The notes under the pieces: generated by a model
Databases searched by the model: none
Told to the model about the DNA's origin: nothing
What the model saw: only the letters and a program-made list of their open reading frames with translations
NCBI GenBank assembly: GCA_964402715.1
Contig: CAYODJ010000007.1
Coordinates: 1 to 64,000 of the forward strand
Length of the DNA: 64,000 bases
Source: an uncultured Victivallaceae bacterium
GTDB taxonomy: Bacteria > Verrucomicrobiota > Lentisphaeria > Victivallales > Victivallaceae
Reading direction: 5' to 3'
In this document: one piece after another, positions 1-64,000 of the stretch
Layout: the number at the start of each line of letters is the position of its first letter
How positions within the stretch are numbered: position 1 is the first letter of the stretch
Made by a program: the position numbers and the translations under genes

Positions 1-780
1 CAGGCCTTTTTCAAGTGCCTCTCAGGAAATTTGCGCAATTCATGGGACGTTATCCGTCTCTATGACTTCATGAAGGAGAAGCAGGCCGAGGGCAGAATCA
101 GGCGGATCGGCTTCTCCTACCACGGCGAGCCGGAAACTCTCGCGCAGATAGCGAGGACATACCCGTGGGACATCGCGCAGATCCAGCTTAATTATCTCGA
201 CTGGGAACTGTGCCGTTCCGGAGAGCAGTATGACGTGCTGACCGGACTCGGAATTCCGGTGATAGTGATGGAGCCGTTGAAAGGCGGCACCCTGGTGAGA
301 CTGCCCCCCGGCGCGAAGAGGATCTTCGAGCAGGCCGATTCGTCCGCGAGCGTCGCGTCGTGGGGACTGCGTTTCGCGGCATCCCTGCCGAATGTGCAGA
401 TCGTTCTGTCCGGAATGTCGGATCCGTCGCACGTGGCCGACAACATCAAGACGTTCTCTCCGCTGCGCCCCCTGACCGACGGGGAGCGGAAAGTCATTGC
501 CGACGCGCTGTCCGTGTTCCGGAAATCGAGCGCGGTGCCCTGCACGGCGTGCCGTTACTGCGCACCGTGTCCGGCGGGGGTGGATATCCCCCGGAATCTG
601 GCCCTGTACAATCAGGTCAAGAGCGGAGGTGCGCTGTTTCATGCGAAGCTGGTCTACGACGCGATGCCGGAGGAGCAGAGGGCGTCGTCCTGCGTCAACT
701 GCGGAAGCTGCCTGAAGAAGTGTCCGCAGCGGATCGGGATTCCCGATCATCTGCAGGAGATGGCGAAGATGTTCCGGTGA
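1..780 (+). CDS. Aldo/keto reductase with C-terminal 4Fe-4S ferredoxin-like Cys cluster; 5' end cut off by window start
   Basis: Frame 1 is open from nt 1 (QAFFKCLSG...). AKR-like core followed by CxxCxxCP...CxxCxxCxxxCP motifs; stop at 778-780. Confidence 0.6.
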   Translation, partial: QAFFKCLSGNLRNSWDVIRLYDFMKEKQAEGRIRRIGFSYHGEPETLAQIARTYPWDIAQIQLNYLDWELCRSGEQYDVLTGLGIPVIVMEPLKGGTLVRLPPGAKRIFEQADSSASVASWGLRFAASLPNVQIVLSGMSDPSHVADNIKTFSPLRPLTDGERKVIADALSVFRKSSAVPCTACRYCAPCPAGVDIPRNLALYNQVKSGGALFHAKLVYDAMPEEQRASSCVNCGSCLKKCPQRIGIPDHLQEMAKMFR

Positions 781-885
781 TTCCGCGTACGCACGGGGAG
801 CGCCCGTGTTTCATCTCCGGTTTCCGCGACGGCCGCATGTCGCGGATCCGGCGCGCGCCGTCTGCGGAGACGGCGTCGGTTCCGC

Positions 886-920
886 GACCGGCGCCGCGGC
901 CGGCCGGTCTTTTTGCTTTT
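886..920 (+). terminator. Candidate intrinsic terminator after the aldo/keto reductase gene
   Basis: GACCGGC...GCCGGTC stem (886-909) followed by TTTTTGCTTTT (910-920). Confidence 0.45.
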
Positions 921-941
921 CGCAATTCAGCAGTGTATATT
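913..941 (+). promoter_or_regulatory. Candidate sigma70-type promoter (-35 TTGCTT, 17-nt spacer, -10 TATATT preceded by TG)
   Basis: TTGCTT at 913-918 and TGTATATT at 934-941, about 95 nt upstream of the 1039 start codon. Confidence 0.35.
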
Positions 942-1038
942 ACCCCGGCTTTCAAGGTGATTCGCGACGGCGGCGCCGCCGTTCATCGGTCCGGCGGAAA
1001 ACGCCGCGGGGAACATAATCGGAGAGAGAGTTTTGCTT

Positions 1039-1479
1039 ATGGCGGACAATCAGGAGATCAAGGAGTTCATCGCGAAGGAACTGGTCGCTGGACAGTCGCT
1101 TTCGGACATACAGGACAAGGTCAACGCCAAGTTTTCCTGCAAGAAGACGTTCATGGAGATCCGCCTCCTTGCCGCTGAAATTGAAGACATCGACTGGAAA
1201 TCTCTGGATCCGGAGCCTCCGAAGAACTCCGCAGGGCAGGAGTCGTCGCGGACGCGCGGCGCGGCGGCCGGACCGGGCAGGACCGAGATTACGCTGAGCA
1301 GGGTGCTGCGTCCCGGCGCCGTCGTCGGCGGCTCGGTGAGATTCGGCTCCGGAGCGCGGGCGGAGTGGTTTATGGATCAGTTCGGGCAGTGCGGTTTCGA
1401 CAATGTCTCCGGCGAGCCGACGGAACAGGACGAGATGGATTTCCAGAGAGAGCTGCAGCGGGTTCTGTCGTCGCGCTGA
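1039..1479 (+). CDS. Hypothetical protein (146 aa), no recognised domain
   Basis: ORF with SD GGAGAGAGAG at 1021-1030 and ATG at 1039 (the track's 1033 is a TTG). Acidic C-terminus. Confidence 0.45.
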   Translation: MADNQEIKEFIAKELVAGQSLSDIQDKVNAKFSCKKTFMEIRLLAAEIEDIDWKSLDPEPPKNSAGQESSRTRGAAAGPGRTEITLSRVLRPGAVVGGSVRFGSGARAEWFMDQFGQCGFDNVSGEPTEQDEMDFQRELQRVLSSR

Positions 1480-1741
1480 CGCGCCGCCGCATGACGGCGG
1501 CACCGTCGTCGATCGGGAGCGCACATCTTGTAGCACCTCTCCGTGTGACGGACGGTTTACCCGGCTCATGCCGATACGCGCCGCGGCCGGCGGCTTCCGG
1601 ACAGGATCTCCGTGCGCGCGCCGCGGCCGGATGCGGAATGCTTCCCGTATTCCGGCTATTTCTTCGCTGGCTCCGGAGCGGAGGACGGAACCCGGGTTCC
1701 GGTTCAGGCGCCGGAGATTCCCGAATCAGGAGACGGCGGAG

Positions 1742-2563
1742 ATGAATTTGTTCGACACCCATTTTCATTACGACGGCAATGAAACGCCGGAACAATACCG
1801 CGAGATCATCCGCCGCCATCTGCGGACGAGCGGAGTCGTGCCTGCGCCGGGGATTTTATACCTGATGGCGAACGGCACGGATTACGAGACGAGCCTCCTG
1901 GCCAGAGGTTTCGCGAAGGAAACGCCGAACGCATGGTTCGCGGCCGGACTGCATCCGCACTGCGCGGAGAGCGAAAAGCGGCCGATGGCGGACTTCGACG
2001 AGCTGCTGGAGGATCCGGGATGCGCGGCGGTCGGGGAAATAGGTCTGGATTATTTCTATGAAATCGTACCGCGCGGGCGTCAGCGGCATGTTCTTGAATA
2101 TTTCCTGTCGCTGGCTCTGCGGAAATCGATGCCGGCGGTGATTCACTGCCGGGACCGTGAAGGCGAATGCGGGGCCTATGAAGACATGTACAGCATCCTG
2201 AGAGACTTCTCCGGCGCGGGGGGACGCATGACCATCCATTGCTTTTCGGGCACTCCCGCATGGGCGGAGAGGATGCTGGAGCTGGGGAGCTGGCTCGGCG
2301 TGACCGGCATGGTGACTTTCTCCCGCGCCGTCAACATCCGCGACGTTCTGAAACTGATTCCCGACGACAGGCTGCTGCTGGAAACGGACGCTCCGTATCT
2401 GGCGCCGGTTCCGTATCGGGGAAAGCCCAACACGCCGGGATATCTTCCTCTGATCGCGGCCAGAGTCGCGCAGGAGAAGGGACGCGGTGTGGAGGATGTC
2501 GCGAATCTCGCCACGGAGAATGCGCTGAATTTCTTCGGGCTGGCGGGGAGGTCGGGTCGATGA
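1742..2563 (+). CDS. tatD: TatD-family metal-dependent deoxyribonuclease/hydrolase
   Basis: MNLFDTHFHYD...GEIGLDYF...HCRD...ETDAPYL motifs. Real start is ATG 1742 inside the longer ORF 1403-2563. Confidence 0.8.
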   Translation: MNLFDTHFHYDGNETPEQYREIIRRHLRTSGVVPAPGILYLMANGTDYETSLLARGFAKETPNAWFAAGLHPHCAESEKRPMADFDELLEDPGCAAVGEIGLDYFYEIVPRGRQRHVLEYFLSLALRKSMPAVIHCRDREGECGAYEDMYSILRDFSGAGGRMTIHCFSGTPAWAERMLELGSWLGVTGMVTFSRAVNIRDVLKLIPDDRLLLETDAPYLAPVPYRGKPNTPGYLPLIAARVAQEKGRGVEDVANLATENALNFFGLAGRSGR

Positions 2564-3375
2564 CGCGGTTCGAACCGCTTCCTCCGCTGACCGTGCAGGG
2601 AGACGGTTCCGCAGTGGTGGCGGCGTTCGCCGAGGGGCGCCTGCTTCTGACCCGCATGGAGGACGGTTCCCTGCGTCTTCCCAGCGCGGCGGCGGTGGTG
2701 CGGAGCCCGGCCGAGATGGTGCGGGTCGGGCGTTTCGGCGGGCGTCTGTGCGGCGCTCTGAACCTGCCGGTCTGTCCGGGGATCGCCGGAGTGGAGGCTC
2801 TGGATCTCAGAGAGGCGCTGCAGGCTCTGCCGGAGGCGGAGCGGACGGCGGCCTCGCGCGGGCGTGAGCTGCTTTTCTGGCGGGACAGGAGGCGTTTCTG
2901 CGGAGTCTGCGGCGCGGCGGTGGTCGATCACGGAAAGGAGTGCGCGCGGATCTGCACGGCGTGCGGTGCCATGTATTTCCCGGTGCTGGCCCCGGCGGTC
3001 ATTGTGGCGGTGCACCGCGGGGAGCGGCTGCTGCTGGCTCACAACCGTAAATTCCGTGACGGAGTGTACAGTCTGATCGCCGGATTCGTGGAAGCCGGTG
3101 AGAATCTGGAGAACGCGGTGCGCCGCGAGGTTCTGGAGGAGACGGGAATCGAGATCAGGAACCTGGCCTACTTCGGCAGTCAGAGCTGGCCGTTTCCGAA
3201 CTCGCTGATGCTGGGATTTCATGCCGAGTACGCGTCGGGCGAACTGCGGGCGGACGGCGAGGAAATCTCCGACGCCGGCTGGTTTTCTCCCGAGTCGTTT
3301 CCCATGCTTCCGTCTCCGGGCAGCATTTCACGGGAATTAATCGAGGACTGCCGTCGGAGAATGCTGAATGAATGA
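2560..3375 (+). CDS. nudC: NAD+ diphosphatase NudC (zinc-ribbon + NUDIX)
   Basis: CGVCGAAVVDHGKECARICTACG zinc ribbon, then a Nudix box (GFVEAGENLENAVRREVLEETG). ATG overlaps the tatD stop (ATGA at 2560-2563). Confidence 0.65.
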   Translation: MTRFEPLPPLTVQGDGSAVVAAFAEGRLLLTRMEDGSLRLPSAAAVVRSPAEMVRVGRFGGRLCGALNLPVCPGIAGVEALDLREALQALPEAERTAASRGRELLFWRDRRRFCGVCGAAVVDHGKECARICTACGAMYFPVLAPAVIVAVHRGERLLLAHNRKFRDGVYSLIAGFVEAGENLENAVRREVLEETGIEIRNLAYFGSQSWPFPNSLMLGFHAEYASGELRADGEEISDAGWFSPESFPMLPSPGSISRELIEDCRRRMLNE

Positions 3376-3408
3376 CGCGCCGGGAACGGGACGTCATGGG
3401 GAGGAATC

Positions 3409-3954
3409 ATGAATGAGGAGCTTTTTTTCCGCGGATCGCTGCTGCTGGCCGCTCTGATCTGGGCGGCTCTCGGGTGCTGGACATATACCCTGAACGGGGA
3501 CAAACTTCCGCGCTGGGAGAAGCTGCCGCGCAACCGCGCGGTCGGCGCGCTGCTGGGCTGTGCCGCGCTGATCTGGTGCATCCCGCACGCGCGGCCGGTT
3601 GTCTTCGACTGGATGGTGCCGTATCTGTGGCCCATGGCGATCGGCGGGACGGTTCTCGGATACTGTTTTCTGGATTATCTGTTCGCGCGCGCCGCCGGCG
3701 GTCTGCTGATACTCGTCTCCTACCATTTCGTGCACGGCACGTTCGATTTTCACACGCAGGGGGCGCCTTTTCTGGCGATTCTCTACTGGATAATCGGCGT
3801 TTTTGGCATCTGCATCTCCGGAAAGCCGTACTGGCTTAGGGACTTGCTGCGGGCTCTCTGCGGGAAGGTCCGCCTCCGTCTGTTTACATGCGGATTTCTG
3901 CTGCTGCTGGGCGTCGCCACCCTGCTCGGCGGACTGCTGCCCAAAGCACAGTGA
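3409..3954 (+). CDS. Polytopic membrane protein, unknown function
   Basis: 181-aa ORF with 5-6 hydrophobic helices; SD GGGAGGAA upstream of ATG 3409. Confidence 0.5.
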   Translation: MNEELFFRGSLLLAALIWAALGCWTYTLNGDKLPRWEKLPRNRAVGALLGCAALIWCIPHARPVVFDWMVPYLWPMAIGGTVLGYCFLDYLFARAAGGLLILVSYHFVHGTFDFHTQGAPFLAILYWIIGVFGICISGKPYWLRDLLRALCGKVRLRLFTCGFLLLLGVATLLGGLLPKAQ

Positions 3955-3960
3955 GCGGCG

Positions 3961-4623
3961 ATGTTCGATCTTGTCGCCTTTGCGTCGGAATGCGGAGCGG
4001 CGGATCCGGAACGCTTCGCGCGGGAGTCCGGACAGCTCTTCCGGCTGCTGACGGACGCGAACCGGACGGTGAATCTGACCCGTATCGTCGCGCCGGAGGA
4101 CTTCGAGACGAAGCATGTGGCCGACTCGCTGTCGATCGCCCGCTTTTTCCCGGAATTCAGGACTGAACCTCTGCGGGTAGCGGACATCGGCTGCGGGGCG
4201 GGTTTTCCGTCGCTGGTGCTGGCCATGGCTTTCCCCGGGCTTCAGGTGACGGCCGTCGATTCCACCGGGAAGAAAATCGCGTTTGTCGAACGTGCGGCGG
4301 CGGTGTTGAGGCTGCGGAATCTGAGGACGCTTGCCGGACGATCCTGCGAGCTCAACCGCCGGCGGGAACACCAGCGTCGGTTCGACGTCGTCACCGCGCG
4401 CGCCGTCGGTCCGGCGAGCGAAATCTGGAGGGACGCCCGGAACTTTCCGAACCGTGACGGCCGTTTCATTCTCTACAAGACGCCGCGGCAGGCGGAAGCG
4501 GAACTCGCCGACGTCCGCAGGATCTCGCACGGTCTGTCATGGTGCCTCACCGATGTCTTCGAGCTTCCGGGAAACTGCGGTCAGCGGCTGTTTCTTTATT
4601 CGGACCGTCCTTCCTCCGGCTGA
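3961..4623 (+). CDS. rsmG: 16S rRNA (guanine527-N7)-methyltransferase RsmG (GidB)
   Basis: NLTRI...FETKHVADSL...DIGCGAGFP...TAVDSTGKKIAF motifs typical of GidB. Confidence 0.7.
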   Translation: MFDLVAFASECGAADPERFARESGQLFRLLTDANRTVNLTRIVAPEDFETKHVADSLSIARFFPEFRTEPLRVADIGCGAGFPSLVLAMAFPGLQVTAVDSTGKKIAFVERAAAVLRLRNLRTLAGRSCELNRRREHQRRFDVVTARAVGPASEIWRDARNFPNRDGRFILYKTPRQAEAELADVRRISHGLSWCLTDVFELPGNCGQRLFLYSDRPSSG

Positions 4624-4633
4624 CGGCCCCGGT

Positions 4634-5599
4634 TCAGCGTTTCCGCTGGATCAGCACGGCCGCGACGATGACCGCGCCTTTCACCGTTCCCTGCAGATTG
4701 ACCGAGACGCCCCACATGTCGAGCACGTTGGAGACGATCCCCAGAATCAGGACTCCCGCCAGCGTGCCCCAGACCGATCCCCGTCCGCCGGACATCGCGG
4801 TGCCCCCGATTATCACCGCCGCGATGGCATCCAGCTCGTAGGAGAGCCCGGCGTTGGTCGAGCTCATGGAATTGAGACGCGCCGCCAGCAGTATGGCGCT
4901 GACGCCGACGGCGGCGCCGGAAAGGATGTATGTCAGGAAGCGCACGCGTCCGGTGTGGATGGCGGCGAATTCCGCCACCCGCTCGCTGGAGCCGACGGCG
5001 CACAGATGCCGTCCGAACCGCGTCCGGTTGAGCAAGACCGCGAACAAGAACGTGACGCAGAACAGTATCCATACCGGCAGCGGCACCGACAGCCACGACG
5101 CGCCTCCCAGGCGGCCGAAGAGTTCGTTGCCGCTGCTGGCCAGTCCGGCGTCCGCGGCATAGAGAGCCAGCGATCGGAAGACCGACAGCGTGCCCAGTGT
5201 GGCGATGAACGGCGGAATTCTCCCTATGACCACCAGAGCGCCGTTCAGCGCCCCGCCTCCGACGCCGACGGCTCCGGCGACCAGCGCACCCGCAATCAGA
5301 CCGGCCGCCGGATCGGCCACATGGTTCATGGCCATGATTCCCAGCACGCCCGACAGCGCCAGCAACGAGCCTACGGACAAATCGATGCCGCCTCCGACGA
5401 TGATCAGCGTCATGCCTATGGATATGATTCCGCTGTAGGACACCTGGCGCAGAATGTTGAACAGGTTCTGCGACTGCCGGAAGCCTTCGCTGGAAAGACA
5501 GCAGACCGCCAGCAGCACGGCCAGCGCCAGATACGACCCTCCTGTTCTGAGCGACGGCCTCCACCGCGCCAGCGCATGAATTGAGAATTTCATCGTCAT
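4634..5599 (-). CDS. Sugar ABC transporter permease (RbsC/BPD inner-membrane family)
   Basis: Polytopic, with GGIDLSVGS and the conserved permease core. Likely start is MTMKFS at 5599, downstream of the ATPase stop. Confidence 0.65.
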   Translation of the reverse strand: MTMKFSIHALARWRPSLRTGGSYLALAVLLAVCCLSSEGFRQSQNLFNILRQVSYSGIISIGMTLIIVGGGIDLSVGSLLALSGVLGIMAMNHVADPAAGLIAGALVAGAVGVGGGALNGALVVIGRIPPFIATLGTLSVFRSLALYAADAGLASSGNELFGRLGGASWLSVPLPVWILFCVTFLFAVLLNRTRFGRHLCAVGSSERVAEFAAIHTGRVRFLTYILSGAAVGVSAILLAARLNSMSSTNAGLSYELDAIAAVIIGGTAMSGGRGSVWGTLAGVLILGIVSNVLDMWGVSVNLQGTVKGAVIVAAVLIQRKR

Positions 5600-5601
5600 T
5601 T

Positions 5602-7092
5602 CTATCTCACTCCGGTTGCAAGATACATGATCCGCTCCTCGTTGACGTCGTCGCCTTCGACCGCTCCGGCCAGTCTGCCGTCGCGCATGACCAGAACCCG
5701 GCGGCACATGCCGATGATCTCCTCCAGATCGGAGGAGATCAGCAGACAGGCGACGCCCTTGTCCGCCAGACTGCGGATGAAGTCGTACACCTCGCAGCGG
5801 GCACCCACGTCCACGCCTCTGGCCGGTTCGTCAAAAATGAACACTTTCGGATCCGTGTCCAGCCCTTTCGCGATGGCGACTTTCTGCTGGTTGCCCCCGG
5901 ACAGGAAACGCGTCGGCATCTCCGTGCCGCCGGCGCGGATGCGGAAAAGCTTCCGGTAATATTCCGCCCGCCTGCGTTCGGCGTCGCGGTCGATGAACCA
6001 TCGCCCGTATTTCGACAGCGATGTCAGGGTTATGTTCTGAGTCATCGTGAAATCCGGCAGGATGCCTGTTCCCTGACGATCTTCGGACAGCAGCGCTATC
6101 CCCGCGCGCACGGCCTGCGGCGCGGAACGGAAGCGCACCCGCCTCCCGTTCAGAGTCATGCTCCCCTTTGATATCCGGCGCAGACCGTAAATGGTTTCGG
6201 CCAGTTCGCTGCGGCCGCTTCCTCCCAGTCCGGCCACTCCCAGGATTTCGCCGCTGCGCAGTTCGAACGATATGTCTTCCAGCGCTCCGGGCACCGAAAC
6301 TTCCGACAAGGCAAGGAGCACGGGAGCGTCCGATTTCGGCTCGCGGCGCGGCGGAAACTTTCTGGAGAATCTGCGTCCGACCATCATCCTCGCCATGGCG
6401 TCCGGCTCCAGCGTCCCGGCGGCATGTCTCCCGACGATTCTCCCGTCACGCAGAACCGCGACCTCGTCGCAGAGCTCCTTCACCTCCCGGAGCTTATGCG
6501 AGACGAAGATGGTCGACACTCCGGCGGACCGCAGGTCTCTGATGATGCCGAACAGCAGATCCGCCTCCCGCCTGTTGAGGACGGTGGTCGGTTCGTCCAT
6601 GATCAGCAGACGGCACTGCCGGCTGAGAGCCCGGGCGATTTCAACGAACTCCTTTTCGGCCACGCTCAACGAGTCCACGGGGGAATCGGGATCCAGATCC
6701 ACCTGCAGCCTCGACAACGTCCTGCGGGCGTCCAGCCGCATCCTCGTCCGATCCAGCAGACCAAGTCCGGTCCGCGGCTCTCTGCCGAGGAACAGGTTTT
6801 CGCAGACCGACAGTCCGCCGATCAGGTTGAACTCCTGCGGAACATAGGAAATGCCCGCCGCCGCCGCCTGCGAGGTGTTCTGGAAAGACGCGGGACGGCC
6901 GTCGAGCAGGATCCGTCCGCTGTCGCGGCGTTCGAGCCCGGTCAGGCACTTGATCAGCGTGGACTTTCCCGCGCCGTTCTCGCCGATCAGGCCGAGAATC
7001 GTTCCGGACGGCAGCGTCAGCGAGATGTCCGTCAGAACCGGAACGTCGGAGTAGCTTTTTGACAGCCGTTCAATTTTCAGCAAATCGCTCAT
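5602..7092 (-). CDS. Sugar ABC transporter ATP-binding protein with two fused ABC domains (RbsA/MglA-like)
   Basis: Two Walker A motifs (GENGAGKST; GLGGSGRSEL) and two LSGG signatures. Start MSDLLKIERL at 7092; an alternative ATG lies at 7107. Confidence 0.7.
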   Translation of the reverse strand: MSDLLKIERLSKSYSDVPVLTDISLTLPSGTILGLIGENGAGKSTLIKCLTGLERRDSGRILLDGRPASFQNTSQAAAAGISYVPQEFNLIGGLSVCENLFLGREPRTGLGLLDRTRMRLDARRTLSRLQVDLDPDSPVDSLSVAEKEFVEIARALSRQCRLLIMDEPTTVLNRREADLLFGIIRDLRSAGVSTIFVSHKLREVKELCDEVAVLRDGRIVGRHAAGTLEPDAMARMMVGRRFSRKFPPRREPKSDAPVLLALSEVSVPGALEDISFELRSGEILGVAGLGGSGRSELAETIYGLRRISKGSMTLNGRRVRFRSAPQAVRAGIALLSEDRQGTGILPDFTMTQNITLTSLSKYGRWFIDRDAERRRAEYYRKLFRIRAGGTEMPTRFLSGGNQQKVAIAKGLDTDPKVFIFDEPARGVDVGARCEVYDFIRSLADKGVACLLISSDLEEIIGMCRRVLVMRDGRLAGAVEGDDVNEERIMYLATGVR

Positions 7093-7140
7093 TGACGTGC
7101 ACCGCATGTCGTCCGCAGCGGGGGCGGGCGGGGGCGCCGC

Positions 7141-7181
7141 GAAAAAAACGATCCCCCCGCAGGACGGTTCCGCGCGGGGGG
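7141..7181 (-). terminator. Candidate intrinsic terminator of the rpsB-tsf operon
   Basis: On the minus strand, CCCCCCGC...GCGGGGGG hairpin followed by ATCGTTTTTTT, 30-70 nt after the tsf stop. Confidence 0.5.
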
Positions 7182-7208
7182 ACTGAGCCGAAACGTCGGA
7201 GTACCCCG

Positions 7209-8009
7209 TCAGAGCTCCTCGCCGACTTCCCAGCGCACGAAACGCTTCACCCGGGCGCCCGGTCTCAGTTTCGCGAACGACGTCTTGTCGTCGCGGATCC
7301 ACGGCTGATGGACCAGACAGACCTCGCTGTAGAACTTCCGAATCTTTCCCTCGACTATCTTGTCGATGATGTCGGCGGGTTTGCCGGACTGCTGCTGCTG
7401 CGCCGCAGCGATTTCGCGTTCCCTGGCGACGACCTCCTCCGGCACGCAGTCCTTGCAGATGTAGGACGGGCGGAACGCGGCGATATGCATGCACAGGTCG
7501 TTCAGCAGACCCGGATCGCTTTCCCCCTCCACCTCGACCATGACCCCGACGCGTCCGCCCATGTGCAGATAGTCGCCCAGCGTTCCGGACGCGTTCCACT
7601 TCAGGGCGCGCCGGATCTGCATGTTTTCGCCGATGGTGGCGATTCTGTCGATCAGCTTGTCCCTGTTGAGTTCGTTGACCTGCGTCGTGACATCCCCTTC
7701 GGCATCCGCGGTCAGCGCACTTCTGCCGACTTCCAGCACGAAGTCACGGAAGCGATCCGTGTTGGCGGCGAAATCCGTCTCGCACAGGACTTCGACCATC
7801 GCCCCTCTGCCGTTTTCAATCACGGCGATTATCCTGCCCTGGTTCGTGGCACGGCCGGACTTCTTCTCCGCCTTCGCCGCGCCGTGCTTGCGGAGCTCCT
7901 CCACCGCCTTGTCCATGTCGCCGCCGGCCGCAGTGAGAGCGCGCTTGCAGTCCATCATCCCGGCCCCGGTCTTTTCCCTGAGGGCTTTCACCATATCAGC
8001 GTTGATCAT
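7209..8009 (-). CDS. tsf: Translation elongation factor Ts
   Basis: N-terminal UBA-like motif MVKALREKTGAGMMDCKRAL; full-length EF-Ts similarity. SD GGAGGAAAAG before ATG 8009. Confidence 0.9.
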   Translation of the reverse strand: MINADMVKALREKTGAGMMDCKRALTAAGGDMDKAVEELRKHGAAKAEKKSGRATNQGRIIAVIENGRGAMVEVLCETDFAANTDRFRDFVLEVGRSALTADAEGDVTTQVNELNRDKLIDRIATIGENMQIRRALKWNASGTLGDYLHMGGRVGVMVEVEGESDPGLLNDLCMHIAAFRPSYICKDCVPEEVVAREREIAAAQQQQSGKPADIIDKIVEGKIRKFYSEVCLVHQPWIRDDKTSFAKLRPGARVKRFVRWEVGEEL

Positions 8010-8030
8010 ATCTTTTCCTCCAGTGAATCG

Positions 8031-8957
8031 CTATTCGGTCTTCGGCTTGTCGGCGGCCGGTTCCGCCGCAGCCGCGTCCTCGGCGGGGGCGGCGGCCTTG
8101 GCGGCGCGCGGCGTGCGCCTGGTCTTTCCGTCGCTCTTTCCGTCGCTCCTGCGCGTGCGCGGCGCGCGCTTCGGCTTCTCCTGCTGCTTGTCCTGCTGCG
8201 CATCCTCCGCGCCGTCGTCGGCCGCTTTCTTCGCGGCTTCCTCGGAGTCCTTCTCTTCGATTACCTTCTTCTGATAGATTTCCTTCGCCGCCAGAACCGC
8301 GTCGGCGAACAGGTCGACGATGATCTGCAGCGATTTGACGGCGTCGTCGTTGGCCGCGACCGGGTAATCCACCAAGGTCGGGTCGCCGTTGGTGTCCACG
8401 ATCGCCACAATCGGGATATGAAGCTTGTTGGCCTCCCGCACCGCGTTGATCTCGTTGCAGACGTCGATGACCACCAGCACCGCAGGCAGTTTCTTCATCG
8501 ACGCGATGCCGTCGAGATCGCGGTGAAGCTTGGCCGCGTTGCGGGCGAGCGTGGACACTTCCTTCTTCGTCATGCTTCTGACGTCCTCGGACTGCAGCGC
8601 CGCGTCGATTTCCGCCATCTTGGTGATGCTTCTGCGGATGGTGACGTTGTTGGTCAGCGTGCCGCCGAGCCAGCGTTCGGACACGTGGTGCATGCCGGTC
8701 TTCTCGGCGATCCCGCGGGTCAGCTCCTTGGCCTGACGTTTCGTTCCGACGAAGAGAATCTCCCCTCCCTTGATGACGACTCTCTGCAGGAAGTTGCAGG
8801 CGTCGGCTATCTGGTACATGGTCTTGCCGAGATCGATGATGGAAATGCCGTTCTTGGCGCCGTAGACATAGTCCTTCATCCTGGGATTCCATCTGCGGGT
8901 CTGATGCCCGAAGTGACACCCCGCCTCCAGCAAATCGTTGATCGTGACTTTCGACAT
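8031..8957 (-). CDS. rpsB: 30S ribosomal protein S2 with long A/K/E-rich C-terminal tail
   Basis: CHFGHQTRRWNP...ILFVGTKRQA...VVIDVCNE S2 signature. ATG 8957 has SD GAGGAGG 7 nt upstream; the track start 8963 is a TTG. Confidence 0.9.
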   Translation of the reverse strand: MSKVTINDLLEAGCHFGHQTRRWNPRMKDYVYGAKNGISIIDLGKTMYQIADACNFLQRVVIKGGEILFVGTKRQAKELTRGIAEKTGMHHVSERWLGGTLTNNVTIRRSITKMAEIDAALQSEDVRSMTKKEVSTLARNAAKLHRDLDGIASMKKLPAVLVVIDVCNEINAVREANKLHIPIVAIVDTNGDPTLVDYPVAANDDAVKSLQIIVDLFADAVLAAKEIYQKKVIEEKDSEEAAKKAADDGAEDAQQDKQQEKPKRAPRTRRSDGKSDGKTRRTPRAAKAAAPAEDAAAAEPAADKPKTE

Positions 8958-9081
8958 CTGCAACCTCCTCGTGCTTTGTCTGCGGCGGCTTTATCCTCGG
9001 CACGGATGTTCCAAGTCGCCTTTGCTGTTTGTTTGTGCGCCCGGCATGTCCGGGTCCCCGATATGAAAATCAGCGTCCCCG

Positions 9082-9112
9082 AATATAGCACATGTCGGAA
9101 TTTTTTCCAGCG
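9082..9112 (-). promoter_or_regulatory. Candidate rpsB promoter (extended -10 TGCTATATT on minus strand)
   Basis: Minus-strand TGCTATATT (plus 9082-9090) about 120 nt upstream of rpsB, with a weak -35. This is a hand-picked sigma70-like match only. Confidence 0.25.
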
Positions 9113-9166
9113 CCGGCGGGATTTTTCGCCGCCGTTCCGGCGCACCGCGGGGATCGCCGCGGGGGA

Positions 9167-11434
9167 TCAGCGGAGCTTCTCCATTCCCGAGAGCTGACCG
9201 TCGAAAACGACCTTGCCGTCCGCATCGGTCTGGCGGAGATGCAGACCCACCGCCCCGGTCCGGTTGAATTTCAGTTCCCAGCGGACTCCGGCCGGGTCGG
9301 TCAGACGGACTCCGTCGCAGGCGCCGTCGCGGAAGAGCTCGGTGTCCGCCATCCGTTCCGTCCCCGGCAGGGCGGCCTGAAGAACATGGAGGAATTCCGT
9401 GCGCTGCCGCGGGACGGCGTCGCCGACCTCCAGCCTCCACTTGCCGGTCAGCAGGTAGGATTTGTCCCAGTCAGGCGAATCGTTGATCTCCCAGTTTCTC
9501 CCTGACGCGAAGAACTCCCTGCCCTGTCCTCCCTCCTGATGCATGACCGCTTTCTCCGGCAGGAGAGTGCGGACGAAGAGCACCCCGCCGTGCTCGACGC
9601 GGCGGGTGCGCCCGTCGATCTCGACGGGCTTCGTCTGAGTGTGGAGAAGAAATTCCTTCCTCTGATCCGGCCTCGCCGACGCGACGCGGTCGTAGACTAC
9701 GAAGACGTCGGGTTTCAGCCAGACGAACTGGCGGACGGCCTCTCTGCATTTCTCCGCGGAGTAACAGCCGGAGGCGTCTCCGGCGGCGTAGATGAAATCC
9801 CCGGAGCTGCGCAGCGCCAGCGCCTTGGCCTTGCCCATGGTGTTCTGCCCGCCGTGGTTGTAATAGGTTCTGCCGTCCGGCTTGTATCCCCATGCTTTCC
9901 AGAACGGCGGCACCGGCTCCTTCTCCTGATGGATCAGCAGAGTGTTGTGGGCGACGCTCTGCGCCGCGTACATGTGGTGGTGGGCGGTCTCGCAGCGGCT
10001 TCCAGCGTCCAGGGCCAGGAAGTTCCTCTTGTAGATGATGAAGCTCAGCTCGTCGTAATGCTGATGGTTGGTGTTCTCCGATCCGAAACGGAAGCTTGCG
10101 AACGTGTCGTCCTCCCCGGTTCCGGAGCGCATGAACAGCACTCCGAACGAGGGCGCGTAGAAGTAGGGCAGGTGCCGAACCGCGGCCGGTTTCGCGGCGG
10201 CGACGCGGTCCGGATCGAAGCCGGTCAGAAGGAATGGCAGAAAGGAGTATCCCGGCAGGAGGTTGCGGAACCGCACCGACACCCTGCGCTGACTTTCAGG
10301 CAGTCTGGCCATCAGGGCGTAGGCCTGCTCCGCCTTGTCCGGATGGCTCGCGCCGTAGAAGTGGATTGTCTGCGCCAGATGGGTGTACATCGCGGCGCTG
10401 GAGAACATGTTGTCGCGGTGCTCCTGATCGCCGAGACCCCAGTACAGGAACTTTCCGCTCGGATCCAGTCTGATGGCCGACCATTCGAACCAGACGGGAT
10501 AGTCGCACATCTGGCTCCAGCGGCGGCTCAGATCATCGCCGAAAGCGGCTTTCCATGTGTGGAAGAAGTGGAACGTGGAGTAGGGGTAGATGCCGAAGCT
10601 GTACGCCGGAGTGATGGCCGAAAGAAGGCCGGTGCCGCCGGAAATCCGCTCGCGGTAATCCATCATGTCGACGAAAAGCCGCGCTCCGCGGCGCAACATC
10701 TTCTCCGCGCGCCCGTCGTCGATCCCCGCGCCCGCAGCGGCGATTCCGGCGTACCACTCGAGGCTGGTCTCTCCGTAGTTGCCGTCGGTGAAGCTGCCGA
10801 TGGTGCGGCGGAAACTGTAGGAACCGCCGGGCTGGGACTTGGTGATGTAATCCAGCAGCGGCATGAGAAGCTCCCTGCGTTCCTCCGGAGTCAGATCGTT
10901 GTAGATCCAGTCCCATGCCGCGAGGGACTTTATCCTCGTGTTGCCGTCCAGGTCGGCCCAGATGCCGGCGTCCGCCGTCCAGGCGAGGACGTGATTGGCG
11001 AGTTTCAAGTACGCCTTGGCCTTTTCAAAGTACTTCCTGTCCCCGGTGAGCAGGTACAGCATGGCGGCGTCCGCCGCCTGATCGCTGCCGTTGTAGCGGA
11101 ACAGTGTGTGTCCCTGCTGCGACGGATTGTGCAGCTTGACGCCGCCGTCCGGAAGTCTGTCGAACAGGGAGGTCTCCATGATGACCGGGGCGTCGTCGGG
11201 GAGGGCATCGACATTCTTCTTCAGGGCGTCGAATTCCGTTTTCGCCGCTGCTGCTGCGCGACTCCTCAGAAGCGGCAGCATGTCGGCGTTGAGAAACAGC
11301 CTGGGATGATCGGGACGCAGCCTGTGAATCCAGCGTCCGTCGCGCAGCAGTCCGGTGACGTCTCCGGCCGAAGCCGTGCAGACGGAGACGGCGATGCCTG
11401 CGGCGAGTATTCCGTACAGCAACAGTTTACGCAT
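9167..11434 (-). CDS. Secreted heparinase II/III-like polysaccharide lyase family protein
   Basis: Signal peptide MRKLLLYGILAAGIAVSVCTASA; central and C-terminal blocks resemble DUF4962 and heparinase II/III domains (HGGQNTM..., NTLLIH). SD GGAGGAG 7 nt before ATG 11434. Confidence 0.55.
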   Translation of the reverse strand: MRKLLLYGILAAGIAVSVCTASAGDVTGLLRDGRWIHRLRPDHPRLFLNADMLPLLRSRAAAAAKTEFDALKKNVDALPDDAPVIMETSLFDRLPDGGVKLHNPSQQGHTLFRYNGSDQAADAAMLYLLTGDRKYFEKAKAYLKLANHVLAWTADAGIWADLDGNTRIKSLAAWDWIYNDLTPEERRELLMPLLDYITKSQPGGSYSFRRTIGSFTDGNYGETSLEWYAGIAAAGAGIDDGRAEKMLRRGARLFVDMMDYRERISGGTGLLSAITPAYSFGIYPYSTFHFFHTWKAAFGDDLSRRWSQMCDYPVWFEWSAIRLDPSGKFLYWGLGDQEHRDNMFSSAAMYTHLAQTIHFYGASHPDKAEQAYALMARLPESQRRVSVRFRNLLPGYSFLPFLLTGFDPDRVAAAKPAAVRHLPYFYAPSFGVLFMRSGTGEDDTFASFRFGSENTNHQHYDELSFIIYKRNFLALDAGSRCETAHHHMYAAQSVAHNTLLIHQEKEPVPPFWKAWGYKPDGRTYYNHGGQNTMGKAKALALRSSGDFIYAAGDASGCYSAEKCREAVRQFVWLKPDVFVVYDRVASARPDQRKEFLLHTQTKPVEIDGRTRRVEHGGVLFVRTLLPEKAVMHQEGGQGREFFASGRNWEINDSPDWDKSYLLTGKWRLEVGDAVPRQRTEFLHVLQAALPGTERMADTELFRDGACDGVRLTDPAGVRWELKFNRTGAVGLHLRQTDADGKVVFDGQLSGMEKLR

Positions 11435-11708
11435 GCTAATCTCCTCCGTGTTGGCGGCCGCGCGGTTCGCGAATTCCACGCGCCGAAGCGGCCGGAAGTG
11501 CCGTAATATCGCCGCGGGCGGACTGTTTTTCAACGCAGTGAATCAGGATGATTCAGAAATCTGAGAGGCGTGTCAGGTCGCGACATGCGCGGGAATTTTT
11601 GTTCAGACGGCGCGTCCCGGGCATGGAATCGCGGACGAAAAAGGCAAAATGGCCGGGATCCGTCCTTTGAAAAGAGCGAATCGGGGCTATATTACTGCCG
11701 GTTGTCCG

Positions 11709-11785
11709 GCACCCGTAGCTCAGCTGGATAGAGCGTCTGCCTCCGGAGCAGAAGGCCATGAGTTCGAATCTCATCGGGTGTACCA
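11709..11785 (+). tRNA. tRNA-Arg (anticodon CCG)
   Basis: Cloverleaf folded by hand: acceptor GCACCCG/CGGGTGT, anticodon loop CTCCGGA, T-arm ATGAG-TTCGAAT-CTCAT, CCA encoded. Confidence 0.8.
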
Positions 11786-12238
11786 ATTCCGACTCGCCGC
11801 GAAGCAACGACTTGCGGAAACCCGTAAGAATCCCGTTTCAGCCTGTTATGGCGCCGTTTTGGCGCCGATTTCATAAGAAAATCCGGTACGCGATGTGCCG
11901 GATTCCGGATTCAGACGCCGTCGGACGGAGATTTCTCTCCGTCCATCCGTCCGCGTGCAGGCGGATCCGTCAGCAGGAGAAGCGTCCGTTTGCGGGGACG
12001 CGGACGTTCATCCGTAAAAAAACGTAAATTTTTTTCAGTGGAACGTTTGCATTCCGCGGCGGGAGCACTGTATTTTAACGAGCGGACTCCGCCGGGATCG
12101 ACTGGACGTTTCGGCGGGGCGGTGTTTTTTTTATCCTCACGTCAGGAGAAAGACGAGATGACGGCAGCGAAGATCGTTTCATTTCCGTGGATTTTCGGTG
12201 GATGTCCCGTGCCGTCTTTCTCTGATCTGACTGCAAGC

Positions 12239-12275
12239 AAGCAAGCATTTATTTTATAAAAATAAAAGCTTGCTT
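12239..12275. repeat. AT-rich imperfect palindrome (AAGCAAGC-[AT-rich 21 nt]-GCTTGCTT) in a GC-rich intergenic region
   Basis: Read directly from sequence. The AT core itself is near-palindromic (TTTATTTTA/TAAAATAAA). It could be an operator, a terminator-like hairpin, or a promoter UP element. Confidence 0.5.
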
Positions 12276-12614
12276 CCTCCGGCCTCCGGTTTTCGGGACG
12301 GATTCTCTTCCGATGGTCTTATCCCGTCTTTTCCTCCTCCGGCGTTCCGTGTCCTGACGATTTTCATTTTCCCGTCTTGTCCGTCGACGGCTCTCGTCCG
12401 CCGCCGGTTTTTCCGCAGCAGATCCGCCTTTGGACGTCCTGTCCGGATGCGCGGCGCGGCGGTCCGTGCCCACGGAACCGAAACCGTGACGGAGGCCTGC
12501 GTAGAGACGACCGCCGTCAAATCCCATCTGTCACGCTACCATCCCGCCGCCGTTCCGCGGTGTTCGCCGCCGCTTTGCTGAATCGAAAATTTCAACGACA
12601 AACAAGCCAAGGAT

Positions 12615-14156
12615 ATGTCGCTTATGGGAAAGAAAAATAACGATGCCGGATGTGTCAGGGCGGATCGTCATGCGATGCGGCGGGCCGCCGTTTTCGCGGC
12701 GGCGATCGGCTGCGGGATGCTGACTGGGTGCGGAACCCTTAACTTCAGCACCGCGAAAGCGCCTGGCGAGGAATATCACGTCTCCGTCCAGACTCTGCCG
12801 GTCTACGAAGCGCCGGCGGCGGATTCCAAAATTGTCGCGTCCCTGAATCTCGGAGACAGCTTCACTGCGGAGGAAATTGTGCAGCCGACAGGGCATCTGT
12901 CGGCGGATCAGGCCGATCCGTGGGTCCGCTCCGTCCGGAACGGCGTGAAATTCTATGCTCCCGGCGGAGCGGTCATCAGCAGACAGCTCTGGGATGCGCA
13001 GCTGAAAGGGCTGCCGCCGCGCGGCGAGGCCAAGGTCAAGAATTTCACCTCGGCCAAGCACCAGGAAAGCGACGCCGAGCTGGAACAGGCGGGGAGCTAC
13101 CGTCCCGGTTCGCTGCGTCTGATGCTCGGGGCGGCGGGAAAGACGAAAGCGGCGTCGGAAACCGCGCATCCGGAAGCTCTGACCGACTACATCGTCGCCC
13201 AGAACGGCAGACGTGCCGCCGCGGAACTTCCGAAACAGCAGAAGTCCACTTTCGGGCTGCCGCCGCTTCAGGCGTTCACCGAAATCGGTCCCTATCAGGA
13301 GTTCGACCTCGGGGCGGGGCTGGCGGCGTTCATGATGCCGAAAGCGCTCAGGCCGGATCATCCGGTCACCCTGTACGTCGCGGACGTGGTCGGGAAGCTG
13401 CTGAAGAAGTCCGCCATGCCGCAGACGTTCAGCGGATATCACGTGCTGGTTCTTAAGGACGATGAAACCGTCAACGCCTGCGCCGCTCCAGGAGGATTCG
13501 TGATCGTGACGACCGGCATGCTGAAATTCCTCTAAAACGAGAACGAGCTCGCCATGATTCTCGCCCATGAGATCGGACACCTTGAATTTCATCACAGCGT
13601 CCGCGACATGGGAGCGGAGAACTACGCGGCCTTCTCCCTGGCCGCTCTGGACGAGGCCACCGATCTCAATGATCCTGCCGTGAAGCAGGCCATCGTCGAT
13701 CAGGCGACCGAGGTCACGCGGGCCGTTCCGTTCTTCGACCGTCTGGATCCTGCGGTTCAGCAGCAGCGAATCGACGATGCGGTCTCCGCCGCGCTCAAGG
13801 AGGCGCAGGAGGCCAAGTCGAAGGCTCTGGCCAAGATGTCGGAGCTGGCTATGATGGTGGGCGACACCCTCCCCACCGGCTACAACGTCGAGTTCGAGGC
13901 CGCCGCCGACCGGCGCGCCGTCAGTCTCGGCAGCGCGGCGGGATATGACACCGCCGCGCTGTCCGGAGTGCTGGAGCGGCTGAAGAAGCTCAACAACGGA
14001 TTCGGAGAAGCCTATCCGGCGGATCGCGACGTGCGGGTGGAGAATTTCCGTCGGAATTATCCGGCGGCGCGGAACGTCATGTTCGTCGGCAGCTACTCCG
14101 ACATTCAGAAGAGCGTCGGCTCTCTGGGGTCGTCGGATCTCTTCGTCAACAAGTGA
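12615..14156 (+). pseudogene. M48-family zinc metallopeptidase (LoiP/BepA-like, lipoprotein signal) interrupted by an in-frame TAA
   Basis: ORFs 12615-13535 and 13554-14156 share a frame. The stop TAA at 13533-13535 falls inside ...APGGFVIVTTGMLKFL*NENELAMILAHEIGHLEFHH, i.e. just before the HEXXH active site. Confidence 0.6.
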
Positions 14157-14217
14157 AGCATGCTCGGCGGCGTTTCCGGTTTCGGGGAGACGCCGCCGGC
14201 CGGCAGGAGCCAGTGCA

Positions 14218-15906
14218 ATGAAAAGACAAAACAGCGACAATCGGCCGCAGTTTGCAGATATGGCGGAGAAACTGGCGTCCCTGGAGGCGGTTCTGCTGGA
14301 ATGGAAGGAAGAGCAGGACAAGGCGGCGCAGAACCGCGAGAAACGCTGGAGGAAATACGCGTTACAGCTGTGCGGCTTCGTCGGCATCATGGCCGGCTTC
14401 GTCTGGACCTGCTCCGAAATGGGCGCATGGTATTACGAAAAGCTCCAGATCGCCAAAATGGCCGACCGCTACGCGGCGGTTTCGCGGGAGCTCTATGAAA
14501 AGGAGAACAACCCGGAGGTGGCTCTGGAGCTTCTCTCCCGCGCCATAGATCTGGACGACGGGAATTTCGAGTACCGCTTCCAGGAGGCATACATCAAGGG
14601 GGCGGGGGCGGTCCGCCTCCTGCTGAACCTGGATCGTCCGTTCAACAGAGAGGAGCTGGATCGCGCCCATCAGGCGCTCGCCGACGCGAAGTTTCTCAAG
14701 GAGCTGCGCCCGGAACGCGAGGAAGGATATATTCTGGAGTCTCAGATTTACACGGCGCTGCGGGATTATGAACAGGCCGAAAAATCCATCCGGCACGCCA
14801 TGCGGCTGAATCCGGACAACTCTTTCGCGCAGGTCAGATACGCGACGCTGCTTTTCAACCGCAGACGGCTCTCCGAGGCGTCGGAGGTGATCGCGCGGGC
14901 GCTGAAGCTGGATCCGCAGTCGCAGTGGGCGCATCTGTGGAACGGTCTGATCCTGAACGCCATGAATAAGAAAAGCGAGGCGATCGCGGAAATCCGGAAA
15001 GCCATCGAGCTGAATCCGAAATTCGACACGGCGATCTACAATCTGGGATGCTGCTACCTGAACGCGCGTCCGCGTCAGTTCGCGCTCGCCAGGGAGTGCT
15101 TCCAGAAAGCTCTGGAAATCAATCCGGCCTACAAGGAGGCCTATTACCAGCTCGGCATGTCCTACGGCTATCAGGATCGCTACGACGTGGCCCTGGTCTA
15201 CATGGACAAGGCCATCGCGCTGGAGGCCGGCTACCTGACCGCCAGAAACTGGCGCGCGCTGGTTCTCTTCGAGATGAAGCGGTACGAGGAGGCCGTGGAC
15301 GAGTACGGCAGCGCGATTCTGCTGGATCCGCGCAACGACGAGCTGTACGTCCGCCGCGCCGCCGCCGCTCTCGAATGCAGGAAGATAGACGCCGCCGTCA
15401 GGGATCTCGATTTCGCGCTGGAGCTGAACCCGTCCAACGTCGAGGCGGTCACCATTCTCAGCAAAGTCTATGTGGAGACCGGCAATTTCGACCTGGCTCT
15501 TTCGAGGATCGGCGGTGCGCTGCAGGTCTGCTCCGACCGGAACATGAAGTCGGAGCTGTACGGGCTGCGCGCGGGACTCCGCCACAAGATGAAAGACAAC
15601 GCGAACGCCGTCGCGGACCAGACGCTGGCGGTCGAATGCTACAGAAGCAAGTACACCCTGATGAAACGCGCCCTCTACCTCAAGGATGCCGGGGAGAAGG
15701 ACAAGGCGCTGGCGGATCTGACGGAAATCCACCGGATCGATCCGTCCTACGCCCCCGCATGGAAGGAGGAGACGCTTCTGCTGAGCGATTCCAGTCCTAA
15801 GGAGGCGCTGAACACGCTTGACAGGTATCTGGCTCTCCGCCCGCAGGATCAGTCCATGATCGAATTGAAACGGAAAATCGGAGAGGCGGCCGCGAAGAGG
15901 AAATGA
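14218..15906 (+). CDS. TPR-repeat protein with one N-terminal TM helix
   Basis: Multiple 34-aa TPR-like repeats (AxxxxxALxLxPxxxxA/YxxLG pattern) over about 450 aa. Confidence 0.65.
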   Translation: MKRQNSDNRPQFADMAEKLASLEAVLLEWKEEQDKAAQNREKRWRKYALQLCGFVGIMAGFVWTCSEMGAWYYEKLQIAKMADRYAAVSRELYEKENNPEVALELLSRAIDLDDGNFEYRFQEAYIKGAGAVRLLLNLDRPFNREELDRAHQALADAKFLKELRPEREEGYILESQIYTALRDYEQAEKSIRHAMRLNPDNSFAQVRYATLLFNRRRLSEASEVIARALKLDPQSQWAHLWNGLILNAMNKKSEAIAEIRKAIELNPKFDTAIYNLGCCYLNARPRQFALARECFQKALEINPAYKEAYYQLGMSYGYQDRYDVALVYMDKAIALEAGYLTARNWRALVLFEMKRYEEAVDEYGSAILLDPRNDELYVRRAAAALECRKIDAAVRDLDFALELNPSNVEAVTILSKVYVETGNFDLALSRIGGALQVCSDRNMKSELYGLRAGLRHKMKDNANAVADQTLAVECYRSKYTLMKRALYLKDAGEKDKALADLTEIHRIDPSYAPAWKEETLLLSDSSPKEALNTLDRYLALRPQDQSMIELKRKIGEAAAKRK

Positions 15907-16081
15907 GAGAGCGCCGTTCCATATCCTCTTTCAGAGGGACTCTGAAGCGGTGGATTTGTTCCCCGCAGGTGCGGGGGTTCGTCATCGCCCGCGTTGTTCC
16001 CAATGCGGCGCGGACTCAATCTTCTCTGCGGAGAGATCGACGCTGAAAAATAACGGACACCCAAACGGGAGACAGGAAATC

Positions 16082-17374
16082 ATGGCAGTCGTCAATGTGG
16101 TGAAATGGGATGCCGCGCCGGGGGTGCTAGCGTGGAAATTTCCGAGTCAGGAGCTTTCGACATGGACGCAGCTGATCGTCTCGGAGTCGCAGGAGGCGAT
16201 TCTGCTGAAGGAGGGCAGAATCGCCGGACCGTTCGGCAGCGGGAGGCATGTGCTGAGCACCGCCAACTATCCGGTGCTGACCAGTGTCCTGAAGCTCGCC
16301 ACCGGCAGCACCCCGTTCACGGCCGAAGTCTGGTTTCTTCAGAAAGCATTCAAACTGGACGTGAAATGGGGAACCAGCGACGCCATGCAGCTCGAAGATC
16401 CGCAGTATCACATCATGCTCCCGGTACGTGCGTTCGGCCAGTACGGCATCGTGGTGGAGGATTCCGCGAAGTTTCTGCTGAAGCTGGTCGGGACACTTCC
16501 CGCTTTCGTGGAGCGGACTCTGGTCGGTTATTTCAGGGGGATCATCGTCACCAGCGTCAAGGACATGATCGCCAAATATCTGGTTGAGAAGCAGGTGTCG
16601 ATCCTTCAAATCTCCGCGCATCTGAACGAAATTTCCTCTTCGCTCGAAGAGCGGATCAGCGGAGAGCTGGCCGAATACGGCATCAGGATCGTCAGCTTCA
16701 ACGTCAACTCCGTCTCCACCGACGACCGCGACCCCGCCGTCCGGAAGCTCAAGGAGGCGCTGGCCGCCAAGGCGGAGATGGACATCATGGGGTACAGCTA
16801 CCAGCAGAAGCGCGCTTTCGACACCATGGAGACGGCGGCCGGCAACAGCGGCGGCGGATCCGGAGTCATGAATGCCGGAATCGGTCTCGGCATGGGCGTC
16901 GGGCTCGGTGCGCCGATGAGCAACATGATGAGCATGATCGGGCGGAATCTGCAACCTGCCTCTCCGGCGGTGCGCTGCCCCGGCTGCGGACGGACGGCAC
17001 CGGCCGACTCGGCGTTCTGTCCGGGGTGCGGCGCGTGCTTCGAACAGCCTGAGCAGCCGCAGGGAGGAGGGATGATCGAGTGCGACAAGTGCGGCACCAG
17101 GAGTCCGAAAGGCACTAAGTTCTGCCCGAACTGCGGAGATGTTTTCTTCTGTTGCCCGGAGTGCGGTTGCGACAATCCGGAGGACGCGGCGCTGTGCCGG
17201 TCATGCGGCAAGCCTCTGCCACTGAAATGTCCCGAATGCGGCGCTCGTCAGCAGGGGAAGGTCAAGTTCTGCGGAACGTGCGGCGCCAAACTGCAGAAGG
17301 ATTGTTCGAACTGCGGAGCGCCGCAGACTTCCGGCGTCAAGTTCTGTCCGGCATGCGGCACCAAACTGAATTAA
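16082..17374 (+). CDS. SPFH/band-7 domain protein with five C-terminal zinc-ribbon repeats (COG4260/YdjI-like)
   Basis: N-terminal SPFH-like domain (VVKWDAAPGVLAWKFP...), then CPGCG...CPGCG, CDKCG...CPNCG, CPECG...CRSCG, CPECG...CGTCG, CSNCG...CPACG. SD GGAGA precedes ATG 16082. Confidence 0.65.
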   Translation: MAVVNVVKWDAAPGVLAWKFPSQELSTWTQLIVSESQEAILLKEGRIAGPFGSGRHVLSTANYPVLTSVLKLATGSTPFTAEVWFLQKAFKLDVKWGTSDAMQLEDPQYHIMLPVRAFGQYGIVVEDSAKFLLKLVGTLPAFVERTLVGYFRGIIVTSVKDMIAKYLVEKQVSILQISAHLNEISSSLEERISGELAEYGIRIVSFNVNSVSTDDRDPAVRKLKEALAAKAEMDIMGYSYQQKRAFDTMETAAGNSGGGSGVMNAGIGLGMGVGLGAPMSNMMSMIGRNLQPASPAVRCPGCGRTAPADSAFCPGCGACFEQPEQPQGGGMIECDKCGTRSPKGTKFCPNCGDVFFCCPECGCDNPEDAALCRSCGKPLPLKCPECGARQQGKVKFCGTCGAKLQKDCSNCGAPQTSGVKFCPACGTKLN

Positions 17375-17384
17375 GGAGACGACC

Positions 17385-18089
17385 ATGTTCAAATCACCGA
17401 GAACCGCCCTGCTGATTCCGGGAGTCCTCTGCATCGGAATCACTCTGTTCGCCGGAACGCTTCTCGTGCGGCCGGAACTGAGGAACACGGCCTACTGGTA
17501 CACGGCAGGTGCGCTGATGGCGGCCGAAGCCATGGTTTTTCTTGCGTTCATGGATGTCGGCGGCGGCCACCGCGACCGCGCCATGCCGTTCCGCATAGGG
17601 AACGTGCTGGTCGCCGTGCTGTACCTCGTTTTCACTTTCGTGATGATCATCCCGTACGCGGCCGAAGCTTCGACGAACGCAATCTGCCTGCTGCAGCTCG
17701 CCGGTCTCTTCACGGCGCTGACGCTGCATGTTCTCTTTCTGCTGGCTCACCGTGCGGTGTCAGATCAGGCACGGAGGGCTGCTGCGGAACGGGCGGATGT
17801 CGTGAACTTCAAAGTGGAGATCGAATCATTCAAGACGGAGCACGAGAATCTGCTACTTAAGACACCGGAGCTTCGGGAGGAGATGCGTGAGCTTTCCGAG
17901 GCGGTGCGTTTCGCGTCCGAAAGCATCCCCGGTTCCGAAACGGCCGATTCGCGGATACACGACGCGATCGGAAGACTGAAGAAATGTGCGCAAACCGATG
18001 ATGCCGACATGAGGGTGCTCTCCGTCATCATTCAGGAACTCCTGGTTCTTTTCCGGAAACGACAGATTCTGATTCGTGGGCTCCGATAG
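17385..18089 (+). CDS. Membrane protein (4 TM + C-terminal coiled-coil), unknown function
   Basis: Hydrophobic N-terminal half, charged helical C-terminal half; starts 11 nt after the upstream gene. Confidence 0.5.
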   Translation: MFKSPRTALLIPGVLCIGITLFAGTLLVRPELRNTAYWYTAGALMAAEAMVFLAFMDVGGGHRDRAMPFRIGNVLVAVLYLVFTFVMIIPYAAEASTNAICLLQLAGLFTALTLHVLFLLAHRAVSDQARRAAAERADVVNFKVEIESFKTEHENLLLKTPELREEMRELSEAVRFASESIPGSETADSRIHDAIGRLKKCAQTDDADMRVLSVIIQELLVLFRKRQILIRGLR

Positions 18090-18139
18090 GAACATCGTCC
18101 CGATTTCATCAGCAAATCAAAAGAGGAGAAAAAGAGAAA

Positions 18140-18484
18140 ATGAATTGTCCCTATTGTGACAATCCACTGCCGCTTCAGGCGGCCCAGTGCCCCAGCTGCG
18201 GCGCAACGGTTCCGCAGACGGCGGGTCAGGCGGGTGCATCTTCGCCGGTGACGCGGCAGAAGTCCCCGTGGCTGGCCTCGGTGCTCTCTCTGTTTCTATT
18301 CGCTGGATGCGGACAGATATACAACAGACAGGTCGGTAAGGGAATTCTCCTGATCATCCTCTGCATCATATGCTGGAGCGAAGATCTCGGTTTCATCCTA
18401 CAGATCGTCGGCGGCATCGACGCCTACAGGATCGCCGCGAAGATCAACGGCGGGCGGCAGGTGGGCAAATGGGAGTGGTTCTAG
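18140..18484 (+). CDS. Zinc-ribbon + TM2-domain membrane protein
   Basis: CPYCDNPLPLQAAQCPSCG ribbon; TM2-like LSLFLFAGCGQIYNRQVGKGILLIIL...GGIDAYRIA. Confidence 0.6.
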   Translation: MNCPYCDNPLPLQAAQCPSCGATVPQTAGQAGASSPVTRQKSPWLASVLSLFLFAGCGQIYNRQVGKGILLIILCIICWSEDLGFILQIVGGIDAYRIAAKINGGRQVGKWEWF

Positions 18485-18620
18485 CTCCCTGCGTCCGGGA
18501 ATAAATGCGCCGGATGAGTCAGCGGGATTATCGGTGCCGGAAACTGGAGCTGATGATCGGGAATAACCTGACAGAAAGTACTTCAATGACTAAAGTCAAG
18601 GGGATATGAAAAAAAGGTAG

Positions 18621-18707
18621 TGCCCCTATTGCAACAATCCACTGCCGCTTCAGGCGATCAAGTTCCCCAGCTGCGGCGGTGCTATAGGAGTTGCTGTATC
18701 GGCTTGA
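18621..18707 (+). pseudogene. Decayed duplicate of the zinc-ribbon N-terminus (fragment)
   Basis: CCCTATTG(C/T)(A/G)ACAATCCACTGCCGCTTCAGGCG matches the start of the 18140 gene nearly exactly. It encodes *CPYCNNPLPLQAIKFPSCGG..., the start codon is replaced by TAG, and a stop follows after 29 codons. Confidence 0.5.
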
Positions 18708-18769
18708 CAGATGAGCTGCAGGTGTTATCCCTGAAGGGCGAAAACCAAACAATAAGGAGTGTTTTGGCG

Positions 18770-19207
18770 ATGTTATGTAAGAATTGCGGGAATCAATTGG
18801 CGGGGGATGTGCGTGTCTGCCCCAAATGCGGCGTTGAGATCGGGGGGGGGGGGGGGACGACCTCCTCCGCAGGAAAATCCCCGTCGCCGTCGACGGATGA
18901 TTCGGGTTCGCTGGTGAGTCGGGTCACCGGTTTGCTAAAGCCGGCTGTCGTCCTGCCCCGGACGGCCGAAATCGAGGCTCTCGCTGCGGGGCCGGCAAAG
19001 AGTCTGAAGGTTTATATATTGCTGGCGCTCTTCCTCGGGAATTTGGGAGCTCATAGTTTCTATGCCGGATACCGTCGGAGAGCACTGACGGCGCTGATGT
19101 GTGCAATTCCTCCATGCTGCTGTCTGCTCACGATTTTCCCGGCAGTGGGGGCGATCCAGGATATGATTCACACAAGATGCGATGCGGCCGGGCGTCCCAT
19201 GATATGA
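18770..19207 (+). CDS. Zinc-ribbon + Gly-rich linker + TM2-domain membrane protein (paralog)
   Basis: MLCKNCGNQLAGDVRVCPKCG ribbon; TM2-like YILLALFLGNLGAHSFYAGYRRRALTALM. SD AAGGAG upstream of ATG 18770. Confidence 0.55.
   Translation: MLCKNCGNQLAGDVRVCPKCGVEIGGGGGTTSSAGKSPSPSTDDSGSLVSRVTGLLKPAVVLPRTAEIEALAAGPAKSLKVYILLALFLGNLGAHSFYAGYRRRALTALMCAIPPCCCLLTIFPAVGAIQDMIHTRCDAAGRPMI
18842..18857. repeat. Homopolymeric poly(G) tract (15-16 nt) inside the coding sequence, encoding a Gly5 run
   Basis: Read directly. The ORF track needs 15 G to keep the frame open, while my count of the printed text gives 16; I could not reconcile this to the single base. Confidence 0.7.
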
Positions 19208-19208
19208 G

Positions 19209-19586
19209 ATGAGGAGAGGCCTTAATTCTGCAACATGCGCGATCGTGGCCGTTCCGGCCATCGTCGCGCTTTATTTGCTGTACAGGGAGGGACCGCAGGG
19301 AGTGTGGTGGTTTCCGCCCTGCATTTTTCACCGCATAACTCACTGGTACTGTCCGGGGTGCGGCTCGACCCGTGCGGTGTACAGGCTGCTGCATGGCGAT
19401 CTTCGCGGATGTCTTACTGCCAATGTGCTGCTGTTTCCCGGTGTTCTGCTGACCTTATGTCTGGCGACAAGAAGAAATGTCACATTGACCGGCAGGGAAT
19501 ATTTCGGCGTCATAGCGCTCTACTCGTTTTACTGGATTGTCCGGAATCTGCCGATTGAGCCTTTTACTTTTCTGATGCCGCGGTAA
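19209..19586 (+). CDS. DUF2752-family small membrane protein
   Basis: HWYCPGCGSTRA motif characteristic of DUF2752, plus 3-4 TM helices. Starts 2 nt after the upstream stop. Confidence 0.55.
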   Translation: MRRGLNSATCAIVAVPAIVALYLLYREGPQGVWWFPPCIFHRITHWYCPGCGSTRAVYRLLHGDLRGCLTANVLLFPGVLLTLCLATRRNVTLTGREYFGVIALYSFYWIVRNLPIEPFTFLMPR

Positions 19587-20215
19587 TCCTGGGTGCTGTT
19601 CCGAATCATACGCAGGGAAGTTGCGCCTGAACAATTCATCCGGCCGCAGGTGTTCGTCATAAGGTTCGGGACGACGGCGGATTCTCCATAACAAGATATT
19701 TTTTCACTGTCATCCCACAGGGTTGAAAAACAGCCTTTTTGCGCCACTACATTGAGCTTACTTCTCTGATTCTTGCAGAACACCATTTCCCGATTTTTTC
19801 TTTCATTGAGTTTGTTCAAGTCGGAGCAAATCCCGGCAGGAAGCCCGTTCCGGAGCTGTGCTTGCACCGACAGGATGGATGCTGTCCCGCAGCATCGCAG
19901 GAAGCTTCCGCCATGTAGATGGCGATGTGCTCATCCCATGGGACGGCTGTGAAGTGAAATAATGCTCAATATCCATATCTTCGTCACAAGGAACTGCCGT
20001 CAGTTCGGACGGCATCAGGGTAAAACCGTCTGCGGCGCCGGATCCGCGGCGCCGCGCACATTCCCACCGCGACGGAGCGACGGGACGGCGGGGCGTTCCT
20101 CCGGAGGCTTCGCGCGGCAGCGCCGTCTCCCGGCCGGACGGATTTCATGATTTTCAGCGGGAAAAATTGCATTTATGCCGCCAAAGGACTATATTCCGTG
20201 TCGGCGGTGCGTCGG

Positions 20216-20289
20216 GGGCGATTAGCTCAGTCGGCTAGAGCGTCACGTTTACACCGTGAATGTCGGCGGTTCGAGTCCGTCATCGCCCA
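20216..20289 (+). tRNA. tRNA-Val (anticodon TAC), no encoded CCA
   Basis: Hand fold: acceptor GGGCGAT/ATCGCCC, anticodon stem TCACG/CGTGA with loop TTTACAC, T-loop TTCGAGT. One of the five T-stem pairs is an A/T mismatch, so this call is less secure than tRNA-Arg. Confidence 0.6.
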
Positions 20290-20664
20290 TGATCCCGGCC
20301 GCGGGCGCCGCAGACGATTTCCGGGAGCCCGTTCCGTCTCTCCCTCCGCCTCCCGGCATGCCGCTCTGAACCATGCCGTGATGCGGAACGGTGCGGCCGG
20401 AACGGGCGGCGTTTGCATTTTTCAAACGACACGGTATATTCTCCCGCCGGAGCGTCAATGTGGTTTTGACGGCAATCTTTAAACCGGCGGGACGCCGGAT
20501 GCGGCGCGACAGGACTCGGTCGGATTCCGTCTCACGGGCTTCGGTTCCCCTGCGGCGGTTTCCGCGCGGGATCGGAGAGTTCCGGAGACGAGTGGAATGC
20601 TCCGCCGGTGGTCGGAGAGCGCCGGGTCGGTCGTCCCGCTAAGACAAAAAGGAAGGGTTTCATC

Positions 20665-21366
<702 letters not shown>

Positions 21367-21390
21367 TTCGGTTTTTTCAACGCAGCCTCG

Positions 21391-21426
21391 AAATCCGGAT
21401 CTGTGAAAACGGATCCGGATTTTTTC
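21391..21426 (+). terminator. Intrinsic terminator downstream of aqpZ
   Basis: AAATCCGGATC-TGTGAAAAC-GGATCCGGATTTTTTT: perfect hairpin followed by T7. Confidence 0.7.
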
Positions 21427-21533
21427 ACGCCGTGAAACCGTTCTCCGCGCCGATTTCGTGAGTGGGGGCGGCGCCGTGCACGGACGGGGAGGGCTGATTC
21501 TCACGCCGGGCCGACCTGCGGTCCGCGCTCCGG

Positions 21534-22490
21534 CTAAAGATCTCTAAACAGATCGCCCTGCTCCGGCTCCGGAGTCCGCGCCGGCTCCGGTCCGGGGCTG
21601 TCGAACAGCGGCAGCTCGTCCTCGTCGGAGCCGCCGCATCGATGAAGATCTTTCAACTGGCGCAGGAGACCGTGAAGTTCCATGCGTCTGCAGATTTCAA
21701 TGACTTTCTTCCAGTCCGGCGTCCGGCGTCCGCAGACGGCCGAGACCGGCGACAGGCGCGCCGGCAGATCCGTCCGCAGCCGGATCAGCCGCCGGTTGCG
21801 CGCCAGGACATCGGCGGATTTCAGCAGCTGCTCCCGCAGGCGGGGATTGGCGATTTTTTCCGGGTGCTCCAGGAGATCGTCGACCGAGCCCAGCCGCAGC
21901 CATTCCGCCGCGGTCTTCGCGCCGACCCCTTTCACTCCCGCTATGTTGTCGGACGCGTCCCCCAGCAGCGACAGGTAATCGACGATGGCCGACGGCGGGA
22001 CGGAGAATTTCTTCATCACTCCGGCTTCGTCGCGGATTTCCCAGCCGGAGCCGTCCCTGCCCGGCAGCAGGATGGAGACGCGCCGATCAACAAGCTGGGA
22101 CAGATCCTTGTCGGAGCTGACGATGCGCACCGGCTCGACCGCAGCCAGCGCCAGGGCGGCGATCAGGTCGTCGGCTTCGTATTCCGGTTCCTCCAGAATC
22201 GGCCATCCGAAAGCCGCCGACAACTCTCTCAGCACGGGAATCTGCCGCTTCAGATCGTCCGGCATATGCGGACGGTTGCCCTTGTACTCCGGGCACAGCT
22301 TCAGCCTGAATTGCACTTTGCCGCAGTCGAAGACCATCGCGCCCAGCGGGTCGCGGAAATCGTGATCCAGTTTCAGAAGCAGTTTGGTGAACGGCAGCAG
22401 CGCGTTGGTCGGCTCGCCTCTGGAATTGCTCAGGCTGCGCACCGCGTGGTAACTGCGGAAAATCTGGGAATACGCGTCGATCAGGATCAT
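21534..22490 (-). CDS. 5'-3' exonuclease / flap endonuclease (Pol I N-terminal domain-like, Xni/ExoIX family)
   Basis: ILIDAYSQIFRSYHA..., acidic-cluster motifs, and a helix-hairpin-helix GVKGVGAKTAAEWL. SD AGGAGA before ATG 22490. Confidence 0.7.
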   Translation of the reverse strand: MILIDAYSQIFRSYHAVRSLSNSRGEPTNALLPFTKLLLKLDHDFRDPLGAMVFDCGKVQFRLKLCPEYKGNRPHMPDDLKRQIPVLRELSAAFGWPILEEPEYEADDLIAALALAAVEPVRIVSSDKDLSQLVDRRVSILLPGRDGSGWEIRDEAGVMKKFSVPPSAIVDYLSLLGDASDNIAGVKGVGAKTAAEWLRLGSVDDLLEHPEKIANPRLREQLLKSADVLARNRRLIRLRTDLPARLSPVSAVCGRRTPDWKKVIEICRRMELHGLLRQLKDLHRCGGSDEDELPLFDSPGPEPARTPEPEQGDLFRDL

Positions 22491-22690
22491 GGGAATCTCC
22501 TGTTTTCAGACGGACGGCCGCCTCGGTCCTTTCTTCTGTCCTCCGCCGGTCACCGGCACCGCGTCATGAAGCGTCCGTGACGGCACGGATCCGGAACGCC
22601 CGGTCATACCACAGCGCCGGCTTTTCCGCTTTGAATGCCGCCGCCGCGCCGTTCCCCGTCGTTCCGTCCGTTCCCCGGAAGCCCGGCGCG

Positions 22691-23515
22691 CTATCGGAAG
22701 AACGGCACATGTTCCAGCCGGAACCGGCGCATCTCCTCCCCGTCGTAAAACACCCTGTCCAGAAACAGTCCGTGAGGCGGCGCCGTGTCGGGCGCGGCGG
22801 CACGGTCCCCGGCGGCGAGGATCGCGTCGATCCCGTCCGGCGGAATCGCTCCGGCTCCCGCAGCCTCGATCGCGCCGACCATGCAGCGGATCATCTTGTA
22901 CAGAAAGCCGTTTCCGACGAAAGTCATGCAGACATAGCTGCCGAAACAGTCCTGATCAATCCGGTATATCGTGCGGACCGCGTCCTCGATTCTGCCGCGC
23001 TCCACCACGAAACTGGAGAAATCGTGCGTTCCGACCAGACGCCGGGACGCCTCGTGCATCAGATCCGGACGGATTGCGCGGCGCGGGCGCCAGCTGTACC
23101 TGGAGGAGAACGGGGAGTCGCCTCCGAGGTTCAGCACATAGGTGTACGCCTTCCCCAGCGCGTCATGGCGGGCGTGAAACGCCAGCGGCACCTCCCGGAT
23201 CGAAACGACGCGCACGTCGGACGGCATCAGGCGGTTCAGCGCGGAGCGGACTTTCTCCATCGGTATGGCCGGCCGCTCCGGAGCCAGGAATGACGCCGCG
23301 AATCCCAGCGCGTGCACTCCGGCGTCCGTCCGGCTGCTGCCGATGACATGGATGCGGACGCCGCCGTACAGGCGGGACAATGTCCGCTGAAGCACATCCT
23401 GCACCGTCGGCCTGCGCGGCTGAATCTGCCAGCCGCCGTATCCGGAGCCGTCAAAGCAGATTTCCAGCAGAAACCGGTGCGCCGGAGGGTAGGTGGTCGA
23501 TTCGATCGATGTCAT
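22691..23515 (-). CDS. truA: tRNA pseudouridine(38-40) synthase TruA
   Basis: YDGSGYGGWQIQP...RTDAGVHA catalytic Asp motif; length 274 aa. Confidence 0.8.
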   Translation of the reverse strand: MTSIESTTYPPAHRFLLEICFDGSGYGGWQIQPRRPTVQDVLQRTLSRLYGGVRIHVIGSSRTDAGVHALGFAASFLAPERPAIPMEKVRSALNRLMPSDVRVVSIREVPLAFHARHDALGKAYTYVLNLGGDSPFSSRYSWRPRRAIRPDLMHEASRRLVGTHDFSSFVVERGRIEDAVRTIYRIDQDCFGSYVCMTFVGNGFLYKMIRCMVGAIEAAGAGAIPPDGIDAILAAGDRAAAPDTAPPHGLFLDRVFYDGEEMRRFRLEHVPFFR

Positions 23516-23679
23516 AGCTTGTGTCCGGCCGGGATGAATCCTTCATGGGCGCGGCGGGGCGACCCGTCCGGGATCCTCCCCCGCGGTGTCGCGGAAACAA
23601 TCCCGCAGCGGGGGGAAGATACATCCGGAGCACGCTTCCGTCAAGCCGCGGACGCGGCCGCGCGGCGGGAAATTCAACG

Positions 23680-24792
23680 TCACAGCCACTCCGCCGCCAG
23701 ATCGTCCCAGAAAGACAGGCCGCGTTCGGTCAGGCGCAGGCCGTCGCCGGTGTATTCCAGCGTTCCCGGAAACATCTCCTCTATGCGGCGGGCGTCGTCC
23801 AGCAGCAGGCTCCATTCCCCGGCGGTCGCCCCGGGCAGCGACAGGAACTCCCCGCGCCGCCAGCCGGCGACGGTGCGCAGGTTCATGACCCAGATCTCGC
23901 GGCGGCGCCTCTCCGGCGGCAGATAGTCGTCGGCCGGAGGCTCCCCCGCCAGCCACCGGGCGAGCGAGGCCGGCTCCTGATAACGGCGTTTGCCGTCGTA
24001 GGACGCGGCCGCCGGTCCGAATCCCAGCAGCCGGCCGCCGCGCCATACGCGCAGATTGTGGAGACACTCGCCGCCCGGGCGGGCGTAATTGGAGATCTCA
24101 TAACGCGGGACGCCCCGCGACGACAGCATCTCCCCCGCCATGTCCCACATGTCCGCCGCGAGGTCGTCGTCGATCAGCAGCCCGGGGTCTGACGCCAGGG
24201 CCGAGCCCTCCGCCCGCGTCAGCGCGTATAGCGAGACATGATCCGCTCCGCATTCCGTCACGCGGCGCAGTTCATCGGCCAGCCGCGTCAGGGTCTGCCC
24301 CGGGACGCCGTAGATGAGGTCGCAGTTGCAGTGAGGAAATCCCCGGTCGGCGATCCATTCCAGGGCGTCGGCTATCGCGCGGTCGGAGCATCTCCTGCCG
24401 AGACGCGACCGCAGCTCCGCGTCGAACGACTGCACTCCGAGACTGATTCTGGTCGCGGTTCCGGCGATGAGTCCGACTTTCGGCCGCGTCAGGGTTTCCG
24501 GATTCGCCTCCAGCGTGATTTCGGCGCCGCGCACCAGCGGCAGCCGGCCGGCCGAGACGGCGAACAGCGACTCCAGATCCCGCTCGTCGAGCAGCGACGG
24601 CGTGCCGCCGCCGAAGTAGAGAGATTCCACGGGGGAATCTATCTCCGCTTCCTCGATGTCCCGCTTCAGATGCTCGAGATAGACTCCGACGAGCTCCGGA
24701 TCGGCCGCCGGTTCGGAATAGAAGGCGCAGTAGCCGCATTTCTCCCGGCAGAAAGGCACATGGATGTATACCTGCAGGGCGTCGCCGCTCAC
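23680..24792 (-). CDS. hemW: Radical-SAM heme chaperone HemW (coproporphyrinogen-III oxidase-like)
   Basis: YIHVPFCREKCGYCAF radical-SAM CxxxCxxC plus a HemN_C-like tail. Likely GTG start at 24792 overlaps the upstream TGA (GTGA); the only in-frame ATG is at 24990. Confidence 0.65.
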   Translation of the reverse strand: MSGDALQVYIHVPFCREKCGYCAFYSEPAADPELVGVYLEHLKRDIEEAEIDSPVESLYFGGGTPSLLDERDLESLFAVSAGRLPLVRGAEITLEANPETLTRPKVGLIAGTATRISLGVQSFDAELRSRLGRRCSDRAIADALEWIADRGFPHCNCDLIYGVPGQTLTRLADELRRVTECGADHVSLYALTRAEGSALASDPGLLIDDDLAADMWDMAGEMLSSRGVPRYEISNYARPGGECLHNLRVWRGGRLLGFGPAAASYDGKRRYQEPASLARWLAGEPPADDYLPPERRRREIWVMNLRTVAGWRRGEFLSLPGATAGEWSLLLDDARRIEEMFPGTLEYTGDGLRLTERGLSFWDDLAAEWL

Positions 24793-25958
24793 TGACGGCC
24801 CGCGGTTAGCGCCACGGCCACCAGAAAGCGGATTCCGTTCCCGAGCGCCGCGTCGTTGAAGTCGTAGCCGGGATTGTGCAGCCCGGGCCTGTCGCCCACG
24901 CCGAGGTGGGCGTATATGCCGGGGCAGCGCTCCAGGTAATAGGCGAAATCCTCCGCGGTCATGGACGGACGGTCCAGTCTGAGGAAGCATTCTCCGCCGA
25001 GAGCCTCCTCGGCGACGGCTTCCGCCAGCCGGAAGGACGCTTCGGAATTGACGGTGGGACGGTAGTTCTCGAGGTAGTCGATTTCACAGCGCGCCCCGGT
25101 CGCGGCGCAGATCCCGTCCATGACGCGCCGGATCGCCGGTTCGAAGCGCGACGCGGCCTCATGCGAGAGGGCGCGGCACGTGCCGCTTATCTCGGCGGAG
25201 TCCGGAATGATGTTGGAACTGTTTCCGGCGGCGAACCGGCATACGCTCAGCACGGCCGCCTCCTGGGGATCGAAATTGCGCGAGACGACGGTCTGGAGCG
25301 CGGTGACGGCCATGCATCCGGTCACCAGCGGATCGACGGTCTTCTCGGGCGTGCTGCCATGTCCTCCGCGCCCGGAGATCCGGATGGTGAAATGCGCCGC
25401 CGACGCCATGATCGGACCGACGCGGGTGGCTATCACGCCGACCGGAATCCCCGGCCATCCGTGAAGAGCCGCCACGAAGTCGGCTTTCGGATTCTCCAGA
25501 ACCCCTTTTTCAACCAGCTCCCTGCCCATGGAGCGGACTTCCTCCCCGGGCTGAAAGATGACGCGGACGCGTCCGCGCACCTCCCGCCGCATCTCCGTCA
25601 GGATTCTGGCCGCGCCGACCAGCATGGCCATGTGTCCGTCGTGGCCGCAGGCGTGCATCATGCCGCAGCGCTCCGAACGGTAAGGCAGATCGCTCCGCTC
25701 CTCCAGCGGCAGGGCGTCCATGTCCGCGCGCAGCGCGACGCACCGTCCCGGTCCGGAGCCGACGATGTCTCCGACCACGTCGGTGCCGAGCAGGGGCTCG
25801 CGCCAGGAGATCGGAAGGTCCCTCAGGGACTCCCGGATCAGCGCGGCGGTCTCCCGCTCCTGGCCGGCTATCTCCGGCGTCCGGTGCAGCCTGTGGCGCA
25901 GTCCGGCGATTTCAGGCAGAATCTCCTCGACTCGTTCACGGATTTCCTCGGCGTTCAT
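24789..25958 (-). CDS. M20D-family amidohydrolase (HipO/ILR1/N-acyl-amino-acid amidohydrolase-like)
   Basis: MHACGHDGH metal-binding motif and the M20 dimerisation-domain pattern. SD GAAAGGA before ATG 25958. Confidence 0.7.
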   Translation of the reverse strand: MNAEEIRERVEEILPEIAGLRHRLHRTPEIAGQERETAALIRESLRDLPISWREPLLGTDVVGDIVGSGPGRCVALRADMDALPLEERSDLPYRSERCGMMHACGHDGHMAMLVGAARILTEMRREVRGRVRVIFQPGEEVRSMGRELVEKGVLENPKADFVAALHGWPGIPVGVIATRVGPIMASAAHFTIRISGRGGHGSTPEKTVDPLVTGCMAVTALQTVVSRNFDPQEAAVLSVCRFAAGNSSNIIPDSAEISGTCRALSHEAASRFEPAIRRVMDGICAATGARCEIDYLENYRPTVNSEASFRLAEAVAEEALGGECFLRLDRPSMTAEDFAYYLERCPGIYAHLGVGDRPGLHNPGYDFNDAALGNGIRFLVAVALTAGRQ

Positions 25959-25971
25959 GTGAGATCCTTTC

Positions 25972-27246
25972 TCAGAAACGGTAGACGGTCCGTCCGCCGA
26001 CGAAAGTCCGCATCACCCGGCCGCGCACCGGCATGCCGCCGAAGGGAGTGTTGCGCGACTTCGAGAGAAACGTCGCCGGATCGATCCTGTACGAACAGTC
26101 CGGATCGATGACGGTGATGTCGGCGGGATGTCCCTCGGCGAGGTCGCAGCATTTCAGTCCGAGAACCTCGGCCGGTCCGACGGTGAATTTCGCGATCAGC
26201 TGCTCCAGCGTGAGAATCCCGCTGTGGAACAGCGTCGTCAGCGTGACGGGGAGCGCCGTCTCCAGGCCGATGATTCCGAAAGGGGCGTCGTCGAACTCCA
26301 CCAGCTTGGACGTCGCGGTGTGCGGGGCGTGATCGGTGGCGATCACCGAAATGGAATTGTCGGCCAGCCCGGCGATCAGCGCCAGGCGGTCCTCCTCGGA
26401 GCGCAGCGGCGGATTCATCTTGTAGTTGGTGTCGTACGTCTTCACGCACTCGTCCGTCAGCGCGATATGGTGCGGAGTGGCCTCACCGGTCACGGGAAGC
26501 CCCTGCCGCCGCGCCTGACGGATCAGTTCGACGCTCTCCCGGGCGCTGACGTGCTGGACGTGAATCCGCGCGTTCGTCAGCCGCGACAGGATGATGTCCC
26601 TGGCCACCATCAGCTCCTCCGACGCGGAGGCGATTCCGTTCATCCCGAGAAGCACGGACCATTCGCCCTCGTGCATGGAGCCGCCGGCGGACAGATATTC
26701 GTCCTCGCAGTGATCGAGGATCGGCAGACCGAACGCGTGCGCGTATTCGGAGACATGACGCATCAGGGCATGGTTCTGAATGCATCCGCCGTCGTCGCTC
26801 AGCGCGACCACGCCGGCGGCGTAGAGGCCCCCGATGCCGGCCATCTCCTTCCCGGCGCGGTTCCTGGACATGCAGCCGCACGGCAGCACGCGGACCACGC
26901 CGTGACGGGCGGCGGTCTGGCGGAGGAACTCGATGGCTCCGGGAGTGTCCGCAGCCGGCGTCGTGTTGGGCATGGCGACGACGGTGGTGAAGCCGCCCGC
27001 GGCGGCGGCCATGGTGCCGGAGGCGACGGTTTCGGCAGCGTTGTTGCCGGGCTGCCGCAGGTGCACGTGCATATCTATCAGCCCCGGGGTGACGACCATG
27101 CCGGAGACGTCGATTACTTCGGGATTTTTCACGCGCTCGGGGGCGGCGACGAGTCCGTCGGAGACGCCGACGTCCATGACGCGGTCTATGCCGCGCGCCG
27201 GATCGACGACCCGCCCCCCCTTGAGAATGAAACAGGATGAATTCAT
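25972..27246 (-). CDS. pyrC: Dihydroorotase
   Basis: DMHVHLRQPG...TTVVAMPNT motifs. ATG 27246 overlaps the pyrB stop (ATGA). Confidence 0.75.
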   Translation of the reverse strand: MNSSCFILKGGRVVDPARGIDRVMDVGVSDGLVAAPERVKNPEVIDVSGMVVTPGLIDMHVHLRQPGNNAAETVASGTMAAAAGGFTTVVAMPNTTPAADTPGAIEFLRQTAARHGVVRVLPCGCMSRNRAGKEMAGIGGLYAAGVVALSDDGGCIQNHALMRHVSEYAHAFGLPILDHCEDEYLSAGGSMHEGEWSVLLGMNGIASASEELMVARDIILSRLTNARIHVQHVSARESVELIRQARRQGLPVTGEATPHHIALTDECVKTYDTNYKMNPPLRSEEDRLALIAGLADNSISVIATDHAPHTATSKLVEFDDAPFGIIGLETALPVTLTTLFHSGILTLEQLIAKFTVGPAEVLGLKCCDLAEGHPADITVIDPDCSYRIDPATFLSKSRNTPFGGMPVRGRVMRTFVGGRTVYRF

Positions 27247-28175
27247 TTGCTGCCGCACCCCGCGACCAGGAACAGGACGGCCATGCGCACCGCCAGACCG
27301 TTGGTCACCTGTTCCAGAATGACCGAATTCGAACCGTCCGCGACCGAGGAATCCAGCTCCACGTCGCGGTTGATCGGCCCCGGATGCATGATCAGCGCAT
27401 CGGGCCGGAGGTATCTGAAATTCTCCTTGTTCAGACCGAAGAACCGCGCGTATTCGTTGACGTTCGGGAAGAATCCCGCGGCCTGCCGTTCATGCTGAAT
27501 CCGCAGCAGATTGACCACGTCCGCGTCCGGAAGCGCGCTGCGGAGATCATGACAGACCCTCACCCCGATCTTCTCGAACTCGCGGGGGACCAGCGTGGCC
27601 GGACCGGCGACGGTGACGTGCGCTCCGAGCTTGAGAAGCCCCCAGATGTTGCTGCGGGCGACCCTGCTGTGAAGAATGTCCCCGACGATGGTGACGTTCA
27701 GACCGGCTATCCTGCCCTTGTGCTGACGGATGGTGAAGAGATCCAGCAGAGCCTGGGTCGGGTGGCTGTGGGCGCCGTCGCCGGCGTTCACGACGCTGCA
27801 GCGGACGTTCTTGGCGATGAAGTTGGGCGCTCCGGTGGCGCGGTGGCGCATGACCAGCAGATCCACCTGCAGCGCCTCTATGTTGCGCACGGTGTCCAGG
27901 AGAGTCTCCCCCTTCTTCAGACTGCTGGCGTCGACGGCGACGTTGATGATGTCCGCGCTGAGACGCTTCTCGGCCAGCTCGAAGGAGATCCGCGTGCGCG
28001 TGGACGGCTCCACGAAGAAGTTCACGACGGTCTTGCCGCGGAGGGCGGGAACCTTCTTGACGTTGCGTTCCGACACCTTCTTGAACTCCTCGGCGGTGTC
28101 GAGAATGCATTCGATCTCGTCGCCGTTCAGGTCGTAGAGACTGAGCAGATCCTTGCGGTTCCATACGGATTTCAT
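27243..28175 (-). CDS. pyrB: Aspartate carbamoyltransferase catalytic subunit
   Basis: STRTR carbamoyl-phosphate motif, HPTQ, HPGP. Real start is MKSVWN at 28175 inside the artefactual 709-aa ORF. Confidence 0.85.
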   Translation of the reverse strand: MKSVWNRKDLLSLYDLNGDEIECILDTAEEFKKVSERNVKKVPALRGKTVVNFFVEPSTRTRISFELAEKRLSADIINVAVDASSLKKGETLLDTVRNIEALQVDLLVMRHRATGAPNFIAKNVRCSVVNAGDGAHSHPTQALLDLFTIRQHKGRIAGLNVTIVGDILHSRVARSNIWGLLKLGAHVTVAGPATLVPREFEKIGVRVCHDLRSALPDADVVNLLRIQHERQAAGFFPNVNEYARFFGLNKENFRYLRPDALIMHPGPINRDVELDSSVADGSNSVILEQVTNGLAVRMAVLFLVAGCGSK

Positions 28176-28792
28176 GTCAGCGCGTCCGCAGGTTGCGGCG
28201 CCGCGTCGCGGCGCCACGGCACCGCGAGGATGGCGTCGACGCCGTCGTTTTCCACGAAGTCGACACGGATTCTGCGCCCGATCGGCACGTCGACGCGCAG
28301 ACCGACGTAGTCGGCGCGTATGGGATACTCCTGCATGCCGCGGTCGACCAGCACCGCCAGACGTATCAGCGCGGGACGGCCGTAGTCGGTGACCGCGTCC
28401 AGGGCGGCGCGGATGCTGCGCCCGGACGACAGCACGTCGTCGACGAGAATGACGCGCTTGTTCTCCATGTTGAACGGGATGACCGTTTCGCGGATCAGCG
28501 GAAGACCGCTGCGCAGTCCGACATCGTCGCGGTACATGGAGATGTCGAGTTTCGCAAGCTCGGGGCGGCCTCCTCCGCGCTCTTCGACGGCGCGGATCAG
28601 CCGCTCCGCCAGCGGGACGCCCTGCTTGTAAATGCCGATCAGGGCGAATCCGCCGCCGTCCCGGCGGAAGTCGCGTACTATGGCGTCGGCGATGCGGCCG
28701 ACGGCCGCCGCGATGTCGGCGGCGCCGTAAAGGTTTTCTTCCCGGTCGCGCTGCATGTCGCGGAGGGCACGTTTTTCTTCGTTTTCGATCAT
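28172..28792 (-). CDS. pyrR: Bifunctional pyr operon regulator / uracil phosphoribosyltransferase PyrR
   Basis: PRTase motif VILVDDVLSSGRSIRAAL. Stop overlaps the pyrB ATG (ATGA). Start is ATG 28792, or the GTG at 28807 the track calls. Confidence 0.75.
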   Translation of the reverse strand: MIENEEKRALRDMQRDREENLYGAADIAAAVGRIADAIVRDFRRDGGGFALIGIYKQGVPLAERLIRAVEERGGGRPELAKLDISMYRDDVGLRSGLPLIRETVIPFNMENKRVILVDDVLSSGRSIRAALDAVTDYGRPALIRLAVLVDRGMQEYPIRADYVGLRVDVPIGRRIRVDFVENDGVDAILAVPWRRDAAPQPADALT

Positions 28793-29025
28793 CGCTGGCA
28801 ATCCCACGGATTAAAGATAACGCCGCAATTCGCTTTTTCAATGCTTCGGGCCGCGATTTCGGCCGCGACGGATCGCCGGAATCTTTCGCGCACGGCGGAT
28901 GTGCGCAACTGGACATGCGGCGCCGCGCGGAGTATATTGTCGCATGCACGGGCGCGCGACGCGGCGATCTCCTGCGGAGTGCGCACGGGGGGACGGCGGA
29001 TTCGGACGCGTTCCGTTTCCCGGGG

Positions 29026-29805
29026 ATGAACGGAGGAGAAGCTCTGTTGGAGCAGTTCGGCGTCAGGTTTGCGGGCGAAAGCAACCGCGGTCTGGTGATG
29101 GAGCGCAACGAAGATAATTTCTTCTGGGTGGCGCGCCGCGGCGACCGCGCCGCGCTGGCGGCGGTGGCGGACGGCGTCGGCGGCTGCAGGGAGGGGGACG
29201 TGGCGAGCTTCGTCTGCTGCCGCAGAATGCTGGGCGCATGGCAGAAACTGGATACCGGACGTCTGACTCCCGACGGCGCCGCGGATTTTCTGCGGCGCGT
29301 GCTCGACGACGTCAACGCGGAGTTCTGCGAACACAACTGCGGCGTGCGGGACGGGACGTCGCTGGCCACCACCGTCGCGGCGGCGGTTTTCTTCTCCGAG
29401 GACGTGGTGATCGCGCATGCCGGAGACAGCAGGGTCTACCGGTATCTTCCCGGAGAGGGACTGGCGCAGCTGACGGAGGATCACTCTCTGCAGGCCGTGA
29501 TGGACAGGGGGGGGCCGGACGCGCCGCTGCCCGCCGGAGCTTCCGGCAACTGGCTCTACCGCTCCGTCGGCTCGCGGCGCAGGCTGCGGCTGGATTCGGT
29601 GAAGCTGCCGAGGGCTCCGCTGAGCCGTTATCTGCTGTGCTCGGACGGGATATCGCGCAGTCTGGACGCCGGCGAGATCTCCGGCGCGCTGCGCGATTCC
29701 GACGATCCGGCCGCCGCCGTGAACAGGCTGATGCGGGCGGCGCTGCTCGCCGGCGGCCGCGACAACATCACGCTGATCTGCGCGTTTCCCGGCCGCGGGC
29801 GCTGA
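29026..29805 (+). CDS. PP2C-family Ser/Thr protein phosphatase
   Basis: FAGESNRGLVMERNEDNF...AVADGVGG...HAGDSRVY...CSDG PP2C motifs. Divergent from pyrR. Confidence 0.7.
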   Translation: MNGGEALLEQFGVRFAGESNRGLVMERNEDNFFWVARRGDRAALAAVADGVGGCREGDVASFVCCRRMLGAWQKLDTGRLTPDGAADFLRRVLDDVNAEFCEHNCGVRDGTSLATTVAAAVFFSEDVVIAHAGDSRVYRYLPGEGLAQLTEDHSLQAVMDRGGPDAPLPAGASGNWLYRSVGSRRRLRLDSVKLPRAPLSRYLLCSDGISRSLDAGEISGALRDSDDPAAAVNRLMRAALLAGGRDNITLICAFPGRGR

Positions 29806-29940
29806 CGCGCCTCCGGCGTCCGGAGCACCGGACGGATCGCGCGCCGCGCCGCTCTCCGCGTTTGAAAAAAGGGCGACGCCGTGTTATCCTAATAGGTTTC
29901 GATCTGCGGCTGAAATTTACGTTTAGAGGAAATTTTCCCG

Positions 29941-31125
29941 ATGAAAGATCTCCGATCCTCACGTGGGTTCATGTGTCACATGACTCCGACCGCCACTCTG
30001 GCCATCAGCGCGAAGGCGAAGGAGCTGCGGGCTCAGGGCAGAGACATCTGCAGCATGAGCGCCGGCGAGCCGGATTTCGACACTCCCGAGGCGATCAAGA
30101 ACGCCTGCATCGAGGCGCTGAGAGCCGGCAAGGTGACCTACACCCCGGTCAGCGGGCTGACGGAACTCCGGCGTCTGGTGGCGGACAAGTTCGTGCGCGG
30201 CAACGGCATCGAGACCAGCTGGGAGCGGACGGTGGTGGCTCCCGGCGCGAAATTCTCCGTCTTCAGCGCGGTGGCGGCTCTGTGCGGACAGGGGGACGAG
30301 GTGATTCTGCCCTCGCCCTACTGGCTGAGTTATCCGGAAATGATCCGCGCCGCCGGAGCCAGGGTGGTGGAGTTGCCGACCAGGGCGGAGAACGGCTACG
30401 AAATCGATCCCGCCGAACTGGAGCGGGCGATCACCGGCAGCACCCGTCTGCTGATTCTCAACACGCCGTCCAATCCCACCGGAGCCGTGTACCGCAGGGA
30501 TACGCTGGAAAAAATCGCGGAAGTCGCGGTGCGCAGAAACATCATGGTCATCGCCGACGAAATCTATGAACGGCTGGTGTACGACGCGGACAGACCGCAC
30601 GTCAGCATCGCCAGTCTCGGATCCGAAATCAACGAACGCACGGTCACCGTCAACGGCTTCAGCAAGACCTACGCGATGACGGGTTGGCGTCTCGGATACC
30701 TGACCGCGCCGCTCTGGCTGGCGGGAAGAATCATCGCCTTCCAGAGTCACACGACCAGCAACGCCACCACGTTCGCCCAGTACGGGGCGATTGCCGCGCT
30801 CCGGGGGGAGGCGGACGCCGAGGTGGAGTCGATGCGCAGGGCGTTCGCGGCGCGGCGCGACCTGATCTACGATCTGGCGAGCGCCATTCCCGGCGTGAAG
30901 TGCGCGAGGCCCCGGGGGGCGTTTTATCTGCTTTGCGACGTAAGTTCGTTCGGTCTGACTGCGGAGAAGTTCTGCGACCGCCTGCTGTCCGAGTTCGATC
31001 TGGCGGCGGTTCCCTGCGGGGCTTTCGGCGCGGAAGGAGCCATCCGCCTGTCCTACGCGTGTTCGGAGGACAACATCCGGACCGCCATGGACAGACTGGC
31101 CGCGATGTGCGGCGGGATGAGGTGA
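29941..31125 (+). CDS. aspC: Aspartate/aromatic aminotransferase (class I PLP-dependent)
   Basis: GEPDFDTP, NTPSNPTG, and SKTYAMTGWRLGY with the PLP lysine. Confidence 0.8.
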   Translation: MKDLRSSRGFMCHMTPTATLAISAKAKELRAQGRDICSMSAGEPDFDTPEAIKNACIEALRAGKVTYTPVSGLTELRRLVADKFVRGNGIETSWERTVVAPGAKFSVFSAVAALCGQGDEVILPSPYWLSYPEMIRAAGARVVELPTRAENGYEIDPAELERAITGSTRLLILNTPSNPTGAVYRRDTLEKIAEVAVRRNIMVIADEIYERLVYDADRPHVSIASLGSEINERTVTVNGFSKTYAMTGWRLGYLTAPLWLAGRIIAFQSHTTSNATTFAQYGAIAALRGEADAEVESMRRAFAARRDLIYDLASAIPGVKCARPRGAFYLLCDVSSFGLTAEKFCDRLLSEFDLAAVPCGAFGAEGAIRLSYACSEDNIRTAMDRLAAMCGGMR

Positions 31126-31173
31126 CCGCGTCCGCGCGGCGTGACGCGCGGGCCGAAAGGGGAGTGCGACTGG

Positions 31174-31632
31174 ATGAGACTGCTTTTGCCGTTTTTCGCG
31201 CTGCTGGCGTCCGCCTGCGCGGGTCTCGCGGGATGCAGAGCCGCCGAAGGCTCCGCCGCCGCGCGTCCGCAGCCGTCCATGGATCTGGCCGATCATGAGG
31301 AGTCCCGCGGGTTCGGAATCAGATGCGGGGAGGAAATTCTCGCCGGATTCAAGGAGGGGGACTACGGGAAGGTGTCGCGGAATCTTCCCGAGGAGCTGCA
31401 GCGGCGCCTGACCGAGCGGCGCTTCGAGGAGGTGCGCGGCGGCGTCGGCGTGATCACGGGGTACGAGTTCCTGACGGAGCTGCGCAATCCGTGGTCGGCC
31501 CGTTTTTTGTGGAAAGTCGGGGTGAAGACGGAAAACGGGGACGGCGCGGAGGCGGCCGGCGATCTGCTCTTTTCGCTGGGCGTCGTCAAGAAGGACGGCC
31601 GTTACCAGGTCTCGTCCTGCGTCTTCAACTGA
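31174..31632 (+). CDS. Lipoprotein, unknown function
   Basis: Signal peptide with lipobox MRLLLPFFALLASACAGLAGC. Confidence 0.45.
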   Translation: MRLLLPFFALLASACAGLAGCRAAEGSAAARPQPSMDLADHEESRGFGIRCGEEILAGFKEGDYGKVSRNLPEELQRRLTERRFEEVRGGVGVITGYEFLTELRNPWSARFLWKVGVKTENGDGAEAAGDLLFSLGVVKKDGRYQVSSCVFN

Positions 31633-31793
31633 CGCGGATTCCCGCGGGCGCGGAGAATGTTTCTCGTTCTCCTTCTCCGGACGCCGGCGGGCCGCGCGCC
31701 GGCGGAGATCGCCCTCCGCCGGGGATGAACGCGTGTCGGTGTTCCGTCCGGATGGCCGACGGTGAACCTTAACTGACGGGAGTGTTATTGAAA

Positions 31794-32828
31794 ATGATGA
31801 TCACGGCTGGAAAAATCGCGGAAGTCGTCAACGGGGAGCTGCTCGGCCGCGCGGAGCGGGAGATCACCGGCGTCGCCTCTCTGAAGGACGCCGACGAGCG
31901 GCAGGTGTCGTTTCTCGGCAACAGAAAATACCGGCATCAGCTCGGCGATTCGCGGGCGGGCGTCGTGCTGGTGCCGCGCGACATGGCCGGCGAGGAGCGC
32001 GGCGACAAGACTTTCATCGTGTGCGAGAACGTCGACCTGTCTTTCAGTCGGACGATCATGCTGTTCGCGCCGCCGCCGGTCCGCTTCGCGCCGGGGATTC
32101 ATCCGACCGCCGCAGTGGATCCCGGTGCCAGGATCGGACGCGACGTGCACATCGGCGCCAACGCGGTGATCGAGGCGGGCGCGGAAATAGGGGACGGGAC
32201 GGTCGTCGCCGCGGGATGCTACATCGGCCACGACGTGAAGATCGGCGCCCAGTGCGTGATCTACCCGAACGTGACGGTGATGTACCGCTGCGTCATCGGC
32301 AACAAAGTGGTGCTCCATCCGGGAGTGGTGATCGGAGCCGACGGTTTCGGTTTCATACCGACGGCGAACGGACTGGTCAAGGTGCCGCAGACGGGAATCG
32401 TCCGGATCGACGACGACGTCGAAATCGGCGCCAACACCACGGTGGACCGTGCGCGGTTCGACAAGACGTGGATCAAGTCCAACGTCAAGATCGACGATCA
32501 GGTGATGGTGGCGCACAACGTCGTGGTCGGCGAGAGCTCCATCCTGGTCGCTCAGAGCGGGATCGCCGGCAGCGCGACGCTCGGCCGCGGGGTGATCCTG
32601 GCGGCGAAGGCGGGCGTCAACGGTCACATAACGCTGGGCGACGGCGTGCACGTGGCGGGTACGTCCGGCGTGGTCAAGAGCCTGCCGGCGGGCTCCGTCG
32701 CGGTCGGAACCCCGGCGGAGAGCCAGCGTGAATTCATGGCGCGGCACACGCTGCCGAGCCGGTTCGAGAAACTCGCGGCGAAGGTCAAGGAGCTGGCGGC
32801 GAAGCTGGAGGCTGCGGGGATAAAGTGA
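31794..32828 (+). CDS. lpxD: UDP-3-O-(3-hydroxyacyl)glucosamine N-acyltransferase
   Basis: N-terminal LpxD domain plus extensive left-handed beta-helix hexapeptide repeats and a C-terminal helical tail. The track start 31782 is a GTG; ATG is at 31794. Confidence 0.8.
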   Translation: MMITAGKIAEVVNGELLGRAEREITGVASLKDADERQVSFLGNRKYRHQLGDSRAGVVLVPRDMAGEERGDKTFIVCENVDLSFSRTIMLFAPPPVRFAPGIHPTAAVDPGARIGRDVHIGANAVIEAGAEIGDGTVVAAGCYIGHDVKIGAQCVIYPNVTVMYRCVIGNKVVLHPGVVIGADGFGFIPTANGLVKVPQTGIVRIDDDVEIGANTTVDRARFDKTWIKSNVKIDDQVMVAHNVVVGESSILVAQSGIAGSATLGRGVILAAKAGVNGHITLGDGVHVAGTSGVVKSLPAGSVAVGTPAESQREFMARHTLPSRFEKLAAKVKELAAKLEAAGIK

Positions 32829-32863
32829 TCCCCGCGCCGGCGCGTCCGCCGGAATTGCGGAAA

Positions 32864-34150
32864 ATGCGGATCCGGTGTGCATTCTGTGCGGCGTGCGCCG
32901 CCGTTATTCTCTCCTCTTCTCCGCGCGCGTCGGCGGTCGATGGCGCGGTTCAGGACGACGCTCTGCGCGCGGCGGCGCTGCGGGGAGAGGCGGACGCGCA
33001 GCTGCGGCTCGGGAACGAGTTCTTCCACGGCCGCGGCCGGGCGAAGAACGCCGGGCTCGCGGTCTACTGGTACAGGAAAGCGGCCGCCGCCGGCAACGCG
33101 GAGGCCCGCTACAATCTCGGCGTATGCATGGAGAACGGCGCCGGGGTCTCCGCCTCCAGGGCTGGAGCCTACCGGGAGTACGCGCGCGCTGCGGAGCTCG
33201 GTCTCGCCCCGGCGAGATTCCGGCAGGCGATGCTCCTTCTCACGGGAGTGCCGCCGGAGTCGCGGCAGGACGGGGCGTCCGGCGTGAGCGCCGACCCGGA
33301 GCAGGCGAAAGCCTGGCTGCGGGAGCTCTCGGACTCCGGATTCATGCCCGCCAGACGCGAACTGGCGGCGCTGACGCTGGACAAGAACCCGGAGGAGCGC
33401 GATCCCGGGGAGTTGAAGGAGGCTCTGGCGCTGCTTGAGGACGCGGCGGCGGCGGGAGACGCGGGCGCCATGCGCCTTCTCGCCGACTGCTGCTACGGAG
33501 GCATCGGCATGGAGAAGGACCATCGTCGCATGCTGGTCCTGCTGCAGAAAGCCGCCGGACTGGGCGACGCCGAGGCGGCCGGCAAGCTGGCCTACTGCTA
33601 CGAAAACGGAGTCGGGGTCGAGGCCGACGAGAAGAAGGCTTTCCAGTGGCTGCGTGTCGCGGCGGACGCCGGGCTGGCGATGGCCGTGGCGAAGCTCGGC
33701 GAGTATTACTGGAACGGGAGGCAGGTTCCGCAGGACGTGCCGAAGGCGGTGGAGCTCTACCGCGCGGCCGCCGAACTCGGAAACGGCTACGCGCTGTTCA
33801 GGCTCGGCGTGTGCGCGGCCGAGGGCATCGGCCTGGCGCGGAGCGATCAGGACGCGTTCCGTTATTTTCTTCAATCCGCCAGGAAGGGGGATGTGAACGG
33901 CCAGATAAACCTGGCCCTGGCGTACCGCGGCGGACAGGGGCAGGCCGCCGACCCCGGAGCCGCCGCCTACTGGTTCCGGCGCGCGGCGGAGCAGGGAAGC
34001 GTCAGAGCCATGCGGGAGTACGGTCTCTGTCTGATTTCAGGCAACGGGGTCAGGCGTGATCTCCGTCAGGGGCTGAGTCTGCTGCAGCGAGCCGCCGACG
34101 CGGGCGACACGGAGGCCCGCAGACTGCTCGACGCGGCGGTTTCCCCGTGA
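32864..34150 (+). CDS. Secreted Sel1-like repeat (SLR) protein
   Basis: Signal peptide, then about ten 36-aa Sel1 repeats (A.YNLG.CY.NG.GV..D..KA..W..KAAEQG). Confidence 0.7.
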   Translation: MRIRCAFCAACAAVILSSSPRASAVDGAVQDDALRAAALRGEADAQLRLGNEFFHGRGRAKNAGLAVYWYRKAAAAGNAEARYNLGVCMENGAGVSASRAGAYREYARAAELGLAPARFRQAMLLLTGVPPESRQDGASGVSADPEQAKAWLRELSDSGFMPARRELAALTLDKNPEERDPGELKEALALLEDAAAAGDAGAMRLLADCCYGGIGMEKDHRRMLVLLQKAAGLGDAEAAGKLAYCYENGVGVEADEKKAFQWLRVAADAGLAMAVAKLGEYYWNGRQVPQDVPKAVELYRAAAELGNGYALFRLGVCAAEGIGLARSDQDAFRYFLQSARKGDVNGQINLALAYRGGQGQAADPGAAAYWFRRAAEQGSVRAMREYGLCLISGNGVRRDLRQGLSLLQRAADAGDTEARRLLDAAVSP

Positions 34151-34242
34151 TTTCGGCCGTCGGGTCTTGGCAATGCGCGGACGACGGTATACATTAACCC
34201 GGCGGCGGACTTGTCCCGCGCCGCGTACAGGAGCAGCGTCTT

Positions 34243-34827
34243 TTGAACACATTTAAAATTCTGTCGTTATTGTCCGGCGCACTGGCGGCGGCGTTGTCCG
34301 TGGCCGGCTGCACGTCGCACGTCCTCGTGTCGGAGGTGCTGCAGCAGCCGGTCGACGCCCCGGTCTACACGAAGTTCAACCTCTGGTACTCCGACCCGTC
34401 GGACATCCCGTCGGCGAACGTGCAGCAGGGACTTTTCCTGCCGGCCGGCACCGAGGTGACGCCGGAGTCGGCCACGGAGGACGAGCTGGTTTTTTCGGAC
34501 GGGAGCGGCGCGCGTTACACGATTTCGTTCGATCCGGGCATGCACATGTGCCCCATGCGCGAATTCATCCGCATGTTCCTGACGCTGGATCCTCCGGAGA
34601 AGCTGTTCGAGGAGGTGCGTCCGGAGTTCTTCCCGTACATCCAGAGGGGCGAGGTGGTGCCGGGCATGTCGAGGCAGGAGGTGCTGCTGTCCTACGGTCC
34701 TCCTCCCGCGTGCCGGACGCCGAGTCTGCGCAACGAGACGTGGATCTACTGGATCGCGCCCGATCAGACCATCAGGGTGGTGTTCCGCAACGACAGGGTG
34801 CGCAACATCGTCAACGTAAATGAATGA
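34243..34827 (+). CDS. Lipoprotein, unknown function (TTG start as called by the track)
   Basis: Lipobox LSVAGC; SD AGGAG 10 nt upstream of TTG 34243. Confidence 0.4.
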   Translation: MNTFKILSLLSGALAAALSVAGCTSHVLVSEVLQQPVDAPVYTKFNLWYSDPSDIPSANVQQGLFLPAGTEVTPESATEDELVFSDGSGARYTISFDPGMHMCPMREFIRMFLTLDPPEKLFEEVRPEFFPYIQRGEVVPGMSRQEVLLSYGPPPACRTPSLRNETWIYWIAPDQTIRVVFRNDRVRNIVNVNE

Positions 34828-34846
34828 AGGCGGGGCCGGTTCCGGA

Positions 34847-35119
34847 TCACTCGGAGTCTTCGCCCTGGGGCGTCGCGTCCGGAGTGAAGTCCTGCCACTC
34901 GCCCGACTGCCCGTCGTCCTTGGAGAGGATCTTGATTTTCCGTTCCATGGCGCCGAGCCGGGCGCGGCAGAGGTTCAGCAGACGGCTGCCGGTCTCGTAG
35001 TCGGAGATCATGTTTTCCAGCGGCAGATTGCCGCTTTCCATTTTCGCAACGAGTTGCTGAAGGCGGGAGATTGCTTCCTCGAATGTCAGTTTTTCGAATT
35101 CCTTATTCGTCGCGGTCAT
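34847..35119 (-). CDS. xseB: Exodeoxyribonuclease VII small subunit
   Basis: FEEAISRLQQLVAKMESGNLPLE...LLNLCRARL, a typical XseB. ATG 35119 has SD AAGGAG. No xseA is present in the window. Confidence 0.7.
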   Translation of the reverse strand: MTATNKEFEKLTFEEAISRLQQLVAKMESGNLPLENMISDYETGSRLLNLCRARLGAMERKIKILSKDDGQSGEWQDFTPDATPQGEDSE

Positions 35120-35214
35120 GTCTCGCTTCTCCTTGATTTCAATGCAGGGCGGGGGAAAGCTACCGCCGCCGCGTCTCTTTGTCAAGTGGATCACCGGGGA
35201 TTTTGCAGGAGATC

Positions 35215-36600
35215 ATGAAAAAGGCAGATTCCGCGCAGCGTGAGAACGGCGCGTCCGGCGACATGGTGTTCGCGGTCAGTCTGGGATGTCCCAAGAACCT
35301 GGTGGACACCGAGGTCATGATGGGATCTCTGTCCGCTTCTGGATACCGGCTGACGCTCGACGCGGAGGCGGCCTCCGTCTATCTGATCAACACCTGCGCC
35401 TTTCTGCCGGAGGCGCGGGAGGAGGCCTACGGCGCCATCCGCGACGCGGTCCGCTGGAAGAAGCGCGGAGCCGGCCGCCGCATCGTGGTGGCCGGCTGTC
35501 TGCCGGAGAGGGAGAGGGACGGTTCGCTGCGCGCCCGGTTCCCGCAGGTGGACTTCTGGACGAGGGTGGACGCGATACCGCGGCTGGCCGCGACGCTCGG
35601 CGGCGCCGCGCCGCCGGAATGCGGAGGTCCGCCGGAGTTCATGGCGGATCACACCATGCCGCGGCTGCTGCTGACGATGAGACATGTGGCCTATCTCAAG
35701 ATTGCGGACGGATGCGACAACCGCTGCGCCTACTGTTCGATCCCGGGAATCCGGGGGAGGCTGAGAAGCCGTCCCGCCGCGTCGGTGCTGCTCGAGGCGC
35801 ACCGTCTGATCGAGAGGGGCGTGCGCGAGCTGGTGGTGGTGGCGCAGGACGTCACCGCCTACGGACATGATCGCCCGGCGGACGGGGAGAATCTCGCATG
35901 TCTGATCCGCGCCCTGGACGCGCTGGACGGAGACTTCCGCGTGAGGCTGCTCTACACGCATCCGGCGCATTACACGGCGGATTTCATAAGGGCGGTCGCC
36001 GGAAGCGGGCATGTGACGCCGTATCTCGACATCCCGCTGCAGCACATCAACGACGGGATTCTCCGCAGGATGGGCCGCGGGGCCGGCCGCCTCCGCGTGG
36101 AGAAACTTCTGCGGACGCTGCGGGACAGCATCCCCGGACTGGTGCTGCGCACCACGTTCATCGCGGGACTTCCGGGGGAGACGGACGCGGAATTCGAGGA
36201 ACTGGCCGCGTTCATGCGGGAACAGCGTTTCGAGAGATGCGGAATTTTCATCTTCTCCCCGGAGGAGGGGACGCCTGCGGCGGCGATGCCGCGGCAGGTG
36301 CCTTTCGAGGTCGCGGCGGAACGCGGCAGAGAGCTGATGCGGATGCAGCGGAAAATCATGCTGTCCCGCAACCGCGAGTGGATCGGCCGCACCGACCGCG
36401 TGCTGGTCGACGCCGTCGAAGGAGACATGGCGTTCGGCAGGGGGACCGCGGACGCGCCGGACATAGACGACCGCGTGGTGATTTCTGACGGCGGAGGCTT
36501 GAAAGCCGGAAATTTTTATGATATAGTCATAACCGGGGCGGACGCGTATGAATTCCGCGGCCGCCGCAGGACCGGGACGGACGGAGACGGCGCTGACTGA
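35215..36600 (+). CDS. rimO: Ribosomal protein S12 methylthiotransferase RimO (radical-SAM MTTase with TRAM domain)
   Basis: VSLGCPKNLVDTE N-terminal MTTase motif, radical-SAM CDNRCAYC, C-terminal TRAM. Confidence 0.65.
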   Translation: MKKADSAQRENGASGDMVFAVSLGCPKNLVDTEVMMGSLSASGYRLTLDAEAASVYLINTCAFLPEAREEAYGAIRDAVRWKKRGAGRRIVVAGCLPERERDGSLRARFPQVDFWTRVDAIPRLAATLGGAAPPECGGPPEFMADHTMPRLLLTMRHVAYLKIADGCDNRCAYCSIPGIRGRLRSRPAASVLLEAHRLIERGVRELVVVAQDVTAYGHDRPADGENLACLIRALDALDGDFRVRLLYTHPAHYTADFIRAVAGSGHVTPYLDIPLQHINDGILRRMGRGAGRLRVEKLLRTLRDSIPGLVLRTTFIAGLPGETDAEFEELAAFMREQRFERCGIFIFSPEEGTPAAAMPRQVPFEVAAERGRELMRMQRKIMLSRNREWIGRTDRVLVDAVEGDMAFGRGTADAPDIDDRVVISDGGGLKAGNFYDIVITGADAYEFRGRRRTGTDGDGAD

Positions 36601-36618
36601 AGCTCTCGAGGACGACGG

Positions 36619-37236
36619 ATGAATTTGCCGAACATACTGACGATGGGGCGGATAGTGGTGGTGATGATATTCGTCGTCCTTGCGGCCAACGCGGGCAAGG
36701 TCTTCTTCCCCGACGGAAACATGCCGGACAGGATTCTGATCATCCGCATGAGCGCCTACACGCTGGCGATTCTGGCCGGCGTGACCGACCTTCTGGACGG
36801 CTACCTCGCCAGGAAGTGGAAGCAGACCACCGACTTCGGCGCACTGATGGATCCTCTGGCGGACAAGATATTCATCACGGCGACGATGCTGATGGCGGTC
36901 GAATATCAGCTGATGGCCGCGTGGATAGCCGTGCTGGTGATCAGCCGCGAGTTCATGGTGACCGGGCTGCGGACGATCGCCGCCAGACGCGGAATCGTCA
37001 TTCCGGCGGATCGCTGGGGGAAACTGAAGACTTCCCTGCAGATGCTGATGCTGGCGTTGGCCGGGGCGTCGTGGGTCGGCTGGTTCGATCTGCACCGCAC
37101 GGTGGTCGCGGGAATCCGTCTGTGGAACATCTGGATGATTTTCCTCATCGGGGTCGTGTCGGTGACGGTGTTCTCCGGCGTCGGCTACTTCGTCCGCTAC
37201 CGCGGCGTCTACATGGGCGACTCCGGGAGCGCCTGA
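36619..37236 (+). CDS. pgsA: CDP-diacylglycerol--glycerol-3-phosphate 3-phosphatidyltransferase
   Basis: CDP-alcohol phosphatidyltransferase motif DGYLAR...GALMDPLADK. Confidence 0.8.
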   Translation: MNLPNILTMGRIVVVMIFVVLAANAGKVFFPDGNMPDRILIIRMSAYTLAILAGVTDLLDGYLARKWKQTTDFGALMDPLADKIFITATMLMAVEYQLMAAWIAVLVISREFMVTGLRTIAARRGIVIPADRWGKLKTSLQMLMLALAGASWVGWFDLHRTVVAGIRLWNIWMIFLIGVVSVTVFSGVGYFVRYRGVYMGDSGSA

Positions 37237-37419
37237 CACGCCCGCCGGCGCCGGCCGGCGGTTTCCTCCCGTGTTTTTTTTTCAGCGTCTTCTTCTTCGC
37301 GCCGCCGCCGCGGACGCGGTGTTCGGACAGTTGCAATGATGCGGTTGTTGAGCTAAATTAGTGGAATTCTGTGTCGTGACTTCTTGTTTTTGCACAGTAT
37401 ATCACACGGAGTGGAAGCG

Positions 37420-38331
37420 ATGGATGTGACGCTGCTGGTGCTCGCCGCCGGCATGGGCAGCCGGTACGGCGGCCTGAAGCAACTGGAGCGGGTCGGACCG
37501 TCGGGCGAGACGCTGATGGACTACTCCGTGTACGACGCGGTCCGCGCCGGCTTCGCCAGGGTGGTGTTCGTCATCAGGAAGGACATGGAGCGGGAATTCT
37601 GCGGCGCGGTGCTCGACAGGTACGCGGGCGCGGTCGACGTCGCTTACGTGTTTCAGTCGCCGGACGATCTTCCCGGCGGCTTCTCCGCGCCCGCGGGGCG
37701 CGTCAAGCCGTGGGGGACGGGACAGGCCGTCTACGCGGCCAGGAAGGCGCTGAACGGGCCTTTCGCCGTGATCAATGCGGACGACTTCTACGGGGCGGAG
37801 AGTTTTTCAAAACTGGCCTCGCATCTGAGAAACTGCAGACAGGACGCGCCGGTCGACTGCTGCATGTGCGGCTTCACCATGAGGAACACGCTGTCTCCGA
37901 ACGGTCCGGTGTCCAGGGGCATCTGCCGCGTGGACCGGGAGTGGAATCTGATCGGCGTCACGGAGCACACGAAACTGGCGGAGAGCGGGCCGGGAACGGT
38001 CGTGAGCAGTCTGCCGGACGGAGGCGAGGAGCTCTTCACCGGGGACGAGATCGTGTCGATGAACTGCTGGGGTTTCGCGCCGTCGCTGTTCGACGGGCTG
38101 GAGCGGCTGCTGTCGGAGTTTCTGAGGAGGCACGGAACGGAACCCGGGCGCGAGTTCTACATTCCGGACGCGGTCGCGGATCTGATCGCCGACAGGAGCG
38201 CGTCGGTGCGCGTGCTGCCCACCGGGGGGAAATGGCTGGGCGTCACCTACAGGGAGGATCTTCCCCGGGCGTCGGCGGAGATTCGGCGGCTGGTTTCCGC
38301 CGGAGTCTACCCGGACAGGCTGTTTTCATAA
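37420..38331 (+). CDS. Sugar-1-phosphate nucleotidylyltransferase (NTP-transferase domain, MurU/GlmU-N-like)
   Basis: LVLAAGMGSRYGGLKQL Gly-rich NTP-transferase loop. Confidence 0.6.
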   Translation: MDVTLLVLAAGMGSRYGGLKQLERVGPSGETLMDYSVYDAVRAGFARVVFVIRKDMEREFCGAVLDRYAGAVDVAYVFQSPDDLPGGFSAPAGRVKPWGTGQAVYAARKALNGPFAVINADDFYGAESFSKLASHLRNCRQDAPVDCCMCGFTMRNTLSPNGPVSRGICRVDREWNLIGVTEHTKLAESGPGTVVSSLPDGGEELFTGDEIVSMNCWGFAPSLFDGLERLLSEFLRRHGTEPGREFYIPDAVADLIADRSASVRVLPTGGKWLGVTYREDLPRASAEIRRLVSAGVYPDRLFS

Positions 38332-38361
38332 ATTTCTGCGACAGACGTGCGGGATTGCGGC

Positions 38362-39459
38362 ATGACCCAGAAGAAACTCAGAAACATCTGCGAACAGTTC
38401 AAGATCTATGGAGACTACGTGGTGTCGGTTCCGTTCGGGACCGGGCATATCAACGACACCTATCAGGTCACCTATGATCAGGGCGGCGTCCGGCTGCACT
38501 ACACTCTTCAGCGCATCAATCAGAACGTCTTCCATCATCCCGTGCAGGTGATGGAGAACATCGACAGAGTCACCCAGCACGTGCTGCGCAAGATCCGGGC
38601 CAGCGGGCAGAACACGCGGAAGCGCACCATCCGGCTGCTGGAGTCCAGGGCGGGGCTGCCCTATGTCCAGGATTCCGACGGGGAGTACTGGCGGATGTAC
38701 ATCTTCATCGAGAACGCGCGCACGTACGACGTGCTCGAAAGCGCCGATCAGGCGTATCAGGCGGCCCGCACTTTCGGGATATTCCAGCTGGATCTCGTCG
38801 ATCTCCCCGGGCCGCGTCTGCACGAGACGATCATCGATTTCCACAACACTCCCAAGCGGATCGAAACGCTGAAGAAAGTCGTCGCCGCGGATCCCTGCGG
38901 CCGGGTGAAGTCGGTGCACCGCGAGATTGATTTCGCGCTCTCCCGCAGCGACGAGGCGGGACTGCTGCTGCGGCTCAACGCCGAGGGTCTGATTCCGGAA
39001 CGGATCACCCACAACGACACGAAGCTGAACAACGTGCTCGTCGACGACGTCTCGGGGCAGGGAATCTGCGTGATCGACCTGGACACGGTCATGCCCGGAC
39101 TGGCGAACTACGACTTCGGCGACATGGTGCGCTCGGGCACCAGTCCCGTCGCCGAGGACGAGCGCAATCTCGAGCTGGTCACCATGCAGTTTCCGATGTT
39201 CGAGGCTCTGCTGCGGGGCTACATGTCGACTGCGGGAAAGTTTCTGCTCCCCGAGGAGCGGGAGCAGCTGCCTTTCTCCGGAAAGCTCGTCGCGCTGGAG
39301 CTGGGGGTGAGGTTCCTCACCGACTATCTGGAGGGGGATGTCTATTTCAAGACGGATCGCGACAATCATAATCTGGATCGCTGCCGGACACAGTTCAAAC
39401 TGATGGAGTCCATGGAGGCGCAGTTCGATAAGATGCACGCCCTGCTGAGATCTCTCTAG
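38362..39459 (+). CDS. N-acetylhexosamine 1-kinase-like phosphotransferase (APH family, NahK/AmgK-like)
   Basis: FGTGHINDTY, ITHNDTKLNNVLVD, IDLDTVMPG and LPFSGKLVALELGVRFLTDYLEGDVYF blocks closely resemble anomeric HexNAc kinases as I recall them. Confidence 0.6.
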   Translation: MTQKKLRNICEQFKIYGDYVVSVPFGTGHINDTYQVTYDQGGVRLHYTLQRINQNVFHHPVQVMENIDRVTQHVLRKIRASGQNTRKRTIRLLESRAGLPYVQDSDGEYWRMYIFIENARTYDVLESADQAYQAARTFGIFQLDLVDLPGPRLHETIIDFHNTPKRIETLKKVVAADPCGRVKSVHREIDFALSRSDEAGLLLRLNAEGLIPERITHNDTKLNNVLVDDVSGQGICVIDLDTVMPGLANYDFGDMVRSGTSPVAEDERNLELVTMQFPMFEALLRGYMSTAGKFLLPEEREQLPFSGKLVALELGVRFLTDYLEGDVYFKTDRDNHNLDRCRTQFKLMESMEAQFDKMHALLRSL

Positions 39460-39474
39460 GGCAACGGAGGATGT

Positions 39475-40392
39475 ATGCGTGTTCTGATTACAGGAGGCGC
39501 CGGATTCATCGGCAGCCATATCGCCGAGCATTTTCAGGGGACGGCGGAGGTCCGCGTGCTGGACAATCTGCGTTCCGGATCGCAGGCCAACCTGGCCTCG
39601 ATGAAGGTCGAATTCATGCAGGGCGACGTTCGGGACAGGACGGCCGTCGCGGCGGCTGTGGACGGAGTCGACTACGTGTTCCACCTGGCCGCGATGAGCA
39701 GCGTGCCGGAGTCGATGCAGAAGATCATGGAATGCGTCGAGGTGAACGTGCAGGGGACGGTGATCGTGCTCGAGGAGGCGGCGCGCGCCGGCGTGAAGAA
39801 GCTCTGCTTCAGTTCCAGCGCGGCCGTGTACGGCGGCGGCGACGGGACGCCCAGGCGGGAGACGATGACTCCGGCTCCGAAAAGTCCCTACGCGATCACC
39901 AAGCTCGACGGGGAGTACTACTGCGGCCTGTTCACCGACTCCGGGCGTCTGCGGACGGTCTGTCTCCGTTATTTCAACGTCTTCGGCCCGAGGCAGAATC
40001 CCGGCAGCAGCTACGCCGCGGCGATCCCGATTTTCGCGTCGAACGCCGCCGCCGGGAGGCCGATCGAGATCTACGGAGACGGCGAGCAGACGCGGGATTT
40101 CATCTATGTGAAGGACGTCGCGGCGGCCAACGCCTTTTTCGCCATGAACGAGCGCACCGGAGTGTACAACGTCGGATACGGCGGCGGGACGTCCGTCAAC
40201 AGTCTGCTGTGCGAGGTGCTGCGGCTTACGGGATCCGGTTCGCGGGTGTCGTATCTGCCGGAACGCGCGGGGGACATCCGCTTCTCCACCGCGGACGTGA
40301 GCAAGCTGCGCGCGACGGGTTTCCGGACGGCGCATACGTTCGAGGACGGGTTGCGAACCACGGTCGAGTATTTCACCAGGGGAAATCGCTAG
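39475..40392 (+). CDS. NAD-dependent nucleotide-sugar epimerase/dehydratase (GalE/WbpP-like)
   Basis: ITGGAGFIGSH Rossmann motif and SDR extended-family YxxxK. Confidence 0.7.
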   Translation: MRVLITGGAGFIGSHIAEHFQGTAEVRVLDNLRSGSQANLASMKVEFMQGDVRDRTAVAAAVDGVDYVFHLAAMSSVPESMQKIMECVEVNVQGTVIVLEEAARAGVKKLCFSSSAAVYGGGDGTPRRETMTPAPKSPYAITKLDGEYYCGLFTDSGRLRTVCLRYFNVFGPRQNPGSSYAAAIPIFASNAAAGRPIEIYGDGEQTRDFIYVKDVAAANAFFAMNERTGVYNVGYGGGTSVNSLLCEVLRLTGSGSRVSYLPERAGDIRFSTADVSKLRATGFRTAHTFEDGLRTTVEYFTRGNR

Positions 40393-40446
40393 GCGTCCCC
40401 GCGCCTTTCGATCCTGCGTCAACAAACAAAAAGCAAGGTGAGGAAA

Positions 40447-41238
40447 ATGGAAGTAGTCATTCGCCCGACCACCGAATCCGCAGTCAAACTGACCGCCACA
40501 CTGATCGCCGACGCGCTCAGGGCGAAGCCGAACATCTGCCTCGGACTCGCCACGGGGCGGACCATGGAGGCCGTCTACGCCGAGCTCGCCAGGATGCACA
40601 GGCAGGAGTATCTCGACTTCTCGCTCGCGCGCTCCTTCAATCTGGACGAATACATCGGTCTCGGGCCGGACAACAAGAACTCGTACCGGTATTACATGAA
40701 CTACCACCTGTTCAACAACATCAACATCGACAAGCGCAACACATGTCTGCCCAACGGTCTGACCGACGACATCGAGCACGAGGGCGAGCGCTACGAACAG
40801 GCGATCCGGGACGCCGGCGGCATCGACATCCAGCTGCTCGGCATCGGCCGCGACGGCCACATCGGTTTCAACGAGCCGCTGTCCTCGCTGGCGTCCCGCA
40901 CCCGCGCCAAGGCGCTGACGCCGGAGACTTTCGCGCAGAATTCGCCTCTCTTCGACCGTCCGGAGGACATGCCCAAACGCGCTTTCACCATGGGGGTCGG
41001 CACCATTCTGGACGCGCGCAACATCATCATGCTGGTGACGGGCAGCGAGAAGGCGAAAATCCTGGCCGCCGCGGTGGAGGGACCGGTCACGTCCATGATT
41101 TCCGCCACGGCGCTGCAGCTGCATCCGCGGGCCGTGGTGGTGGCCGACGAGGAGGCCGGAGCCCTGCTCAAGGGGCGCGAGTATTACGACTGGATTTTCC
41201 AGAACGAGCCGAAATGGTCGGCGTACAAGAATATCTGA
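40447..41238 (+). CDS. nagB: Glucosamine-6-phosphate deaminase
   Basis: LGLATGRTM...LGIGRDGHIGFNEP motifs. ATG 40447 has a strong SD; the track's 40438 is a GTG. Confidence 0.8.
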   Translation: MEVVIRPTTESAVKLTATLIADALRAKPNICLGLATGRTMEAVYAELARMHRQEYLDFSLARSFNLDEYIGLGPDNKNSYRYYMNYHLFNNINIDKRNTCLPNGLTDDIEHEGERYEQAIRDAGGIDIQLLGIGRDGHIGFNEPLSSLASRTRAKALTPETFAQNSPLFDRPEDMPKRAFTMGVGTILDARNIIMLVTGSEKAKILAAAVEGPVTSMISATALQLHPRAVVVADEEAGALLKGREYYDWIFQNEPKWSAYKNI

Positions 41239-41366
41239 ACCGACGGCGGAAGCCGCGACGCGGAAGAGAGGATTTCACACGTCTTCTCTTCCGTTTTTTC
41301 AATCCCGTGCAGGACCGTCTCCGGTCCTGAGCGCGAACGGGGCAATCCGGAAGGATCTGGTGTTCA

Positions 41367-42782
41367 ATGAGCGACTGTGAAGTGCGTTTCGACGCGGAGG
41401 ATCTTGTCCGCGCCACAGGCGGCGCGTGGCGGCGAGGCGAGGCGACGGCCGGGCTCGTCGGTGTCTGCACGGATACGCGCCTGCCGCTCGCCGGCAGGCT
41501 GTTTCTGGCGCTGCGCGGGGAAAAATTCGACGCCCATGATTTCCTGGAGCGCGCCGTGTCGGCGGGCGCGTCCGCGCTCTGCGTCGCCGCCGGCAGGGCG
41601 GACAGAATTCCGGCGGACTGTCCCGTTCCGGTGCTGCTGGTGGGCGATACGCTGGACGCCTACAGATCCCTCGGGCGTTTCCATCGGCTGCGTTTTCCCG
41701 ATCTGCGCCTGGCCGCGGTGACCGGCAGCGTGGGCAAGACCAGCGTCAAGGAGATGCTGCGCGCGATTTTCATTGCGGCCTGCGGCGGAGACGATGAAGC
41801 GGTTCTGGGCACCGCGGGAAACACCAACAACCAGATCGGGGTGCCGCAGAATCTGCTGCGCGTCAACGGGAAGCGCCGGTTTGCGGTGATCGAGATGGGA
41901 ACCAGTCAGCCCGGGGAAATCGAGCCTCTGAGCCGCGCGGCGATGCCGGAATGCGCGGTGATCAGCGCGATCGCGCCGTGCCATCTCGAACATCTGGGGT
42001 CGCTGGAGGGCGTGGCCCGTGAGAAGGCGCACGTGTTCGACGGCGTTCTCCCCGGCGGGACGGCGGTGTTCCCCGCGATCTGTCCCGGAAAGGAAATTCT
42101 GCAGGAACGCGCGAAGGAGCTGCATGTCTGCCGGTTCGGACGGCAGGGTTCCGGAGCCGACGTGACATGGGAATACATGGAGGGGAATCTGTCCGGCAGC
42201 AGATTCCGGCTGCACATGGAGGGTCGGTGCAGGGAGATCCGCTGGAGTCTGTCCGGCGAACATCAGGCGCAGAACGCCGCGGCGGCCGCGGCGGCCGCGC
42301 TGGCGATGGGCATCTCCGCCGACGACGTCGCCGCAGGCCTGGCGGGAACGGCGCTGCCGGGCATGCGCATGGCGCGCAGGGAGACGGGCGGGGTGGTGTA
42401 TGTGAACGACGCGTACAACGCCAGTCCCGCGAGCATGGTCGCCGCACTGAGGCAGATGGCGGAGAGCGTGCCCTCGCGCCGGCTGGTCCTGGTCCTGGGG
42501 GACATGCTGGAGCTGGGCGCAGCGGAGGCGTCGGAGCACAGGAGGATCCTGGAGATGGCGGGGGATCTGCTGCCGGAGGCCCGCGTTCTCGCGGTCGGAC
42601 CGCGCTTCGCCGACGCCGCGGCGGCGGAGGGTCGGCCGGACGTCGTCCGTGCGGACGACAGCGTCTCCGCGGCGGCCGTCCTGGCGGGGATTGTGCGTCC
42701 GGGGGATGTGGTTTTTCTGAAGGGATCCCGCGGCATGGCCATGGAAAAAGCGCTCCCGGACGAATGCCGCGACGTTCATTGA
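41367..42782 (+). CDS. murF: UDP-N-acetylmuramoyl-tripeptide--D-alanyl-D-alanine ligase
   Basis: Mur ligase P-loop TGSVGKTSVKEM and overall three-domain architecture; 471 aa. Confidence 0.8.
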   Translation: MSDCEVRFDAEDLVRATGGAWRRGEATAGLVGVCTDTRLPLAGRLFLALRGEKFDAHDFLERAVSAGASALCVAAGRADRIPADCPVPVLLVGDTLDAYRSLGRFHRLRFPDLRLAAVTGSVGKTSVKEMLRAIFIAACGGDDEAVLGTAGNTNNQIGVPQNLLRVNGKRRFAVIEMGTSQPGEIEPLSRAAMPECAVISAIAPCHLEHLGSLEGVAREKAHVFDGVLPGGTAVFPAICPGKEILQERAKELHVCRFGRQGSGADVTWEYMEGNLSGSRFRLHMEGRCREIRWSLSGEHQAQNAAAAAAAALAMGISADDVAAGLAGTALPGMRMARRETGGVVYVNDAYNASPASMVAALRQMAESVPSRRLVLVLGDMLELGAAEASEHRRILEMAGDLLPEARVLAVGPRFADAAAAEGRPDVVRADDSVSAAAVLAGIVRPGDVVFLKGSRGMAMEKALPDECRDVH

Positions 42783-42977
42783 TCCGGGGCGTGACGCCGG
42801 CCGCCGTCCGGGCGCGAGCGTTCACGCCGGCGGCGGCGGAGTCCGTCCGCCGGGGTCGGCGCGTCCCTCCTGAGGTTGACAGCCCGTGAAGAGATGCTAT
42901 GGTAAGTCGGGGGATCCGGGAGTCTGCGAGACGCCGGACTCCGGCGGCGGACATTCAATGAAGAGGGATGTGGTTCT

Positions 42978-43748
42978 ATGGAGCTGATACGCAGGAGTCT
43001 GTTGATCCTGAACCGTCCGCTTCCGGCGGCATGGCGTTCCGCCGCGCTAATCTCCGTGCTGCTTCTCGGCGTCGCGCTCAGGCTCGTCGCTCATTGTCAG
43101 GAACCGACCGTATCGCCGGACGGCACCGTCCTCATCTCGCTGGCGGAACGGTGGATTGAAACGGGACGCTATCCGTTCCACGCCTACCTGCCTTTCTATC
43201 CTTTTCTGATGAAACTGCTCATGCGCTGCGGCATGGGCGGTTACGCGGCCGGAATCTGCGTCAATCTGACCCTGGGAAGTATGATGCCTCTGATCTGCTA
43301 CGGCGTCATGCGCCAGATCGCGGTCCGCCCCGGCGTCGCACTGACGGCCGCCCTGCTGGCGGCGGTGAACCCGTCCGCGATCGAGCTGTCCGTCAACATA
43401 CAGAGAGACATGCCTTATCTGATTTTTTCCGGCGCGGCCGTTTTCTTCGGGCTGTGCGGCATGAACCGCAGGAAATGGTACTGGTGGGTGTTCTGCGGGC
43501 TGTTTCTGGCTCCGGGGATCCTCTCGCGCTACGAGGCCGCGGAGCTGCTGCCCGTGTTCCTGTTATACTTTCCGGTCGCGGCGCTGCTGGGGGAGATCTC
43601 CTGGAGGAGGGCGGCGGTCTGTCTGCTGGCGCTGTCGCTTTCCGCGGCGGTTTTCCTGAGCGGCCTAATCGTGATCCTGGACATCGGCGAGCAGACCTGC
43701 AAGGCGTACAAGATACGCGCAAAGCGTGTCCTTTACAGGAAGTGCTGA
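42978..43748 (+). CDS. Polytopic membrane protein, N-terminal part of a GT-C/PMT_2(ArnT)-like glycosyltransferase (ends at in-frame TGA)
   Basis: 6-7 TM helices with periplasmic loops. Same frame as the next ORF, separated by TGA + one codon. Confidence 0.45.
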   Translation: MELIRRSLLILNRPLPAAWRSAALISVLLLGVALRLVAHCQEPTVSPDGTVLISLAERWIETGRYPFHAYLPFYPFLMKLLMRCGMGGYAAGICVNLTLGSMMPLICYGVMRQIAVRPGVALTAALLAAVNPSAIELSVNIQRDMPYLIFSGAAVFFGLCGMNRRKWYWWVFCGLFLAPGILSRYEAAELLPVFLLYFPVAALLGEISWRRAAVCLLALSLSAAVFLSGLIVILDIGEQTCKAYKIRAKRVLYRKC

Positions 43749-43751
43749 GTT

Positions 43752-44525
43752 ATGAATACGGATTGGGCCCACTCGCTGAACCAGCTGGCGCGGATTCTCT
43801 TCGAGCCGGTCTTCGGCGTGATGATCGCCGGAATCGTCCTGGGTCTGATCGTCAACGCGCGGCGCCGGGATCGGAAGTTCTACGTCGTGCTGCTGGGAGT
43901 GGGATTCATGATTGCGTGGAGATGCTGTATCCACATGCTCTCGAAACGGTATTTTGAAATCCTGATCTACGCCGGCGTCGGACTCTCCGCCTACGGACTG
44001 TGCGTCTTCCCCTCATGGGTCTCCTGCCTGTGCGGCATATTCCTGCGGCGCCGCTGTCCCGCGGCGGTCCGGGCGATGCGGCGCTACCGGCGGCTGACGG
44101 GACGCGTCATGGTTTTCGCGCTCGTCGCGGCCTGCTGCGGGAAGATGGGATGCTACAACCGTTACGACGACACGCTTCCGCGGGGCTGCGACGCGGTCAG
44201 ACGCGACGCCGCGGAAGCCGGACGTCCGGCCGTCATCGAGCTGTGTGGCGAACGGTCGCGTCTGCACTATTATTCCGGGCTTCCGGTTCTCTCCGTCGCG
44301 GCGAACGTTCCGCGGCAGGAGCAGCGGCGACGCCTGTCGGCGCTCCTGAAGCGGGGGTATGACGCGGTCTACGTCTGCTGCAAGGAGAAGCGCGGCGAAC
44401 GGTTCACGGTGGTCGAGCCGGCTCCGGCCGTGGACGGATGGGATCTCATTTTCTCCGCCCCGTGGGACAACCGCAAGAAAGCGTATCTCAACGTCTATCG
44501 GCGCAGAGGCTCCGGAAAGAAATGA
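43752..44525 (+). CDS. Continuation or second subunit of the GT-C-like glycosyltransferase (3 TM + soluble C-terminal domain)
   Basis: Begins at ATG 4 nt after the TGA; SD AGGAAG. Its stop overlaps the next gene's ATG (ATGA). Confidence 0.45.
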   Translation: MNTDWAHSLNQLARILFEPVFGVMIAGIVLGLIVNARRRDRKFYVVLLGVGFMIAWRCCIHMLSKRYFEILIYAGVGLSAYGLCVFPSWVSCLCGIFLRRRCPAAVRAMRRYRRLTGRVMVFALVAACCGKMGCYNRYDDTLPRGCDAVRRDAAEAGRPAVIELCGERSRLHYYSGLPVLSVAANVPRQEQRRRLSALLKRGYDAVYVCCKEKRGERFTVVEPAPAVDGWDLIFSAPWDNRKKAYLNVYRRRGSGKK

Positions 44526-45967
44526 ACTCGGCAATCCGGAAACTCCTGCGCGCGGTCTTCTACACGTTCCGAATACGCGTCGTGATCCTGATGCTCGGCG
44601 ACGTCCTGTGCGCCGTGACCGTCTTCATGGCCGCCCTGTGCGCCTTCATCGTTTTCACCGGCCATGAACGCGCGGTGGAACGGGACTGCCGGCTGCTCGT
44701 ATTTCTTGCTCTCTTCATAATCTGCAACGGGTTTTTCCGGTGTTATCACGGCAGTTTCTTCTACCCGGGGATATGCCTGAGCAAAATCGAGGAGATCAGG
44801 CGGATTTCGCTGTCTGTTTTCCTGACGTACGTGGTGCTCTTCACCTATCTGGTGTTCACCATGGAGACGGACGTGCTTTTCTATTTCTGCCTGTCGGCTG
44901 GCATGTGCCTGACCGTCGTCGCGATGCCCGTCGTCCGCTTCGTCATGCGCTACTGCATGCAGTTCCTGGGCGTGGGGCAGGTCAAGGTGCTGATCGCCGG
45001 CGCGGGAGAGACCGGGAGGCTCGTCAGCAGCGAACTCGGGAACAGCTGCTATTACGGCTTCCGCGTCGTCGGATATCTGGACGACGATCCCGCCAAGCAG
45101 GGGAAGCTTCTCGACGGATATCCGATACTCGGTCCGCTCGCGGCCGCGAGGCGGATATCCCGTGAATTCCAGACCGAGTACGTGGTCTGCTGTCTTCCGA
45201 TTCATGTTCTCAGCAGGGTGTTCAGGCATTATTCGATGGTCTTCCGGCACATCATGTTCATCCCGGACAACAGGATTCTGCCGATTTCCTGGATTTACCC
45301 CGCCTCGGTCGGGCTGCTGGGCGGCTTCGAAATCCGCAATCAGCTGCTGCTGACCATGCCGCGTCTGCTGAAAAGGCTTCTGGAGCTGCTGCTGGCGGTC
45401 TTCGGCATCGTCTGTCTGCTGCCCCTGTTCGTCGTCCTGGCTCTGGCCATAAAGCTGACGAGCCCGGGGCCGGTGTTCTATTCGGCGAAGCGTCTGGGAA
45501 TCCGCGGCAGGACGATCAACGTGCTGAAGTTCCGCACGATGTACGTGGACGCAGAGCCGAAGCTGGAGCAGATTCTCGAGGAGGATCCGAAACTGAAGTC
45601 GGAGTGGTGCAGCAGCTACAAACTTCAGAACGATCCCCGCGTCACTCCCGTCGGCAGGTTTCTCCGCAAGACGTCCCTGGATGAACTTCCCCAGTTCTGG
45701 AACGTCCTGACGGGCGAGATGGCCGTCATAGGCCCTCGTCCGATTGTCAGGGACGAGATCAGATACTACGGCAAGAGCTACGAGATCAGGAAGCGCGTCA
45801 AGCCGGGCATCACCGGTCTGTGGCAGGTTTCGGGCCGCAGCGAGGTGGACTATCAGAGACGGGTCATGCTGGACATGTACTACATCATGAACTGGTCCAT
45901 CTGGATGGATTATTACATCTTCCTGAAGACTATATTCGTCGTCATCACCCGCCGGGACGCCTACTGA
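44522..45967 (+). CDS. Undecaprenyl-phosphate hexose-1-phosphate transferase (bacterial sugar transferase, WbaP/EpsB-like)
   Basis: C-terminal block LKFRTM...[21 protein letters not shown] and an N-terminal multi-TM region. Confidence 0.8.
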
Positions 45968-46019
45968 GAAGAAGACGCGCCGTGCGCGTCCGGGCGCCGG
46001 CGGCCGGACGGCCGGGCTC

Positions 46020-47129
46020 TCAGGCGCGGCTGAAGAACACCTTGCAGTAGCCGTAGGCGATGAAGGCGACGGTGGGAGCCAGTCCCGCGATCGGCGCCGG
46101 CAGGATGTTCCCTTTCCCCAGCACCAGGAACACCTGGGCGATCACGATGTAGGCGACGATGATGATCACCGCCATGATAATCGCCATCAGGCTGCCGGAC
46201 CGTTCGTTTTTCGTCGCCAGCGGGATTCCCAGGAACACCGCCAGAAAGCAGGCCCAGGGGAACGCGAGCCGGTAGTAGAAGACGGTCATGTAGATGGCGT
46301 GCACCCGCTCCGACATGTCCGGGTTACGGGACACCAGACTCCAGATCACCCATGTGGGCAGTTCCTCCTCGTCCTTGATGGCGTTGAAGATGTCGTCGGG
46401 CGTCTCCGGCAGTTCGGCGCGCGACAGCGTCAGGACGGGGAAGTGCTTCGACTGTTTCGGCATCAGTCCGTCCTTGCTGTAGGGCGTCCAGACCGCCCTC
46501 TCGAACGTCCACCCTTTCGATTCGCTGAACACCACCCTGGCGGCGGAGATGTCCCAGTCCAGCGAACCGTCCTGGCGCATCTTCTTCAGCGTCACTCCCG
46601 AATTTTCGGCTCCGGATGAAAAGGAACGGAAGAACCAGTTGTATGTCCGGTCCGGCGAACGGTAGGTGAGCATCTTCAGATCCTCGCCGTTCTTCACGGC
46701 GGTATTGCGGATCACCATGGCTTCACGTTCCGTGTACGGAACGAGCGCCTCGTTGAAGTAGATGTTCACACCGGTCACCAGAAGTCCCATGAGCAGGATG
46801 GGGCCGCCGCAGCGGAACAGCGACACGCCGGAGGCCCGCATCGCCGTCACCTCCAGGTTCTTCCCGAACGTCGCCATGGTCCACATGCATCCGAGCAGCA
46901 TGGAGATGGGAAGCACGAAACGGATGTTGCCGGGGAGGCGCAGCAGCAGGAACGTGAAGAAGTCCCGCATCGGCGCCTCCTCGTCCAGAAAGTCGCCCAG
47001 CTCGTTGAAGACGTCCCCCAGCACGAACAGGATGACGAAAACCAGCAGCAGGACGCTGAGCTTGATCAGGAACTCCTGGAGCACGTAGAGATCCAGCGTC
47101 GGCAGCAGTCCCCAGCGGCGCGGGATCAT
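46020..47129 (-). CDS. LptF/LptG-family (YjgP/YjgQ) LPS export permease
   Basis: N-terminal LDLYVLQEF-type motif, a periplasmic beta-jellyroll region, and C-terminal TM helices. An alternative start is at 47165. Confidence 0.65.
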   Translation of the reverse strand: MIPRRWGLLPTLDLYVLQEFLIKLSVLLLVFVILFVLGDVFNELGDFLDEEAPMRDFFTFLLLRLPGNIRFVLPISMLLGCMWTMATFGKNLEVTAMRASGVSLFRCGGPILLMGLLVTGVNIYFNEALVPYTEREAMVIRNTAVKNGEDLKMLTYRSPDRTYNWFFRSFSSGAENSGVTLKKMRQDGSLDWDISAARVVFSESKGWTFERAVWTPYSKDGLMPKQSKHFPVLTLSRAELPETPDDIFNAIKDEEELPTWVIWSLVSRNPDMSERVHAIYMTVFYYRLAFPWACFLAVFLGIPLATKNERSGSLMAIIMAVIIIVAYIVIAQVFLVLGKGNILPAPIAGLAPTVAFIAYGYCKVFFSRA

Positions 47130-47420
47130 CGTCAGCGAACGGTATTTTCGTGTATTTTCATCCATGCTGCCGTGGGAGTGTTTTCGGTGATTGCGTTTTG
47201 AGAAAAATACGGAAGTGCGACCCCCATAATATACTCCGTCTGCCGCATATCACAAAGGTGCGCGATCCGGAATTCTGGAACTTCGGCCGCCGGAGCGACT
47301 CGGACGGTGCGCGCGGATCCGGCGGGAATCGCGGGACGGGCCGCTTGAAATATCGGCGGAGTGATTTAACTTACAGGCAGTCCCGGACGCCGGGCGTCAT
47401 GAAGAAAGGAGTCCCGAACC

Positions 47421-48188
47421 ATGAAAATCAGCCAGAAGAACCTTGCAGCGCAGCTTTACACCATCCGGGAATATCTCAAGACTCCCAAGGACATCGCCGA
47501 CTCCATGAGGAAAATCAAGGCCGCCGGATACGACGCGGTCCAGATTTCCGGAATGGGGCCGATCGAGACGGAGGAGCTTGCGAGGATTCTGGACGGTGAA
47601 GGCCTGGTGTGCTGCGCGTCGCACGACTCGGGCGAGCTGCTGTTCAACAGCCTCGACGAGGTCATAGACCGTCTCCACGGACTGAATTGTCCGTTCACGG
47701 CGTATCCGTACCCGCATGTCAAATGGACCTGCGAGGAGGACTGCCTCAGACTGGCCGCAGGCCTGAACGAGATCGGCGCCAGGCTCAAGGGCGAGGGGAT
47801 CACGCTGTGCTACCACAATCACAACCTCGAATTCGAGAAGTTCAACGGGAGGACCGTGCTGGACATCATCTACGCGGCATCCACCGCCGAGAACGTGAAA
47901 GGCGAGCCGGACACATACTGGGTTCAGCAGGGCGGCGCGAATCCGGTCGCGTGGATAAACAAGCTTTCGGGCCGGCTCCCGCTTCTTCATCTCAAGGACA
48001 GCGGCTACCGCGGCGGAAAACAGTGCGAGATGGAGATAGGCAGCGGCAATCTCGACTGGAAATCCATACTCGGCGCCGCCGACGAAGCCGGATGTTTATG
48101 GTACATCGTCGAGCAGGACAACAGCCCCGGTTCGCCGTTCGATTCCCTCAGGATGAGCCGCGACTATCTCGCGGAGAGATTCTTCTGA
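47421..48188 (+). CDS. Sugar phosphate isomerase/epimerase (xylose-isomerase-like TIM barrel)
   Basis: AP-endonuclease-2/TIM-barrel family pattern (AAGYDAVQISG...CYHNHNLEF...HLKD). Confidence 0.65.
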   Translation: MKISQKNLAAQLYTIREYLKTPKDIADSMRKIKAAGYDAVQISGMGPIETEELARILDGEGLVCCASHDSGELLFNSLDEVIDRLHGLNCPFTAYPYPHVKWTCEEDCLRLAAGLNEIGARLKGEGITLCYHNHNLEFEKFNGRTVLDIIYAASTAENVKGEPDTYWVQQGGANPVAWINKLSGRLPLLHLKDSGYRGGKQCEMEIGSGNLDWKSILGAADEAGCLWYIVEQDNSPGSPFDSLRMSRDYLAERFF

Positions 48189-48255
48189 CCGGCAGCGCGG
48201 ATCGTCCGCGGCTCCGGGCGGACGCCGCCGTCCCGGCGGCGTCCGGCGGGCCGGT

Positions 48256-49059
48256 TCAGAGCTGAATCGTCCGATAGCTGAAAGTGCGCTTCAGCGGATC
48301 GCAGGTGATCTCCACCATGCTGCCGTTCCTCGTCACGGAACCGGCGCAGTTCTCCCCGCGGCCGTCGGCGTCCGTCCGGTTGTACGGCCGGTGCACGTGA
48401 CCGCAGAGAGACAGATCAATCTCTCCCGACTCTATCAGCCGCCGCACCGGTTTCTCGCCGAAAAGGCGGTGACGGAGCCGCAGGAGCGGATGATCTTCGA
48501 AGATCGGGTAGTGATTCACCAGGATGCGGGGACGGCGGTGACTCTCCCCGCACTGCCGCCGCAGCCATGCGGCGTCTTTCGCCGCGAGAAATCCCCAGGA
48601 ACAGAGCAGATTGGACGGCCTCGCGGTGTTGACCAGCAGGAAATCGCAGCCGGCATGCCGTCTCAGCAGCGGGAAGTCTCCGAAGCCGAAGTCGCCGCGG
48701 GAGAGGAAATCCACCATTCCGCGGACGGCTTCGACGCAGTGCGGCCTCCTGACGTAGCAGTCGTGGTTGCCGGGAGTGTACAGGAGGGGAATCCCCGATT
48801 CCCTGAGCGGACGCAGAATCGGCAGGACTTTGGCGAACTCGCCCGGCTGACCGGTGCTGGTGAGATCGCCGGTGCAGACGACGACGTCGGGGCGCGTTTC
48901 GAGTATGTAGTCCACGGCGTGCTTCAGCTTGTGGAGATCATGCCGGTAGCGGCGGCGGAAGCGGTAGTTGAAAACGCCGACCCAGCGTTTGTCCATGTAC
49001 GCGAACACGTCTTCGGCGGGACCTCCGGCATGAGGATCGGAAAAATGAATAATTTTCAT
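48256..49059 (-). CDS. Calcineurin-like metallophosphoesterase
   Basis: MKIIHFSDPH...GDLTSTG...GNHD...GHVH motifs. Occupies only the 3' quarter of the artefactual 1070-aa ORF. Confidence 0.7.
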   Translation of the reverse strand: MKIIHFSDPHAGGPAEDVFAYMDKRWVGVFNYRFRRRYRHDLHKLKHAVDYILETRPDVVVCTGDLTSTGQPGEFAKVLPILRPLRESGIPLLYTPGNHDCYVRRPHCVEAVRGMVDFLSRGDFGFGDFPLLRRHAGCDFLLVNTARPSNLLCSWGFLAAKDAAWLRRQCGESHRRPRILVNHYPIFEDHPLLRLRHRLFGEKPVRRLIESGEIDLSLCGHVHRPYNRTDADGRGENCAGSVTRNGSMVEITCDPLKRTFSYRTIQL

Positions 49060-49356
49060 GTCGGGAACGTGCGTCTCCGCTGCGTTTTGGTCCTCTTCCG
49101 CCCGAAAGGCAGGCGTACGGACATCCGATCTACTGTATCTCCGGAGACCGCCGATTTCAAGGGCGGAACACGGTTCCGCCGCCCTTCGGGCCGCCGCCGG
49201 ATGGCGCGATTTTTTCCGGCCGCCCTTGCATTTTGGCAAATCGGGTGCTAATAATACAGGCGTGGTGGTGTCTACTCGGAAGACGGACATCCATGTTCTG
49301 TGTTCATCGTGTCGGATTCGCGTGCGGGTTGTCTTAAGCGGGAGATAGTCGCGGTT

Positions 49357-51303
49357 ATGGATGACAGGAATGATTTGCGGGCTGCGGTGGACCGCTCCCG
49401 GCTGATGGTCAGATTGTCGGCGGTCGGCGGCGTCTTGTCCCTGACGATGCTGATACTGGTCGTGATCATGGGCGTCGTCAAGGAAAGTTTCGCGGGATCC
49501 GATGTTTTCTCTCTGTCCGTGATTCCGTTGAGCCTGTCGCTGTTCTTCGCGGCGGCGGCGCTGGTCTACGGCGTCCTCGACAATGCGGCGGCGGCGGAGA
49601 GGGAGAGCAGATTCCTGCTGGAGAGACGCAAGGACAACCGCGTGCTCGACGCCGAGGAGGACGTGCGCTTCACGGCGGGCCGCTCCTTCGAGAACTACAG
49701 GAAGTACGCCCCCTACGTGGTGACCGTGGCGGCCGCCCTGGGCGCGGCTCTGCTGCTCTTTCTGTTCTACCGCTACTGGGCGGCGAGGACGGGCGGCGGC
49801 CCGAAGCCGCTGAACGCCTTGAATTCGGCTCTCGTCTCGTCGGTTCTGATGCTGATATGCATGTTCGGCGGCGCCTTCTTCGTGGGGCAGTCCCGGCAGA
49901 GTTCGTTCCGGTGGCTGCGTCCGCTGGGGAGCTGGCTGGTCGGCGCCGGCGGCGTCATGCTGGGCGGCGCGGTGGTGTCCGTCTGCAACCACAATCAGGT
50001 GGCTCTCGACAGGCCTCTGTCGCTGGTCGTCTTCTGGCTGCTGGGGGCACTGGACGCGGAGCTGCTGCTGAATTTCGTCATCGAGTTCTACCGTCCCAGG
50101 ACGCTGGCGGAGACGCGTCCCCTCTTCGAAAGCAGGCTGCTGGCCCTGTTCACCGAGCCGGGCGGCGTCATGCGCAACATGGCCGACGCGCTGGACTACC
50201 AGTTCGGCTTCAAGGTTTCGGGGACGTGGATTTACGGGTTCGTCGAACGCTCGCTGTTTCCGATATGCGTGGTGTGGGCGCTCACCCTCTGGCTGTTCAC
50301 GTCGATCCACGAGGTCGGTCCGGACGAGGTCGGAATACGCGAACGTTTCGGGAGCGTGGTGTCCGAGAAGCCGCTCCGCGCCGGAATCTACTTCGAAATG
50401 CCGTGGCCGTTCGGCAGCATCAACCGGTTCAGCTGCGCCCGCGTCCATGAGATAGTCGCCGGCGAGAACGAACATGCCGAGGACGGCGACCGCCGGCAGG
50501 GGAAAAAGCCGGAGGTGATTCTCTGGACCAAGGCGCATGCCTCCGGCGAGAACAATTTCGTCGTGGCGGTCGAGCCGGAGGGGAGCATGCAGCAGCGCGA
50601 GGACCGGGACGGCGTCTCGGTCGCGTTTCTGTCGCTGGGGATGCCGGTGCAGTACCGCATCAGGGAGAGCCAGCTGATGGACTACGCCTACAGGAACCGG
50701 GATCCGGAGGCGATGCTGAGGCATATCAGCGAACAGGTGGTGACGGAGTATCTGGCGAGCTGCTCGCTGATGCACATCATGTCCGACGGAAGGCACGAGG
50801 CCGCAAACGTGATGCGCAGGCGCATCCAGAAGCTCGCCGACGAGGAGAGGCTGGGCGTCGACGTCGTCGCGGTCAACCTGCTGGGGGTTCATCCTCCGGT
50901 GGAGAAGGTCGCGCCGGCATTCCAGGAGGTCATCGGCGCCATGGAGCAGAAGGAGGCGAGGGTGCTGGAGGCGAAGGCCTACGCCGCGAAAATTCTTCCC
51001 GACGCCGAATCGAAGGCGCGGCAGGTCGTGCAGGACGCGGAGTCGTATCGGTACAGGACCAGCAAGGTCGCGGAGGCCGAGAGCCAGCGGTTTGACAAGC
51101 AGCTGCGTTCGTATCAGGCCATGCCCGCGATGTTCATGCTGAACTCCCGTCTGTCTCTTCTGGAGAAGGACGCGGCCAACGCCCGGAAATTCATTTTGAG
51201 CTCTTCGCTGCGCAACGAGATTTACGAGCTCAATTTCGAACAGAAGGAGCGCCTTGATCTTATCGACGCGGATTTGGGAACGTTGGTCGACCGGAAAAAG
51301 TGA
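49357..51303 (+). CDS. HflK-like SPFH protein with an about 300-aa six-TM N-terminal extension
   Basis: C-terminal half matches HflK (EVGIRERFGSVVS...GIYFEMPWPFGSI...KAYAAKILPDAESKARQ). Upstream are six predicted TM helices. The track start 49300 is a GTG; the first ATG is at 49357. Confidence 0.6.
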   Translation: MDDRNDLRAAVDRSRLMVRLSAVGGVLSLTMLILVVIMGVVKESFAGSDVFSLSVIPLSLSLFFAAAALVYGVLDNAAAAERESRFLLERRKDNRVLDAEEDVRFTAGRSFENYRKYAPYVVTVAAALGAALLLFLFYRYWAARTGGGPKPLNALNSALVSSVLMLICMFGGAFFVGQSRQSSFRWLRPLGSWLVGAGGVMLGGAVVSVCNHNQVALDRPLSLVVFWLLGALDAELLLNFVIEFYRPRTLAETRPLFESRLLALFTEPGGVMRNMADALDYQFGFKVSGTWIYGFVERSLFPICVVWALTLWLFTSIHEVGPDEVGIRERFGSVVSEKPLRAGIYFEMPWPFGSINRFSCARVHEIVAGENEHAEDGDRRQGKKPEVILWTKAHASGENNFVVAVEPEGSMQQREDRDGVSVAFLSLGMPVQYRIRESQLMDYAYRNRDPEAMLRHISEQVVTEYLASCSLMHIMSDGRHEAANVMRRRIQKLADEERLGVDVVAVNLLGVHPPVEKVAPAFQEVIGAMEQKEARVLEAKAYAAKILPDAESKARQVVQDAESYRYRTSKVAEAESQRFDKQLRSYQAMPAMFMLNSRLSLLEKDAANARKFILSSSLRNEIYELNFEQKERLDLIDADLGTLVDRKK

Positions 51304-51343
51304 GTCAATCGGGCAGGAAGTCATTCGAGGAGGCGAGCAGGTT

Positions 51344-52279
51344 ATGTCATCGGAACGTTTTTTAAGGCACTGGCCGACGGTTTTGCTCGGCGTGATTGTG
51401 GCGGCGGTGCTGTTCGCGGCGATCGTCACGTACCGCGTCAACCAGAACGAGTGCGCCGTGGTCACCATGCTGGGCAGGATTCAGCAGGGCAGTCCCGGAC
51501 CCGGGCTGCATCTGCGGTGGCCGTACCCGTTTCAGCGCGTCTACAAGTTCGATCGGCGCACCCGCTGCTTCGAGGGCAACGCCGGCAAACTGGAGGAGTC
51601 CACGACCGCGGACGGGCAGAACGTCCTGATCGGAACCTTTGTCAACTACCGGATCAGCGATCCCAAATTGTTCTTCACCTCTTTCGAAAGGATCGGCGAG
51701 GCCGAAAAGCAGCTGAACAACTGGATGAGGGATTCGCGGAACGCGGTCTTCGGCCGCTACCGCTTCGCTCAGATCATCAACACCGACCCGGCGAAGATGA
51801 AGCTCGGGGTCATGCAGGACGAGATTCTCAGGGAGCTGGCGGATCGCGCGGCTCCGTTCGGGCTGGAGATTCAGTTCGTCGGCATAAACGTGATAAACGT
51901 GCCGACGACGATCAGCGAGGAGGTGTTCAAGCGCATGATTCAGGAGCGCAAGGTGGTGGCTCAGGATTACCTGTCGAGAGGGGCGCAGGAGGCGTCCGAC
52001 ATCCGGACCAAGGCGGATCAGAAGCGCGCCGAGATCCTCACCAACGCCGAGGCCACCGCCAAGAGCATCCGCGCCCAGGGGGACGCCGAGGCCGCCAAGT
52101 ATTACGAGGTCTTCAAGGAGAATCCGGAGCTGGCGGCTTTCCTGAGAAAGCTCGATTCGCTGCGGCAGATTATGAAGGGCCGCACCACATTGGTGCTCGA
52201 CACCAACGCCGCCCCGTTCGACCTGCTGAAGATCGGAGCGGACAAGCTGGCTCCGGCGGCGGGGCCGGTCGCGCACTGA
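51344..52279 (+). CDS. hflC: HflC-like SPFH/band-7 protein
   Basis: Single TM, then an SPFH domain and a coiled-coil tail (RGAQEASDIRTKADQKRAEILTNAEA). SD GAGGAGG before ATG 51344. Confidence 0.65.
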   Translation: MSSERFLRHWPTVLLGVIVAAVLFAAIVTYRVNQNECAVVTMLGRIQQGSPGPGLHLRWPYPFQRVYKFDRRTRCFEGNAGKLEESTTADGQNVLIGTFVNYRISDPKLFFTSFERIGEAEKQLNNWMRDSRNAVFGRYRFAQIINTDPAKMKLGVMQDEILRELADRAAPFGLEIQFVGINVINVPTTISEEVFKRMIQERKVVAQDYLSRGAQEASDIRTKADQKRAEILTNAEATAKSIRAQGDAEAAKYYEVFKENPELAAFLRKLDSLRQIMKGRTTLVLDTNAAPFDLLKIGADKLAPAAGPVAH

Positions 52280-52304
52280 CGGTCGGCGGGAGAAAGGCGG
52301 AATC

Positions 52305-53435
52305 ATGATGAAAACGGGAGATGACGTCGTGGACGCTGGCGGCGGTCAGTATGAACTGGGGCTCAAGTCGCTGATCCGCAGCATGCGGATCGCCTTCTTC
52401 ATGCTGCTGCTGCTGATCGTCGGCATGCTGGTCTATTTCTTCTCGCTGGGCGGCTATGTGGAGGTGAAGCCGCAGGAGGCGGTGATCGTGCTCCGTTTCG
52501 GCAGATTTCATCAGGTCTACGACGTCGGATGGCACTGGTTCGTGCCGTATCCGGTCACGAGCTTCGTGACGGTGCGGACCAGTCCGCAGTTCCTGCGGGT
52601 CGATTTCACGTCGGACGAGACATCCATAGACGGAGGCGGGGAGAGCGGCCGTTCGCTCGAACCGGGAAGGGACTCCTATCTGCTCACCGGCGACGCCAAC
52701 ATCATTCACACCGCGTGGAACGTCGCGTACCAGATTTCCGATCCGAGGAAATACTACGAGCGGCTGCAGACCCCCGCAGATCCGACCGCCCCCGACGATC
52801 TGGAGAAGGACGAGTACGGCTATACGGGGCGGCGCGGACCGCAGACGCTGCTCACCAATCTTTTCCGGCAGGCGGTGATACATGTCACCTCCGGTCTTAA
52901 AGTCGACGACATTCTCTACTCCAAGCAGAACGTGTACCGCGAGTCGGTGCAGCGGACGTTCGCCCGTCTGGTCGAAAACGCGGACTGCGGAATCGAGGTG
53001 ACCGGCGTGACGCTGGATCGCGCGTCGGTGCCGCTCAAGACGAAAGCCTCGTTCGACGAGGTGGCCGCCGCCAGCAACACGATGTCCACGCTGATCAACG
53101 AGGCCAAGGAGTACATGGTGCGGGTCAACAACGAGGTGAAATCCGACACCGTGGGCGTCATCGCCGACGCGGAGACCTACCGGAAGCAGGTGGTGTCCGA
53201 GGTCAAGGCCGGGAGCCAGTATTTCCGCAGCATCAACGAGGCCTACCGGGCCAGTCCCCGGACGGTGCTGATGGCTCTCTACAATCAGACTCTCGCCGAC
53301 GTGCTGACGGAGCAGGACGGGAAGTACATTCTGGGCACCGCGACCGCCGCGGATCGCAAACAGGTTCGACTCAAGATAAATCCGGAGCCGCCGCGCCTGG
53401 CGAATCCGGCGAATGCGGAGACGGATAATCCATGA
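52305..53435 (+). CDS. Third SPFH/band-7 domain membrane protein
   Basis: Single TM then an SPFH-like core (VIVLRFGRFHQV...GDANIIHTAWNVAYQISDP). Stop overlaps the ATPase ATG. Confidence 0.55.
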   Translation: MMKTGDDVVDAGGGQYELGLKSLIRSMRIAFFMLLLLIVGMLVYFFSLGGYVEVKPQEAVIVLRFGRFHQVYDVGWHWFVPYPVTSFVTVRTSPQFLRVDFTSDETSIDGGGESGRSLEPGRDSYLLTGDANIIHTAWNVAYQISDPRKYYERLQTPADPTAPDDLEKDEYGYTGRRGPQTLLTNLFRQAVIHVTSGLKVDDILYSKQNVYRESVQRTFARLVENADCGIEVTGVTLDRASVPLKTKASFDEVAAASNTMSTLINEAKEYMVRVNNEVKSDTVGVIADAETYRKQVVSEVKAGSQYFRSINEAYRASPRTVLMALYNQTLADVLTEQDGKYILGTATAADRKQVRLKINPEPPRLANPANAETDNP

Positions 53436-55483
53436 CTAGCCATGTGAACTGCAAATCTTGTTCGTTGGGCACGGAGGAGAGCGGAGAAGTCCGCCGTGAC
53501 CGTTCCGACGGAGACGACGGGGCGATCCGCGCGCCGGAGCACCGCCACGGGGACCTGAATCAGGCGGAGGCGGGAAGAGTCGCCTGTCCCTGCGGCCACG
53601 ACGCCGTCGGCGGCGTCGGGCACGACCGCGCCATGGGACGGGTGGCGTTCGCCCTCTGGGGCGGCATGCTGTGCGCCAACTCCTTTCTGCTGGAATGGCT
53701 GTTTCCGGAACAGCGGTTCTCCGCCATGCTCAGCGCCTTCCTCGGGGCCGTGGTGCTGGCTCTGCCCATCGTCGTCACCGCGATCAAGGATCTGCTGAAC
53801 GGCAAGGTCTACATGAACGAACTGGTGGCTCTGGCCATACTGGCGGCGCTGGTGAGCGGCGACTTCCAGAGCGCGGGCATCATCGCGTTCTTCCTGCTGC
53901 TGACCATCATCATCGAAACGAGGACCGCCAGCGGCGCGCAGCGCTCCATCGAGGAACTGATCAAGCTGACGCCGAACACCGCCAGGAAACTGGACGGCGA
54001 CCGCGAGGTGGAGGTCGACGTCTCGACGCTCCGGATCGGGGACGTCATAAGAGTGCGTCCGGGGGAGAACTTCCCCGTGGACGCCAGGATTCTGCACGGG
54101 GAGAGCACCGTCAACCAGTCGTCCATCACCGGCGAATCGCTGCCGGTCGACAAGGATGTGGACGACGAGGTGTACGCCGGCACGCAGAATCTGACCGGCG
54201 TGGTGGATCTGGAGGTCACCCGCGTCGGCGAGGACACCACTCTCGGCAAGGTGAAGGAGATGATCCTCGCTGCGGAGGGGAGCCGCTCCCCGGTGGTCCG
54301 GATCATCGACCGGTACGCGGGCTACTACACGCCGACGGTGTTGATGCTGGCCGGCGTCACGTGGTGCTTCACGACCGATATGGACAGGGTCATCACCCTG
54401 ATGGTGATCGCCTGTCCGTGCGCGGTCGTACTGGCGACTCCGACGGCGGTGGTGGCCGCCGTGGCCGCCGCGGCCCGGCTGGGCATTCTGATCAAGAACG
54501 TGAGCCATCTGGAGCTGGCCGCGCGCATCACCGCGTTCGTGTTCGACAAGACGGGGACCCTGACCGACGGCGTCCTGTCCGTCGTGAAGCTCAACGCCTT
54601 TTCCGGCTGCACGCAGGCGGAGCTGCTGAAGACGGCGGCGTCGGCGGAGCGTTACAGCAATCACCCGACGGCGCTGGCGCTGCAGTCGCTGGCCCAGGAG
54701 GCCGGCGTGCGGCTGGATTCCGTCGAGGATTTCCAGGAAGTCCACGGAAAGGGCGTGATGGGCCGGCTGGGCGGCGACGTGTGCCGGATCGGCAGGGCGA
54801 AGTGGATGACGGAGCAGGGGATAGAGATTCCGGAGCATGAGATTTCGGAGCAGGAGGGGATGAGCGTGGTCTACGTGGCGCGGGGCGGACGGCTGCTGGG
54901 ATGGATAGGATTCAAGGACAAGCTGCGGCGCGAGTCCGCCGCCATGATCGGCGGTCTGCGGAAACTTGGTGTCCGTTTCGTCGCGATGGTGACCGGGGAC
55001 AGGACGTCGGTGGCGGAGACGGTGGCTCAGCAGCTGCAGCTGGACGAGTTCCGCAGCGAGTGTCTGCCTGCGGGGAAGGTGGAGTTCGTCGAGACCGTCA
55101 AGGAGAAAGGTCTGGTCGCGGTGGTCGGCGACGGCGTGAACGACGCCCCGGCGCTGACGGCCGGGGATCTCGGCATCGCCATGGGCGCGATCGGAAGCGA
55201 CATCGCCATCAACAGCGCCTCCATCGCATTGATGACGAACGATCTCCGCCGCATACCGATGCTCGTGCATCTGTCCCGGAAGTCGCGCATGGTCATCAAT
55301 CAGAATCTGGTCTTCGGCATGCTGTTCGTCGTCGGCGGCATGGTCCTGTCGGTGTTCGGGTGGATGACTCCCATATGGGCCGCGGTGCTCCATACCTGCA
55401 GCACGCTGATCATCATCTTCAACAGCGGGCGTCTGGTCCGCACCGGTGAGGAATTGACGCTCGGGGAAAAATTCGATGGTTGA
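53432..55483 (+). CDS. P1B-type heavy-metal-translocating ATPase (CPC motif) with Cys/His-rich N-terminus instead of a canonical HMA domain
   Basis: TGES, CPC (VIACPCAVVLATP), DKTGTLT, GDGVNDAP. N-terminus has CKSC and CPCGHD His/Cys clusters. Confidence 0.8.
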   Translation: MTSHVNCKSCSLGTEESGEVRRDRSDGDDGAIRAPEHRHGDLNQAEAGRVACPCGHDAVGGVGHDRAMGRVAFALWGGMLCANSFLLEWLFPEQRFSAMLSAFLGAVVLALPIVVTAIKDLLNGKVYMNELVALAILAALVSGDFQSAGIIAFFLLLTIIIETRTASGAQRSIEELIKLTPNTARKLDGDREVEVDVSTLRIGDVIRVRPGENFPVDARILHGESTVNQSSITGESLPVDKDVDDEVYAGTQNLTGVVDLEVTRVGEDTTLGKVKEMILAAEGSRSPVVRIIDRYAGYYTPTVLMLAGVTWCFTTDMDRVITLMVIACPCAVVLATPTAVVAAVAAAARLGILIKNVSHLELAARITAFVFDKTGTLTDGVLSVVKLNAFSGCTQAELLKTAASAERYSNHPTALALQSLAQEAGVRLDSVEDFQEVHGKGVMGRLGGDVCRIGRAKWMTEQGIEIPEHEISEQEGMSVVYVARGGRLLGWIGFKDKLRRESAAMIGGLRKLGVRFVAMVTGDRTSVAETVAQQLQLDEFRSECLPAGKVEFVETVKEKGLVAVVGDGVNDAPALTAGDLGIAMGAIGSDIAINSASIALMTNDLRRIPMLVHLSRKSRMVINQNLVFGMLFVVGGMVLSVFGWMTPIWAAVLHTCSTLIIIFNSGRLVRTGEELTLGEKFDG

Positions 55484-55518
55484 ATGTCCTGTTCAAACGA
55501 GAGGAAGTTTCGCTTAAT

Positions 55519-56691
55519 ATGCCACAGCAGTCGACACCGGTAGTCAGCGCCGTCGGGCTGACCAAGACGTTCCGTGATTTCTGGGGGCGTCCAAAGGCGA
55601 AAGCCGTCAACGACGTTGATTTCGAGATCAGCGAGGGCGAGGTCGTCGGGCTGCTGGGGCCGAACGGCTCCGGCAAGTCGACCACGGTGAAGATGATTCT
55701 GGGGCTGCTGTATCCCACCGGCGGAACGCTGTCGGTGCTGGGAAGATCGCCGCGCGCGGTGGAGACCAAGCGCGAAATCGGCTATCTTCCGGAGGAGTCC
55801 TATCTGTACAAGTATCTCACGGCCGAGGAGACTCTGGATTTCTTCGGCGCCATGTTCAATCTGTCGCGGGCGGAGCGCAGACGGCGCGTCGACCAGCTGC
55901 TGGACATGGTCGGGATGGCGCATGCCAGGCGTCGGCGCGTCGGCGAGTTCTCCAAGGGAATGGCGCGGCGGATAGGGCTGGCGCAGGCCATGATCAACGA
56001 CCCGTCCTTTCTGGTTCTGGACGAACCGACTTCCGGTCTGGATCCTCTGGGGTGCAAGGAAGTCAAGAACATGATCCTGATGCTCAAGAAACGCGGCAAG
56101 ACGGTGCTGATCACCAGTCATCTGCTCAGCGACATCGAGGACGTCTGCGATCGGGTTATCATCCTGTACGGCGGGAGAGTGCGCGCCGTCGGCTCGCTGC
56201 AGGAGCTTCTCACCGTCGAGGACGAGAACAGGATCATCACGCCGGCCCTGCCGCCGGAGGCGATGAACAAGCTCGTGGCGTTGCTGCGGGAACATCTCCG
56301 CGGCGAAAAGTTTCTGATCGACCATCCGCATCGGACGCTCGAGGAATTCTTCCTGGACGTCATAAACCGCGCCAAGGAGGAAAGCGTCGAAACCGCCGGC
56401 GTCGTGGGCGGCGGAGAGATTGCGGAGTACCTCTCGGAGGACGGGAAGCGGGGCACGGTGCTCGATGAACTGATGAACGAGCAGGTGGTCGCGGCTTCCG
56501 TCGCCGAGGAAGCCCCTCGTGACGGCGCGGACGCGGCTCCGGACGTGGAGGAGAAACTGACGGAGCTGACGGACGCGGACGAACGCGGCGGTCATGAGGA
56601 GATGACGGCGGAGGAGATGCGGACAAAGGAGAAGGAGCAGATGGACGCCGTCAATGCCAGACTCGACGATTTGCTCGGCGGCAGAAAGTGA
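55519..56691 (+). CDS. ABC transporter ATP-binding protein (ABC-2 subtype) with acidic C-terminal extension
   Basis: Walker A GPNGSGKST, signature FSKGMARR, Walker B LVLDEPTSGLD. ATG 55519; the track's TTG 55480 overlaps the ATPase stop. Confidence 0.75.
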   Translation: MPQQSTPVVSAVGLTKTFRDFWGRPKAKAVNDVDFEISEGEVVGLLGPNGSGKSTTVKMILGLLYPTGGTLSVLGRSPRAVETKREIGYLPEESYLYKYLTAEETLDFFGAMFNLSRAERRRRVDQLLDMVGMAHARRRRVGEFSKGMARRIGLAQAMINDPSFLVLDEPTSGLDPLGCKEVKNMILMLKKRGKTVLITSHLLSDIEDVCDRVIILYGGRVRAVGSLQELLTVEDENRIITPALPPEAMNKLVALLREHLRGEKFLIDHPHRTLEEFFLDVINRAKEESVETAGVVGGGEIAEYLSEDGKRGTVLDELMNEQVVAASVAEEAPRDGADAAPDVEEKLTELTDADERGGHEEMTAEEMRTKEKEQMDAVNARLDDLLGGRK

Positions 56692-56854
56692 TCGCAGGCG
56701 AGTGCGCCGCCGGGGAATTTCCTCCTCCCGTCCGGGCGCGTTCCGCAGAGATTTCCGTGTGTTTCGCTCCGGGCGGGGCGCGCGCCGGCGATGAAGAGAT
56801 GAGAAATGGCGGCCTCGGGGAGAGGCTTGTCAGGTTTATGGACGCTTTTACGAT

Positions 56855-58285
56855 ATGAGAGCATTCGTCGCCATAGTTTGTCTGACGCTTCGCAACGCGG
56901 TGCGTTCGCATATCTTCCAGCTTCTGCTGTGCGTGCTGCTGCTGTGCGTCGGTCTGATTCCGACCATGATCAGCGGCGACGGCACCGCGACGGGATTCAT
57001 CCAGATATCGCTGCTTTACAGTCTGTCGGCGGTGATGCTGGTGCTGTCGCTGTCGTCGCTGTGGCTCGGCTGTCACATCATGACTCATGACGTGGACAGC
57101 TATCAGCTTCACATGGTCGTCGTCAAACCGGTGTCGCGATCGGTGATATGGCTGGGCAAATTCAGCGGTATTCTGCTCGTCAACACGGTTCTCCTGCTCT
57201 GCTCCGCGACGGTCGTCTATTTCATCATGATCGCGAAATTTTACCGGCAGGATTTTTCCCGGGAGGACCGCGATCGCATTGAAAACGAGGTCATGGTCGG
57301 GCGCAGGGTGTTTCTGCCGGATCGCCCCGACCTGGATCAGGCGGCGCGCGGCGCGCTGAGCGAGAAGCTGAAGGTGCTGGAGAAGCAGGGCAAGTCGCTG
57401 GATCGATCGCCGCAGGGCCAGGAGCGGATGCTCGCGGAGATGAAACGGGAGATTCTGGCGCGGATTTCCGAGCTCAGGCCGGGGCAGACCGTCTTCTGGA
57501 CTTTCTCCGGCATACCGGAGAATCTTCAGCGTCCGCTGTACATGCGCTACCGCGTGTACATCGACAAGGTCGCCACGGAGGGGCAGCGTCTGACTCACGG
57601 AATGTGGCAGATCGGCAAGCCGCGCGTCAAGGAGGAGAGGGGCGGCAACGTGTTCGAGCAGGCACGGCGGCGGGAATATGATCTATACATGTTTCAGCTG
57701 AGCGAGCTTCCGGAGCAGATCAAGAGCGGCGACTTTCATGAGAAGACGCTTCCGCCGGAATGGGGCGTCGTCGCGCCTGACGGCAAGGTGGTGATCGGCT
57801 ACACGAACCTCGACCGGCAGAGAGGCACGCAGCACTTTCAGCCGGCCGACGGTCCGAAGATCCTTCTGCGCGTCAGCGGATTCGCCGCCAACTATTTCCG
57901 CGCCGTGTTCGTGATTTTCCTGGAACTTGTGATTCTGACGGGGCTTGGATGCACCGCCGCCGCTCTGCTCAGCATGCCGACGGCGGTTTTCGTGGTGATC
58001 TCGTATCTGCTGTTCGGGAGTTTCGCCTCGTATCTGACCGGGGCGAGCTATTTCGGCAACACTGCGGACTACGTGGGCTACTACATCGGCAAACTGCTGC
58101 TCTGGGTGATAATACCGATTCAGAATTTCGAGGTGACGGGGCTGGTGGCGAACGGAGAGCTGGTGGAGTTCTCCCTGATATGGCGTCTCGTTTCCGGATA
58201 TCTGCTGCTGCGGGCGTTGCCGCTGATGGCGTTCGGCATCCTGATGTACCGTCGGCGCGAAATAGGGTTGATCATACGTAAATGA
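56855..58285 (+). CDS. ABC-2 family transporter permease with large extracytoplasmic loop
   Basis: N-terminal and C-terminal TM bundles flank an about 250-aa loop; follows the ABC ATPase. Confidence 0.55.
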   Translation: MRAFVAIVCLTLRNAVRSHIFQLLLCVLLLCVGLIPTMISGDGTATGFIQISLLYSLSAVMLVLSLSSLWLGCHIMTHDVDSYQLHMVVVKPVSRSVIWLGKFSGILLVNTVLLLCSATVVYFIMIAKFYRQDFSREDRDRIENEVMVGRRVFLPDRPDLDQAARGALSEKLKVLEKQGKSLDRSPQGQERMLAEMKREILARISELRPGQTVFWTFSGIPENLQRPLYMRYRVYIDKVATEGQRLTHGMWQIGKPRVKEERGGNVFEQARRREYDLYMFQLSELPEQIKSGDFHEKTLPPEWGVVAPDGKVVIGYTNLDRQRGTQHFQPADGPKILLRVSGFAANYFRAVFVIFLELVILTGLGCTAAALLSMPTAVFVVISYLLFGSFASYLTGASYFGNTADYVGYYIGKLLLWVIIPIQNFEVTGLVANGELVEFSLIWRLVSGYLLLRALPLMAFGILMYRRREIGLIIRK

Positions 58286-59877
58286 ATCCTTTCAAGACGC
58301 TTGTCATGTACTGCGCGGTCCTGGCGGCGACGCTGCTGCTGCTCTTCGGCGTGTACCGCGCGGAGAGGCGGCTCGACGACATGGTGCGTGAGCATCATCT
58401 TCATTTCACCGGTCAGGTGAGCAACGCCCCGCCGCTGGTGTCTTTCACCACGGTGGCGCTGGGAAGTTTCCGCGGACTGATCGCGGATCTGCTCTGGCTG
58501 CGTGCGCTGGGATTGCAGGACAAGGGCAACTACTTCGAAATGGTGCAGCTGGCCCGCTGGATCACCGACCTGCAGCCGACGTTCTCCGGCGCGACCGCCT
58601 ATCTGGCGTGGAACATGGCGTACAACATCTCGGTGACCTGCTCCGACTACGCGGATCGGTGGCGCTGGGTCAACGAAGGCATAAAGCTGATTCGGGAGCG
58701 GGCTCTGAATTACAATCCGGAAGATCCGTCCCTGTACAAGGAGCTGAGCTGGATTTTTCAGCACAAGCTCGGCGATGTTCTCGACGACGCGAATCTGTAT
58801 TACAAGAATCAGATTGCGCTGGCGATGACCGGGATTCTCGGAAGAAGCACCGACGTCGCCGGCATGGCCGCCGCTCCGAGCGGAGAAAAGGGTTTCATGG
58901 AGAAATACGGCGGCGACAAGCAGCTGTGGGCGGCCGCGGCGGCGGCGGGATGTCCGACTTACGGGGAACTGTTCGCCGCGTTCAGAAAACGGGGGAACGC
59001 GCTGCCTCCGTCTTTTTCGGAGCGGCTGGGGGAATCGCGGGCGCATGATCTTGAAAACCATTTCCGCGCGGAACTGCTGCGCGAGAACTACAAGCTCGAC
59101 GCGCGCGTCATGAACGAGATAGACGTGAAATACGGCAAACTGGACTGGCGGGTTCCGGAATCGCAGGCCATCTACTGGGCGACGATGGGTCTCAAGAAAA
59201 CGCCCGGCAACCGCGATGTTAACTGCGAACGCGTCATCACCCAGTCGCTGTACGAGTCGTTCCGCAGCGGTCGGCTGCTGATGCTGGATCCGGAAAATTT
59301 CGAGGGAGTGGTTTCGGTGCCCAACCTGGATCTGGTCGACGCGGTCGACGCGACATACCGGGAGGCGTATGAAGCCAACGAGGAAAATCCGACTTTTCTG
59401 ACCGCGAGAATCAATTTCATGAAGGAGGCGATAGCCATCCTGTTCAATTACGGCAAGTTCAAGAAGGCGGAGGAATATTTCAAGACCCTGTCCAAGATGG
59501 ACATGGAGGCGAGGCTCGCCCGTTCCGTGGAGGATTTCGTCATGAAGCGGTGGACGGAGGACGTGAGGGACGCCTCGGTCAAGCAGGCCAACGACATCAT
59601 AAGCGGTCTCATCTTCAGGAGTCTGTTCTATTCGGTCCACGGAGAGGACGACGCGGCGCTGGCGAACGAAAGGATCGCGCGTTACATCTACAACGCCTAC
59701 ATGACGTGCAACGCCAAGGGGCAGGAGTTCAGAGTGGGGCTGCTGCCGTACGTCGAAATCAAGCGCGCGGTGGTGGAGAACTGTCTGAAGGCGTTTCCGC
59801 CCGCCATGGTGACGATACTTAAAGCGAAAATAGAAGAGGAACAGGCCGGCTCGGCATCGGCGGGCGCCGGCAAGTGA
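58282..59877 (+). CDS. Hypothetical membrane-anchored protein (531 aa), unknown family
   Basis: One N-terminal TM; ATG overlaps the permease stop (ATGA). I recognise no domain. Confidence 0.45.
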   Translation: MNPFKTLVMYCAVLAATLLLLFGVYRAERRLDDMVREHHLHFTGQVSNAPPLVSFTTVALGSFRGLIADLLWLRALGLQDKGNYFEMVQLARWITDLQPTFSGATAYLAWNMAYNISVTCSDYADRWRWVNEGIKLIRERALNYNPEDPSLYKELSWIFQHKLGDVLDDANLYYKNQIALAMTGILGRSTDVAGMAAAPSGEKGFMEKYGGDKQLWAAAAAAGCPTYGELFAAFRKRGNALPPSFSERLGESRAHDLENHFRAELLRENYKLDARVMNEIDVKYGKLDWRVPESQAIYWATMGLKKTPGNRDVNCERVITQSLYESFRSGRLLMLDPENFEGVVSVPNLDLVDAVDATYREAYEANEENPTFLTARINFMKEAIAILFNYGKFKKAEEYFKTLSKMDMEARLARSVEDFVMKRWTEDVRDASVKQANDIISGLIFRSLFYSVHGEDDAALANERIARYIYNAYMTCNAKGQEFRVGLLPYVEIKRAVVENCLKAFPPAMVTILKAKIEEEQAGSASAGAGK

Positions 59878-59953
59878 TGATGGACGAAAGCGAACCGGAG
59901 GATCCGTACTTAAGCAGCGTCATCGATCCGTTCCCCGGGAGGGTGCGCGATCG

Positions 59954-61180
59954 ATGATTGTTTTGATTGCCAGCGTGGCCGTGGCGCTGCTCGTGTCGTC
60001 GCTCTGTTCTCTGCTGGAGGCCGCGCTGCTCAGTCTGACGCCGAGCCAGCTTGCACAGATCCGGCAGCGGAACGTCGCCATGGGCGACGTCTGCCGCCGC
60101 CTGAAATACGAAATCGAGAAACCGATCGCCGTCATACTGATCGTCAACACGGCCGCGCACACGTTCGGTGCGTCCGTGGCCGGCGCGCAGTTCAATGAAC
60201 TGTACGGAGCCAGATGGCTCGGGGCGTTCACGCTGGTCTTCACTCTGATGATGGTGCAGTACACGGAGATTCTGCCCAAGACGCTGGGTGTGCGTTACAA
60301 CCGGAAAATCATGTGCTGCTCGGCGAGGCCTTTGTCGCTGATGATCGCGGTCATGATGCCGTTGATTGTGCTGATCAGGTGGTTCAACCGGCCGTTCGAA
60401 CTGTCGGAGGCGAAAAACAGCGTTTCGGCGGCGGACGAGATTTCCGCGCTGGCGGCTCTGGCGCGGAGCAACCGGCAGATCAGCAGGCGTCAGGAGCGCA
60501 TCATTAAGGTTGCGCCTATGCTGTCGCAGAAAAGAGCCGAGCAGATCATGCTGCCGTCGGAGAATATCTCGTTCCTGTCCAGCCGTCAGACGCTGACCGA
60601 AGCCATCAACTGGGTCGGAATGGACTTTCACACCCGTTATCCGGTCTGCAGGGGCAGCAACAGGGATCAGGTTCTGGGCTACGTCAACTTCAAGGAAGTG
60701 GTGGCCACGTACAGAGCCAACCCGGAACACGGGAAACTGATGGACATCCTGCGGCCGATCAGTTTCGCCGCCCCGGGGGAGTCGGCGGCGGAGCTGCTGG
60801 AGCGGTTCGTGTCGCGGCAATGTCATATGGCGGTGGTCCGCGGCTCGCGGGGGCGGACGCTGGGTCTGGTGACGCTGGAGGACATCGTCGAGGAACTGCT
60901 GGGCGATCTGGACGACGAGTTCGATCCGCTGCCGAGGACCTTCTATTCGCTCGGCGGGGCGATATGGGTGGTCGGCGGCGGCGTGCCCCTTACGCTGCTG
61001 GCGAGGCGTACGTGGCTGGCGCTTCCCAGACGTACGGAGCCGGTCGCGATATGGTTCGCGGGCAGGCTGAAGCGGATGCCGCGCATCGGAGACACGCTGA
61101 AGCACAACAACGCGGAGTTTCATGTGCACAAGGTGCGCCGCGGAAGGGTCTTGGAGTTCGGCGTCAGGCAGATTGTCTAG
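59954..61180 (+). CDS. CNNM/HlyC-CorC family transporter (DUF21 + CBS pair + CorC_HlyC)
   Basis: DUF21 4-TM N-terminus, CBS pair, and a C-terminal transporter-associated domain (GDTLKHNNAEFHVHKV). Confidence 0.75.
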   Translation: MIVLIASVAVALLVSSLCSLLEAALLSLTPSQLAQIRQRNVAMGDVCRRLKYEIEKPIAVILIVNTAAHTFGASVAGAQFNELYGARWLGAFTLVFTLMMVQYTEILPKTLGVRYNRKIMCCSARPLSLMIAVMMPLIVLIRWFNRPFELSEAKNSVSAADEISALAALARSNRQISRRQERIIKVAPMLSQKRAEQIMLPSENISFLSSRQTLTEAINWVGMDFHTRYPVCRGSNRDQVLGYVNFKEVVATYRANPEHGKLMDILRPISFAAPGESAAELLERFVSRQCHMAVVRGSRGRTLGLVTLEDIVEELLGDLDDEFDPLPRTFYSLGGAIWVVGGGVPLTLLARRTWLALPRRTEPVAIWFAGRLKRMPRIGDTLKHNNAEFHVHKVRRGRVLEFGVRQIV

Positions 61181-61214
61181 TTGCCGTAAAACGGATGAAG
61201 GAAAAGGCGATAAG

Positions 61215-61835
61215 ATGAAACGGCGTTTGGTGTCTGTATGTTCACTTTCCGCATGGCTGCTGATGCTGTTGCTGGACGGGTGCGTGGACGTGGATTATGT
61301 CGGACAGCGATTCGATCCGCCGCCGGGGGCGGGCATGCCCGTCGTGTTCGGCGTTCAGGCGGATTATCCGAAAGAGGATTACAGGCCTTTCGGACGCGCG
61401 GTTTTCACCGCTCCGGCGGACTACGGCATATTGGAGCTGCAGGAAAAGGCGGAGAACACCGCCAGGGAGTACGGCGCTGACGCTGTGAAGATTGTATTCG
61501 CGGGAAGGTCGCTGATGGAGTCGCCCTACCGTATGCCGCAGGCGGACGACTCCGGAAGAGCGTCGTCCGACGGCATGAGACCGTATGTGGAGGCTTTCGG
61601 AGATGAGGCGCAGTTTCCCGGTGCGCGAATCGAGCGGCATGAGCTGGTCGTCAAGGCGCTGATGCTGATGAAAAGGGAGCGTTTCGCCAGACTGATGTCG
61701 GAACGGGGAGCGACAGTGAAGACAGCGGAGGCTCCGGACACGGACTCCGAGAGCGGCGCGGCCGCCGTCGACAGGGCCGAGAACGGAGCCGAGGAGGACG
61801 GAGCCGGGACGGAGCCGGCTCCTTCCGCAGATTGA
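61215..61835 (+). CDS. Lipoprotein with acidic low-complexity C-terminus
   Basis: MKRRLVSVCSLSAWLLMLLLDGC lipobox; SD AAGGAAAAGG before ATG 61215. Confidence 0.45.
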   Translation: MKRRLVSVCSLSAWLLMLLLDGCVDVDYVGQRFDPPPGAGMPVVFGVQADYPKEDYRPFGRAVFTAPADYGILELQEKAENTAREYGADAVKIVFAGRSLMESPYRMPQADDSGRASSDGMRPYVEAFGDEAQFPGARIERHELVVKALMLMKRERFARLMSERGATVKTAEAPDTDSESGAAAVDRAENGAEEDGAGTEPAPSAD

Positions 61836-61983
61836 AACGCCGGGATCTTCCGCACGCGGAGCCGCGCCGTCATGCGGACGGACGGCGGCGTTAACCGCTC
61901 ACGACGACACTCGCGGCCGATCCGCCGCCGAGGCGACGGGCCTTCCGGCGGCGGCCGTCCGTCCGGGTCTCAGGCGCTGCCGT

Positions 61984-62664
61984 TCAGCGCGCCTGATGAT
62001 TATTCCATGTGTCGAAGTGGATCTTCTCAGGCTTGTATTTGTCTTTGCAGCGTTCCGCCCCCGTCGGGTAGCCGATTGAGATGACGTTCAGCGGTATGAC
62101 GCCCGCGTCCAGCTTCAGGACGCGGCTTACGTTGGAGATGCGTTCTTTGTCCGGATAGACGCCCAGCCACACCGCGCCCAGTCCGGACGCCTCGGCCGCG
62201 AGCAGGATGTTCTCGGTTGCGGCCGAACAGTCCTGCACCCACATCTCACGGGGCGGGCCGTCCAGAAATTCCTTCTCAACTCCGCAGACGGCGATGGCGC
62301 CTCCCGCTTTCGCCAGCATCCTGCCGGAAGGCAGCGCCTCGGCCAGCGCCGACAGCTGTTCGCGCCGGGTGACGACTACGAAGGCCCACGGCTGAGCGTT
62401 TCTTGCGGACGGAGCCGCCATGCCCGCCCGAACCAGCGAAATCATCTCCGACTGAGGAATCGACTTTCCGGTGTAGAGACGGACGCTTTTTCTGGAGAGA
62501 ATTACCTCCAACGCGGCGGATTTGTCCGCTGCGGGTGATGTCTGTTCAGCAGTCATTTTTGCCTCCTTGGTTACCGATTCAGCAGTTGTCTCCGTCCCGG
62601 TCAGGCTGGACATAGAGACCAGCAGTGCCGCCGACAGGGAGATGATTAAGCGTCCGCGATACAT
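61984..62664 (-). CDS. Nitroreductase-family protein, apparently with N-terminal signal peptide
   Basis: Nitroreductase fold motifs (RKSVRLY...; SARNAQPW). Two possible starts, 62664 and 62559, both have strong SD sequences. Confidence 0.6.
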   Translation of the reverse strand: MYRGRLIISLSAALLVSMSSLTGTETTAESVTKEAKMTAEQTSPAADKSAALEVILSRKSVRLYTGKSIPQSEMISLVRAGMAAPSARNAQPWAFVVVTRREQLSALAEALPSGRMLAKAGGAIAVCGVEKEFLDGPPREMWVQDCSAATENILLAAEASGLGAVWLGVYPDKERISNVSRVLKLDAGVIPLNVISIGYPTGAERCKDKYKPEKIHFDTWNNHQAR

Positions 62665-62787
62665 GGCATGCTCCTTTCCCGAGTTTCAATCCGTGACATC
62701 GTTATGAACTCCGTCCATGCGAAGACGGCGATCCCATGCGGGCGGCGGCGTCCGCGCCGCAGCGGACGCCGGAGCCGTATTCATATT

Positions 62788-63378
62788 TCACCGCGCGGCG
62801 GTGCGGCGACAGTTGCGGCGGGCTTCCAGCGTCAGCACCCGGCGCAGTTTTGAATCCGTCCGTTCGCGATCCTCGGGGCGCAGACGGTCGGTGAACAGAA
62901 TGCCGTCCAGATGATCAAGCTCATGCTGGACGCAGCGCCCCAGCAATCCGCCGCATTCCAGGATCAGCATCTCCCCGTCAAGCGTCTCCGTACGGAGAGT
63001 CACCTTCCGCGGACGGGAGACCGGAGCGAAAAAATCCGGCACGCTGAGACATCCTTCGTCGCGGACGTCCATGTCTTCGCTGGATGAAACAATTTCAGGA
63101 TTGACCAGAACGAACGGCATTCTTGGAAGCAGAACCGACTCTCCCTGAGACGGTTCCTGAGATGACGACTCCTGCGGCACACCCAGCACCACCAGGCGCA
63201 GCGCCTCGCCGACTTGAGGAGCGGCGAGTCCGATGCCGTCGAAAGCAAACATCGCCGCCGTCATTTCGTCCGCCAGCAGACGTATCTTCTCGTCGACGAT
63301 CACCGGCGACGCTTTCGTTCTGAGCACCGCGTCGCCGATGGTTCTCACCACATGGACTTTCCTGGGTCGAAAAAGCAT
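62788..63378 (-). CDS. def: Peptide deformylase
   Basis: GIGLAAPQVG, EGCLSVP, HELDHLDG motifs. ATG at 63378 inside the longer ORF. Confidence 0.85.
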   Translation of the reverse strand: MLFRPRKVHVVRTIGDAVLRTKASPVIVDEKIRLLADEMTAAMFAFDGIGLAAPQVGEALRLVVLGVPQESSSQEPSQGESVLLPRMPFVLVNPEIVSSSEDMDVRDEGCLSVPDFFAPVSRPRKVTLRTETLDGEMLILECGGLLGRCVQHELDHLDGILFTDRLRPEDRERTDSKLRRVLTLEARRNCRRTAAR

Positions 63379-63509
63379 AACAAAACCCCGCTTGCGGCGG
63401 CATGGAAATTTCCGCGCCGCGACCCCGCGCCGGAAACCTGTGCGACCGCCGCGTTTCTCCGCGGACACGCGGAATTCCGTCCTCCCCTCGTCAACCCTTC
63501 AGGCGGGCG

Positions 63510-64000
63510 TCACTTGGCGCCGGCGCCGGCGTCCGGAGGCAGTTTGCCGTGCTCCTTGGCCGGCTTTATCGGAATCTCCGGCACCTCCTTGCGGATGGCG
63601 GCGCGCGGTTCGATTCCGGTGGCGTCGATGTACTCCGTCGACAATCCGCCGGGAGGCAGATCGTATTCGGCCACGTTGATGGCCGCGGCGGCGTCCAGCT
63701 GCGCCTTTGCGTTCTGCACGTTGATGTACGCGCTCGCCAGCGTCGTCTGAGCGTCAACAAGGTCGCGCTGCGCCTCATTCAGTCTGGTCAGTTCGGTGTT
63801 GCCGACGCGGTATTCGTCGTCCACCAGATTGCGCTGCTCCATGGTGAATTCAAGCGTCTTCTCATAGAGACGCGCCTGCTTGACGTTCTGGACGTAGTTG
63901 ATGTAGGCCTCCCTGACCTCCTGGACGACGGTCAGCCAGGTGTTGAACGCCTGGAACTGGGCGATGCTGAGATTGGCCTGCGCCTCCCGGACCCTGTTGT
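63510..64000 (-). CDS. TolC-like outer-membrane efflux protein, C-terminal part (5' end beyond window)
   Basis: Minus-strand frame is open to the window edge. The sequence has OEP-family heptad-like repeats ...NRVREAQANLSIAQFQAFNTWLTVVQEVREAYINYVQNVKQARLYEKTLEFTMEQRNLVDDEYRVGNTELTRLNEAQRDLVDAQTTLASAYINVQNAKAQL. Confidence 0.6.
   Translation of the reverse strand, partial: NRVREAQANLSIAQFQAFNTWLTVVQEVREAYINYVQNVKQARLYEKTLEFTMEQRNLVDDEYRVGNTELTRLNEAQRDLVDAQTTLASAYINVQNAKAQLDAAAAINVAEYDLPPGGLSTEYIDATGIEPRAAIRKEVPEIPIKPAKEHGKLPPDAGAGAK

Follow-up and report, generated by a model that had tools for sequence, protein, structure and literature searches.

High slippage rates are established for poly-G/C tracts of at least 8 repeats in Campylobacter, Neisseria and Haemophilus, and contingency loci of a similar kind are found in Neisseria, Haemophilus and Helicobacter. 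The genes that are switched in this way in other bacteria usually encode surface or envelope components under phage or host pressure. In a study of C. jejuni NCTC11168, 29 polyG/C loci of 7 or more repeats are described, with ON/OFF switching (PMC4965091).

Here we describe a run of 15 G (G15) within the gene of a small zinc-ribbon/TM2 membrane protein. The run exceeds the length of about 7-8 or more G/C residues that marks a hypermutable repeat, and it lies within the CDS, where a change of one unit would alter expression. The gene is followed on the same strand by a DUF2752 gene whose start abuts its stop, and the pair forms a two-gene module. Whether the tract is in effect a frameshift switch, that is, as a slipping repeat that turns the gene ON and OFF in a candidate contingency locus, we regard as evenly balanced. 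Such a mechanism is well established; the novelty lies in the host gene and the organism. To our knowledge, TM2 and DUF2752 proteins are widespread membrane proteins without a known function in bacteria. The animal TM2D literature, which concerns Notch signalling, contains nothing on bacteria.

The G15 tract, its host gene and the neighbouring genes

The window, meaning the whole 64-kb stretch of DNA that was analysed, is an ordinary chromosomal region with 63% GC and two tRNA genes, from an LPS-bearing bacterium (LptG, MurF, PyrC, TruA, WbaP). The homopolymer consists of exactly 15 G. The sequence-only reading had counted 16 G and had let the tract end at 18857; the count was one too many and the end coordinate was off by one, since 18857 is an A. 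The codons around the tract are GTT GAG ATC, five GGG, and then ACG ACC (E I GGGGG T T). They agree with the frame of 15 G that the open reading frame had implied, and with the proposed translation as GGGGG. The domain positions likewise place the tract between the zinc ribbon and the TM2 domain, as had been proposed (Table 1).

Runs of G become rare with length in the 64 kb: there are 178 runs of length 4, 49 of 5, 7 of 6, none of 7 and one of 8, followed only by the single run of 15. The next-longest run of either G or C is also 8. G15 appeared in 0 of 100 dinucleotide-preserving shuffles. The same shuffles predict about one G9 word per window, and none is present outside the tract; long G/C runs are thus otherwise avoided in this genome. 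GGG is a minority glycine codon here (only about 16% in a crude ORF set, with GGC preferred at 46%), so that even a Gly5 peptide would seldom be expected to use GGG five times in a row. The second-longest G/C run, G8 at 29507-29514, is part of an Arg-Gly-Gly stretch in the gene of a PP2C-type Ser/Thr phosphatase (ORF 28915-29805; NF033484, E 8.7e-43).

The host gene encodes a protein of 145 aa, and its homologs align from M1. A 195-aa ORF that starts at GTG 18620 was rejected as the real gene, since the homologs begin at ATG 18770 and an AAGGAG motif lies upstream. The ribbon scores 24.0 bits against PF13240 (Zn_Ribbon_1), just below the 25-bit cut-off, and the CxxC-x10-CxxC motif is present. 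Its four cysteines are invariant in six homologs, and metal binding is predicted. The gathering threshold of PF05154 is passed.

Table 1. Positions of the features discussed in the text, in window coordinates
Feature	Position	Strand	Basis or remark
Upstream 114-aa gene, ribbon and TM2-like hairpin	18140-18484	+	architecture; phrog_10292; without homopolymer
Decayed duplicate of the 5' end of the upstream gene, 80 nt	18599-18678	+	80% identical to 18124-18203
AAGGAG Shine-Dalgarno-like motif, 10 nt upstream of the ATG	18754-18759	+	sequence; putative function
Zinc-ribbon/TM2 membrane protein CDS, 145 aa	18770-19207	+	ATG start, TGA stop at 19205-19207; phrog_10292 match
Zinc ribbon, aa 3-21 (CKNC-x10-CPKC)	18776-18832	+	PF13240 and four Cys
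G15 homopolymer	18842-18856	+ (sense)	five GGG codons, Gly25-Gly29
TGA stop for a 3n+1 tract	18898-18900	+	rebuilt CDS; 43 aa at G16
TGA stop for a 3n+2 tract (G14, G17)	18915-18917	+	rebuilt CDS; 48-49 aa (48 at G14); ORF 18759-18917
CT dinucleotide deleted in the G9 strain (L002)	18953-18954	+	deletion frameshifts the gene, giving the 92-aa P0007
TM2 domain, aa 76-123, two-helix membrane hairpin	18995-19138	+	PF05154, 35.9 bits (cut-off 27.9)
DUF2752 membrane-protein gene	19209-19586	+	PF10825, 56.8 bits; ATG 1 nt past the stop of the TM2 gene

The coding effect of the tract length was read from CDSs that were rebuilt in silico with 7 to 19 G, by following the frame and the stops. Lengths divisible by 3 give the full protein of 143-146 aa. 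Lengths of 3n+1 give a ribbon-only product that ends in DDLLRRKIPVAVDG before the stop, and lengths of 3n+2 give one that ends in RPPPQENPRRRRRMIRVRW before the stop. The products of both out-of-frame classes are about 40-50 aa long and lack the TM2 domain. The earlier proposal that a one-base change would remove this domain is thus borne out, as the rebuilt CDSs stop before TM2 in both shifted frames.

The DUF2752 gene starts 1 nt past the TM2 stop, and the two genes are therefore probably co-transcribed and translationally coupled. They are the last two of five consecutive same-strand genes at 15950-19586, all of which encode membrane-associated or zinc-ribbon proteins: an SPFH/Band-7 protein with several ribbons (15950-17374), a 234-aa multi-pass protein, the 114-aa protein, the 145-aa protein and the DUF2752 protein. 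These five genes may form one functional cluster. None of them matched the PADLOC defence-system models or NCBIfam, and their matches in PHROGs were only to families of unknown function.

The upstream 114-aa gene had been described as a paralog without such a tract. The absence of a homopolymer is upheld, and the two genes share the architecture and the phrog_10292 match. The similarity of the 114-aa protein to the 145-aa protein is marginal in BLASTP (E 0.008, in the ribbon only), and it scores 15.6 bits for TM2 (PF05154), below the threshold of 27.9; 'paralog' is therefore a loose label. Between the two genes lies a decayed duplicate that covers the ribosome-binding site and the 5' end of the 114-aa gene. 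It carries an in-frame TAG and a Cys-to-Phe change, and a run of A7 lies inside it (18609-18615). This copy points to duplication and decay within the cluster in recent times.

Tract length in close strains and in homologs

Four volcano rabbit (Romerolagus diazi) samples provided the faecal metagenomes SRR14209493-96, for which a HiSeq 4000 with 2x151 reads was used (PMC8378336). The exact 145-aa protein is found on a Logan contig of SRR14209493 (L001), which is the same as the window over 6 kb and has G15. A contig of SRR14209494 (L002) has G9 at the site of G15. Beyond the tract, this contig has two substitutions and the 2-bp CT deletion of Table 1, which lies within a conserved LLKPA..PRTAEIE motif (L002:203-204 region) and frameshifts the gene independently of the tract. 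A second contig of the same sample (L084) has 4 substitutions in 1229 nt compared with the window. The substitutions in both contigs mark a distinct strain in this sample rather than noise. Over about 2.2 kb, the G9 strain and the window are about 99.7% identical, with a 6-nt change in the tract against 6 substitutions and one other indel elsewhere. The repeat number thus differs between strains that are about 99.7% identical, as judged from two alleles, of which G9 is read from an assembly of low coverage whose contigs are only 1.0-1.2 kb long. Since the G9 strain has a 2-bp frameshift of its own, it may be that the gene is not regulated and is instead dispensable or in decay.

In SRR14209495, the contig (L083) ends at the tract; from 18857 on, it matches the window at 100% identity. 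Its first 24 positions (L083:1-24) are C on the sense strand, where G is expected. Being on the wrong strand, this run cannot be an allele of the tract; the reads probably failed once copying of the G15 template began. Two-colour chemistry does not explain the failure, as the HiSeq 4000 is a four-colour instrument. Exact-protein look-ups of the upstream neighbours, on the left side of the tract, returned no record for this sample. The DUF2752 gene is intact and identical in all three samples. L001, L002 and L083 all end at exactly window position 19766, which falls in a non-coding stretch of about 630 nt (19587-20215) just upstream of a tRNA-Val gene (20216-20289); this break may be a strain-variable junction or a repeat.

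A comparison of tract length in related strains had been proposed as a check on the switch. It gave G9 against G15, together with the break of the third sample's contig at the tract, and is in favour of an unstable tract. The alleles seen are G15 in the window and L001 and G9 in L002, both multiples of three, with no OFF-by-tract allele among them. Protein fragments of OFF length were absent from a search of 5.8 billion proteins, in which such short ORFs are rarely called.

The TM2 domain, a ribbon and a conserved LLKPA..PPRT.(D/E)IE.LAAGP motif are common to five homologs with 48-60% identity. The window protein keeps all 57 residues that do not vary among the homologs. The homologs carry one or two ribbons and a linker of mixed sequence, and these linkers differ in both length and sequence. 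A second ribbon of about 28 aa is present in four of the five (P0002-P0005) and is missing from the window protein just before the tract. A Gly run at the position of the tract is found in none of the five, and at the DNA level the two loci that were fetched (P0005 and P0006) have no homopolymer of at least 8 within the gene. The tract is therefore not simply a conserved Gly linker.

The length difference between strains and the absence in homologs together indicate that the tract is recent and changeable in length. Judged from these sequence comparisons, it is a recent lineage-specific acquisition in an indel-tolerant linker. According to the sequence-only reading, homologs with a Gly linker free of a homopolymer would speak against a switch. 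By this measure, the homologs here speak against an ancient conserved switch; a recent one is not contradicted.

The TM2-DUF2752 pair recurs in both homolog loci (L089/L090 and L091), where the two genes overlap by 4 nt. Ribbon-TM2 and DUF2752 genes occur there in multiple copies (L087-L090 for P0005, L091 for P0006), in one arrangement as a tandem of TM2, DUF2752 and TM2 and elsewhere as two convergent TM2-DUF2752 pairs. This suggests that the module is prone to duplication.

Wider scans gave more distant matches. In a scan of one genome per species with the homolog alignment, the matches listed were distant relatives only, with at most 35% full-length identity. When the cluster proteins were compared by tblastn with these listed loci, no synteny was found, except for a weak DUF2752 match in an Opitutia MAG, which adjoins the alignment-scan match. 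In the JGI metagenomes, the exact flank pattern with a variable gap had 0 matches, and a protein-based scan yielded just two ribbon matches, both distant; these metagenomes do not contain the species. Near the distant homologs, G/C runs of at least 8 occur twice in 80 loci (585 kb). One of the two, a C11 in a Fibrobacter MAG (L006:3900-3960), follows a run of A11 and is directly followed by A9, the cluster lying about 45-95 nt upstream of the start codon of a distant ribbon/TM2 homolog. The association of this C11, 54 nt upstream of the start codon, with the homolog is not significant, given that 11% of the sequence counted as 'near'.

Possible switching and alternative explanations

If the tract acts as a switch, slipped-strand mispairing during replication would alter its length. 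Multiples of three, such as the observed 15 and 9, would leave the protein complete, with 5 or 3 Gly in the linker. Such in-frame changes should be tolerated, because the linker varies in length and sequence among the homologs. Other lengths would bring in a stop 14-19 codons past the tract and leave a ribbon-only peptide of about 40-50 aa. OFF lengths would probably also lower the expression of the coupled downstream DUF2752 gene, as its start abuts the TM2 stop and termination about 300 nt upstream would probably cut its expression. The population would then be a stochastic and reversible mix of ON and OFF cells, i.e., translational phase variation of the TM2/DUF2752 module. In this scheme, we infer the slippage rate, the existence of OFF cells, the DUF2752 polarity and the selective value. 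The data are equally compatible with a Gly linker that varies in length and is merely tolerated, and with a locus that is drifting towards a pseudogene.

That the tract is unstable and yet only a length-variable poly-Gly linker, an accident in a tolerant disordered region in which frameshifts are purged and which has no regulatory or bet-hedging role, is possible but doubtful. Both observed alleles are multiples of three, although two alleles would both be in frame by chance about once in nine, which makes this weak evidence. The wide variation of the homolog linkers, including the loss of the whole 28-aa second ribbon just before the tract, is consistent with such an accident. So is the lack of any other long G/C tract in the 64 kb, which gives no sign of a wider phase-variable set. 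Against it, a neutral linker is expected to mix GGN codons, with GGC preferred here, and G15 must yield frequent frameshifts anyway, so that OFF cells would exist. Decay of the locus, in which the tract would be one lesion among several and the small ribbon-membrane genes a recently duplicated cluster that the cell can do without, is improbable. The decayed 80-nt duplicate with its in-frame stop, the 2-bp frameshift of the G9 strain within the conserved motif and the loss of a second ribbon that P0002-P0005 keep all fit decay. An ORF of 145 aa that is intact across the tract in both the window and L001, the retention of the 57 invariant residues, a TM2 score above the threshold and a DUF2752 partner that is intact and identical in all three samples argue against it.

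It is very unlikely that the tract itself, or its length and the 15-versus-9 difference, arose from Illumina homopolymer errors during sequencing or assembly. The impossible 24-C run in SRR14209495 means that the chemistry clearly fails at this site. Moreover, one set of reads probably underlies both the window and L001, which are then not independent; the coverage of the G9 contig is low, and Illumina length calls are unreliable at G15. Dark-cycle or stall errors, however, run to the end of the read and yield no k-mers with unique sequence on both sides, whereas two assemblies (k=31 contigs) span the tract with both flanks in one frame. Homology continues on either side of the junction, ordinary Illumina stutter falls far short of a 6-nt contraction, and the SNPs elsewhere mark the G9 sample as a distinct strain. 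The two-colour dark-cycle artefact in particular is ruled out by the HiSeq 4000 platform, which is four-colour and not prone to poly-G, and by the unique in-frame flanks. An artefact is thus unlikely for the existence of the tract and is a real concern for its exact length.

We consider it highly improbable that structure rather than frame is what matters, namely that G15 folds into a three-tetrad G-quadruplex (G4) in DNA or mRNA and 9 G do not, so that the allele modulates transcription or translation. G15 is the shortest run for a three-tetrad G4 with 1-nt loops, and a motif of four G3 is reached exactly at n=15. ViennaRNA predicts a three-layer G4 at n of at least 15 (MFE -64.1 vs -44.8 kcal/mol without G4), a weaker two-layer form at n=11-14 and none for G9. 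Stalling of the polymerase on G-rich template DNA would be in keeping with the assembly failure in L083, and effects of G4s on ordinary Illumina reads are described in two studies (PMC8516911, PMC6486626). A G4 might thus explain the sequencing failure at the tract, and biological effects of one here are speculative. The structure is a model prediction only, none of the homologs has a G-rich element at this site, nothing ties G4s to this gene family, and frameshifting accounts for the same data more simply.

A bolder form of the switch, in which G15 would be a selected and reversible switch of the TM2/DUF2752 module that perhaps acts through a sense-strand G4 besides the frame, seems to us unlikely to hold. 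The role of a G4 alongside the frame is suggested by 15 being the minimum for a three-tetrad G4, which the allele of 9 cannot form. If G15 is a selected switch, it would be the first means of linking the TM2 and DUF2752 families of bacteria to a phenotype and an instance of homopolymer phase variation outside classical pathogens. Confirmed switching would mark the ribbon/TM2 and DUF2752 proteins as a module that the bacterium gains from toggling, which is a testable functional lead. It would also mean that metagenomic data can directly reveal homopolymer contingency loci in gut commensals that are uncultured and high in GC. Short-read assemblies break or become corrupted at the tract, as in L083, so that neither the length annotated for it nor the label 'intact' for the gene should be relied on without a check of the reads.

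Comparison with known systems

The order of ribbon, linker and TM2, with DUF2752 (PF10825) directly downstream, is that of TM2 proteins (PF05154) with an N-terminal ribbon. The Gly run and the homopolymer in its linker set the window gene apart from these relatives. The tract also resembles in-frame repeat polymorphisms of disordered linkers, in that two whole Gly codons separate the alleles, in a linker of low conservation. Such linker repeats normally have mixed codons, whereas the tract here is a pure G15, in which in-frame changes are no more likely than frameshifts.

As in the C. jejuni loci, an in-ORF G:C homopolymer lies above the instability threshold, a one-unit change truncates the product, and the tract length varies between close strains. 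The 15 residues here exceed the typical tract length in C. jejuni. Switching has been seen in C. jejuni, whereas here only the in-frame lengths 15 and 9 are read from assemblies. The host is an uncultured, LPS-bearing bacterium of 63% GC from volcano-rabbit faeces rather than a low-GC or host-adapted pathogen, and the tract is the only one in 64 kb. Unlike the C. jejuni loci, the gene encodes a small zinc-ribbon/TM2 protein and not a glycosyltransferase, a restriction-modification enzyme or an adhesin.

Follow-up and report, generated by a model that had tools for sequence, protein, structure and literature searches.

SPFH proteins (HflK/C, prohibitin, stomatin, flotillin and erlin) build cages, and how a cage comes by its client is a central question concerning them. 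In E. coli, HflK and HflC form such a cage around FtsH (7VHP, 7WI3). In M. tuberculosis, operon-encoded membrane scaffolds are needed for the stability and clustering of P1B-type pumps; one of them, PacL, binds the N-terminal metal-binding domain of its pump, which it stabilises and clusters, a behaviour that the authors describe as flotillin-like (PMC9374683, PMC13460109). The locus described here belongs to what is, on balance, probably a module conserved in the Lentisphaerota and their relatives (some labelled Planctomycetota), namely a three-subunit HflK/HflC-type SPFH assembly dedicated to metal transport. No description of such an operon was found in the searchable literature.

The window analysed is a stretch of 64,000 nucleotides from an uncultured Victivallaceae bacterium (assembly GCA_964402715.1, contig CAYODJ010000007.1, positions 1-64,000 of the forward strand). 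Four genes occupy positions 49357-55483 on the + strand and are followed by an ABC exporter set and then a CNNM/CorC gene:

49357-51303, + strand: G1, a fusion protein of 648 residues with a CDF-like six-TM domain, a cytoplasmic motif, a seventh TM helix (TM7) and an HflK-like SPFH domain
51344-52279, + strand: G2, an HflC-like SPFH protein with one N-terminal TM helix (start from the public gene call)
52305-53435, + strand: G3, a second HflK-like SPFH protein of 376 residues, with one TM helix at residues 29-47
53432-53435, + strand: ATGA overlap of the G4 start codon with the G3 stop codon, read directly from the sequence
53432-55483, + strand: G4, a P1B-type ATPase of 683 residues without an HMA domain
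55480-56691, + strand: G5, an ABC ATPase (DrrA/GldA-like NBD; ABC_tran E 4e-33)
56855-58285, + strand: G6, an ABC-2-type permease-like membrane protein
58282-59877, + strand: G7, a TM-anchored protein of 531 residues with weak TPR-like repeats
59954-61180, + strand: G8, a member of the CNNM/CBS/CorC_HlyC family (Mg/Co-efflux-type family)
61212-61835, + strand: G9, small and possibly a lipoprotein (N-terminal hydrophobic segment, LLLDGC)

The three SPFH genes and the P1B ATPase gene that a sequence-only reading had placed here are confirmed by profile matches, and the ATGA that it had read between G3 and G4 is present. The same gene calls are found on two independent public contigs, which, together with a gene order kept in all 66 of the loci considered below, indicates that the arrangement is more than chance. 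No terminator-like site was found between G3 and G4, in keeping with the single unit that the same reading had proposed. The 64-kb window holds no ftsH and no further SPFH or P1B genes.

The first protein, G1, has the most unusual architecture. The six-helix N-terminal domain that had been described ahead of the anchor is borne out by Kyte-Doolittle analysis, which gives seven hydrophobic segments, at residues 23-41, 55-73, 120-138, 158-176, 192-210, 224-242 and 299-317, corresponding to the six helices and the anchor; the distribution of charges is compatible with an N-in, SPFH-out orientation. Residues 1-245 form a divergent CDF-like domain of six TM helices without either HxxxD site, and are followed at residues 245-298, between TM6 and TM7, by a conserved cytoplasmic motif (YRPR..ESRLL..TEPGG..LDYQFGFKVS.TW). 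The anchor helix TM7 (residues 299-317) then leads into the HflK-like SPFH domain and a helix of around 90 residues (residues 318-648). This part matches Pfam Band_7 (residues 319-542, E 6e-9) and scores 113.8 bits with the NCBIfam hflK profile (TIGR01933), the cut-off being 159.4.

The best Foldseek matches of the G1 N-terminus are ZnT3 and YiiP (probability 0.99-1.0), and hhalign aligns it with CDF proteins over 197 columns with 96.3% probability (E 1.5e-9), whereas controls with reversed or unrelated TM profiles reach at most 9%. One member of the G1 family has a faint precomputed Cation_efflux match; the same Pfam model gave no match with the window G1 even at E≤1, and a narrower G1 profile compared with a single CDF sequence gave nothing. 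The N-terminus can hence be regarded as CDF-related by remote homology. It has the six-TM fold, N-in topology and profile-level homology in common with the CDFs (YiiP, ZnT/SLC30), from which it differs in its fusion to HflK and in an extra conserved TM2-TM3 loop. Moreover, G1 is no canonical CDF, as the HxxxD/DxxxD positions of site A on TM2 and TM5 are apolar across the family and the cytoplasmic C-terminal domain is replaced by the motif, TM7 and the SPFH domain.

A paralogous trio, found in some of the same genomes (e.g. L071), has the same three-gene layout, in which an intact CDF TM domain fused to HflK (Pfam Cation_efflux E 5e-26) is followed by an HflC-like and then an HflK-like gene, and both trios lie in metal-gene neighbourhoods. 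Both HxxxD histidines of the CDF-HflK fusion are present in 117/117 sequences and the aspartates in 103-104, and more than 1,500 homologues occur across several phyla. Of 29 long loci of this trio, 14 have a ZntA-like P1B gene no more than 10 kb away, in some cases accompanied by HMA and YHS genes. Whilst the fusion has an intact CDF domain and no YRPR...LDYQFGF motif, the opposite holds for G1; likewise, its constant neighbour is a PpiC-type rotamase, as against the CPC/HxxST pump and ABC set of the G1 trio. The CDF-like extension of G1 and the intact CDF of the paralogous fusion tie the trio family to metal transport. The first protein of the CDF-HflK trio is named only 'HflK' in the databases, where many hundreds of 'FtsH protease activity modulator HflK' entries hold an unannotated transporter domain.

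With a complete transport site in its paralogue, G1 might be seen as an active transporter or channel itself, moving protons or another ion by way of a non-canonical site and gated by the SPFH ring, with the P1B and ABC proteins working in series or in parallel rather than as clients. The six-TM fold has been kept, and is modelled with high confidence, and three polar positions (E81, R188 and E235) are nearly invariant. Against this, apolar residues stand at both HxxxD motifs throughout the family, and the TM helices are its least conserved parts, the conserved element being the cytoplasmic motif after TM6. Such activity is considered very unlikely.

The remaining two SPFH proteins resemble the described subunits. 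G2 (Band_7 E 1.8e-23) scores 145.5 bits with hflC (TIGR01932), above the cut-off of 134.4, and its best PDB match is HflC (7vhp_G, E 6e-24), whereas G3 (Band_7 E 7e-20) scores 135.7 bits with hflK (TIGR01933), below the cut-off of 159.4, and matches HflK best (7vhp_E, E 1e-16). The HflK/HflC layout was found, in which a single N-terminal TM helix leads into a periplasmic SPFH domain and then a long helix of coiled-coil type, and the adjacent paralogues are arranged as a K-C-K trio (G1-G2-G3).

The order G1-G2-G3-P1B is kept in 66/66 species-level (GTDB) Lentisphaerota loci whose length allows a judgement. Sequence clusters 1, 2, 5 and 6 of the G1 family have it as well, at 23-35% G1 identity, with relatives of only 23-30% among them, and cluster 2 bears Planctomycetota/Brocadiia names, so that the trio and pump proposed as one unit stay together from the Lentisphaerota to a clade with Planctomycetota-named members. 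G3 and G4 lie a median of 2 nt apart, and never more than 73 nt (65 loci). Coupling through ATGA, which had been emphasised for the window, is a feature of some genomes only (14/65 loci), adjacency being the general rule. Within the operon conservation is highest for the pump gene, with 58-91% identity compared with 37-60% for the SPFH genes. In cluster 3 the ABC set comes straight after the trio with no pump between, which makes the pump a non-obligatory neighbour; two of these loci (L087/L088) have no pump within 10 kb, and a third (L083) has one of the same subfamily 2 kb upstream.

This synteny bears on whether the trio simply serves canonical HflK/C-FtsH quality control, with the pump as an FtsH substrate under control of the cage or as a passenger on the transcript. 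E. coli HflK and HflC are the nearest counterparts of the SPFH halves, with G2 above the hflC equivalog cut-off, and FtsH degrades the P-type ATPase MgtA, according to a citation in PMC13220708. A passenger, however, would not stay adjacent, at gaps of about 2 nt, over phylum-level divergence, and the CDF-derived domain of G1 and the intact CDF-HflK fusions would be left unexplained. Moreover, G1 and G3 fall below the hflK equivalog cut-off, and ftsH lies within 10 kb in only 2/80 G1 loci and in 0/80 CDF-HflK loci. That ftsH is missing from the window had been noted correctly, but carries no weight as an argument, since in E. coli hflK-hflC sit in the hfq-hflX-hflKC cluster, far from ftsH; for the same reason FtsH may still join the assembly. 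Overall, FtsH quality control as the role of the trio is judged unlikely, albeit worth keeping in mind.

G4 matches E1-E2_ATPase (E 3e-51) and the heavy-metal P-type ATPase model TIGR01525 (547 bits against a cut-off of 346), has eight predicted helices and carries the P1B hallmarks TGES (residue 233), CPC (328) and DKTGT (372). The CPC at residue 328 is the second in the protein and represents the M4 motif (A-C-P-C). M5 reads NQN..G..GG (NQNLxFG..GG), M6 reads H-T-C-S-T and the C-terminus FNSxRLVRTGE. Within the subfamily the M4 Cys is found in 100% of sequences and the M6 His, Ser and Thr in 95, 100 and 92%, with Ala or Thr replacing Glu. The signature CPC ... H-x-x-[SAG]-[TS] ... FNSARLVRxGE is common to the pumps adjoining distant trios.

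In the Argüello/Rosenzweig classification, the P1B-1 (Cu+) pumps are marked by YN in M5, MxxSS in M6 and usually an HMA domain; G4 is not of this type, with neither motif (its M6 being H-x-x-S-T) and no match to an HMA domain. The P1B-2 pumps (Zn/Cd/Pb; ZntA) have CPC in M4, Lys in M5 and Asp (DxG) in M6 (PMC8880997). G4 has the CPC, but the Lys and Asp occur in none of 62 sequences, in contrast to the ZntA-type pump of L071 with its K and ADTG. P1B-4 (Co/Zn/Fe; CoaT/sCoaT) is marked by SPC in M4 and HEGxT in M6 (PMC8880997), and although the M6 His of G4 takes the position of the HEGxT His, its M4 is CPC and the Glu is absent. Judged by these motifs, G4 is a member of a dedicated subfamily (M4 CPC, M6 H-x-x-S-T) outside P1B-1, -2 and -4, with a putative metal site of its own; the subfamily appears specific to the trio context.

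The Cys/His-rich N-terminus (CKSC, EHRHGD, CPCGHD) that the sequence-only reading had reported in place of an HMA domain is likewise present, and a His-rich tail at this position is common to many Zn/Co pumps (PMC8880997). Its conservation is confined to C-x-x-C-G-H...G-x-G-H-D-R before helix MA (CPCGHD..GVGHDRAMG in the window copy), the His-rich part being variable and lost in about eight loci.

Downstream of the pump, G5 has an acidic C-terminal extension of around 150 residues (an alternative start at ATG 55519 is possible) and follows G4 in 53/58 loci. G6 matches ABC2_membrane_2 below the cut-off (E 2e-4), and its homologues in distant loci have precomputed matches to this family; the 163-nt gap before it contains a promoter-like site (56827-56854), of a kind whose number is not above chance. 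The window G7 has no Pfam match, and TPR_17 is matched in 19/34 of its homologues. G8 is found downstream in about 30 loci, and G9 is weakly conserved. This ABC linkage, overlooked in the earlier reading, is for G5 about as tight as that of the pump, and most loci also have G6 and G7.

Alternatively, the ABC-2 exporter and TPR protein (G5-G7) could be what the trio really works with, acting for instance in envelope or lipid export, with the pump inserted secondarily and making no direct interaction. G5 follows in all distant loci of sufficient length, those of the clade whose pump lies outside the operon among them, and the overlap of the G7 start with the G6 stop is near-universal (47/53 loci). 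Yet a deep Lentisphaerota branch has the trio and the pump with zero ABC genes, the pump subfamily seems bound to this context and the CDF ancestry of G1 indicates metals. An ABC-only partnership is hence thought improbable.

In the favoured model, a metal-transport assembly, G1 (a pseudo-CDF-HflK), G2 and G3 would together build an HflK/C-like ring or cage at the periplasmic side of the inner membrane, in which G2 may alternate with the two HflK-type subunits. The six-TM domain of G1 would derive from a cation-diffusion-facilitator transporter that lost its metal site and, with the cytoplasmic motif between TM6 and TM7, may dock or regulate the co-translated ATPase, which probably exports a divalent metal (Zn/Co/Cd/Fe-like, not Cu+). 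The SPFH assembly would confine, stabilise or gate this pump and probably handle the ABC-2 exporter likewise. Gene content, architecture, the remote CDF homology of the G1 extension, operon packing and synteny across phyla are observed; that a ring forms, that it touches the pump and which metal is moved are what we infer from the genes. A far more speculative idea, offered as a long shot, is that HflK/HflC-type cages here are closed periplasmic/membrane compartments around metal exporters (CDF in one system, P1B and ABC in the other) rather than FtsH regulators, providing a private chamber for metal release or metalation; the PpiC-type chaperone beside the CDF-HflK trio would then suit a chamber in which exported proteins are folded or metalated.

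Compared with E. coli HflK/HflC, G3 and the C-terminal half of G1 match HflK best and G2 HflC, and the trio has the same N-terminal TM helix, periplasmic SPFH domain, long helix and adjacent paralogous genes. It differs in having three subunits rather than two, in the CDF-like six-TM domain and unique cytoplasmic motif of one of them, and in genes bound firmly to those of a P1B pump and an ABC exporter. The eukaryotic channel and transporter regulators stomatin, MEC-2 and podocin belong to another SPFH subfamily and are cytoplasmic in orientation, without gene fusion or operon. In the metal-transport module the client would be written into the gene, through a transporter domain, intact or degenerate, fused to an HflK subunit and through a co-translated metal pump, providing a genetically defined example of SPFH specialisation in membrane transport that can be put to the test.

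The closest functional analogue is the mycobacterial PacL-Ctp "effluxosome", where the gene for a membrane scaffold likewise immediately precedes that for a P1B ATPase within one operon. PacL is a small non-SPFH protein of the DUF1490 family with a TM helix, EA repeats on the cytoplasmic side and, optionally, a DLHDHDH motif. G1-G3 are not PacL-type scaffolds, being Band_7 proteins with no DUF1490 match, and only the operon logic is common. In contrast to PacL, these candidate scaffolds, proposed from their genes, are of the HflK/C-type SPFH class, face the periplasm, belong to another phylum and accompany another pump subfamily. With them, P1B pumps would have an "effluxosome"-like organisation of a second kind, independent of the first.

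Nine genes, G1 to G9, lie close together on the + strand between 49357 and about 61835:

49357–51303, + strand: G1, Pfam Band_7, hflK-like, below the NCBIfam equivalog cut-off
51344–52279, + strand: G2, Pfam Band_7, above the NCBIfam hflC equivalog cut-off
52305–53435, + strand: G3, Pfam Band_7, hflK-like, below the NCBIfam equivalog cut-off
53432–55483, + strand: G4, P1B ATPase, no HMA domain
55480–56691, + strand: G5, ABC ATPase
after G5, + strand: G6, ABC-2-like permease
58282–59877, + strand: G7, 531 aa, one N-terminal TM, weak TPR signal
59954–61835, + strand: G8, CNNM/CBS/CorC protein (Mg/Co-efflux family), and G9, small uncharacterised protein with LLLDGC, a possible lipoprotein

The arrangement described in the sequence-only reading, three SPFH genes leading into a P1B ATPase that lacks an HMA domain, is borne out by a Band_7 match in each of the three proteins and by family matches for G4, and the overlap of the G4 ATG with the G3 stop is read in the sequence as ATGA. 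The best matches among PDB sequences are E. coli HflK for G3 and for the C-terminal half of G1, and HflC for G2; the three SPFH proteins are all of the HflK/HflC type. Identical genes are present on two independent public contigs, and the window contains no further SPFH or P1B gene. The source is a Victivallaceae-like bacterium of the Lentisphaerota. Upstream of G1, across a divergent gap of 300 bp, a metallophosphoesterase gene lies on the minus strand (48256–49059). This is the only real part, the 3' part, of a minus-strand ORF of 1070 aa (48256–51468) that was rejected as a gene; the remainder is antisense to G1, a high-GC artefact that could mislead an ORF-based reading. At 18000–20300 the G+C content is 0.544, against about 0.63 elsewhere, with a tRNA gene directly after (20216–20289), and this stretch could be an island or an integration site.

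With each GTDB species represented by a single genome, G1 relatives are encoded in at least 576 stretches; the best 80 of these, all from Lentisphaerota-type MAGs or genomes, were analysed as loci. Among these 80 the SPFH–P1B adjacency is kept wherever it can be evaluated, the P1B gene coming next after G3 on the same strand in 66/66 loci with at least 2.3 kb of sequence beyond G3. The median gaps are 37 nt for G1–G2, 17 nt for G2–G3 and 2 nt for G3–G4; the largest G3–G4 gap is 73 nt, and these two genes overlap in 14 of 65 loci. G1 to G4 form a conserved operon-level module. It is followed by G5 in 53 of 58 loci, and G6 and G7 overlap in almost all. Conservation is highest in the pump, with 58–91% identity across loci compared with 37–60% for the SPFH genes.

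The sequence of the pump sets it apart from three P1B classes. P1B-1 proteins are recognised by YN and MxxSS. The P1B-2 signature consists of CPC, Lys and Asp, and that of P1B-4 of SPC and HEGxT (PMC8880997). Across 62 orthologues of G4, M4 reads (A/S)-C-P-C, M5 reads NQN..G..GG, with neither YN nor Lys, and M6 reads H-(A/T)-x-S-T (H 95%, S 100%, T 92%), so that all three signatures are excluded. Against the PDB, G4 is roughly equidistant from AfCopA (334 bits), sCoaT (314), LpCopA (308) and ZntA (292). The Cys/His-rich N-terminus previously noticed in place of an HMA domain is present. Its His/Cys-rich part is variable and leads into a conserved motif, C-(P/I)-x-C-G-H..G-x-G-H-D-R-x-M-G, ahead of helix MA; the tail has been lost in about eight lineages. 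Rfam yielded no riboswitch across the window or in the 5' region, and hence no RNA clue to the metal. G4 is probably a divalent-metal exporter.

Beyond the pump, G5 runs on past its nucleotide-binding domain in a C-terminal extension, acidic and about 150 aa long, and is found with the SPFH trio in all distant loci examined, including those without a pump in the operon. G7 is conserved; weak TPR_17 matches are found in 19 of its 34 homologues, and the window copy has no family match. The CNNM gene, G8, is found downstream in about 30 Lentisphaerota loci and would be the third metal-transport-type gene of the row. A gliding-motility reading of G5 and G8 as GldA and GldE was rejected, with scores far under the cut-offs. 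The sole sizeable intergenic gap inside the row is that between G5 and G6 (56692–56854, 163 nt), two genes that abut or overlap in most related loci. Within it lies a sigma-70-like hexamer pair (56827–56854), a candidate internal promoter; the promoter and terminator scan was overall at chance level.

The G1 family itself is broad, with 847 clusters (50% identity) retrieved by its N-terminal profile from 1.84 billion representatives. A length of 620–770 aa with the extension domain at the N-terminus is shared by nearly all of them, which indicates that the architecture is fixed. At about 30% identity the 116 full-length representatives fall into six main groups, and gene contexts were examined for the five that lie outside the Lentisphaerota. 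In four of them the trio is followed by a P1B gene (L084, L085, L089/90, L093/94, L095 and L096), with ABC genes beyond it wherever the contig runs on. In the fifth, the trio leads into ABC, permease and G7-like genes with no pump between; in L083 the pump is 2 kb upstream, and in L087/88 there is none within 10 kb. For the L085 member, relatives carry the names Planctomycetota, Brocadiia or Brocadiaceae. The distant-locus pumps share with G4 the M4 CPC, the M6 His and a C-terminal FNSARLVRxGE.

A paralogous system makes the link of the G1 family to the cation diffusion facilitators (CDF) explicit. In a Victivallis MAG (L071, 1308–9754) a second cluster lies immediately 5' of the G1–G4 operon, and its first gene encodes a 509-aa protein that joins a complete Cation_efflux domain (Pfam, E 5e-26) to an HflK-like SPFH domain. 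There follow an HflC-like and an HflK-like gene, a PpiC-type rotamase and a ZntA-type pump with HMA, CPC, M5 Lys, M6 ADTG and a His-rich C-terminus. The system is also seen at L091:1593–11924. More than 1,500 homologues of the fusion are recorded, under source names that include Kiritimatiellota, Planctomycetota, Lentisphaeria, Omnitrophota and Chloroflexota, and every one is annotated simply as "FtsH protease activity modulator HflK". Both HxxxD motifs are retained, the His in 117/117 sequences. Within 80 metagenome neighbourhoods (L097–L176), the trio is complete in every locus where sequence suffices, and a membrane-anchored PpiC-type rotamase flanks it in most. Of the 29 loci that reach 15 kb or more, 14 have a ZntA-like pump within 10 kb. 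HMA and YHS genes are also often close by. Another genome has the row HMA, HMA-P1B, DUF2933, Rieske, PpiC, CDF-HflK, HflC-like, HflK-like and YHS. A BLAST score matrix gave no assignment of G1 as orthologue of the fused first gene (C1) as against the third gene (C3) of this trio.

The six-helix extension of G1 is of CDF ancestry and is now degenerate. Foldseek ranks ZnT3, YiiP and ZnT4 at the top (probability 0.99–1.0, with weak E-values of 0.05–1). With hhalign, a profile of the 116 G1 representatives matches the CDF-domain profile of the fusions with 96.3% probability (E 1.5e-9, 197 columns), whereas reversed and unrelated membrane control profiles reach a probability of at most 9%. The relationship is detectable only when both profiles are broad, a narrow 26-sequence N-terminal profile giving no match to a single CDF sequence. 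Pfam at E ≤ 1 returned for the G1 N-terminus a spurious CitMHS match alone, the N-terminal alignment, used as a profile against the PDB, had no match, and one distant family member carries a faint precomputed Cation_efflux match. At the transport-site positions of CDF proteins (HxxxD in TM2 and TM5) the G1 family has apolar residues. What marks the family instead is a cytoplasmic sequence that hardly varies, YRPR..ESRLL..TEPGG..LDYQFGFKVS.TW, located between TM6 and the anchor helix.

The main alternative to a trio organised around a pump is ordinary HflKC–FtsH quality control, in which the pump would be an FtsH substrate. The lack of ftsH in the 64-kb window, taken earlier to point away from a protease, is real but uninformative as an argument, because E. 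coli hflKC is likewise not adjacent to ftsH. Among the best 80 of at least 576 G1 loci, ftsH was not found directly adjacent, the arrangement named earlier as telling against a pump-centred module, and it occurs within 10 kb in two only, about 3.7 kb upstream of G1 (L013:3565–4362 and L017:1725–2522); the 80 CDF-HflK loci contain none. In favour of quality control, a P-type ATPase, MgtA, is degraded by FtsH, being cited as its substrate in PMC13220708, but such a role leaves both the transporter fusions and the phylum-scale adjacency unexplained.

For the pump-centred organisation, G1–G3 may form an HflK/C-like assembly that would hold or regulate the pump G4, and probably the ABC exporter too, with the pseudo-CDF domain of G1 and its cytoplasmic motif serving as a putative docking element. 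No description of an SPFH–P1B operon or of a CDF-HflK fusion was found in the open-access full-text literature, and neither cation transporters nor ATPases are mentioned in a 2009 survey of SPFH operons in prokaryotes. The nearest functional precedent is mycobacterial PacL–Ctp, where an upstream scaffold gene is needed for the stability and clustering of a P1B pump (PMC9374683, PMC13460109). The likeness lies in the pairing of an upstream scaffold gene with a P1B pump, whereas the PacL scaffold has a DUF1490 fold and is not an SPFH protein.
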